Shown piece by piece: positions 1 through 64,000 of a DNA stretch of 64,000 nt. The stretch is from NCBI GenBank assembly GCA_009914755.4, contig CP068257.2:23872001-23936000 (forward strand). Reading direction: 5' to 3'. This DNA is from the human T2T-CHM13v2.0 reference genome, Homo sapiens. Made by a program: the position numbers and the translations under genes. Each line of letters begins with the position of its first letter. Positions within the stretch are counted from its first letter, which is position 1. Below the pieces are notes generated by a model. That model was given only the letters and a program-made list of their open reading frames with translations. It ran no database searches and was not told the origin of the DNA.

Positions 1-320
1 ATTCTAGTGCTTTGTCTGATACAAGATAAGTGTTCTGACAAATTTTTGTGGCATGAAAAAATTGAAAGGCCAAAACAATAAAATCTAGGTCTTTTCAAAA
101 AATTCATTCTTGTATTCCAATTTTCATTTTCGTCACAAAAATGAGTGTTTTGGGCTACCATGTATATTCTCCTTAAAAGTTAATTTATACTGGCTCTTAT
201 ACTTTTTTTCCCAGCAAAAAGATTACAAATATTTTCTGACCTATGTTTTTAGCTTAAAACATAGGTAAACTATACATTATGTCATATATGCATGTGCATA
301 TAAATATATACACACACTAT

Positions 321-932
321 GTCAGTCAAGGTCCTCCAAAGAAACAGAACCAATAGAATGGATGGATGGATGGATGGATGGATGGATGGATGGATGGATG
401 GATGGAGACAGATAAAATATCACGAATTGGTTTACATGATTATGGAAGCTGAGAAGTCCCACAATTTGCCATCTATCAGATAGACAGGAAAACCAATGGT
501 GTCGTTCCAGTCTAAGTCTGAAGGCTTGAGAACAGGGAGCACCAATGGTGTAAGTTTTCATCAAAGTTCAAAAGTCTTAAAACCAGAGAGACAACAGTAT
601 AAGTTAAAGTTCAAGTACAAAAGCCTGGGAACCAGGAGCACCAAAGATGTAAGTCTCAGTTCAAGCGTGAGAAGACAGATGTCCCAACACAAACAGGCAG
701 GCAGGAAAGGGATGAATCTTCCCTTCCTCCACTTTTTGTTCTATTCAGGCCCTCAACAGATTGAATGAGTCCACCCATATTGGAGAAAGCAATCTTCTTT
801 ACTCAGTCTACCTATTCAAATGCTAATCTCTTCTAGAGACACCCTCATAGACACACACAGAAATAATGTTTAACCAAATATCTGGGCACACTGTGGTCTA
901 GTCAAGTTGACACATAAAAATAATCATCACAC
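321..932 (-). mobile_element. Solo LTR of an ERVL/MaLR-like family (family name not resolved); minus orientation
   Basis: TG...CA termini. Reverse complement of the LTR copies at 15478-16035 and 19930-20487 (shared blocks such as gtcaagttgacacataaaattaaccatcaca, cctattggttctgtttctctggag). (GGAT)n embedded. Confidence 0.5.
357..407. repeat. (GGAT)n tetranucleotide microsatellite, about 12 units
   Basis: Direct read: gatggatggatgg... Produces the repetitive peptide ORF at 322-564. Confidence 0.95.
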
Positions 933-1309
933 ACATACATATTTATTTTTAGTGATCTTTATTTGTACTAATGTGTTTTGATTCTAGATTCATGGAATGC
1001 TCTCACTCTCATTTCTGAAGATTCAATGAGCAAGAGATTTCTGGATTCATCTGGCTGAGTGAAACTATACTACCGATTCTTTTAATGCCATGTGAATTAA
1101 AGCACATACACTTGAAAATAACAAAATTAATTAACCAGTGGTACTCAAAAAGGGCATAGACTATACTTATTTCACATACTTATTTTCCCAATAAAGATGG
1201 CCAAGAAGTAGAAGAATCTGAAGCAGACTCAGGCACTGTAGCATGGTGACACTTCATATCCAGATCACAAACTAGTTAGTCATCAAAATCATGACTATAT
1301 CAATACCTC

Positions 1310-1990
1310 CATATGTCAGTTTTCTATTGTTGCCATAACAAATTACTGCAAATTGAGCTCCTTTAAACAACTTCAATGTATTATCTCATAGTTCTGTGGG
1401 TCAGAAGTCTGGTGAATTCAGCTGGTTCCTCTGGTCCAGGTTTCACAGACTGAAATCAAATTGCTGGCAAACTGGACTCTTATCTGAAGGCTCTGAGGGA
1501 TAACTCATTCAAGTTGTTGGAAGAATTCAGTTTTCATGACTGCAAGGCTAAGGATCATATTTCCTGGCTAGCTGTTAGCCAGGAGCCTCCCTCAGCCTCT
1601 TAAGGCTGTGCAAATTCCTCATCATGCTGCTCCCTCCAACATCAAACCAGAAAGTTCCCATTGAGTCCCTGTACTTTGAATTGTTCTCGCTGCTGCTGCT
1701 GCTGCTGCATCTCTTCTGCCTCCAGTTGGAGAAAGCTCTCTGCTTTGAAGGCTTTATGTAATTAGATTGGGCCTACTTGGATAATCCAGAATAATCTCCT
1801 CATTATATGGTCAGTAACTTTAATTACATCTGCAAAGTCCCCTTTGCCAACTAACATAACATATTCACAGGTTGCAGGGATTAGGGCATAGACAGCTCTC
1901 GGAGAGAAGTCTGGGGAGGGAACATGCTGCCTACCACATCCCACATCTAAAAGGAAATACATACAGGGGGTGGCAGTATCACCTTTCCTC
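1310..1990 (+). mobile_element. Ancient LTR-like interspersed repeat (family unresolved) with internal (CTG)6
   Basis: Motifs shared with copies at 14745-15200, 44375-44880, 45290-45720 (ccataacaaa ttac...aaactg..ttaaacaac; ctgcaaagtccc...cacaggt...ggg). (CTG)6 at about 1689-1707. Confidence 0.4.
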
Positions 1991-2599
1991 TCTTCTGACT
2001 CAGGAATACCGCAAATGGTATCTAGAGAGAAACTGGCAAAAAATTGGAAATCAAGAATGGAACTCAATCTTTTTGAAAATACTTAGAAACTGTCTCAAGA
2101 TAATTTTTAAATCATTTATTCTATCTTATGATAATTTAAAATAACAACTTAATAACAGTGAAGATAATAAAAATATTTATTGAGAACCAGATGGGCCAGA
2201 TTGACTGTGCTAAATTCTGTTCAGTATATCATTTATCATAATTAATAAACACAACCACACACACACATCTATTTCTGTACCTCCTGCTCTGTTTTTTTTA
2301 GGCTGACTGCATATTACTAGATCAGAAATACATTGTTTTATTACTATTACTTTGAAATATATTTTAACACCAAGAAACGTAAGTCTTATTTCTAAACACC
2401 CTTCATTCCACACACACAAACACACATATTCCTCTTCTATTTAAATTTATATTAGCTATTCTCACTCATTAAATTTTTATAATGGAATTTAGGTACATAT
2501 AATTGAATTAATCATAATCCTCAGTCAATAATTATTGGAATAGAACTATTTTACCTTATTTATTTAGCGTTAATGAATAAATAAAATTAAAACTATTTA

Positions 2600-2740
2600 A
2601 AAAGTAACTATGGAAGGTGATGGATATGTAAATTTGTTTGACTATAGTAATCATTTTAATACATATATGTATATCAAAATATGGTGTACACCTTAAATAT
2701 ATACTTTATAGTATTTATTTTAAGATAATTTAAAAATAAT
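2600..2740 (+). mobile_element. L1 extreme 3'-UTR tail fragment
   Basis: Resembles the L1M 3' tail (...gtacaccttaaatatatac...ttttaa), as at 28600-28890 and 56340-56465. Confidence 0.4.
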
Positions 2741-4539
2741 GATATTGAACAAATACCCATTAATATACCACCCACCCAAGACTGAAAATATCAACACAAA
2801 TTTACATATCCTCCCCACTTTTATTCTCCTGTCTCTCCTCACACACACACACCTAGAAGTAACCACTGTCTCAAATTTTGTGTTTATCATTTCCTTCCTT
2901 TGTAAAATAATTTTTTACATACCAGCATGTTTAATCAAATGTTTATTTTACTTGTTTTTATCTTTATAAAACATCACTTTTATAAATGACTTCAGAATCA
3001 TTTTTGTCAAATCTGCTCCCCAACAAAATTTTACAACTTTAATTGAGATGCATTATATTTATAAGTGACTTGGGGAAGAATTATTATCTCTGAAATCATG
3101 AATTTTCATGTATTAGTGGTTATGACCATTCCCACTTATAATTTGTATCTCTCTTCATTGCTATTCTTTTTGTTGTTATTTGAGGTTTGTCTGGCAATTT
3201 TTTTTCAATAAGCTGTATTTTGGATGTATACACTAGAATTTGTTTTTAAACCTATAATTTCTGAATTGTCTTTATTTGCTCTATCCAACTGGTATTCTTA
3301 GATTACTTATATTGCCTTCTTTTAACTACTTAGATTAACCTTCAGCCTGTTTCATATTTATTTTTTATTTAATAAAAAACATATTTAAAATTCTAAATTA
3401 TACTCTTGAGTTACAAGTTACAATCTTACTATTCTGGTTGTCATACTATTCAAAATATTCCATAATCACGATTTTGTTCTTTGTGTACATGTTAAAGTTA
3501 CTTAGTATAATTGATTTTTTAATTTCCAAGTGATTGGTTTTTAAATCAAACTTACATTGTTAATTTCTATCTTTCCTACACTGTTCAGAGTTTTTGTCCT
3601 GTAAATCTTGTGCTTTTTATGTAACATGCAGAGTTTGTGTTCCAATATGTGATCATGTTTTAATATTATGTGAACATATTCTGTTTATAGTATATAAAAA
3701 TTAATAGTAATAATGATATTATTAAGTGTTTATTAGTAAAAGAATAGTCTGGAATATGCTTCAAAACATAGCAGCAATAACTCACTAAATACACACACAT
3801 ACACAAAGTGGTATAGATAGGTTTTTAAAGGATGGCAAAATATGAATTTTACCTCTTATCAATATAAATTGGCTATAAAGACAGAGCAAGTTGACCAAAT
3901 AGAAGCCTTCACCAATCATTCTCCCTGCAGGAACACCAAATAGAACAATTATCAACACAAAAGAAGCACCTTCATAAGAACCAAAAATCAGGTGAGTGAT
4001 CACAGTACCTGGTTTTAACTTCATATCACTGAAAGAGGTGCCGAAGAGGATAGAAAAGACAGTCTTGAATTGCCCACACCACGCCTGCCCCATCCCCCAG
4101 CAGCAGCCATGTGGTGGAGAAAGAATCTGTGTGCTTGGGGGAGGGGGAGCACAGTGACTGTGGAATTTTACATTGGAACTCAGTGCTGCCTGTCACAGCA
4201 GAAAGTAATAGTGGGCAGAACTCAGTCAGCACCCACAGAGGGATAAGTTAGACCAGCCCTAGCCAGAGGGGAATTGCCCAACCCAGTGGTTGGAACCTGA
4301 GTTCCAGCAAGCCTCACCATTGTGGGTTAAAGTACTCTGAAGTCCTAAATAAACTTGAAAGGCAACAGGGACTGCAATTCCTGGGCAAGTCCTGGTGCTG
4401 TGTTGGATTCAAAGCCAGCGGATGTTGGTGGCATGCAACCTTGTGAGACACCAGCCGGGGTGGCCAAGGGAATGCTTGCATCACCCCTCCCCAACCCCCG
4501 GCAGTGCAGCTTGCAGCTCCAGGAGAGACTTCTTTCTGC

Positions 4540-5400
4540 TTAATGAGAGGAGAGGGAAGAGTAAAAAGAACTTTGTCTTGCAACTTGGATACCAGTTCCA
4601 CCACAGTAGGATAGGGCACTGGGCAGAGTCATGAGGCCTCCATTCCAGAACCTAGCTTCTGTACAACATTTCTAGGCACACACTGGCGCAGAAGGGAACC
4701 TGCTCTTTTGAAGGGAAGGATCCAGTCCTGTCAAGAATTATCCACAGCTGACTAAAAAACCTTTGGGCCCTGAATAGTCAGCAGTGGTACCCAGATAGCA
4801 CTCACCATAGGCTTTGAGTGAGACTCAGAGACATGCTGGATTCCCGTATGATCCAGCACATTCCGAGTTGTGGGAGATATGGGGAAAGCCTCCTTCTTCT
4901 TGAGAAATGGAGAGAGAAGAATAAAAGGGACTTTGTCTTGCAGCTTAGGTACCAGCTCAACCACAGTGGAGTAAAACACCAAGCGGGCCCTTAGGGTCCC
5001 TAATTCCAGGCCTTGGCTCTTGGACAGCATTTCTGAATCTGCCCTGGGCCAGAGAGAAACCCACTGCCATGAAGGGAGAGTCTCAGGCCAGGCAGCACTC
5101 ACCTCAAGCTGACTGAAGAGCCCTTCAGCCTTGAGTGAACACTGGCAGTAGCCAGGCAGTACTCCCCCTGAGCCTTGGGTGGTGGTGGACACAAGGAAAA
5201 CTCCTCTGCTTGTGGAAAGGGAAGGGAATAGTGAGAAGGACTTCATCCTGTGGCTTGGAGGCCAGCTCAGCCACAGTAGAATAGAGCACTGGGGAGATTC
5301 TTAAGGTTTTCCAGGCCCTGTCTCCTGGAAGCATCTCCGGACCCACTGGCACTTGGGGAACTCACCACCCTAAAGGGAAGAACACAAGTCTGGCTTGCTT
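4540..5400 (+). repeat. Tandem about 330-bp repeat units inside the L1 5'UTR
   Basis: Block ggaagagtaaaaagaactttgtcttgcaacttggataccag...ccacagtag.atag.gcactgg recurs at about 4550, 4910 and 5220. Typical of older L1 5'UTRs. Confidence 0.6.
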
Positions 5401-7318
5401 TGCTACCTGCTGATTTTAGAGCCCTAGGACTTTGAGCAAATATAGGCAGTAGCCAGGCAGTGGTCACCACGGGCATTGGGCAAGATCCAGTACCATGCTG
5501 ACTTCAGGTCAGACCCAGCACAGTCCCAGTGGTGGTGGCCACAGGAGTGCTTGCATAATCCCTCCCCCAACTCCAGGCAGTTCAGCATAGGGAAAGAGAT
5601 TCCATTTATTTGGGAGAAAGTAAAGAAAGAGAACAAGAATCTCTGCCTGAAAATCCAGAGAATTCTTTCAGATCTTATCCAAGACCACCACCAAGGTGGT
5701 ACCTCTACAAGTCTGCAAGAGCCACAGTGTTACTAGGCTTGAGGCATCTCCTAAGGCAGACACAAGTGTCATGACCAAAACTCAGATTACAACACCTAAG
5801 TCCCTTAGAATACCTGGAAAGCCTTCCTAAGAAAGATGGGTACAAACAAGCTCAGACTGTGAAGACTACAATAAATACCTAACTCTTCAATGCCCAGACA
5901 CTGATGAACACCCACAAACATTAAGACTATCCAGGAAAATATAACCTCACCAAATTAACTAAATAAGGCACCAGAGAACAATTCTGAAGAAACAAAGATA
6001 TATGATCTTTCAGACAGAGAATTTAAAATAGCTGTTTTGAGGAAACTCAACAAAATTCAAGATAACACAGAGAAGGAATTTATAATCCTATCAAATAAAC
6101 TTAACAAAAAGACTGAAACAATTAAAAAGAATCAAACAAAAATTCTGGAGTTGAAAAATGCCACTGAAGAATGCATCAGAGTCCCTTACCAGAAGAACTG
6201 ATCAAGCAGAAGAAAGAATTAGTGAGCTTGAAGACAGGCTATTTGAAAATACACAGAGGAGACAAAAGAAAAATGAATTTAAAGGAAGAAAGCATGCCAA
6301 AAAGATCTAGAAAATAGCCTCAAAGGGGAAAATCTAAGAGTTATTGGCCTTAAAGGGGAAGGAGAGGGGGAGAAATAGGGGTAGAAAGTTTATTCAAAAT
6401 GATAACAGAGAACTTCACAAACCTAGAGGAAAATATCAGTATTCAAGTATAAGAAAGTATAGAACACCAAGCAGATTTAACCCAAATAGGACCACCTAAA
6501 GACATTTAATAATCAAACCACTAAAGGTTAAGGATAAAGAATTTTAAAAACAGCAGGAGAAAAGAAACAACACACAATGGAGCTCCAATACATATGAGAG
6601 CAAACTATTCAGGGGAAGCTGTATAGCCCAGGAAAGAGCTGTACGACGTATCTAAAGTGCTGAAGGAAAAAACTTTTATCCTAGAATAGTATATCTGGAG
6701 GAAATAGCCTTCAAACATGAAGGAGAAATGAAGACTTTTCAAGACAAACAAAAGTGGAGGGAATTTATCAACACCAGACCTGTCCTACAAGAAATGCTAA
6801 AGAGAGTTATTCGAGCTAAAGGAAAAGAACATTAATGAGCAATAACAAATCATCTAAAGGTACAAATCTCATGGGTAATAGTAAGTACACAGAAAAAATG
6901 CAAAATATAATAACACTGTAATTGTGATGTGTAAACTACTCATATCTCGAGTAGGAAAACTAAAAAGTAAGCCAATCAAAAATAACACCTATAACTTTTC
7001 AAAACATAGATGGTACTATGTAGATATATATAAAAACAACAAAAAGTTAAAAAGTGGAAGACAAATTTAAAGTGTGCAGTTGTTATTAGCTTTGCTTGTT
7101 TTTTAGTTTGTTTATGGAATCAGTGTTCAGTTGTCAAATAGGTAATAAAATTTTATTTGCAAGCCTCATGATAACCTCAGAATCAAAAAACATACAACAG
7201 GTATGCAAAAAGTATAAAGCAATAAATTAAAACATATCTCCAGAAAAAAATCACCTTCATTATAAGGAAGAAAAGAAGCAAGAGAAGACATCCAAACAAC
7301 CAGAAAACAAATAACAAA

Positions 7319-7645
7319 ATGGTAGAAGTAAGTCCTTACTTATCAATAATAACATTGAGCCTAAATGGACTAAACTCTCTAAGCAAAAGACACAGAGTGG
7401 CTGAATGGATGAAAAAACAAGATCCAACAATCTGTTGCCTTCAAGAAACACACTTCGCCTATAAAGACAGGCATAGACTGAAAATAAAGATATGGAAAAA
7501 AATATTCCATGCAAATGAAAACCAAAACAGTGCAAGAGTAGCTATACTTAAAATATACAAAATAGATTTAAGGACAAAAGCTATAAAAAGAGAAGAAGAA
7601 GGTCCTTATAACATGATAAAGGGGTCAATCAGCAAGAGGATGTAA
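7319..7645 (+). pseudogene. L1 ORF2 N-terminal (endonuclease) remnant
   Basis: The translation LNGLNSLSKRHRVAEWMKKQDPTICCLQETHF..KDRHRLKIKIWKKIFHANENQ matches the L1 ORF2p start (LNINGLNSPIKRHRLA.WI..QDP.ICCLQETHL). Confidence 0.85.
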
Positions 7646-8831
7646 CAATTCTAAGCATACTTGCACCCAATACTGGAACACCCAAATGTATAAAGCAAAT
7701 ATTATTAGACCTCGAGAGAGATAGAGCCCTATACAATAATAGCTAGATACTTCAACATCTCACTTTCAGCATTGGACAGATCATCCAGACAGAAAATCAA
7801 GAAAGAAATATCAGACTTAATCTGCACTATAGACCAAATGGACCTAATTGATATTTACAGAACATTTCATTCAACAGCTGCAGAATGCATATTCTTCTCC
7901 TCAGGGCATGGATCATTCTCAAGTATGGACTATGTTAGGACACAAAACAAGTCTTTAAATATATTTTTTAAAAAAAGAAATTACATAAAATATTTTATCT
8001 GACCACAATGGAATAAAACTAGAAATCAATAACAAAAGGAATTTTGGAAACTACAAAAACACATGAAAATTAAACAATATGCTCCTGAATGGCAGTGGGC
8101 TAATGAAGAAATTAAGAAGACAATTTAAAAATTTCTTGAAATAAATGATAATGGAAACACAACACACCAAAACCTATGGGATCCAGTAAAAGCAGTCATA
8201 AGAGGAAAGTTTATAGCTATAAGTGCCTACATCAAAAAGGTATAAAAACTACCCAAAAACGCGTCTTTAAGAACTTAAAAAATCAGGAGTAAATCATACC
8301 CAAAATTAGTAGAAGAAGAAAAATAATGAAGACCAGAGAAGATATAAATGAAATTGAAATGAAGAAAACAATATAAAAGATCAATGAAATGAAAAGTTTG
8401 TTTTCTTGAAAAGATAAATAAAATTGAAAAACCTTTAGCCAGACTAAAAAAAGAAGAGAAAAAAATCCAAATAAATAAAATCAGAGATGAAAAAAGAGAC
8501 ATTACAACTGATGTCACAGAAATTCAATGGATCATCAGAGGCTACTATGAGAAACTATATGTCAATAAATTGGAAAACCTAGAAGAAATGGATAAATTCC
8601 TAGACACATACAACCAATCAAAATTGAGCCATGAAGAAATCCAATACCTGAATAGACCAAAAATGAGAAACAAGATTGAGCCACAATAAAAAGCCTCCCA
8701 GCAAAGAAAAGCCCTGGACCCAGTGGCTTCCCTGTTGAATTCTACCAAATTTTTAAAGAAAAACTAATACCAATCCTACTCAAACTATTCCAAAAAATAG
8801 AGGAGGGGAGAATATTTCCAAACTCATTCTA

Positions 8832-8926
8832 TTAGGCTGGTACAAATGCAATTGCGATTTTTGCCATTGAAAGTAATGGCAAAACCCACAATGGCAAAAA
8901 CCACAATTGCCTTTGCACCAACCTAA
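8832..8926. mobile_element. MADE1-type mariner MITE nested in L1
   Basis: ttaggctggtacaaatgcaattgcgatttttgccattgaaagtaatggcaaaa...ccacaattgcctttgcaccaacctaa. Palindromic TIRs (ttaggttggtgcaaaag / cttttgcaccaacctaa type). Interrupts L1 ORF2. Confidence 0.8.
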
Positions 8927-9004
8927 TATGAGACCAGTATTACACTGATACCAAAGCCAGACAAAAGCACATCAGAAAAAGAAAACTACAGGCTAATATC
9001 GCAG

Positions 9005-9244
9005 ATGAACATAGATGCAAAACTCCTCAACAAAATATCAGCAAACCAAATTCAACAACACATTAAAAAGGTCATTCATCATGACCAAGTGGGATTTATC
9101 CCTGGAATAAAAGGATGGTTCAACATATGCAAATCAAACAACGTGATACATCATATCAACAGAATAAAGGACAAAACCCATATGACCATTTCAATTGATG
9201 CTGAAAAAACATTTGATAAAATTAAACATCTCTTCATGATTTAA
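9005..9244 (+). pseudogene. L1 ORF2 reverse-transcriptase segment remnant
   Basis: [65 protein letters not shown] matches the conserved L1 RT block. Confidence 0.85.
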
Positions 9245-9272
9245 AAAAACAAAAAAACAAAAAAAACAAAAA

Positions 9273-9576
<304 letters not shown>

Positions 9577-11585
9577 TCTTGGTAAAGAAGGAATGTACCT
9601 CAGCATAATAAAAGCCAGATACAACAGACTCACAGTTAGTATCATACTAAATGGGGAAAAATTACAAGTCTTTCCTCTCAGATTTAGAACATAACAAAGA
9701 TGCCCACTTTCACCACCATTATTCAACATAGTACTGGAAGTCCTAGCTGGAGTAATCAGACAAGAGAAAGAAATAAAGGTATCCAAATTGGAAAGGAAGC
9801 AGCCAAATTATCATGGTTTACTGATGATGTGATCTTATATTTGGAAAAACTTAAAGACTCCACAAGAAAACAATGAAAACTGATAAATTCAGTAAAGTTG
9901 AAGGATACAAAATCAGCATACGTAAATCAGCAGCATTTCTATATGCCAACAGCCATCCGAAAAACATTCTGAAAAAAAATCAAGAAAGTAATACCATTTA
10001 CCATAGCTATGAATAAAATTCAATACCTAGAAATTAACCAAAGAAGTGAAAAATCTCAACAATGAAAACCATAAAACACTGATGCAAGAAATTAGAGAGA
10101 ATACCAAAAATAAAAGGAAAAATATCCCATGTTCATGTATTGAAGGAATCAATATTGTTAAAATGTTCATGCTACTACTCAAAGCAATCTACAGATTCAG
10201 TGCAATCCCTATCAAAATTTATATGGAGCCACAAAAGACCCAGAATAGCCAAAGCTATCCTGAGAAAAAAAAAAAAAGGAGGACTCACATTACCTCACTT
10301 CAAATTGTACTACAGAGCTATAGTAACCAAAACAGCAGAAAACAGGTACTGGCATGAAAACAGACACAAGAACATACCACTGGAGAAAGGACCATCTCCT
10401 CAACAAACGGTTCTGGGAAAACTGAATATCCATATGCAGAAGAATTAAATTAGACCCCTATCTCTCACGATATACAAAAATCAAATCAAAATCGATTAGA
10501 GACTTAAATCTAAGACCTTAAAATATGAAACTACTAAAAGAAAACATTGGGAAAACTCTCCAGGACACTGGTCTGGGCAAAAATTTCTTGGGTAATACCC
10601 CACAAGCACAGGAAAGCAAAGCAAAAATGGACACATATGATCACATTAAGTTAGAAAGCTTCTGCACAGCAAGTAACAAATTTAACAAAGTAAAGAGGCA
10701 ACCCACAGAATAGGAGAAAATATTTTCAAACTATCCATCTGACAAGGATTAATAACCAGTATATATAAAGAGCTCACACAACTCTGTAGGAAAAATCTAA
10801 TAATCCAATTTTAAAATGGGCAAAAGATTTGAATACACATTTTTGAAAGAAGACATACAATTTGCAACCAGGTATATAAAAAGGTGCTCAACATCATTGA
10901 TCACCAGAGAAATGCAAATCAAAACTACAATGAGATATCATCTCACCCCAGTTAAAATGATTTTATCCAAAGACAGGCAATAACAAATGTTGGCAAGGAT
11001 GCGGAGAAAAGGGAAGCCTCATACATGATTGGTGACAATGTAAATTAGTACAAGCACTATGGAGAACAGTTTGGAGTTTCCTGAAAAAACTAAAAATTGA
11101 GCTACCATATGATCCAGCAAAACCACTACTAGGTGTATACCCAAAAGAAAATAAATCAGTATATTGAAGAGACATCTGCATTCCCACATTTATTGCAGCA
11201 CTATTCACAATAGCCAAGATTTGGAAACAACCTAAGTGTCCATCAACAGGCCTTCTTATTCTTTAGTTATTTTTTGCCTGAAAAAAGTTAATTAAATCTT
11301 TTTTTCTGAAATGTGAATCTAATTCTCCTCCCACATCATTAGAGATATTGCTAAATTATCTTTCTTGACTGTATCTCTACCTTTTTCTCTTTTTCCAGGT
11401 TTTTTCCTCCAACATACCAATATTCTTACCAGTTTTTCTTTTTAAATGCCTTCTCTTTTGACCTTCTTGTTTCTCGTAGCTACTATCCTACATCATTCTC
11501 TTTAATGTCACACTACTTCCTACTTGCAAAAGTGGTCTACACTCTTAAGTCTCCAATTTCTAACCACTTTAAAACACTGCTGTAA

Positions 11586-12082
<497 letters not shown>

Positions 12083-12502
12083 TAAGGCTTGACTCCCAAT
12101 AAGTGAAGGGTGATTACATAAATGTTGCTACATTATATACTAAAGTATATAATACAACCATTAAAGATATGAACAAAAGCACCAACTGCATTTGTGACCC
12201 TTTCCATGGGATAGTCACCTTGAAGTACAACTCCTTGGCCAAAGAATATGAACATTTTGAGGGCTCTTAACCCATATTGCCAAAATGTTTTCCAGAAAAG
12301 TTTCACTGTCTCATTATTCCACACCTACTACTCCTAGCCTGTCTCCAGTATCCACATGAGTATTGCAAGAATAAAATGTGAAATGCTTGGCATACAATTA
12401 AAGAAAAAAAAAAAGATTTGACTCCCTTGCGATTTTCCTCCTAACTTTCTTGCTCTTCCACTTTTTCCTCTTCAGTTGTCTCTTAAGTACTGGGGTTCTC
12501 TG

Positions 12503-12795
<293 letters not shown>

Positions 12796-14744
12796 TCAGA
12801 CTTTTGCACAAGCCTCTCTTCTCACACTAATACTTATCCTAGCAGACATTACATAATCTCCATGGCATCAAGTAATGCCTATATGCCAGTGAGCTCCAAA
12901 ATATATACCAAAAACTAAAATAAATGCTCTGAGCTCTAGATCATTTAAGCCAACTAGGGTCTTATATCTCCACTTGGATATGTGATAAGCATCTTAGATT
13001 CAAAACTAAATGAATGTGATCAAAACTAACTGCATAATTTCCTCCCAATACTTCCTTCATAGATTGTATTTTTGCCTTCTCCCAAACCAGAAACCTAAGA
13101 ATCATTCTTATTTCATCCTTCTCCCTGACCCATACTGTCAGTTGTCAATTACTACAGTTTCTACCTTCTAAATTTATACCTGTTGTAACTCTCCGGCACT
13201 ACCTTTATTCAGGTTCTTGTAACTGACCAGTTGGATCATTGTCAGTCTTCACTGTCTCCATTCTTGCTCCACTCAATACATTAATTAGATTTCTAATAGA
13301 ATTATTTTCCTAAAATACAAATGTGATTATGCCACTCATATGCTATATCTTTCAATAACTCTCCACTGCTTTGAACATAAAATTCAAACCTCTTAACCTC
13401 ATACACCAGTTTTTAATCCAGCCTCTCCCATTAATTGTAGTCTTATTACTGTCCAACTCATACCCAGTACCTCGGCCACACTCAACCATTTTTCCCTAAC
13501 AAGGCATTCACTCCCTTTGCATATATGTTTCCCTCCAACTGACAAAAACTATTACCTTTCCTTGGTTACCTGAAAAATTCCTATTTATCCTTTCAGATAT
13601 CTCATATACTATCACCTATTCTCTCCACCAGAGGTTGTGTCTTACAATTCCACCTTCCAATTTGGGTTAGATTTTTTTCCAATTTTTTGTATTCTTCTTA
13701 TAATCAATTATAACAAATATAATTTTAAAATTACTGTCTCTGATATTGAACTAGGAATTCAATGAGGACAGAAATCATGTCTTATAAATCTTTCTTTCTG
13801 AGGGCCTATCACCAATGCCTTGTGATCAAGATAGAGATACATAGTTTAAATGAATGAAGAGCAAGTAGTTCAACACAGACATATTAAGAATATAGATGCA
13901 TTATAAGGACATACAAGGAAATGGCCAAATCATCAAAAGCCTTGTATGTCAGATCAGGATTTTGAAAGTCATCAGAAGATTTTAATAGGAAATGATATAA
14001 TTAAATGAACACATTTAAAAGCTCATCTTCTTGGTGAATAGACCATGGAAAGATAAAACTGGAGAAACCAAGAGGTTTTGAAATGGGATGAATAAACAAT
14101 TATGAAAGCCAAGACAATGACTGTGAGGATAAAGAGTAGGAGGAAAATATAAAAGATACTTTGAGAGTGGATAGAACTAAATGGCCAATTTGATATTTGT
14201 TAATGAGGCATTGAAAACCAAAGTCATCTCCAAGACTTCTCCCTGAGTGACTAGGAAGATGAATTATTCATTTGTAAATCATTAAACCACATTAAGCATA
14301 TGCTCTGAACCGGAAATATGCCAGATGCCAAGACCACGAGATAAACAAATAAAACACAGTCTCTGCCCTCCAAAATATAAAGGTGTAGTGGAAGAAATAA
14401 ACATATGAACATGTAAAAGAATGTAATAAATGTTATTTAAAATCTATAGGCAACATCCTGTGGGAAAACAAAAATTAGCACTTAACTCTGTTTGGGAATT
14501 AGTAGTACATAAATGTACTCTTAGTGGAATCATCTCCAAAAACTGTGAGGTACAGTCAACTGAAATAGGAAATTCAGGAAGTGGAGCAGATTTTGAGGAC
14601 AGAAGGGATACTATTTTCCATTTGAACCAGTTGAGACTGAGTGGTCTGTGGGTAATGCAGGTGACATTCGTCACAGAGTCAGGATCCAGAGTTCATGGAG
14701 AAGAGCTGGCCTAGAGACTTCTCACACCAGGATTACTACAATGG

Positions 14745-15200
14745 TCTTGTATTAGTTTCCTGTGGTTGTGGCAAATCAACACAAACTAGATGGCTTAGAA
14801 CAACCCAAACTTATTCCCTCAGTGTTCTGGAGGAATCTGAAATCAAGATGTTGTCAGGGCCATTCGCCTTCCAGAGGGTCTATAGGAGAACTCTTCCTTG
14901 CCTCTTTCAGCTTCTGGAGACTGTAGGCATTCCCTTACTTATGGCAGCACCACTCCAGTCTCTGCCTCACTGGTTACATTCCTTCCTTCTCTTCTGTCTC
15001 AAATCTCCCTCTGTCTTTCTCTTACAAGGACACTTTTCATTGAATTTTGGACCTACCCAGATAATCCAGGATGATCTCCTCATCTGAAAATCCTTACCTT
15101 AATTGTATCTATGAAGGCTCTTTTTCCAAATAAAGTAAAATTCATAAGGTTCTAGAAATGTGGACATATCATGTGGGGGCCATCATTCAACCCACTGTGG
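14745..15200 (+). mobile_element. Ancient LTR-like repeat (same family as 44375-44880 / 45290-45720)
   Basis: tgtattagtttcctgtggttgtggcaaatcaacacaaactagatggcttagaacaac...tcaaggtgtcag. Ends ...acatatcatgtgggggccatcattcaacccac. Confidence 0.45.
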
Positions 15201-15477
15201 GTATCCTAACTGATTTCCCTATTTCCACCGCAGGTTGCCTCCTTCAGTCAATTCTCAATACTATAGCTAGAGGAAACCTTTTAAAGCTTAGATCAAGTTG
15301 CTTCTCTGTTCAAAACCTCCTATTAGCACCCACTGCAATTAACAGCCAAATGGTTTACCAAGTTTGAGCATATGTGGCCCCCAGTTACCTCTCTGGCATC
15401 ATCACCTCCTTCTGCCCCCATGTTCACTCCACTTCTGCCCCACCAACCTCCTTGGTGTTCCCTTAACATGACACTCC

Positions 15478-34593: not shown

Positions 34594-35348
34594 TTAAAAG
34601 CAACTATACATTAGAGCAAGGGACTAGGAGCAGGGTAGCACTTGACAGCCTGGGCTTGTCCTAGTGACCCTGCTTCCCACTCTCCCCAGACGAAGGCTCT
34701 GACCATTCCTTTCCTCCAAGAAAAAACTCCTGGCTCCTGAGCATGGCTACAGGACCTTGGGATTTGTTTTTAACTGTAAACCTCACGTTTTGGTCCTTGC
34801 AGCTTGCTAAAGACACCCCAGGGATAGGACAAAGCATCCAAGCGATAGAGCGCCAAGGCCAGGCCTTCATATCTAGGCCTATTTTTCAGAGAAAATAAAG
34901 TGGGAGCCTGTCTAGACCATCTTTATCTTTTAATTGGGATCTCAGATATATTTTTCCAAGCTTAATGTTATTTACCTGAACATTTGTGTACAAATGGCCT
35001 TTAATATATATCCAGATAGATGACCTATCCAGATATGGCCTTTTATATATCCAGATAGATAGATAGATATAAAATAAGCATCCTGTTATAAAACTGCCAA
35101 CACAATGTGGCATCACCACAGCCTAGTATGACATTCCAGGGATGAGCAGCTTGTGTGAGGCAGTGCCTATCCAGTTAGCCACCCTGCTGAGGATGTACCT
35201 CAATTAGAACTTTTGTGTGTGTGACATTGCCTTCTAAAGACATTCTAGCAGTGTGGTGTTGGTGTATGGTGTGGGAAACACCAAAGACCTTTCCTACCAG
35301 AATAATTTGTAACCCTCCATGTGAGCACACAGTGTATTCACCATTTTT

Positions 35349-35756
35349 GTATTGCTCTAAAGAAATACCTGGGACTGAGTAATTCAGAAAAAAAAAAGAG
35401 GTTTAATTGGCTTATGGTTCTGCAGACTGTACAGAAAGCATAGCACCAGCACGTGCTTCTGGGGAGGCCTCAGGAAGCTTCCAATCATGACAGAAGGCAA
35501 ATGGGGAGCAGGCACATCCCATGGTAGAGCACGAGAGAGAGACAGAGCTGTCAGGGGAGGTGCCACACATTTTTAAATGACCAGATCTCATGTGAACTCA
35601 GAGCGAGAGCTCACTTATCACCAAGGGGATGTCCCATCCCATTCATGAGGGATCCACCCCCATGATCCAAGCACCTCCAAATAGGCCCCACCTCCAACAA
35701 TAGGGATTACAATTCAACATAAGATTTGGGCAGGGAAAAATATCCAAACTATATCA
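35349..35756 (-). mobile_element. MaLR (THE1/MST-like) solo LTR
   Basis: tgtattgctctaaagaaatacctgggactgagtaattc...aggtttaattggcttatggttctgcagactgtacag...ccattcatgagggatccacccccatgatccaagcacctcc...ccaacaatagggattacaattcaacataagatttggg...ccaaactatatca. Confidence 0.7.
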
Positions 35757-37131
35757 CAAACCTAGGAGGCTCTCCCATTATCACGTTGGGAACCTGCATT
35801 TAAATTAGAAGATGAGAAGAAACATCTGGGGTTTGTACCCAATTCCCTTACACTGGCATTGAGAGAAAGCTAGTAATACATCTATTATCTTGTCACTACC
35901 CAAGAGATGGTACTCAGAAAACTGAACACTTGGGCACCAAACTTTGAGGAAATGATCACTTCATGTAAATGAGGTTATCCCAACAGAAAGATAATTTACA
36001 TCTCCGAACATCAAACGGCTCTTTGGGGTTCCAGTTATATTCCCGCTGTGTAATATATGCTAATTCCTAGAGTGGAGGACCCATACTGGCAACAGCGGTG
36101 ACCTGAGCCCTGGGGCCTGATGATCCGGCACCGTGGATATTTGCTTGCTCTGCTTTGAGGAAGAAGGTATCTGTGGTAGAACAAGATTCTGATTTATATC
36201 AAGCTATATTCCTAAGATCTCTCTCATTACTTATCCTTGGTCTCCTTTGGATCATCAGGTCCTCAACAAGAGGTGAAATTATTTGTAAAGAGACATTAAA
36301 GAGCTTATGTTACTTTTAAGTCACGTATGGTTCGTTTCTCACCCGGTTTAACCACTATGGGCAGTTCCATTTTACTGGCAACAGGGAAGTTTACTACCAT
36401 AGAAAATTAGAGTTAGCAAAAGTATTCCTCCCACAGTTCTGTTTGCTGATTTTCTCAGAAACTGCCCTCTTACTGCCTACAGAATATAAAATCAGAAGGA
36501 ACACCGTGGTTATTACCATGTAAATTCTTAAGACAGAGCCAGGCTCATTAATTTCCAGGAACACAACTAAAGCTACTGCGGTTGAAATATAGTAAAAATG
36601 AAAAATGCACAAATGAAGTCTGAAGGGTAAAGTGGGACCCAGATGCTGTAAAACTGCAGATCAGGTTGGAGTTTACTTTTATCCTCAGTGCTATGGCAAG
36701 CTATGGCAGAATTTCAGGTAAGAATGTGGCATCAGAGTTAGGTTTTTAAAAGACCACCCTGGCTATGTATGCATTATGGGAGGAAAAGGGAAGGAAGCAC
36801 GACAATTGTCTAAGCAAAAGAGGATGGTGGTTTGGACTAGGGTAGTAGCAGTAGAGATGGACAGATGTAGGTGGAATCAGGCCATGGTTTAGAGGTAGAG
36901 TCTATACAATTCTTAATGAACTGGATATGTGGAGTGACAGAAAGTAAGAAATAACAGGTGCCCGAACGATAAAGTAGAAGGTGGCAGCAACTACTGAGAT
37001 GATCAAGATCAGGGAGAAATAAATTTGACCATATAAATCAAGAGTTCTACCAGCTGCCACCCTGAAAATCAATTTCTGTTATTCTTCAAGTAGGGGCATT
37101 CATAAGTCAATATAATTTTATTAATCAATAT

Positions 37132-37541
37132 TGTATTAGTCCATTCTCACACTGCTATTAAAGAAATACCTGAGACTGGGTAATTTACAAAGAAAAGAGG
37201 TTTAATTGGCTCATGGTTCTGCAGGTTGTCCAGAAAGCATGGTGCATCTGCTTCTGGGGAGGCCTCAGGAACTTCCAATCATAATGGAAGGGGAAGGCAG
37301 AGCAGCCACATCACAGGTGAAAGCAGAAGCAAGAGAGTGAGGTGGGAGGTGCTACATACTTTTAAATGACCAGATTTCATAAGAATGTACTCACTGTCAT
37401 GAGGACAGAACCAAGGGAGATGGTGCTAAACCATTCATGAGAACTCTACCCCATGATCCAATCACCTCCCACCAGGCCCTACCTCCAAGGGGATTATATT
37501 TCAATATGAGATTTGGGTAGCGACATATATCCAAACTATAT
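37132..37541 (-). mobile_element. MaLR (THE1/MST-like) solo LTR
   Basis: tgtattagtccattctcacactgctattaaagaaatacctgagactgggtaatttacaaagaaaagaggtttaattggctcatggttctgcagg...ccattcatgagaactctaccccatgatccaatcacctcccaccaggccctacctcc...tatccaaactatat. The intervening 35757-37131 does not resemble MaLR internal sequence, so these are two solo LTRs. Confidence 0.7.
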
Positions 37542-37906
37542 AAAGATATGCCAAATATACCAAACACTGTATTTATTAACATTCATAGACCCTTAATTTG
37601 TTGAGTCAAAATTGCACCCCTGTTTAGGTCATCTTTGAATATATACACTTGCTATTCTTCTGTTGGCCTCCTGTTTCCTAGCAAAGTTAATTTAATTCAG
37701 AATTTATTGATTAACTACCTTGCACCTAACACTAAATACTATGCTAAGTATTATGAGGAATAGTAATTTAGTAAATAAAACATGAATCCAGTTCTTGAAC
37801 ATGTTACATTTATGTTAGCAAGATAAAAACAAACACTGATAATGCAGCTCAATAAGAAAATCAAATGATATAGTATGAAATGCAACAGTTAATAATAGAG
37901 AAATCT

Positions 37907-38213
37907 GGGCCAGATGCAGTGATTTATGCCTGTAATTCCAGCACTTTAGGTGGCTGAGGTAGGAGGCTCACTTGAGGCCACGAGTTCAAGACCAGCCTGG
38001 GCAGCATAATAAAACCCTGTCTCTACAAAGAATAAAAATTTAAAAAAAAATTGGTTGGGCATGGTGGCACATGCTTGTAGTCCTAGCTACATGTGAGGCT
38101 GAGATGGGAGGATCACTTAAGGCTAGGAATGTGATGTTTCAGCGAGCTATGATTGTGCCACTGCACTCATCCTGGGTGACAGAGAGAGACCCTGTCTCTA
38201 AAATAATAATAAA
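37907..38213 (+). mobile_element. Older Alu SINE (AluJ-like)
   Basis: gggccagatgcagtgatttatgcctgtaattccagcactttaggtggctgaggtaggagg...cctgggtgacagagagagaccctgtctctaaaataataataaa. Confidence 0.9.
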
Positions 38214-39136
38214 GAAATCTGACCATCAGTGCCATAAGAGTTTGGACAAAAAGTTTAGACTATGAAAGCTGGATAAGTCAGGGAAGATTTTTTTAGAAGA
38301 ATAAATATATAGAACTCCAACAAAGAGCTGTGTTCAAAATACAGGATAGAAATCAGCATGACTAAAGTTTTGTTCTCTGATGATATCAAAGATATTGGTC
38401 ACTTCTACAAAAAAAAAAAAAGAATTTTAACTACACATTCCTTTGAGGCTTGAAGAAAACGTGGGAAACTGAGATATTCCTTTTGTGTTTATCTACCTGA
38501 AAGCATTTTGTTATTTCAGAGATAACTGAGCCTGGAACTTATATAGATGCATACGTTTTCTGTAAAATAGAATAATGTCAAGTGACCTCTTGGGTATGTT
38601 TGTATTAGTTTCGTAATGCATTTGTTTACACGAATGATAATCTTGAAGCTCAAGGTTAGCTCATTTCCACAGTTTACTGCCCCTATTCATGCTACTCCCT
38701 TGGATTCACTTTGTCCCACACCCTAAACCTAGCACCGGGATAAGTTTAAAATTATATTCAACAGAATTAACATTAGAATGCTGTTCTTAAAACAGACCTG
38801 GAGATGCAAAAAAGGATTTAAAAGGCCATTGGGATAGCTGAATAATTTAAAAATAAAGCTTGGTAAAAAGAAAACTGAAATTATTGTATTTATTACAAAA
38901 AGCATACACACCTGTAGAAATCATAGATGAGGCCCCTACAGAGACTGGTGAGATGCTTCTGAGCAAGGACCCATGAGGGTTGCAATTGCCCAGAGGTATA
39001 GAGGATACCATTCTGAGGTCTCCAAAGATGGTCCTCACCCCTGTATGTTTCCCCTATAAATACTTTTAAAAACCTGAAAAAAATGAAAAAGAAGAATACA
39101 AAAAGAAAGCCAAAAACCACTTTCATAGTCAGAGAG

Positions 39137-39526
39137 TGTTGTGGACTGAATTGTACCTCCCCTCACCTAATTCATATGTTGAAGCCCTGACCCCCAATAT
39201 GATTGTATTTGGAGACAGGGCTTTTAGAATTAAGGTTAAAATGAGGTCAGAAGGATGGTGTTCTAATCCAATAGGACTGGTGCCCTCATAGGAGGAGGAA
39301 GAGAGAGATCTCTCTCTCTAAATGCACACACTGAGGAAATTCCACATGAGCCCATAATGAGAAGGTGGCCATCTGCAAGTCAGGAAGAAAGCATTTCCTA
39401 GGCATCTAACCAGCTGGCACTTTGGTCTTAGACTTCCCATACTCCAGAACTATGAGAAGTAAATTTCTGTCTTTTAACCACTCAGTCTATCATATTTTGT
39501 TATGGAAACCCTAACGGGTTAATACA
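39137..39526 (+). mobile_element. MaLR-type LTR (MLT1/MST-like)
   Basis: tgttgtggactgaattgtacctcccctcacctaattcatatgttgaagccctgacccccaatatgattgtatttggagacagggc...ccagaactatgagaagtaaatttctgtcttttaaccactcagtctatcatattttgttatggaaaccctaacgggttaataca. Confidence 0.55.
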
Positions 39527-40832
39527 GGTTTTGATGCCAAGAAATGGAATGCTGCTATAACAAATACCTAAAAATGTTGAAGCAGCTTTGGAATTGAGTA
39601 GTGTGTAGGGGCTAGAAGAGTGTTAAGGTCCATGCTAGAAATACAGACATTAAAAGCAATTTCTGGTGAGGTTTCATACGGAAATAGAGAGTTGGAAAGA
39701 AAGCTTCGATCTTCTCAGTGAAAAGGTAAATACACATAAAGAGAACGTTGGCAGAAATATAGATGTTAACAGATATTCTGGTGAGGTCTCAAATGAAAAT
39801 GGGGAACATTTTATTGGAAACTGAAGAAAAAGTTACCCTTGTTACATAGTGGCAAGGAACTTGGCTGAATTGTGCTCATGTTCTAGTGTTTTGTGGAAGA
39901 CAGAACTTGAAAGCAATGAAACTGGATAGTTAACAGAGAATTTTTCTAAGCAGAGTGTTGAAGAAGTGGCTTTGTTCCTCCTGGCTGGTTTTAGGAATAT
40001 GTGAAAGGAGAGAGATTAATTGAAGAAGGGATTGTTGAGAAAAAAAGAACCAGACTTGAATATTAGGAAAATTCTCAGCCTACCCATACCGCAAAAAATG
40101 AGAAAGCATGCTCTGAAGAGAACATCAAAGTGTAGCTGGATTATCACCTCATAAAGAGCTAATGAGATTATATGAGTAAAAACATTTTCATTTTTAACTG
40201 AAGGGAACAGAGATGGAACAAAATGAAGGAAAGCTATTGAACTTCTTGGATTTGACAAGACAATAGAGCTATTTGGCTGCACACATACGCTATTCTTAAA
40301 GAAGAGGGGAAAATGACCCTGCAGGGAATCCAGAGGTCATCAGGGCTGCCACCTTGGTTTCTAAAGGTCAGATGGTCTCCACCTGAAGTCTTGGAGGCGA
40401 GACCTCCAACTAGAGCCATTGGGGTGATGCTGCCATCCCACTGGGTCTGAAGGACAGAGCATCAAACCAAAGAGGATTGTTCTTGAGCCTTTAGACCTAA
40501 TGGAGTTTGACTCACTAGATTTTTGGACTTGCTTGGGACCTATCACCTCTTCCTTCTTTTCTACTTCTCTTTTTTGAAATGGAAATGTTTACCCTATTCC
40601 TGTCTAACCATTGAATTCTGGAAGCACATAACTTATCTGACTTGCCCAGGTTCACATCTGGAAAGGAATTTTGCCTCGTGATGAATCACAGCTGGAGTCT
40701 TATCCATATCTGATTTGTAGGACATTTAGATGAGACTTTGGACTTTATGTTGGACTTTTGTGGGCTATTGAGTTAAAATATATATTTTTTGCATGTGAGA
40801 AGGAAGTAAATTTGGGAGGCCATGGGCAATAT

Positions 40833-41330
40833 GCTATGATCTAAATTGTGTTCCCCCACAACGTTGGTGTTCCTACCATCAACGGTGGATTGGATAAAGA
40901 AAATGTGATATATATACACCATGGAATATTATGCAGCTATAAAAAGAAAAAATCATATCTATTGCACAACATGAATGCAGCTGGAGGCCATTATCTTAAG
41001 CAATCACCAATAAAGCCCTAATCACCAACAGAAATTTGGAGATGGGGCTTTTAGGAGGTAATCAATGAGGTTATAAGGCTAGGGCCCTAATCTAAACAGG
41101 AGTAGTGGCATTATAAAGATAGGGAGAGAGGTGGGTATATCTCTCCACATGCACCCACCAAGGAAAGGTCATATGAGAACATAGCAAGAAGGTGGTTGTC
41201 TGCAGGAAGAAAGTGCTCACCTAGAACTGAATCAGCACCTTGATCTTAGGCTTCCTGCCTCCAGAACTGTGAGCAATAAATTTCTGTTATTTAAGTCATA
41301 GTATTTTGTGACAGTCCTAGGACTAATTCA
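40833..41330 (+). mobile_element. MaLR-type LTR (MLT1/MST-like) split by a 139-bp L1-derived fragment (40872-41010)
   Basis: 5' part atgctatgatctaaattgtgttcccccaca, then the L1 3'-region piece (ggtggattggataaagaaaatgtgatatatatacaccatggaatattatgcagc...ctggaggccattatcttaagcaa), then the LTR resumes aagccctaatcaccaacagaaatttggagatggggc...ccagaactgtgagcaataaatttctgttatttaagtcatagtattttgtgacagtcctaggactaattca. Confidence 0.5.
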
Positions 41331-41374
41331 ATGAGCAATATGAGAGTATCACTGAGTTCTCAGCTTGGTTCCAG

Positions 41375-42850
41375 GTGCCTGACTTATACATGTTGGTCTT
41401 CAGGCAGAAAAAGAACACAAGAATAGACACTGCTGTCTCAAACTGTAAAAATTTTAGAAGTAAACCTAGATATCAAATTGGCAAAGAATTTGTGGCAAAG
41501 TCCTCAAAAGCAGTTGCAACAAAAGCAAAAATTGACAAATGGGACATAACTAAATTAAAGAGCTTCTGCACAGCAAAAGAAACTATCAACAGAGTAAACA
41601 GATGATAGAATGGGAGAAAATATCTGCAAACTATGCTTCTGACAAAGGTCTAATATCCATAATCTAAAAGGAACTTAAACAAGTCAATGAGCAAAAACAA
41701 CCCCATTAAAAAGTGGGTAAAGGACATGAACAGACACTTCTCAAAAGAAGTCATACAAGCAGACAACAAACATATGAAAAAATGTTCATCACCACTAATC
41801 ATCAGAGAATGCAACTCAAAGCCACAATGAGATACCATATCACACCAGTCAGAATGGCTATTACTATAAAGCCCCAAAATAATAGATGTTGGTGAGGCTG
41901 CAGAAAACAAGGGAATGACTATACACTGTTTATGGGGATGTAAATTAGTTCAGCCACTGTAGAAAGCAGTTTGGATATCTCTTAAAGAACTAAAAATAGA
42001 ACTACCATTCAACCCAGCAATCCCATTCTGAGTATATACCCAAAGGGAAATAAATTGTTCTACCAAAAAGGCACATGCACTTGTATGTTCACTCCAGCAC
42101 TATTCACAATAACAAAAACATGAAATCTACCTAGATGTCCATCAATGGTGGATTGGATAAAGAAAATATGATATATACACACCATGGAATACTATGCAGC
42201 TGTTTAAAAAACCAAAATCGTATCTTTTGCACAACATGGATGCAGCTGGAGGCCATTATCTTAAGCAAATTAATGCAGAAACAGAAAATCACCTACTACA
42301 TGTTCTCACTTGTAAGTGGGAAATAAACATTAAGTACACAGGGCCGGGCATGGTGGCTTATGCCTGTAATCCTAGCACTTAGAGAGGCCGAGGCGGGTGG
42401 GTTACTTGAGGCCAGGAGTTCAAGACCAGCCTGGCCAACATGGAGAAACCCTGCCTCTACTTAAAAATACAAAAATTAGCCTGGCGTGGTGGTGCACACC
42501 TGTAGTCCCAGCCACTCGGGAGGCTGAGGCATGAGAATTGCTTCAGCCTGGGAGGCAGAGGTTGCAGTGAGCACTCCAGTCCAGGCGACAGAGCAAGACT
42601 TTGTCTCAAAAAAAAGCGGGGGGTACACATGGACATAAAAATGGGAATAATATACACTGGAGACTACAAGATAGGGGAGGGAGGGAGCGCAGCATGGGAT
42701 GAAAAATTGCTTAGTAGGTATTATGCTCACTACCTGCGTGATGGGTTTAATTGTACCCCAAACCTCAGCATCACACAATATACCCTTATAACAAATCTGC
42801 ACATGTACTCCCTGAATATAAAAGTTGAAAAAAATAATAGACACTGTTGG
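41375..42850 (+). mobile_element. L1 3' portion (ORF2 C-terminus plus 3'UTR), with nested Alu
   Basis: ORF 41375-41605 translates ...[25 protein letters not shown] (L1 ORF2p C-terminal motif). ...[14 protein letters not shown]... Continues through gtccatcaatggtggattggataaagaaaat... to an A-rich end at about 42840. Confidence 0.85.
42341..42615 (+). mobile_element. Alu SINE nested in L1 3'UTR
   Basis: gggccgggcatggtggcttatgcctgtaatcctagcacttagagaggccgaggcgggtgg...poly-A. Confidence 0.95.
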
Positions 42851-44374
42851 TGCTCAGAGAAGTCTCCCCAGTTATTTCAGAGAGGAAGGGGGTGGGAAAG
42901 ACAGTGTAGAGTAATTTACTACAGGTGACTCATCAATTCACAAACTGAACCTTTAGACACTGAGCCAGGCCAGCTGAAATAAGAATATGGTTGAGGTCAG
43001 ATACTGAGGGAAGTGAGTGCTATGGGGGGGCAGGTGGAGGAATTTTCTCTATATGTGATGTGATGATGATGACATCTATATGGAAGCAGAATGGTTCCCT
43101 TCCAAGGTTGTTCAAGAACCAAAATATTTTGAGAATCTTCGTCCTTTCCCCAGAACCTAACTTTTCCTCCATTATATGAAAATTTCCAAAAGACTGTGAA
43201 AACCTACCTTCCCAAAATGTTCAAATGAAGAAAATGAGCCAAGAGCAAAATCTCTACACTACCAAAAACTTTAAATTTTATGAAAAAAGTTATCTATGGA
43301 AGGCAGTGTATGTATAGACAAAAGAATTCTTAAGAGGCATTTGATGAGTATAAATGACTAAACAATTAGAGCATAGCTAAAAAGAGTCTGTAACTCACTG
43401 CAGAAAACACTAGTCTCCTTTGCAGAGGTTTGACTTTATTCCAGTGTTCCTTATGAAGGGGTGAATGGGAAAGATAAGGTTGAAAGGTTCATTCTCTCTA
43501 ATTTGTAAATTTCATCTATTTGATAGAAAGAGAGAGAAAAAAAGCCACTCCTTTGCCCTCTGAAGGGAAAGGCATCCCAGCATTTAAGAGTATCACATAA
43601 CACTCCAAAGCAGCAACCCATTTACAGAGGAAACATGAGTGAAAACAACATAGGCCAGAATTGGGCTTCCAAATGTTATAAACAGTGAAAGGAATAAAAA
43701 TTAAATTATGATAGGAAAAAATTCTCTGATGCTTTGTTTGTGAAAAATAAAAACAAACACTCTTCATGAAATCTGAACATCTTATGAAGGCTACATTTTT
43801 TTAGCCTCAGGCATTAATTATGGTTGCGCCACTGATGGAGTCCAAAGGAAGCCAATTCAATCCACTTCATCCTCAGGGATGGAGAGCAACCACAAGTTTA
43901 CAAAATAATTAATTATCTCCAGGTTATTGTACAACAGGGTAAACAGTGAACTGAAACCCTGTACCACAATAAATAAGCTGGTCAAGGCTGAAATGTGGGT
44001 CTATTTCTTCACTCACCATCTCTGTCTTACATTCTTCCAAAGGGCTGAACTTCAAGATCGTTGAGTACTAAACCTCCAGAAACTATTTTTATTTTTTTCT
44101 ACCACTTTTTTTTTTTTAAGGAGAGAGATTGGAGGCTGGTTCCTAATCATTCCCTGTGATTATTGTAGGTTTCTGTAGAATTTCATGAAACTATGATGTT
44201 TTTAGCAAGACTTTGTCATTGATCTGTAGCTGTGCCAGTTGTCACAATCTATTCATCATTATTGATAATAAGTAATATCAAGAAGTACCACTCTTATCTG
44301 GAAGGTCATTGATGTGAGCTGCTCGGTCTCTGGAGGGTAAGATGAGGGATGAGAACACCAGCCCCATCAGCCCT

Positions 44375-45267
<893 letters not shown>

Positions 45268-45289
45268 TGGAGCAGGTACTTTTTATCCA

Positions 45290-45720
45290 TCACCTTATTT
45301 AATCATCATATCCCTCTTAGTCTGCTAGGGTTGCCATAAGAAAATACCATAGACTGGATGGCTGATACAACAACAATTTATTTTCTCACATTCTGGAGGC
45401 TAGAAAGTTCCAGATCAAGGTCCTGCAGGGTTCGGTTTCTGGTGAGGACTCTCTTCCTGGCTTACAGGAAACCACCATCCCATTGTGTGCTCACATGACC
45501 TCTGCTTTGACTGATTTCTGAGAGAAAGGGAATTCTGGTGTCTCTTCCTCTTCTCATAAGAGCACTAGCTCTATGGGATTAGTGATCCACCCTTTTGACC
45601 TCATTTAACCTTTATCACCTCCTCACAGGCCCTATCTCCAAATGGGGATAACATTGGGGATCAGGGCTTCAACATATAAAGTTGAAGAGAACATGATTCA
45701 GTCTATAGTAATCCCTGATG
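45290..45720 (+). mobile_element. Ancient LTR-like repeat, second tandem copy of the 44375-44880 family
   Basis: tagtctgctagggttgccataagaaaataccatagactggatggctgatacaacaacaatttattttctcacattctggaggctagaaagttccagatcaaggtcctgcagg...ctatctccaaatggggataacattggggatcagggcttcaacatataaa. Confidence 0.5.
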
Positions 45721-46184
45721 GGAGACATCATTATTGTCATTTACAGGAAGCTGAGACATAAAAAGTTTAACGTTCAGATTCCACAGCTAGAATTAGTGTA
45801 AAATGCAGGTGTATTTGACTCCTAAAACCCATTTATCCATCCACTATTCTGGGTGTCTCAAACTGGGACCTAAAATGCGGAGGTTTGCACATGACCTGAA
45901 ATTACTTCCACCACTGGGAGAAGGGAGGATTGAGCAATTTCCTGTTTCTATTAAAGTGCATTATACAAACTTGTCATTCTGGGGATGAAAGGTCACCCTA
46001 GAATTGCCTATGGGCAATTTCTTATAGTTCAACCTAGAATGAGAAATGGGAAATTCAGAAAGGCATTGTAGGCATCTGTAACCAGCAGAGGGACGTGCCC
46101 CACCTGGGTGGGGACCATGCATCCTTGCCACATGCCCCACTGCACAACTTCCCCAGCTCCTCAACGTCACATGGATCTGGAAAG

Positions 46185-46445
46185 CAGGGAGACTGGACTA
46201 CGGAGCCAGCCCTCCAGGGTTGGAACTGAGTTTGAATCTCAGCTTGACTACTTACTAGGATCTAAGGTAACATGTTTAATCTCTCTGTGCTCAGTTTCCT
46301 CATCTGGAAATAGAGATTATAATGCTCCTCCCTCATATGATCATAGTGAGGACTGAAAGAGTTAATGCATATAAGGAGTGTTAGGACAGGATCTGGCACA
46401 TGGTAAATGCTTTATAAGTGTTAGTTGTTATCATCATGATTATTC
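46185..46445 (+). mobile_element. MIR SINE
   Basis: ...gactacggagccagccctccagggttggaactgagtttgaatctcagcttgactacttactagg...ctctctgtgctcagtttcctcatctggaaatagagattataatgctcc...gtgaggactgaaagagttaatgcatataaggagtgttaggacaggatctggcacatggtaaatgctttataagtgttagttgttatcatca matches the MIR core/consensus. Confidence 0.6.
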
Positions 46446-47660
46446 TTGTTTGAATTATAAGAGAAAAAGCATGTATCTTAAGAATAGAGGGTTTTAAAAT
46501 GCTCCCAAGTTCCTTAACCAACCTGAGCCATCTGTAAATTAAGTACTATGGGATTTCCAGCTCTGACATGTATTCTGACATGTAACTGGCATCAGTTTAA
46601 TACAAACTATTCTAAAATGTCTTGTGCCCTTGACAGGGAGGTCCAAGTACTGGATACTTGCAATGCAATCCAGCAGTGGCCCCGTCTTTCTTACAAAAAG
46701 GCCCCAGTCACATGTTGATGAGGCTAGATCTATTCCTGTCCTCCTTCTCTTCCCCATATTTCCTTATTCTTCTTCAAGTCTAAACGTTTATTGAACTGAG
46801 ACCCATGAATGAGTTACTCGACTAGGCTTGTAGGATAAACTTGCCAGGCTTTAGATCTATTTGTTCCTTTCCATCCCCCAAAATCAAATGGCTGCTCCAG
46901 GAAAATGTTCCCCTTGTGGCAGGGTCCGGGAGAAAAGAGAGAAGCGACAAAACCAAAAATTAAAACGACCGAAGTCCCATATGCTCCAGGAATATGTCCT
47001 GGAGATGGGAGTGGAGGGCAGGGGGAGAATGTTGTTGAGGTCAAAATTTTTGAAGTTTTAAGTCCTATATCTTGACATCCCGAGTATAAATGCGGGTACC
47101 AGACACAGTACAAACGTTCTCAAAGCCCAGTTACGTATTCCAAACCAAACGCGGGCTCTTGAAGGGTGATGAGGTAGGGATGAAATCCAGGATCGCCTGA
47201 AGACCATTTCTTCCTCTCTTAGGGACCTGCTGGTCTCCAGCTGATTCGGTCCAGGAGGAAAAACCTCCCACTTGCTCCTCTCGGGCTCCCTGCAAGGAGA
47301 GAGTAGAGACACTCCTGCCACCCAGTTGCAAGAAGTCGCCACTTCCCCCTCCAGCCGACTGAAAGTTCGGGCGACGTCTGGGCCGTCATTTGAAGGCGTT
47401 TCCTTTTCTTTAAGAACAAAGGTTGGAGCCCAAGCCTTGCGGCGCGGTGCAGGAAAGTACACGGCGTGTGTTGAGAGAAAAAAAATACACACACGCAATG
47501 ACCCACGAGAAAGGGAAAGGGGAAAACACCAACTACCCGGGCGCTGGGCTTTTTCGACTTTTCCTTTAAAAAGAAAAAAGTTTTTCAAGCTGTAGGTTCC
47601 AAGAACAGGCAGGAGGGGGGAGAAGGGGGGGGGGTTGCAGAAAAGGCGCCTGGTCGGTTA

Positions 47661-47667
47661 TGAGTCA
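47661..47667 (+). promoter_or_regulatory. MIR155HG: AP-1/TRE consensus heptamer TGAGTCA, 10 bp upstream of the TATA box
   Basis: Exact TGAGTCA in gttaTGAGTCAcaagtgagtTATAAAAG. A conserved AP-1 site near -40 is a described feature of the BIC/MIR155HG promoter. Confidence 0.6.
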
Positions 47668-47676
47668 CAAGTGAGT

Positions 47677-47684
47677 TATAAAAG
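47677..47684 (+). promoter_or_regulatory. MIR155HG: TATA box TATAAAAG
   Basis: Exact TATAAAAG about 30-40 bp upstream of the inferred TSS. Followed by an ATG-free GC-rich exon and a GT donor. Confidence 0.7.
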
Positions 47685-47709
47685 GGTCGCACGTTCGCAG
47701 GCGCGGGCT

Positions 47710-47833
47710 TCCTGTGCGCGGCCGAGCCCGGGCCCAGCGCCGCCTGCAGCCTCGGGAAGGGAGCGGATAGCGGAGCCCCGAGCCGCCCGCAGAGCAAGCG
47801 CGGGGAACCAAGGAGACGCTCCTGGCACTGCAG
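47710..47833 (+). ncRNA. MIR155HG: MIR155HG (BIC) exon 1, non-coding. TSS inferred about 25-40 bp downstream of TATA (start +/-15 bp); ends at splice donor CAG|GTACGC
   Basis: No ATG between TATA and the donor ...ctggcactgcag|gtacgccgac (GT at 47834-47835). The distance from this TSS to pre-miR-155 (about 11.8 kb) and to the AATAAA (about 13 kb) agrees with the known roughly 13-kb three-exon BIC gene. Confidence 0.7.
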
Positions 47834-50800
47834 GTACGCCGACTTCAGTCTCGCGCTCCCGCCCGCCTTTCCTCTCTTGAACGTGGCAGGGACGCCGGGG
47901 GACTTCGGTGCGAGGGTCACCGCCGGGTTAACTGGCGAGGCAAGGCGGGGGCAGCGCGCACGTGGCCGTGGAGCCCGGCCTGGTCCCGCGCGCGCCTGCG
48001 GGTGCCCCCTGGGGACTCAGTGGTGTCGCCTCGCCCGGGACCAGAGATTGCGCTGGATGGATTCCCGCGGGCAGAGGCAGGGGGAAGGAGGGGTGTTCGA
48101 AACCTAATACTTGAGCTTCTTTGCAAAGTTTCCTTGGATGGTTGGGGACGTACCTGTATAATGGCCCTGGACCAGCTTCCCTGTTGGAGTGGCCAGAGAA
48201 GTGTGTAAAACACACTAGAGGGGCAGGGTGGAAAAAGAGACTGCCTTCAAAACTTGTATCTTTTCGATTTCATTTTGAAAAATAACTACAAATCTATTTT
48301 AATTTTACAAAGTTAGACTCATAGCATTTTAGATATCAATGTCTTCATTTAACAGAAGTGAAGATGGAGCAAACGCTCAATCAGCGTCTGTATTTATTCG
48401 CTCCTGTTGTGCCAGGGTGCGTTTTTGCCGAGCGGTTGCCTTTCTTTACTCACAAAACCCCCTTGATGTCTGTCCTCCACGTTTTACGAGGGAGAGCCGG
48501 ATCTTTTGAAGTTTGTATCATCTAAAGCAGGTATATTGGGATGACTATGGATAGAATTTAACCTGAAAACACTGAAGTTGACAGCTGACAAAGATATAAG
48601 AATCCAAAGTATGTTAAAAATTAAGGAGCTGAGGCCCACAGAAGTGAAGTTACTTTTCCAGCATCACACAGCAGATCTAGGACCCTGTGTGATTTGAAAA
48701 GGCCAAGGTATCTAATGATGCTCATAATTTAGTTTACATTTTGTGTCAAATAGATGAGGTCAAGTGGACATTATGTGTATATTCCAAAGCCAAAATTACT
48801 GCTTGTAATATCCATTCATCTCTCCGAAGACGTAGTGCCTCTTTTATATGGCTTTAACCTAATGTATAATCGAAGTGAATTAGGGCAGCCAGACTTTTAA
48901 TCACAGGACTGATCTTTTAAAAACGGGTATATGTAAAGTTAATTGCTTATCTATGTGAACAGTAATATACACTATAAAAAGTTTTCAAGGCAACTTCCTG
49001 CCTGTGGTTTAATTTGATAGTCACAATGATAGGAAATTGGCAGGGTTAGGTGGTGGTATCTACATTTTGCCCATGAGGACTTGTGGCTCAGAGAATTTGA
49101 GTTTTTTCTAGTAAGGTCACTAGGTCCCTAGTGCACAGCCTGCTTTTAGGTACGGATGTGGGATGGGGGTGTCGGCAGACCACAGGGTTTTGACTCTCAG
49201 TTTGGGCTCATTTCCATGACTCCTTGCTGCCTCCCTGATTTCTGTCAAATGACCAAAGCACATTTAGTAATTACTTCTGCTGCAAGGACTACTCCTTATT
49301 AGGCTGTGATAAGTAAGTTTCCTCACATAGTGGGTCAGCTCACTCTGGCCACAGGACCCAGCTTCCTAACCACACACATTAAGAAAGAGAAAAATTAGCA
49401 CTGTCTGAGACCTACAACCACTTCAAGGGAGAACAGTGGTGTTTGCACAAATGTCTACTTTTGTTTTAACCTAGTCATGTGTAAAAAGTGTAATTCACTG
49501 GTCTTTACCAAAAAAAAAAAAAAAAAAACAACAACAAAAAAAAAACAGGCATCATAGTCTGCCTGTGCTGGACGCTATGCTAGACACTGGAGAGACAAAG
49601 GTGAGCAGGATAGGCACAACCCTACCCTTACAAACCCAGAAAGTTAGAGGAAGGCCATCAGGACATTGCTGTGCAATTTGATATCATTTCAATTTTGGTA
49701 ACATAGATATTTGAACTAATTAGAATGTGCTACAAATTTTGCCATTCTTTACTTTCCATATGCCAACATGGAAAATTTGTAACCCTCATCTTTAAATACC
49801 TCATCTTACCAGTCCTCTATAAATCAAAAAATCTACCCCAAAAAGCCCTAGGTTTTAACTTTTGAAAAGTTTTTTTTTATCAGCTTTTCAGGTCATGACT
49901 AAGATCTGCCATTCAATTTAAAGGAATTCTTTCATTTTAGAGTAATAGTTACTAAAATCCTTTATTCCTACCTCCTTGAGAATCTAATGGAAATTTTATA
50001 TGCTCTTCCCAGAAAATTTTTGTTAATGTGTATCCTCACACACCAATTTGCATTCGATGTTAGCAGGCTAGAGACTTCCTTGAATCTCAGCCATGACCCT
50101 CTTCGGGGGTCCACTTTCATAATCAGTATTCTAAACCTAGTAGGCATAAATAGCTTGAATAGAGGAAAGTGGTATGTAGACTCTTGCCCTTCACTTGGAC
50201 TGGGCACCTCTATCACTTGGACTGGGCACCAGCTAGTGCCCTTAACTAGCTGGTGTCTCCATTTTTGATAGTCATTGGCTATTGCTTAGCTGAAGCTATT
50301 GATTTTAACAGCCTTATTGTTTTGATATCAGGCTGCCACTCTGCAGAAGTCTAATACTGGGGAAGGAGCACCGGCCTGAGAACCATGGTTTGTTTCTAGG
50401 ACCAACTCTGCAGATTTCTGTGCCTCATTTTGCTCATCTCTAAGATGGGTGGTTGATGGGTGGCAGGGACTGAACCATTTCTAAAATCCCTTACACTGAT
50501 GAAATTCTGTGATTCCAGTGTAACTACCAAGCTCACTTTCATATACCTCCTGAGACACAGCTGGTCTTAGTGAATTTATATCCTCTATGTCCAAAGTAAG
50601 TCAAAGTAAGTACCACTATAATTCACTATAGAATGTATTTTTGTCTTTCACTGATCTTACTGGACTCAAAACTGTTACATGTTTCCTTAAATTAGATAGA
50701 ATAAAAAAATTGTGAAACACTACTTTTCAAGGAAAAATATTACAATTTTAAAAGCCTCTTTTTATCCCACCTCTCAGTAGCTACAACTTTCATATACGAG

Positions 50801-51559
50801 TTTCACATATATATGAAAAAAATTTTCTTATCTCAGACTCTTAAGGAAATGCAATGCTTTTAATATGATCACTGCTGTGTAATTCTCATCTGCCCTGAAA
50901 CACTTGTTCTGTCCATCAATCAATGTATTTGGGTTTACAATATGCAGAGCCTCAAGCAAAACCAGTGCAAAAGCACATCTATCCTCAAATAGGCACATCA
51001 TATGTCTGAGCAGTTCAGCATCCTCACTCACAAGTCCAAGGCTCTCAGCAATGTGGAAGAAGATGTGATTCCTAAAATTACCACCCTTACACACAGTGAC
51101 ACACTCACCAGAAAGTGAGGCTTAACATAGCTTAAGTGGCTGTAGTTTAAAACAGATTGTGAATATCTGTGCTAATTCTGAGAAACAATTAGCAGACATA
51201 TTAACCAATTAGCACAGATCACTAATATCTGTGCTAATTGTTAGGACAGATTAGCACAGATATTGCTACCTTGTGTGGGTAGACAGGGTTAAGGCACTGG
51301 CAGAAGGAAAGATTAGTGAGGAATATCAAATAGCTGATTTAATGAAATTGTGAGGCCGATGTTTGGATAAGGTGAAACAGTGCCCTACAATGACATTTAT
51401 GCCAGTTCTCCATAAACAAGAGTGTTCTACACAAATTATAAGTTCCTGGCTGTCTTAACAAAATGCTATGGTCCTTTATATGCTCACACAAATAATGGTT
51501 CCAAGCATGGGAAACAGGTGCCAGATTGCCCAGGTAGGCATCCCAGCAGCATGCTCCTT

Positions 51560-51745
51560 AGCCACTGATTAACCTTGCGCAAGTTATTTCACCTGCCTGT
51601 GCCTCAAGGCCCCTGTGTTTCAATGGGGAGGGTGTGAATACTCATTCCTAAGGTTGTGAGGAGGAATAACTGAGTTAGTATACGTCAAACACTTAGGTGC
51701 TTGGCACAGAGGGAGCCTGTGTAAGTGTTTGCTATTATTTTGTTT
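51560..51745 (+). mobile_element. MIR SINE (in MIR155HG intron 1)
   Basis: ...gcgcaagttatttcacctgcctgtgcctcaaggcccctgtgtttcaatggggagggtgtgaatactcattcctaaggttgtgaggaggaataactgag...aaacacttaggtgcttggcacagagggagcctgtgtaagtgtttgctattatt. Confidence 0.5.
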
Positions 51746-52309
51746 CAGTAGATGATCTTGTGTATTATAAGAAATCAATTTGGAAGGTGAGATACAAATG
51801 CAGTCTGAGAAAGTAAAGACGTTTTAAAGACATTTTACTGTGTCATGAATTTTCAGAGACCACACTGACATGGTAAAAAGTTGTTTGGTTTTTAGAATTT
51901 TTGTTTCAGAATGCATATCCTTCTCCTTAACCAAAAGAAAAACTACTAAAATACTTCTGAAAATTATTTCCAAGAAAACATTTTGGTGTACCTTTTAGCA
52001 GTTACTTTATGACTTAAAGATTAGGATGAACAAAATAATTATTTTAACTTGGCTTTTACCTGCTTGTAGATAACCTCTAATTTATATAATGGTTCAATTA
52101 TACAGTGGTAAATGTATCTGGGCTTGTTCTTTTAAAATAGCAAGTGTAACATGTGATAGATGTAGGGTACTTACAAAGTACTCACCAAGCATTGATGACT
52201 GATGTCATTAGTATCATGGCTAACATTCACTGAGCCCTGATTATGAGGCTGACACCCAACTAAATGTTTTGCATTGTCACTTCATCTTCACAAAGACTTT
52301 TTGAATAGG

Positions 52310-52430
52310 TTATTCTTTATCTCCATTTTCAGAGAAGCAACTAAGCCCTAAAGAGGTTTATTAACTTGCCAAATACCACACAGCTAGTAACACTGGTGGG
52401 GTCTGGAATGGAACCCAGGCAAGCTGAAAA
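52310..52430 (-). mobile_element. MIR SINE fragment (minus)
   Basis: tctccattttcagagaagcaactaagccctaaagaggtttattaacttgccaaataccacacagctagtaacactggtggggtctggaatggaacccaggcaag equals the reverse complement of the MIR core. Confidence 0.5.
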
Positions 52431-55414
52431 CGACAGAACAATGAACACTCCTACTTTTCAATTCGATTTGCTAATTGTTAATATTTGCCACACTGGCTTA
52501 TCTCTCTGTATCCCTACCCATCTCTCTCTCTCTCTGTCTATATCTATATGCAAACCTGGCATCTAACTTCTAAATGCTTGAGCACGGATCTCCTAAGAAC
52601 AAGTACATGGTTCTATGCAATGAAAAGACATGATTATGGCATCCAAGAGTGATTTTAAAAATCAAGGATGAAACTTAATTTTTACCCACAAGTCCAGACG
52701 ATGATTTCTACCAGTATTCTCCAGCTTTACTCTGTTTCTTATACTTGACAGACTGAGCTCCAAGCCTGGAATCTTCTAAAAAGGGTCCACTGCCAATCTG
52801 GAATGCCAACAAATCTTATTAATATATCTCCACATTTGTAAGCTTCTACTAAATTCTCCAAGAACCTGCATATCAGTTAAGTCCTGAAATGCTCCAGTGC
52901 CAAATAAAAGCCCACTGTGCAGATAGAAATGCTTTTGGTGACTCTCAAACATTTATTCAAAGGTATTTAGTGAGTATCTGTCAGCTGTATATCCAGCACT
53001 GAGGGAAGACTCAGTCTCTGCCATCACATACACCTCAGCACTAAGAAGAGACACATGAAATAATTACCATCCAGTGTGATAAGTGCTCTGACAGAGGATG
53101 GAGTGAGGACTAGTCACCTTGGGGAAGACAGAGAAGCAGGGTCCCACCAGGAGATGAGGAGAAGCCAGCCTCCAGGAGTGCGCTATCTGAGAGGGCAAGA
53201 GAAGGAAGGCAAAGAGGACGGGTCCATACTTGAACAACTTGAAGTAGGTGTATCTAGTGCCTAAGAGTGTGTATGGTGACATCTTGTGGAGCAGTGAACA
53301 TGACCCTCATTTGGTTTGTTAAAGCATTGGGTCAAATGCCACGGGAATGTAACAGGTAAATGGTCTTTGCCTTATAACACAGGGTATCCCATCCGTGTAA
53401 GACAATGAATTTTTAAAAAGGCAAAACCAAACCTTTTGTTTACATCATTTGCCTTAAATAGTTCTTAGTACACAAATTCTTCCTTGCTTGGGGCCATTAT
53501 GGTGTGTGGAAGTAGAAAAAGATAAACTGTAGCTTACAGAAATAGAAAAGCAATTTTTTCCTATGATAGAGGCATACGGATACAAAAAACAAACAGGTAA
53601 CACATAATAAGTTCCAAATGAGGCATTTTGTTGAAATTCAGTGTTGAGCATAAACAGTGAACTCAAATGCACAGAGGAGGCGTCATGGAAGGGTGACAAA
53701 ACACTCCAGAGCAATAACAGCTACCCTATTTTCTGTTCCCTGGGAGTAGGGAGAAAAGACATCAAAATCAAATTATAAATTTAAAAAAGTATTAAAATTC
53801 TCTTATGGAAATATATTAAGAAGTTTGTTAGGCAAATGGAAAACGTTTTGTGGAAACAAGAAATAAGAAAGAATGGCCATCACTTAAAGCAACAGAATGT
53901 ATCTCTCCCACTAGCTCTCCCCTCCCTACCCACAGCTTTATTCACATTTGTTCTATAACATTTCAGCACAGTTCAGACCTTCCGCTGAGCCAGTGTGAGG
54001 TCAGGGTGTTGAGGAAGCGAGTCCCTGCAGTCAGACTCCAGCTGGCTGTCGTCCTGCTTCTGCTTATTCCACAGAATGAGCCTGGTGGGGGAGAGGAAAT
54101 TCCTAACCTGTTTTTTTTTACACATCTTCATCAGAAAAGCGAAAGCACTAATTACTGTCCATAATAAAACTACTGGGAAGGTTACTTAGCTTGTAAGTAA
54201 GTTCCACAAAGCCATTTCAGTAAAAACTTCCTGGTTCTAAAATTGGGAAAAGCAGGATAATCCTCTAAGGCTGACATTCTTTCTCTTTTGTGCATTTACA
54301 ACTAAACGGTCACTGATACACATTTCCACAGTGACCCTGCAATATCCACATTGGCTTTCTTCTAAGACACTTCAAAAATACATCACACCTTTATGTGTTA
54401 AATATCACTATTGGCATATATCTTTAAAAACATTTATTTTCTTAATTCTCAAAATACAGAAAAGAATGTTATGCTATTGTGTGCACAAACTGCTATTTTC
54501 AATAAGGAGCTCTTAATTTAGAAAGTTGCTATTTTTCAATAAAGAGCTCTCAATTAGAAAATATCAAGAAGTGATGTTAAGTTTTTATGGAAATAAATAA
54601 AGTATCATGACATGAAAAGTTTATAATTTTTCCCCCAGCAATGGCTTACTCAGGGAATTTTTCTTATATGTAAAGTTAATGATCTGAAAAGTGGTAATCT
54701 TATCATTCACCAAGATTTCAGGATATAAGTTATTCCTACAGAACAATCCATTTTTACCTTTAAAGATGAGTTTGTGTACTTCAGAAGATGTGACGCCAGT
54801 TGGCCACCATCTCAATCAGTAGTAAGTCACACCATCAATCCCTTGTTAATGATGGAACTCATGTGAAGTCAAGAGGAAACATAATACTCTTTACCTCATT
54901 CCCTGGTAGCAGAGAAGTTGACTCATCTTTAATGTCAGTTATTGAGATGTAACACAGAATCATATTCTACAGAAAATATGTGATAAACTTTACACAAATG
55001 AATACACTTTAGAAAGGCAGTCATTTGGATTTTCTTTTTGTCAGAGAACATTGCAAGTCTTCCTGAAGAATTTCTGAGAAATTAAACACTTTATATGACA
55101 TTTTACAGCATGTAGAGAGGTTGAAACTCAGAGAACTAAAACTCAGATGATAGTCTAAATACTTAATTTGTTGCTGCTTTATGCTGGACATGAAAAGTGT
55201 GAGCTTAAATTATAAATAAAAAACTGTTGAGCTATCAAACTATTTGGGGTACATCCTTATCTTTCCTCTAAATTACTCTTTATTCCCATTAAAATCCACC
55301 TATCCCGGGTCCTCTCTCCTCAGCCCTTCACCTCTGCTTTCAAAGATGACTAACTAACCTAATAAACACATCTAAGGTGATGTGTCAACTTCAACCCCAA
55401 CCCTTTTTCCCCAG

Positions 55415-55499
55415 ATAACTTGTCTGCATTTCAAGAACAACCTACCAGAGACCTTACCTGTCACCTTGGCTCTCCCACCCAATGGAGATGGCTCTAATG
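55415..55499 (+). ncRNA. MIR155HG: Candidate MIR155HG exon 2 (85 nt), flanked by strong canonical splice sites
   Basis: Acceptor: tcaaccccaaccctttttccccAG|ATAACTTGTCTGC.... Donor: ...GGCTCTAATG|GTAAGGaattc. Size fits a three-exon transcript of about 1.5 kb. Unique (non-repeat) sequence. Not independently confirmed. Confidence 0.5.
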
Positions 55500-56339
55500 G
55501 TAAGGAATTCTATCTTAAGTAAAAGGGAAGGGAAACACGCTGACAGATGCAGTTTTTATAAAGGCAGGTCATTGGGGCACCAAGTTGGCAGCCGCTTTCA
55601 ACTTTTGATTCTACCTCAAAAGGTAACCAAGAAATCGTTGTTATTCTAAAGATTATGACAAGTCCAAAGTTTCACAGAATCCTGATTTTTATACACTTGC
55701 ATTAATCACTGCTTACTTCCATGATGTAAACCAAAACTGCAGCGGCAGAATATAGAGAATCAGAATAAATTCTGATAGAAAAGGCAGATACTGTTTCCAC
55801 ATATACAAGTATATGCTAATTGCTTTTAGCAAACTGATCCAAATAGGAATCAACATTATTCCATCTTAATGATTATGTTTTTGATTGGTACACATAAATG
55901 TTAAAGTGGGAAAATATGCAGAGAAAGTTACCTAAACTAAATCACTTTAATTTTCAACAACATAATTACATTCCATTTCACCTACTAAAATGGCTTTGGA
56001 CCTAGAATTTGTATTGCTACATCAATATAAGATGACTTTCAGTAAAAATAGATGTACAGTTGATTTGTAACAACAAATTAATAGTTTTAAATTATTTGTA
56101 TATTTCAAGGTAAATAAAATTAGAGCTATCCCACAATCGCTTTGGTTATGAAATTCGACCACTGTAACTTTTTTTAAAGAAAACTTTATGGTGTGCAGTT
56201 CCTTTGGTATGCAAATATTAAATGGTTGGTGCTGAGAATAAGCAGCAATATAGAAATATATATAATTGTAGAAGAATATAACCTATGATTTAGACATAAA
56301 ATGAGATCCTTACAAGATAAAGAGTTATGGAGATGGATG

Positions 56340-56465
56340 ATAATGATAGTTGTAGAACATTATGACTAAGTGTTTAATATAGCGGACCTGTACACTTAAA
56401 AATGGTGAAGATGTTAAACTTACATTATGTTTACATTACATATTTCACCACAATAAAAAATTTTT
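56340..56465 (+). mobile_element. L1 3'UTR tail fragment
   Basis: ...acctgtacacttaaaaatggtgaagatgttaaacttacattatgtttacattacatatttcaccacaataaaaaa matches the canonical L1M 3' terminus. Confidence 0.45.
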
Positions 56466-56584
56466 GAAGGAAAACCAGAACTTTAATGACAAACTTAGGA
56501 CATATTATGCTCTGAATATATAGTTTTGATAACGTCTTTCCTGGCAAATCAACAAGGTAAGAATAAAAGGATATTCTGAAATCT

Positions 56585-56880
56585 TTTTTTTTCTTTGGAG
56601 ACAGAGTCTTGCTCTGTTGCCCAGGCTGGAGTGCAGTGGCACAATCTCGGCTCACTACTACCTTCTGCCTCCCAGGTTCAAGTGATCCTCCTGCCTCAGC
56701 CTCCTGAGTAGCTGGGATTATAGGCGTGCGCCACCACGCCTAGCTAATTTTTTTGTATTTTTAGTAGAGACGGGGTTTTACCATGTTGGTCACGCTGGTC
56801 TCAAACTCCTGACCTCATGATCCGCCCACCTCGGCCTCCCAAAATGCTAGGATTACAGGCATGAGACACCGCACCCAGCC
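56585..56880 (-). mobile_element. Alu SINE (minus)
   Basis: Poly-T then ggagacagagtcttgctctgttgcccaggctggagtgcagtggcacaatctcggctcac...ctaggattacaggcatgagacaccgcacccagcc. Confidence 0.95.
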
Positions 56881-59558
56881 AGATATTCTTAAATCTTATG
56901 CTCACACTCCACCCCCCCCAAAAAAATTGTCCTTCAGGAAAGCATAATTTAAGGAAAAATTTCCCAAAGTGCCACCTTCAGCTTCATTCTTAGCACCAGA
57001 GGAAGAATTGCCTGTCATATAATGAAAGATCCTTGGTGTTATCATTAATCTAGTATACATAGTGCTTCCTCTTGGTAGATTTTTACCTACTGTGAGAAGG
57101 AATGATTTTGATACTCAGACAGTGTGTAGTAATTTGTTAAGAACATTTAACTTGGAACCTATGCTACACAGTAAAACTTATACTGACAATGGATATTTCA
57201 TGTGGTAGGCCTAAGAAGTATTGTGGAGTGAGGGGACTGGAAGTATATCTGCAGAACTACCTAGTCAAAGACCCCAGTCTAATTTCTAATGTATAATTCA
57301 TATAAATTACTCTTGCATTGCTATACATTAAACATTATGCTTGTCACATTCTTACTTGGTTAGCACTGTCACTACTGATTGTCAGGCCTATAATTGTGTA
57401 TAATTCTTCCCCTGCCACTTTACCAGCTGGTGGCCACACCGATTCCAGAAAGAACTACTTTATTTCTTATTACCTCATGAAAGCACCCTCTGCCCAGTGC
57501 CTTGGCTAATAGACTGGCCTTTGTTGTCTATGACCACTAATTCCCACTCAGGCATATAGCAATTCTGTTGGTGGTTGCTTAGCCCAGTCAAAAACACTGG
57601 AAGTGGACATAGACTCCACACTGATGAATGAATGACCTTCTAGTCATTCTAATGTCCTTAAAAGTCTACTATTTTTAAATTGTAGAATATATATATATAT
57701 ATATATATTTTTTTTTTTTCTGGGATATTTCTCCTTTCTTCTGTTCATTAATGTTTTTCATCTATCATTGTGTTTTAAATATGACCTAAGGTTCTATAGT
57801 ATATTTAGACAAACTTCTCATTTCTCTGCAGTGTTCGGAATTCATCATGCCTGTATGACAAGGTTGTGTTTGAGAACAAAAGGGGACCTGTGTGACATGT
57901 TTTATTTCAATATACATTTAGAGTTTGAACAAATAAAAAAAGCTATTAGAATTTTTAATATATATAACACATTATCAAAAACACTGTCACTTTTCTGAGT
58001 GCTCTAATCAGGCAATTCGTATGTATATTTAAAAAGAGGGAAAAAGCTAATTAGTATACTAAATATATTTATTTTAATACCTGTGCTCATATGTTATCTT
58101 TAAAGAACAGGAATAAAATTTATGGGTAGAATAGTATGCCAGCAATTTACCTTCAATACAAATTAAACACATCTTTTAAGAAAAGGGCGAGTTATATTGG
58201 CTGGGGTGGCACTAACACTACATTATTAATATGTATTTATTGAGCATTTACTGTGTCCAGGACCCTGTAAGGGGGAAAAAAAGTCCTTGTTTTTACAATC
58301 TTTATTGACTGAAATTCTGTAAAATGAATTGAATTCCTGAAGTGACATCATTTAACCCAAATTTTTTCATCATCAACTAATTCATCTCAGAAAACAGTAA
58401 AGTTTAAAAAAAAATACTATCAGTAAGAATAATATATTTCCTTGGTTTGGAAATTTCCAAACCACGATATTCTGCCCTGTCAAAATATATTCACTGGGGA
58501 ATTTTTTACTTCATACGTTTCTTTTGAACTTAGTCACATTTTTATATCTAGCTGGTTTCATTATTAAATAAAAGAAAAGGTGATTCCCCTCTTGTACTGC
58601 AGGAGACCACATACTTGAATGATACTCTAACTTCTAGGTTCTGTTATAGTAACACTGAAATCAGAAACCTGTGGGAGAAATGTCACTTTATCTGAGAGAG
58701 TAAAATCAGACTCTAAAAGGAAGTAGCAAATTCATCTTGTTCTTTTTTTTAATCAACCCTCTGCCTAAGACAAGTAGTTTGAAACACAGAGGACTCTTTA
58801 AGTCATACTTCCTTTATGTAGTCAAAACCAAAGCCACTGGGTAGTGCTTTCCCCAAAGGAATCTCTAAATAGTAGACGGGGACATTTTCAGATAGATTCG
58901 TTTGTAGGCAAACCTCCATTGCTTGTATCACATTTCCTGAAAGAATAAAGGTAAAACTTCAACTATGTATTACAGAAAGAAAAATTCAGCCTGAACCCTA
59001 CCCTTATAAAACAGGTTAATTGGGTTTTAATTTTCATAAATCATAAAGGACTATTTTGAACATTTGGGCCTTTAATTGTCTAGCTCCTAGATGAAGTACA
59101 AATCAGAAAAAAAAAAACTGTACTGTGTCAGAATGCAAGCTTTCCTCTTTGCATTTTGGCATTTGAAAACTCCGAAGAGCGGTTTTTGTTTTTTATTTAA
59201 AGAAGATGATACATATGTGTACCCGATTCAAAACTAGAGAATAGAATTTAAAACATAATTTTCAAAGTCTTCAAATATGCCTAAAGGTAACAATGTCATC
59301 TTTTAATTGCCAATTTCTCTACCACTTTCAAAAAATTACTTCCAAGGATTTAATGAGCTCCTTCCTTTCAACAGAAAATGGACTATTTTCCTTTCAGATT
59401 TACTATATGCTGTCACTCCAGCTTTATAACCGCATGTGCATACACAAACATTTCTTTCTCTCTTGCAGGTGGCACAAACCAGGAAGGGGAAATCTGTGGT
59501 TTAAATTCTTTATGCCTCATCCTCTGAGTGCTGAAGGCTTGCTGTAGGCTGTATGCTG

Positions 59559-59582
59559 TTAATGCTAATCGTGATAGGGGTT
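59559..59582 (+). ncRNA. MIR155: Mature miR-155-5p: UUAAUGCUAAUCGUGAUAGGGGUU
   Basis: Exact match to the hsa-miR-155-5p sequence (ttaatgctaatcgtgataggggtt). Confidence 0.97.
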
Positions 59583-59597
59583 TTTGCCTCCAACTGA

Positions 59598-59619
59598 CTC
59601 CTACATATTAGCATTAACA
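59598..59619 (+). ncRNA. MIR155: Mature miR-155-3p: CUCCUACAUAUUAGCAUUAACA
   Basis: Exact match (ctcctacatattagcattaaca) on the 3' arm. Confidence 0.95.
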
Positions 59620-60329
59620 GTGTATGATGCCTGTTACTAGCATTCACATGGAACAAATTGCTGCCGTGGGAGGATGACAAAGAAGCATGAGTCACCCTGC
59701 TGGATAAACTTAGACTTCAGGCTTTATCATTTTTCAATCTGTTAATCATAATCTGGTCACTGGGATGTTCAACCTTAAACTAAGTTTTGAAAGTAAGGTT
59801 ATTTAAAAGATTTATCAGTAGTATCCTAAATGCAAACATTTTCATTTAAATGTCAAGCCCATGTTTGTTTTTATCATTAACAGAAAATATATTCATGTCA
59901 TTCTTAATTGCAGGTTTTGGCTTGTTCATTATAATGTTCATAAACACCTTTGATTCAACTGTTAGAAATGTGGGCTAAACACAAATTTCTATAATATTTT
60001 TGTAGTTAAAAATTAGAAGGACTACTAACCTCCAGTTATATCATGGATTGTCTGGCAACGTTTTTTAAAAGATTTAGAAACTGGTACTTTCCCCCAGGTA
60101 ACGATTTTCTGTTCAGGCAACTTCAGTTTAAAATTAATACTTTTATTTGACTCTTAAAGGGAAACTGAAAGGCTATGAAGCTGAATTTTTTTAATGAAAT
60201 ATTTTTAACAGTTAGCAGGGTAAATAACATCTGACAGCTAATGAGATATTTTTTCCATACAAGATAAAAAGATTTAATCAAAAAATTTCATATTTGAAAT
60301 GAAGTCCCAAATCTAGGTTCAAGTTCAAT

Positions 60330-60500
60330 AGCTTAGCCACATAATACGGTTGTGCGAGCAGAGAATCTACCTTTCCACTTCTAAGCCTGTTTCTTCCTCC
60401 ATAAAATGGGGATAATACTTTACAAGGTTGTTGTGAGGCTTAGATGAGATAGAGAATTATTCCATAAGATAATCAAGTGCTACATTAATGTTATAGTTAG
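60330..60500 (+). mobile_element. MIR SINE fragment embedded in MIR155HG exon 3
   Basis: ...cttctaagcctgtttcttcctccataaaatggggataatactttacaaggttgttgtgaggcttagatgagatagagaattattcc...aagtgctacattaatgtt matches the MIR core (cctcagtttcctcatctgtaaaatggggataataata.tacctac.tcatagggttgttgtgaggattaaatgag). Confidence 0.55.
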
Positions 60501-60711
60501 ATTAATCCAAGAACTAGTCACCCTACTTTATTAGAGAAGAGAAAAGCTAATGATTTGATTTGCAGAATATTTAAGGTTTGGATTTCTATGCAGTTTTTCT
60601 AAATAACCATCACTTACAAATATGTAACCAAACGTAATTGTTAGTATATTTAATGTAAACTTGTTTTAACAACTCTTCTCAACATTTTGTCCAGGTTATT
60701 CACTGTAACCA

Positions 60712-60717
60712 AATAAA
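60712..60717 (+). terminator. MIR155HG: Polyadenylation signal AATAAA (candidate MIR155HG 3'-end signal)
   Basis: Exact AATAAA in ccaaATAAAtctcatgag, about 1.25 kb into exon 3. Consistent with an approximately 1.5-kb spliced transcript. Confidence 0.5.
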
Positions 60718-60906
60718 TCTCATGAGTCTTTAGTTGATTTAAAATAATTTTTATGGCCCATTTTCTTTTGCAAAGTACAAATTATAATTCCAGAAGCTAT
60801 CTGCCAAAAAAAGACAATGGAAGAAAATTATGAGGACACTAAAGGGAACATTCCTGACTCCTAGGACACAGTATTCTCATGTAAGAATACCCATTTGGCT
60901 TTGCCC

Positions 60907-61002
60907 CACTTTCTGTTCAAGTTGTATGTGCTGCCAAGACAAATTTCTTCTCCTCACTTTCTGTTCAAGTTGTATGTGCTGCCAACACAAATTTCTTCTC
61001 CT
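60907..61002 (+). repeat. Tandem duplication: 48-bp unit x2 (1 mismatch)
   Basis: cactttctgttcaagttgtatgtgctgccaaGacaaatttcttctcct followed immediately by the same unit with G to C. Explains the duplicated peptide PHFLFKLYVLP in ORFs 60830-61101. Confidence 0.9.
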
Positions 61003-61003
61003 A

Positions 61004-61368
<365 letters not shown>

Positions 61369-61614
61369 GTGTCTGTTCAATTCATTTTATCTGCCACTGT
61401 ATATCTACAAGAGGACTCCTTGCTTTGAGTCCCAGTTCTTCAAAATCCTGCTTGCTGCCTAAAGACACAAAGTCATAGAACATTAGGACTGGAATAAACT
61501 ATTGTAGTATAACCTTCCTGCTGTTACAATAAAAAGCTATAAACATTACAAAGGCACTTAAAGAAAAGCTGTGCTAGGAAATGCCTTATTTGAAGAGCAT
61601 TTGGGTACACTCAC

Positions 61615-61770
61615 ATGAAGCTTTGGAAAGTTACTTAATCTTCCTCTAAGCCTCAATTTCTTCATCAATAAAATGATGAATATATTTCATATTTCATAAG
61701 ATGTAGGCTTAAATGAAATCATGCATGTGAAAAGCACAATGTCTATTATGCATTAAGTGTTAAACACAAA
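61615..61770 (+). mobile_element. MIR SINE fragment
   Basis: gaaagttacttaatcttcctctaagcctcaatttcttcatcaataaaatgatgaat...ggcttaaatgaaatcatgcatgtgaaaagcacaatgtctattatgcattaagtgttaaaca. Confidence 0.5.
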
Positions 61771-62059
61771 CTTTCAAACTTTTACATTTCAGTCATTTAA
61801 ATCAAATGATCTACCATAGCAGATCTCCCCAAAGACACTCTAGCTCCAAACTAACTATAATCAATCCCGTGGTGACGACCCAAAGAACCAGGGTTCCTGG
61901 GTTTTCTCTCACGCCCAGCCCACCTAGGCTTCTGACTGCCTATCTCCTCATCTTAGAGGGATTCCTCCTGACCAGTCATTACAAAAATTCTTGGAGCATG
62001 AGCAAGACTGAGTCTGTGTTTGGATTGGAGGAAGGGGTAAGTAACAAGGTATATATATG

Positions 62060-62063
62060 TATA

Positions 62064-62094
<31 letters not shown>

Positions 62095-62095
62095 T
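62060..62095. repeat. (TA)n/(GT)n/(GC)n compound microsatellite
   Basis: atatatatgtatatgtgtgtgtgtgtgtgtgtgcgcgcgcgtttgtgtt. Confidence 0.9.
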
Positions 62096-62617
62096 TGTGT
62101 TTAAGTTACAAACTAAGGATGGTTTTAAAAAATTGCAAAATGTTAAGAGATTTATCTAGGATCTGACCCACTTCCCCAGAAATTTACGGAATTCAAGACC
62201 AAGCCTTTCGTATTCACTGTCATCAGTTAGATGGACCCAGTAGCTAAAAAATTAAGGAGAAAAAAAATAGAGGAATATGAGGGAAAAAGTCAAGTCAGAG
62301 GACTGAAGAATATATACAGAAGATAGAATATTAGAAATTTTCTGAAAATAGATGATAGCAAATACCTCAAGAAAGTGAGGAAACGTGAAAAGGGAGCTTA
62401 AAGAAAAATAATAGAGTCCATACATGGGACACAAGCACAAAAAGCTGACTGAGCATGTGGTTCTCTACTAATAATAACTGGAAAACAGTGAAACCAGCAG
62501 GAAAAACTTGCACATAAGAGTTTAACTTTCCACTTTGGGTTTCAAATTCTCCCATAGCAATAAGAGTAAGTGAAATAATGTTCACATAAGGATTTTTTTT
62601 TTTCTATTACTGTAGTG

Positions 62618-62950
<333 letters not shown>

Positions 62951-64000
62951 TGTTACTGTAGTGTTTTAACAAATCTAAGTGTAATAGTATTAGTCTTCAT
63001 TCATCTAAGACATACAAGTACTGGAATTTTTTAGGTGGGTTCCTCAAATGTCATCACAGTGGTGTCTTCTCTACATTCAGTCACTCTTCCGCCCTTCTCT
63101 GTAATGCTCAGGGATTTCCCAGTTCACTAGCACTTAACATAGTATGTCCTTACTTACTTTGGGGTATAAATGACTGCAATAGAAGAAGTGATATCCTTGA
63201 GGGATGAAACACGATCTTGCATATTCATATCCCTTTCAAATGTTTACTGACTTAATCACACCATTAGTTTTCTAAGTCCAAGTCTAAAAACAGAAATGAG
63301 TTTAAATACAGTGAACATTTCATTTTCACTATACCACTAAGCTGAAAGAAATGATTTTTGGTAAATAAAAGTTCATCACAGTGAAAAGTTCTACATATAA
63401 CTGAAGATCAAAGGATTCTCACCTGGGAAGCTTGTCAAGATGCATGTTCCCAAGCTCCCAGGCTCCCACTCCCAGAGATTCTAATACTGTAATGGAGCTG
63501 AGGACACTACATTTTTAACAGGCTGACCAGGTAGTTCAGATTCAGGTGGTTCCTAAACCAACTCTGAGGAAGTAGTGGTTTTATATACGATGCTACTGTT
63601 GATGTGGCTACTAGGAATGGTGCTCAGCAGAAATCCTGCAACATATGGATCTGTTTACACACTATTCACTGTGTAATGAGAGTCTGCAACATAGGCTAAG
63701 TGATAAGAGATGTCTTGTGGTTGACCTCTCTGGAGATAAGCAGCAATGAAATTCCAATGAAGTTTCATCATCTCTCATCACCAAAACCATCCTAACCACC
63801 TCAATAAAATACACCTGACTTCCCCCGCTCCCCCGACCCACCACCCCAAAACCAGCTGCCCTATGTTCTACCAAAAGCTGCAACCAACCAATGACCTGAT
63901 ACTAACCCCAATCTATCAGCTGCTGCCTAGTGCAACAGAGAGGGAAAGTCAATGAGAAGGAATTGGGTGCCAGTTCTTGCTTTGCAAGGAGTGGGTTGAC

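What the first reader, a model, noticed from the sequence alone, without database searches (positions are those of the whole stretch)
47600..47840. Compact TATA plus AP-1 promoter inside a CpG island, driving a non-coding first exon
TGAGTCA (47661) lies 10 bp upstream of TATAAAAG (47677). An ATG-free, very GC-rich 5' exon follows, ending in CAG|GTACGC (47833/47834). The geometry matches the described BIC/MIR155HG promoter, where a conserved AP-1 site mediates B-cell-receptor/PMA inducibility. The 11.8-kb spacing to the miRNA supports the assignment.
Basis: partly seen in the sequence, partly recalled or inferred. Interest (0 to 1): 0.6.

Follow-up and report, generated by a model that had tools for sequence, protein, structure and literature searches.

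The report
Known human MIR155HG (BIC) core promoter

Summary
These are TGAGTCA at 47661-47667, TATAAAAG at 47677-47684, an ATG-free 75% GC stretch, and CAG|GTACGC at 47833/47834. All lie in the window's only real CpG island (47069-48190). Each motif alone is at chance frequency. The same-strand pair within 30 nt is expected 0.02 times per window.

The identity is firm. Rfam places mir-155 at 59556-59620 on the same strand. Exons 2 and 3 and the miPEP155 ORF are found as published. Published human BIC/MIR155HG reagents from four papers match the window exactly. They include the mutagenesis primer that replaces this very GAGTCA, and the EMSA probe bound by Fra2, JunB or JunD.

The published "AP-1 at -40" and "NF-kB at -1150" numbering, TATA spacing and the 13,024-bp gene span put the start site at about 47702-47721.

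Three points remain untested here. I had no RNA data for use of the exon-1 donor. I retrieved no orthologues for conservation. The papers I read credit PMA induction to NF-kB rather than AP-1.

The parts
46048..46056 (+). Distal NF-kB site (GGGAAATTC), 'NF-kB site 2' or '-1697' in Gatto 2008. It lies about 1,650 nt upstream of 47703 by my count.
   Evidence: Gatto mutagenesis primer flanks map to 46030-46048 and 46055-72.
46550..46558 (+). NF-kB site 1 (GGGATTTCC), the published '-1150' site.
   Evidence: Gatto primers map to 46534-46550 and 46557-70. The EMSA probe of PMC3671690 is 46544-46563.
47069..48190 (.). CpG island (1,122 bp, GC 59%, o/e 0.83). It covers the proximal promoter, exon 1 and the 5' end of intron 1.
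   Evidence: Methylation-PCR and pyrosequencing primers of PMC4259436 map to 47284-47530 after in-silico bisulfite conversion.
47509..47527 (+). GAAAGGGAAA (ISRE-like) followed by GGGGAAAACA (kB half-site-like), at about -175 to -195. Probably the area of the published -178 NF-kB site. Not mapped exactly.
   Evidence: Motif scan. The position is stated in PMC3849010. Its primer table is not held.
47615..47634 (+). G-rich tract (G6, AGAA, G10) 27 nt upstream of the TRE. Role unknown.
47661..47667 (+). AP-1 site (TRE, TGAGTCA), the published '-40' element.
   Evidence: Published mutagenesis primer and EMSA probe match exactly.
47677..47684 (+). TATA box (TATAAAAG).
   Evidence: [quoted passage not shown]
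47702..47721 (+). Inferred transcription start zone.
   Evidence: Four lines of arithmetic agree. TRE + 40. TATA first T + 25 to 31 nt (general knowledge). kB1 + 1150. '190 bp' beyond the methylation amplicon. The 13,024-bp span with a 3' end 10-30 nt past the end of the AATAAA gives 47704-47724. Not measured here.
47703..47833 (+). Exon 1. Non-coding, no ATG, 75% GC, about 113-132 nt depending on the start site.
   Evidence: The RNA fold is no more stable than shuffles (z = +1.1).
47831..47839 (+). Exon 1 splice donor CAG|GTACGC.
   Evidence: 7 of 9 match to consensus, and the best candidate for about 700 nt. Its use is inferred, not shown.
55415..55499 (+). Exon 2 (85 nt). Acceptor ccccag|ATA, donor ATG|GTAAGG. 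The last 18 nt begin the miPEP155 ORF.
   Evidence: PMC7314557.
59469..60744 (+). Exon 3. Its first 33 nt plus a stop codon finish the miPEP155 ORF. It carries the hairpin. The 3' end is approximate.
   Evidence: The 13,024-bp span is from PMC7314557.
59556..59620 (+). pre-mir-155 hairpin.
   Evidence: Rfam RF00731, 90.1 bits, E = 8e-19, full length.
60712..60717 (+). Poly(A) signal AATAAA.

Best explanation
This is the core promoter and first exon of the human miR-155 host gene (MIR155HG, formerly BIC).

- A TATA box at 47677 positions RNA polymerase II to start about 25-45 nt downstream, at 47702-47721.
- A consensus AP-1 site lies 9 nt upstream of the TATA box. Jun/Fos-family dimers induced by B-cell-receptor, viral or microbial signals bind it and raise transcription.
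- NF-kB sites further upstream (about -178, 46550-46558 and 46048-46056) add a second inducible input. A distal enhancer outside the window adds a third.
- The transcript opens with an AUG-free, GC-rich exon of about 113-132 nt. It is spliced from 47833 to exon 2 (55415-55499) and then to exon 3 (from 59469). Exon 3 carries the mir-155 hairpin (59556-59620) and ends after the AATAAA at 60712.
- Because exon 1 has no AUG, the first AUG of the spliced RNA is the start of the published 17-residue miPEP155 peptide.

Shown here: the sequence features, their exact identity with published reagents, and the exon 2/3 layout.
Taken from papers: factor binding, mutational effects and Pol II occupancy.
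Inferred: the exact start site, use of the exon-1 donor, and any direct AP-1 to TFIID cooperation implied by the tight spacing.
For: - Rfam mir-155 lies on the same strand at 59556-59620, 90.1 bits.
- Published human reagents match the window exactly. The Gatto 2008 AP-1 mutagenesis primers replace 47662-47667, and its two NF-kB primer sets also map. The Wood 2018 promoter ChIP primers map. So do the PMC3671690 AP-1 and NF-kB EMSA probes and seven bisulfite primers of PMC4259436.
- Function from papers. The AP-1 element at -40 is essential for BCR induction (Yin 2008, as cited). AP-1 mutation lowers LMP1-driven, Tax-driven and Theileria-driven reporter activity. Fra2, JunB or JunD bind the probe. 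Pol II is on the TATA region.
- Start-site arithmetic from independent anchors converges on 47702-47724.
- Exon 2, exon 3 and the miPEP155 ORF are laid out as described in PMC7314557: 18 nt in exon 2, 33 nt in exon 3, and three exons.
- The composite motif is expected 0.02 times by chance.
- This is the only CpG island in the window.
Against: - No RNA data (CAGE, 5'-RACE or spliced reads) could be consulted. The start site and the 47833-to-55415 junction are therefore inferred.
- Yin 2008, the primary paper, is not held.
- Papers disagree on the weight of AP-1 against NF-kB. p65 activates an AP-1-mutant reporter at least as well as wild type. Gatto 2008 found that NF-kB mutations cut basal activity far more than the AP-1 mutation.
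- Conservation was not tested. The metagenome scan gave only 3 chance hits.
- Gatto's '-1697' label does not fit my count of about -1650.
Confidence: 0.93

Rival explanations
1. Same promoter, but NF-kB rather than AP-1 is the main inducible switch. The TRE next to the TATA box would only be an accessory or basal element.
For: - Mutating the NF-kB sites lowered basal and LMP1-induced reporter activity far more than the AP-1 mutation did, and PMA induction was attributed to NF-kB (PMC2582607).
- A -178 site bound by p50/p65 is required for p65 activation, and the AP-1 mutant is still activated (PMC3849010).
Against: - AP-1 mutation had the larger effect in B cells after BCR triggering (Yin 2008, as cited), in Tax-expressing T cells and in Theileria-infected cells.
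- NF-kB may act indirectly by inducing Fos and Jun.
- Thompson 2013 reports no mouse counterpart of the -178 site.
Confidence: 0.3
2. In vivo expression is set mainly by distal enhancers, such as the EBNA2/IRF4-responsive element 60 kb upstream. The proximal TRE/TATA module would only serve as a docking platform.
For: [quoted passage not shown]
Against: - The enhancer primers are not in this window, so the element lies outside it.
- Short promoter reporters carrying the TRE are inducible on their own.
- The two models are compatible.
Confidence: 0.25
3. The TGAGTCA/TATAAAAG pair is a chance juxtaposition inside a dispersed, TATA-independent CpG-island promoter.
For: Each motif alone is at chance frequency in the window. 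Most CpG-island promoters lack a functional TATA box (general knowledge).
Against: - The composite is expected 0.02 times per window.
- Published mutation, EMSA and Pol II ChIP data concern exactly these bases.
- Independent position anchors agree with a start about 25-45 nt past the TATA box.
Confidence: 0.02
4. The window is the orthologous locus of a non-human primate rather than human.
For: About 14 Alu copies show only that it is a primate genome. No species label is available.
Against: About 400 nt of published human primer and probe sequence from four papers match without a single mismatch. At roughly 1% divergence this would be unlikely for another ape. That estimate is an inference.
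Confidence: 0.05

Closest known systems
Human BIC/MIR155HG promoter as characterised by Yin et al. 2008 (J Biol Chem 283:2654) and Gatto et al. 2008 (PMC2582607)
   Same: Identical sequence at every published primer and probe. It has the TRE at -40, the TATA box, the NF-kB sites, the CpG island, three exons and the hairpin in exon 3.
   Different: Nothing found. [quoted passage not shown] The sequence shows a 9-nt gap, so only the '-40 from the start site' wording fits.
Classical TRE-driven, TATA-containing promoters such as collagenase/MMP1 and metallothionein IIA (general knowledge, not tested here)
   Same: The same consensus heptamer TGAGTCA upstream of a TATA box, and induction through Jun/Fos dimers.
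   Different: Here the TRE is only 9 nt from the TATA box (the MMP1 TRE is near -72), the promoter lies in a CpG island, and the product is a microRNA host RNA.
Inducible promoters that combine a TATA box with a CpG island, such as FOS, JUNB and EGR1 (general knowledge)
   Same: A focused TATA-directed start inside a CpG island, with signal-responsive sites close to the core promoter.
   Different: In monocytes/macrophages miR-155 induction needs new protein synthesis, namely Fos and Jun (PMC3417573). It therefore behaves as a secondary rather than a primary response there.
Chicken Bic/miR-155 promoter (PMC5657028)
   Same: The orthologous gene. NF-kB sites and AP-1 sites are reported in its promoter.
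   Different: The functional NF-kB site is at -66 in chicken. No sequence was available to compare TRE/TATA spacing.

Membership tests
Human MIR155HG/BIC promoter and first exon | mir-155 hairpin downstream on the same strand, within the last exon | tested here: met
   RF00731 at 59556-59620 (+), 90.1 bits. It starts 88 nt into exon 3, which begins at 59469.
Human MIR155HG/BIC promoter and first exon | Consensus AP-1 site about 40 nt upstream of the start site, identical to published probes | tested here: met
   TGAGTCA lies at 47661-47667. Mutagenesis primers and the EMSA probe match exactly.
Human MIR155HG/BIC promoter and first exon | TATA box upstream of the start site | tested here: met
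   TATAAAAG at 47677-47684. Pol II ChIP on this region is reported in PMC2582607.
Human MIR155HG/BIC promoter and first exon | Published upstream NF-kB sites at the expected distances | tested here: met
   GGGATTTCC at 46550-46558 lies about 1,150 nt upstream of 47703. GGGAAATTC lies at 46048-46056. The -178 site was not mapped exactly.
Human MIR155HG/BIC promoter and first exon | Promoter CpG island assayed in methylation studies | tested here: met
   The island is 47069-48190. Seven bisulfite primers of PMC4259436 map to 47284-47530.
Human MIR155HG/BIC promoter and first exon | Three-exon gene of 13,024 bp, with the miPEP155 ORF across the exon 2/3 junction | tested here: met
   Exon 2 is 55415-55499 and exon 3 starts at 59469. 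The ORF takes 18 + 33 nt and reads [17 protein letters not shown]. The span fits a start at 47704-47724 and an end 10-30 nt past the end of the AATAAA.
Human MIR155HG/BIC promoter and first exon | Start site and exon 1 to exon 2 junction confirmed by RNA data | not testable with these tools
   No transcript or CAGE resource is available. A text search for junction and exon-1 oligos found nothing relevant. The donor is inferred from its consensus match.
Human MIR155HG/BIC promoter and first exon | Conservation of the AP-1 element across vertebrates | tested here: inconclusive
   The metagenome scan returned 3 unrelated chance hits. Conservation is stated in the papers only.
Protein-coding first exon (considered and rejected) | ATG-initiated ORF or a recognisable protein domain on either strand | tested here: not met
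   Exon 1 has no ATG. The ORFs of 50-176 aa across the island all start with TTG or GTG. The five scanned have no Pfam match. No ORF of 180 aa or more exists in the whole window.

The most novel reading that the evidence does not exclude
The 9-nt juxtaposition of the TRE and the TATA box may be an obligatory composite core element, in which AP-1 must contact TFIID directly so that spacing matters. The AUG-free exon 1 may be maintained so that the miPEP155 start codon is the first AUG on the spliced host RNA. That would couple peptide output to the same AP-1 switch as the microRNA.
Probability: 0.12. Interest if true: 0.3.

Novelty: already known. Interest (0 to 1): 0.08.

Why it matters
miR-155 is a central regulator of B-cell, T-cell and macrophage activation and is an oncogenic microRNA in lymphomas. 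Its promoter is where BCR, Toll-like receptor, EBV LMP1, HTLV-1 Tax and parasite signals converge. Recognising the locus correctly matters for annotating the window. The promoter, its AP-1, TATA and NF-kB elements and its CpG island have been dissected since 2008, so this finding adds confirmation, not discovery.

Tried and rejected
1. Orthologue retrieval. One scan of metagenome contigs with ATGAGTCAC-N7-TTATAAAAGG gave 3 loci (L001-L003) with no flanking similarity to the window. These are chance hits. Conservation could therefore not be tested.
2. Primary papers. Yin 2008 JBC, Yin 2008 J Virol and Eis 2005 PNAS are not held. I relied on papers that cite them.
3. Exon-1 and junction oligos in the literature. 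A six-term sequence search found one unrelated paper.
4. Supplementary tables. The Thompson 2013 primer table and the Niu 2020 ORF table are not held. The -178 site and the ORF's transcript position could not be used to fix the start site.
5. Coding potential. The ORFs across the island are TTG/GTG-initiated and Arg/Pro/Ala-rich. The five scanned have no Pfam match. Rejected.
6. Structured leader RNA. The exon 1 fold is no more stable than shuffles, z = +1.1. Rejected.
7. Distal enhancers E1 and E2 of Wood 2018. Their primers are absent from the window even allowing 2 mismatches. Those elements lie outside it.
8. The gene-structure review PMC9131122 gave no exon details.
Full report
**1. Observation**

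The window reads ...GGTTA TGAGTCA CAAGTGAGT TATAAAAG GGTCG... The AP-1 heptamer is at 47661-47667 and the TATA octamer at 47677-47684, both on the + strand.
- Nine bases separate them, 16 nt start to start.
- There is no ATG between 47685 and 47833, and GC there is 75%.
- CAG|GTACGC has its exon/intron boundary at 47833|47834. It matches 7 of 9 positions of the donor consensus. It is the only GT that good until 48531.
- By the Gardiner-Garden criteria a single large CpG island spans 47069-48190. It is 1,122 bp with GC 59%, o/e 0.83 and 81 CpGs, in a window whose overall o/e is 0.18. The three other segments that pass some 200-bp windows are short and marginal. Two of the three overlap Alu copies.
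- The TRE/TATA pair sits on the 5' shoulder of the GC-rich core.

Taken singly the motifs are not enriched. TGAGTCA occurs 8 times against 11.4 expected, and TATAAAAG 9 times against 5.1. The same-strand composite within 30 nt occurs once against 0.02 expected, and 2 of 100 shuffles reach it.

**2. Identity**

Rfam finds a full-length mir-155 hairpin at 59556-59620 on the + strand, at 90.1 bits and E = 8e-19.

I recalled a 25-mer from the BIC cDNA; that recollection is from memory, not a tool result. It matches once, at 55475-55499. This defines exon 2 as 55415-55499, with acceptor ccccag| and donor |GTAAGG. Exon 3 begins at 59469 after a 94% pyrimidine tract. An AATAAA lies at 60712.

Niu 2020 (PMC7314557) describes three exons, a 13,024-bp gene, and a 54-bp ORF. 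The ORF uses the last 18 nt of exon 2 and the first 33 nt of exon 3. The window reproduces this and translates to [17 protein letters not shown].

The strongest evidence is that published human reagents match exactly:
- The Gatto 2008 AP-1 mutagenesis primer GGCGCCTGGTCGGTTAT-CTCGAG-CAAGTGAGTTATAAAA flanks 47645-47661 and 47668-47683. It replaces precisely GAGTCA 47662-47667. Its partner primer is 47632-47661.
- The Gatto NF-kB primers bracket GGGATTTCC (46550-46558) and GGGAAATTC (46048-46056).
- The Wood 2018 promoter ChIP primers are 47588-47609 and 47647-47666.
- The AP-1 EMSA probe of PMC3671690 is 47655-47674, and its NF-kB probe is 46544-46563.
- Seven bisulfite primers of PMC4259436 map to 47284-47530 after in-silico conversion.

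About 14 Alu copies mark a primate genome. The mismatch-free reagents make human by far the likeliest source.

**3. Start site**

I had no RNA data, so the start is inferred from independent anchors:
- The literature places the AP-1 site 40 nt upstream of the start. That gives about 47701-47707.
- A TATA box usually lies 25-31 nt upstream of +1 (general knowledge). That gives about 47702-47708.
- The "-1150" NF-kB site at 46550-46558 gives about 47700-47708.
- PMC4259436 says its assayed CpG region lies 190 bp upstream of the start. Its amplicons end at 47514-47530, which gives about 47704-47720.
- The 13,024-bp span, with cleavage 10-30 nt past the end of the AATAAA, gives 47704-47724.

All converge on 47702-47721. 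That makes exon 1 113-132 nt and places the hairpin 11.84-11.85 kb downstream.

[quoted passage not shown] The sequence contradicts this. The same paper's "-40 from the start site" wording fits.

**4. Mechanism**

Shown by sequence: a consensus TRE 9 nt upstream of a consensus TATA box in a CpG island, followed by an AUG-free exon with a good donor.

Taken from papers:
- The AP-1 element is essential for B-cell-receptor induction (Yin 2008, as cited).
- Mutating it reduces LMP1-driven activity, Tax-driven activity and Theileria/c-Jun-driven activity.
- Pol II occupies the TATA region, more so after LMP1.
- In monocytes, NF-kB acts at least partly by inducing Fos and Jun.

NF-kB also acts directly in some settings. 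Mutation of the sites at -1150 and -1697 lowers basal and LMP1-driven reporter activity. A p50/p65 site at about -178 is required for p65 activation, and the AP-1 mutant remains p65-responsive. A distal enhancer 60 kb upstream sustains expression in EBV-infected cells. Its primers are not in this window.

Inferred:
- The tight TRE-TATA spacing suggests direct cooperation between AP-1 and the basal machinery.
- Because exon 1 has no AUG, the miPEP155 start codon is the first AUG of the spliced RNA.
- The exon 1 RNA shows no special structure, z = +1.1.
- Neither strand shows coding potential.

**5. Comparison and novelty**

This is not merely like the BIC/MIR155HG promoter. It is that promoter, base for base wherever published sequence is available. 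Every defining feature that could be tested was met.

Three things remain untested here: RNA-level proof of the start site and the exon 1 junction, factor occupancy, and cross-species conservation.

PMA inducibility is credited to NF-kB in the papers I could read. AP-1 is one of several inputs rather than the sole switch.

**6. Verdict**

This is a correct call on an already known, heavily studied element. Interest is low (0.08). The only mildly open questions are whether the 9-nt TRE-TATA spacing is functionally obligatory, and whether the AUG-free leader is maintained for the micropeptide.

Noticed in passing
window 55482-55499 + 59469-59504 (+): Exon 1 and the first 67 nt of exon 2 have no ATG. 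The first AUG of the spliced host RNA is therefore the start of the published 17-residue miPEP155 peptide ([17 protein letters not shown]). Its stop codon ends 51 nt before the hairpin.
   Followed up: yes
window 59688-59694 (+): A second perfect TGAGTCA lies inside exon 3, 68 nt downstream of the mir-155 hairpin. Eight such sites are at chance level for the window, so it may mean nothing.
   Followed up: no
window 60907-61002: A 48-bp unit is tandemly duplicated (2.0 copies, 97% identical) about 190 nt downstream of the MIR155HG poly(A) signal.
   Followed up: no
window 47615-47634 (+): A G6-AGAA-G10 tract lies 27 nt upstream of the AP-1 site. A G10 run is likely to vary in length between individuals. 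Its role in the promoter is unknown.
   Followed up: no
window 47509-47527 (+): An ISRE-like GAAAGGGAAA abuts GGGGAAAACA at about -175 to -195. This is close to the published -178 p50/p65 site, and IRF4 is reported to activate this promoter via an ISRE. The exact published sites could not be mapped because the primer table is not held.
   Followed up: partly
window 47897-47906 (+): A kB-like GGGGGACTTC lies in intron 1, about 190 nt downstream of the start site. Thompson 2013 mentions one high-scoring predicted NF-kB site in intron 1.
   Followed up: no
window 62833-62949 (-) and about 14 places from 9285 to 62939: The Rfam 'Metazoan SRP' hit just reaches threshold (70.3 bits against 70) and is an Alu element. 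About 14 Alu copies are scattered through the window. No ORF of 180 aa or more exists anywhere in the 64 kb.
   Followed up: partly
window 6000-11000: A long A-rich stretch (AT skew +0.27 to +0.39, GC about 31-38%) suggests a degenerate L1-type retroelement in sense orientation.
   Followed up: no
window 358-406, 20368-20433, 32925-32971: Microsatellites: (ATGG)12, (AATG)8 followed by (AC)17, and (AC)23.
   Followed up: no
PMC2582607 text versus window 47661-47684: [quoted passage not shown] Its '-1697' NF-kB label is about -1650 by my count from 47703.
   Followed up: yes

What the first reader, a model, noticed from the sequence alone, without database searches (positions are those of the whole stretch)
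59556..59620. Exact pre-miR-155 hairpin with both mature arms
The 65-nt sequence reproduces the hsa-mir-155 stem-loop nucleotide for nucleotide. 5p UUAAUGCUAAUCGUGAUAGGGGUU sits at 59559-59582 and 3p CUCCUACAUAUUAGCAUUAACA at 59598-59619. It is the key functional element of the window and a regulator of immune-cell activation. It lies 87 nt inside an exon that begins at a strong AG acceptor.
Basis: partly seen in the sequence, partly recalled or inferred. Interest (0 to 1): 0.7.

Follow-up and report, generated by a model that had tools for sequence, protein, structure and literature searches.

The report
Human miR-155 gene in MIR155HG

Summary
Confirmed and already known. Window 59556-59620 (+) is identical, base for base, to the miRBase hsa-mir-155 stem-loop MI0000681 as quoted in the literature. 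miR-155-5p lies at 59559-59582 and miR-155-3p at 59598-59619. Rfam's mir-155 model (RF00731) matches end to end at those coordinates: 90.1 bits against a gathering score of 56, E = 8e-19. The minus strand scores only 33.1 bits. The RNA folds into a hairpin of -29.5 kcal/mol, z = -8.0, and both ends of the 5p/3p duplex carry 2-nt 3' overhangs.

The surroundings are the complete human MIR155HG/BIC gene. They include a CpG-island promoter with a TATA box and an AP-1-type site, exon 1 ending at 47833, an 85-nt exon 2 at 55415-55499, and exon 3 starting at 59469. An AATAAA lies at 60712. A published cDNA primer spans the exon 2/3 junction, so the hairpin does begin 87 nt into exon 3. Eight other published human primers match exactly. 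The HindIII map agrees with hg19 to within 1-3 bp over 21.9 kb. The published P155 micropeptide reading frame ends about 50 nt upstream of the hairpin. Interest is low: this is a correct re-identification of a textbook locus.

The parts
59556..59620 (+). pre-miR-155 stem-loop (hsa-mir-155, miRBase MI0000681)
   Evidence: Exact 65/65 identity. Rfam RF00731 at 90.1 bits, gathering score 56, model positions 1-65. Fold -29.5 kcal/mol, z = -8.0. Minus strand only 33.1 bits.
59559..59582 (+). miR-155-5p (24 nt; seed UAAUGCU at nt 2-8)
   Evidence: Single exact match in the window. The string is labelled mir-155-5p in PMC11243622. It is invariant in three orthologue contigs.
59598..59619 (+). miR-155-3p (22 nt)
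   Evidence: Single exact match in the window. The string is labelled mir-155-3p in PMC11243622.
59545..59633 (+). Extended pri-miRNA stem: 13 further base pairs below the mature duplex (8 bp, an internal loop, then 5 bp). A UG dinucleotide sits at the predicted basal junction, 59543-59544.
   Evidence: 101-nt fold, -42.7 kcal/mol, z = -6.5. Motif scan.
59469..60740 (+). MIR155HG/BIC exon 3. The start is exact. The end is approximate, placed about 20 nt after the AATAAA at 60712-60717.
   Evidence: The acceptor ends at 59468. The cDNA junction primer maps split across the intron. The qPCR reverse primers map at 59490-59516 and 59540-59559. The poly(A) signal is. The acceptor is conserved in register in L001 and L002.
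55415..55499 (+). MIR155HG exon 2 (85 nt), flanked by ccccag| and |gtaagg
   Evidence: Sequence. The BIC forward primer maps at 55444-55467. The 5' half of the junction primer maps at 55490-55499.
47707..47833 (+). MIR155HG exon 1. The 5' end is approximate: about 30 nt after the TATA box, while the '+1' used by Gatto et al. falls at about 47769. The donor is cag|gtacgc at 47833/47834.
   Evidence: Sequence. The promoter reverse primer maps at 47751-47768. The exon 1/2 junction itself rests on consensus splice sites only.
47661..47684 (+). Core promoter: AP-1-type TGAGTCA (47661-47667) and TATAAAAG (47677-47684)
   Evidence: Motif scan and sequence. PMC2582607 reports a functional AP-1 element about 40 nt upstream of the BIC start site and RNA polymerase II on the TATA box.
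47401..48200 (.). CpG island over the promoter, exon 1 and the start of intron 1
   Evidence: The 200-bp bins have GC 0.47-0.72 and CpG observed/expected 0.48-1.03, with the core at 47601-48000 (GC 0.68-0.72, o/e 0.92-1.03). The whole window has o/e 0.176.
45987..47768 (+). The experimentally studied 1.78-kb BIC/miR-155 promoter fragment
   Evidence: All four cloning primers of PMC2582607 match exactly. Their spacing is 1782, 1379 and 1064 bp, against the names -1783, -1380 and -1065.
55482..55499 (+). First 18 nt of the P155/miPEP155 short reading frame (in exon 2)
   Evidence: The spliced translation is [17 protein letters not shown]. The geometry matches PMC7314557.
59469..59504 (+). Last 33 coding nt plus the TAA stop of the P155/miPEP155 reading frame (in exon 3). 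The last coding base is 55 nt before the hairpin start.

Best explanation
This is the human MIR155 gene. The pre-miR-155 hairpin is embedded 87 nt into exon 3 of the RNA polymerase II-transcribed, spliced and polyadenylated non-coding host gene MIR155HG (BIC). The whole gene, about 13 kb, lies on the + strand of the window from about 47.7 kb to about 60.7 kb. The sequence shows the following. A TATA- and AP-1-containing CpG-island promoter drives a three-exon transcript of about 1.5 kb. In that transcript, 59545-59633 forms a stem roughly three helical turns long. The 5p and 3p sequences lie on opposite arms, and both ends of the duplex have 2-nt 3' overhangs, the signature of Drosha and Dicer cuts. 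The remaining steps are inferred from established knowledge of the canonical miRNA pathway. Drosha-DGCR8 cuts about 13 bp above the basal junction and releases the 65-nt pre-miRNA. Exportin-5 exports it and Dicer removes the apical loop. Argonaute loads mainly the 5p strand, because its A/U-rich 5' end (UUAAU) is paired more weakly than the 3p 5' end (CUCC opposite GGGG). The seed UAAUGCU then guides repression of mRNAs such as PU.1/SPI1 in activated B cells, T cells and myeloid cells.
For: The 65 nt are identical to MI0000681 and to both mature arms. Rfam RF00731 matches full length at 90.1 bits against a gathering score of 56, E = 8e-19, while the opposite strand scores 33.1 bits. The fold has z = -8.0 for the hairpin and z = -6.5 with the lower stem. 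In the minimum-free-energy structure, 5p nt 1 (59559) pairs with 59617, leaving 59618-59619 as the 3p overhang. The first 3p base (59598) pairs with 59580, leaving 59581-59582 as the 5p overhang. For the host gene, the BIC qPCR primers map at 55444-55467 (+) and 59490-59516 (-). The exon 2/3 junction primer maps split across a 3969-bp GT...AG intron. The four promoter primers are exact and correctly spaced. A CpG island, a TATA box and an AP-1-type site are present. AATAAA lies 1243 nt into exon 3, which gives a model RNA of about 1484 nt and a gene span of about 13.03 kb. Published figures are 1500 bp, 13 kb and 13,024 bp. The HindIII fragments are 13139, 6297 and 2481 bp, against 13140, 6297 and 2478 bp in hg19. 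The P155 reading frame reproduces the published geometry. Three orthologue contigs keep both arms nearly invariant while the loop and flanks diverge.
Against: Nothing found here contradicts this reading. There are four caveats. Expression and processing from this exact DNA cannot be observed with these tools. The exon 1/2 junction and the exact transcription start and poly(A) sites rest on consensus signals and are not backed by a cDNA-derived sequence. My scan found none of the auxiliary Drosha motifs at their canonical positions: UG is at -16 instead of -14, there is no CNNC within 30 nt downstream, and there is no apical UGU/GUG. These motifs are optional and do not argue against processing. 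Two HindIII fragments differ from the published hg19 lengths by 1 and 3 bp, which fits coordinate convention or small indel variation.
Confidence: 0.97

Rival explanations
1. The window is the orthologous MIR155HG locus of a non-human great ape. The hairpin would then be that species' mir-155, identical in sequence to the human one.
For: The mature arms are invariant even in distant vertebrates, so identity of the 65 nt alone cannot name the species. No primate genome collection was available for a direct comparison.
Against: Nine human-designed primers, about 190 nt spread over 14 kb, all match without a mismatch. The promoter primer spacing is exact to the base. Four HindIII sites reproduce the hg19 map over 21.9 kb with a net length difference of 2 bp and no extra or missing sites. 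My estimate from general knowledge is that ape-human divergence of about 1.2% substitutions plus frequent small indels would be expected to break several of these agreements.
Confidence: 0.02
2. The hairpin is a non-functional copy, such as a retrocopy, a pseudogene or a cloned insert, and not the native gene.
For: None found.
Against: The hairpin lies in an intron-containing gene with its native promoter, both introns (7581 and 3969 bp) and flanking Alu and L1 repeats. All of these are co-linear with published human genomic coordinates. A retrocopy would lack introns, and a construct would lack the 47 kb of upstream intergenic DNA.
Confidence: 0.005
3. The hairpin is a chance inverted repeat or a repeat-derived pseudo-hairpin that only resembles a microRNA.
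For: Alu elements in this window give sub-threshold matches to other miRNA families, namely mir-1268 and mir-3135. This shows that repeat-derived hairpin look-alikes do occur here.
Against: The mir-155 match is 34 bits above the gathering score with E = 8e-19. None of the 16 Alu-like matches overlaps the hairpin. The hairpin is conserved in non-primate contigs that lack the human flanks. None of 200 shuffles folds as well.
Confidence: 0.001

Closest known systems
hsa-mir-155 (miRBase MI0000681; Rfam RF00731) in MIR155HG/BIC exon 3, human chromosome 21q21
   Same: Everything tested agrees. This covers the 65-nt precursor, both mature arms, the strand, the position 87 nt into exon 3, the exon 2/3 junction, the promoter fragment, the HindIII map and the P155 reading frame.
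   Different: There are no differences in the hairpin. Two HindIII fragments differ from the quoted hg19 coordinates by 1 bp and 3 bp, which is consistent with coordinate convention or minor indel variation.
Non-human mir-155 orthologues: metagenome contigs L001/L002 (a mammal) and L003 (a more distant vertebrate), and mouse mmu-mir-155 as I recall its sequence
   Same: The 5p arm is identical over 59559-59582 in all three contigs. The stem architecture is the same, and all pass the RF00731 gathering score at 89.6, 89.6 and 65.6 bits. The exon 3 acceptor is conserved in register in L001 and L002.
   Different: The loop and flanks diverge. L003 has a 1-nt insertion and changes in the 3p arm. 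Pair 14-53 is U-A in the window and in L001 but U-G in L003, where the Rfam consensus also has G on the 3' side. The recalled mouse precursor differs at 6 of 65 positions, including the C/U at 5p position 12 (the mouse string is from memory and was not verified).
Viral miR-155 seed mimics (KSHV miR-K12-11, Marek's disease virus miR-M4), from my own knowledge
   Same: They share the seed and therefore overlap in targets.
   Different: They share only the seed and not the precursor. The window sequence is the cellular gene with its host-gene context. The 22-nt 5p pattern has no match in the viral contig collection.

Membership tests
mir-155 microRNA precursor family (Rfam RF00731 / miRBase hsa-mir-155) | A match to the family covariance model (sequence plus structure) at or above the curated gathering score | tested here: met
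   90.1 bits against a gathering score of 56, E = 8e-19, model positions 1-65 of 65, at 59556-59620 on the + strand. The reverse strand scores 33.1 bits, below threshold.
mir-155 microRNA precursor family (Rfam RF00731 / miRBase hsa-mir-155) | Sequence identity to the reference human stem-loop and to the annotated 5p and 3p products | tested here: met
   65/65, 24/24 and 22/22 identity to the strings quoted from miRBase in PMC5297824 and labelled in PMC11243622.
mir-155 microRNA precursor family (Rfam RF00731 / miRBase hsa-mir-155) | Location in the third exon of the BIC/MIR155HG host transcript | tested here: met
   The cDNA junction primer places the exon 3 start at 59469. The host-gene primers, promoter and HindIII map all match. 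PMC6146817 states that miR-155 lies in exon 3 of BIC.
Canonical Drosha/Dicer-dependent animal microRNA | A stable hairpin with the two mature products on opposite arms and 2-nt 3' overhangs at both duplex ends, on a stem extended about one helical turn below the Drosha cut | tested here: met
   The minimum-free-energy structure of the 65-mer and the 101-mer, combined with the arm coordinates, gives overhangs at 59618-59619 and 59581-59582. The lower stem has 8 + 5 bp below 59559.
Canonical Drosha/Dicer-dependent animal microRNA | Auxiliary pri-miRNA motifs: basal UG at -14, downstream CNNC, apical UGU/GUG. These are enhancing motifs and are not obligatory. | tested here: not met
   UG is at -16, at the predicted basal junction. 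There is no CNNC within +1 to +30, and no UGU/GUG between the arms. These motifs are optional, so this does not bear on membership.
Canonical Drosha/Dicer-dependent animal microRNA | Arms conserved and loop variable across species | tested here: met
   In three orthologue contigs the 5p arm is invariant, the 3p arm is nearly so, and the loop and flanks have diverged. With only three distinct sequences, covariation is uninformative: one compensatory pair among 25.
Canonical Drosha/Dicer-dependent animal microRNA | Small-RNA reads with defined 5' ends on both arms, and Argonaute loading | not testable with these tools
   No expression data were available here. The evidence is published experimental work, for example the studies cited in PMC6146817 and PMC2582607.

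The most novel reading that the evidence does not exclude
The most novel reading left open is modest. The window may represent a human haplotype or assembly that differs from hg19 by small indels of 1-3 bp inside the promoter-containing and exon-3-containing HindIII fragments. In principle such variants could touch regulatory sequence of MIR155HG. Nothing suggests any change to the hairpin, its flanking stem, the splice sites or the mapped promoter fragment.
Probability: 0.3. Interest if true: 0.03.

Novelty: already known. Interest (0 to 1): 0.05.

Why it matters
miR-155 is one of the most studied microRNAs. It is required for normal B-cell, T-cell and dendritic-cell responses. It is over-expressed in many lymphomas and is induced by Epstein-Barr virus through NF-kB, AP-1, EBNA2 and IRF4 (PMC6146817, PMC2582607). 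Identifying it here adds no new biology. The value lies in annotation. It anchors the window to human chromosome 21q21 and defines the strand and exon-intron structure of MIR155HG in window coordinates. It also shows that the first-stage reader can recognise a known miRNA, with correct arm coordinates and exon context, from raw sequence alone.

Tried and rejected
1. Eis et al. 2005 (PMC552785) was requested for the position of miR-155 in the BIC cDNA, but it is not held. I recall the 5p arm starting at nt 241. A cDNA start at 47769 would reproduce that figure, but this rests on memory and carries no weight in the argument.

2. No paper contains the predicted exon 1/2 junction string (GGCACTGCAGATAACTTGTC or its reverse complement). 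That junction therefore rests on consensus GT...AG sites only.

3. Scans for the 5p arm found nothing in viral contigs or in the bacterial and archaeal genome contigs. There is no viral or contaminant copy in those collections.

4. A strict NF-kB consensus scan of the 1.9-kb promoter found no site at the published -1150 and -1697 positions. The only kB-like strings are GGATTTCC at 46551 and GGGAAATTCA at 46048. The second occurs about as often as chance predicts. I could not match either to the published sites with confidence, so they are not listed as parts.

5. The reverse strand of the hairpin was considered as an antisense miRNA. It folds less well (-23.6 kcal/mol) and falls below the Rfam threshold, so it was rejected.

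6. Long coding potential of the spliced RNA was checked. The longest ATG-initiated ORF in the model transcript is 42 aa, which is consistent with a non-coding host gene apart from the published 17-aa reading frame.

7. The phage, plasmid and E. coli collections, the protein-homology searches and the structure tools were not used, because they do not bear on a vertebrate non-coding locus.
Full report
**Observation.** The stretch 59556-59620 reads CTGTTAATGCTAATCGTGATAGGGGTTTTTGCCTCCAACTGACTCCTACATATTAGCATTAACAG. A script confirmed three exact, single matches on the + strand: the 65-nt precursor at 59556-59620, the 24-nt 5p string at 59559-59582, and the 22-nt 3p string at 59598-59619. I first typed the reference strings from memory, so I checked them against the literature. 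PMC5297824 quotes the same 65-nt string as the miRBase stem-loop MI0000681 of hsa-mir-155. PMC11243622 lists the two short strings as mir-155-5p and mir-155-3p. An independent in vitro transcription template for pre-miR-155 uses the same sequence.

**Family match and strand.** A scan of the whole window against Rfam found RF00731 (mir-155) at exactly 59556-59620 on the + strand. It scored 90.1 bits against a gathering score of 56, with E = 8e-19, covering model positions 1-65 of 65. A more permissive scan scored the opposite strand at 33.1 bits, below threshold.

**Fold.**
- The 65-mer folds at -29.5 kcal/mol. Shuffles average -9.6 kcal/mol, z = -8.0, and none of 200 folds as well.
- The 101-mer 59540-59640 extends the stem by 8 bp, an internal loop and 5 more bp, from 59545 to 59633. 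It folds at -42.7 kcal/mol, z = -6.5.
- The reverse complement of the 65-mer folds less well, at -23.6 kcal/mol.
- Overlaying the arm coordinates on the structure gives 2-nt 3' overhangs at both duplex ends: 59618-59619 at the base and 59581-59582 at the loop side. This is the expected mark of Drosha and Dicer cleavage.
- The minimum-free-energy fold closes a 4-nt terminal loop on a weak 3-bp helix. The Rfam consensus and the orthologue consensus leave about 13 nt unpaired.

**Exon context.** The sequence shows tttctttctctcttgcag|GTGGCACAAACC, with the AG at 59467-59468.
- I tested this at the cDNA level using published primers. The MIR155HG forward primer GGCTCTAATGGTGGCACAAAC, used in PMC10266045 and PMC12008851, does not occur in the window as one piece. 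Its halves map to 55490-55499 and 59469-59479.
- Those halves are separated by a 3969-bp intron with GTAAGG...TTGCAG ends. The spliced transcript therefore joins 55499 to 59469, and the hairpin does start 87 nt into exon 3.
- The matching reverse primer maps to 59540-59559, abutting the hairpin.
- A second published primer pair for BIC (PMC6146817) maps to 55444-55467 (+) and 59490-59516 (-).
- Exon 2 is 55415-55499, 85 nt, flanked by ccccag| and |gtaagg.
- The acceptor and its polypyrimidine tract are conserved in register in two contigs from another mammal.

**Promoter and gene ends.**
- The only strongly GC-rich kilobase of the window is 47001-48000, at 58% GC.
- In 200-bp bins, 47601-48000 reaches 68-72% GC with CpG observed/expected 0.92-1.03. 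The whole window has 0.176. This is a CpG island in otherwise CpG-depleted vertebrate DNA.
- The island contains TGAGTCA at 47661-47667, TATAAAAG at 47677-47684, and a donor site cag|gtacgc at 47833/47834.
[quoted passage not shown] They map at 45987, 46390 and 46705 (+) and at 47751-47768 (-). Their spacing is 1782, 1379 and 1064 bp, against their names of -1783, -1380 and -1065.
- That paper, citing Yin et al., reports a functional AP-1 element about 40 nt upstream of the start site, and reports RNA polymerase II on the TATA box. The TGAGTCA and TATA positions found here are consistent with this.
- The first AATAAA downstream of the exon 3 start is at 60712, 1243 nt into the exon.
- A model transcript running from about 30 nt after the TATA box, through exons 1-3, to just past this signal is 1484 nt long. 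The TATA-to-poly(A) span is about 13.03 kb.
- Published descriptions give three exons, 13 kb and a 1500-bp transcript (PMC8745074), and a span of 13,024 bp (PMC7314557).

**Species.** PMC6146817 gives hg19 coordinates for two HindIII fragments. One of 13,140 bp covers the promoter and one of 2,478 bp covers miR-155. They lie 6,297 bp apart. The window has HindIII sites at 39701, 52840, 59137 and 61618, with none in between. The resulting fragments are 13139, 6297 and 2481 bp. Over 21.9 kb the net difference is 2 bp. Together with about 190 nt of human-designed primers matching without a mismatch, this makes the human locus far more likely than an ape orthologue. I cannot exclude an ape formally, because no primate genomes were available.

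**Related sequences elsewhere.**
- The 5p pattern, with Y at the position that differs in mouse, has no match in the viral contigs or in the bacterial and archaeal genomes.
- It matches three metagenome contigs. All three contain RF00731 hits above the gathering score, at 89.6, 89.6 and 65.6 bits. They are presumably host DNA from other vertebrates.
- In these contigs the 5p arm is invariant and the 3p arm nearly so, while the loop and flanks diverge. This is the usual conservation pattern for a miRNA.
- With three distinct sequences, covariation is uninformative: one compensatory pair among 25.

**Mechanism.** The sequence shows the hairpin, the extended lower stem, RNase III-type duplex ends, a + strand host gene with a polymerase II-type promoter, splicing signals and a poly(A) signal. 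The remaining steps are inferred from the established canonical pathway. Drosha-DGCR8 cleaves at 59558/59559 and after 59619-59620. Export and Dicer cleavage follow. Argonaute preferentially loads 5p, because its UUAAU 5' end is paired more weakly than the CUCC 5' end of 3p. Repression is seed-guided through UAAUGCU. The auxiliary Drosha motifs are not at their canonical positions: UG is at -16, at the predicted basal junction, and there is no CNNC or apical UGU. These motifs are optional.

**Verdict.** This is a textbook locus, so novelty is 'already known' and interest is low.

**Side observations.**
- The published 17-aa P155/miPEP155 reading frame is present. It starts at ATG 55482, runs for 18 nt in exon 2 and 33 nt in exon 3, and ends with TAA at 59502-59504.
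- The window contains many Alu elements and a decayed L1.
- It also contains two microsatellites and a 48-bp tandem duplication just past the poly(A) signal.

Noticed in passing
window 55482-55499 joined to 59469-59504 (+): A short reading frame crosses the exon 2/3 splice junction and encodes [17 protein letters not shown] (17 aa). It has 18 nt in exon 2, 33 coding nt in exon 3 with a last codon of GTT, then TAA, and it ends 55 nt before pre-miR-155. This geometry matches the published micropeptide P155/miPEP155 of MIR155HG (PMC7314557). The peptide string itself is not in that paper's main text, so the sequence match rests on geometry and on my recollection.
   Followed up: yes
window 9285-9567, 11665-11958, 12511-12777, 18738-19031, 23156-23299, 30673-30954, 34286-34579, 37908-38209, 42342-42615, 44969-45269, 56586-56880, 61072-61367, 62651-62960: There are at least 13 Alu-like elements, at 72-86% identity to the copy at 62651-62960. 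One lies in MIR155HG intron 2 and two lie just downstream of exon 3. They explain the Metazoa_SRP hit at 62833-62949 and the sub-threshold SRP, mir-1268 and mir-3135 hits. Their presence marks the DNA as primate.
   Followed up: yes
window ~6000-11000 (+): This block is strongly A-rich on the + strand, with AT skew of +0.27 to +0.39. Broken ORFs in it match reverse transcriptase (RVT_1, E = 2e-10, 9005-9244) and, weakly, the endonuclease family (7319-7645). It looks like a decayed L1 element in sense orientation, interrupted by an Alu at 9285-9567.
   Followed up: partly
window 4001-6000: This block is about 50% GC in an otherwise AT-rich region and contains a 164-aa ORF on the minus strand (4752-5246). 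None of the ORFs tested here has a Pfam match. Its nature is unidentified. It may be an old repeat such as an LTR.
   Followed up: partly
window 60907-61002: A 48-bp unit is tandemly duplicated (2.0 copies, 97% match), starting about 190 nt downstream of the AATAAA at 60712 and therefore just past the predicted 3' end of MIR155HG.
   Followed up: no
window 358-406 and 32925-32971: Two perfect microsatellites are present: (ATGG)12 and (AC)23.5. Both are likely to be polymorphic.
   Followed up: no
window 39701-52840 and 59137-61618: These HindIII fragments measure 13139 and 2481 bp, against 13140 and 2478 bp quoted for hg19 in PMC6146817. The intervening fragment matches exactly at 6297 bp. The small differences may reflect coordinate convention or 1-3 bp indel variation between this sequence and hg19.
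   Followed up: partly
L001 2542-2606, L002 6376-6440, L003 1146-1209 (all on the minus strand of the locus): Three environmental metagenome contigs carry bona fide mir-155 hairpins from other vertebrates. L001 and L002 are nearly identical and mammal-like, with the exon 3 acceptor conserved. L003 is more distant. This indicates host or animal DNA in those metagenome assemblies.
   Followed up: partly
window 46048-46057 and 46551-46558: NF-kB-like strings GGGAAATTCA and GGATTTCC lie in the cloned BIC promoter fragment, about 24 and 68 bp from the published -1697 and -1150 sites when +1 is taken as 47769. I could not equate them with the published sites.
   Followed up: partly
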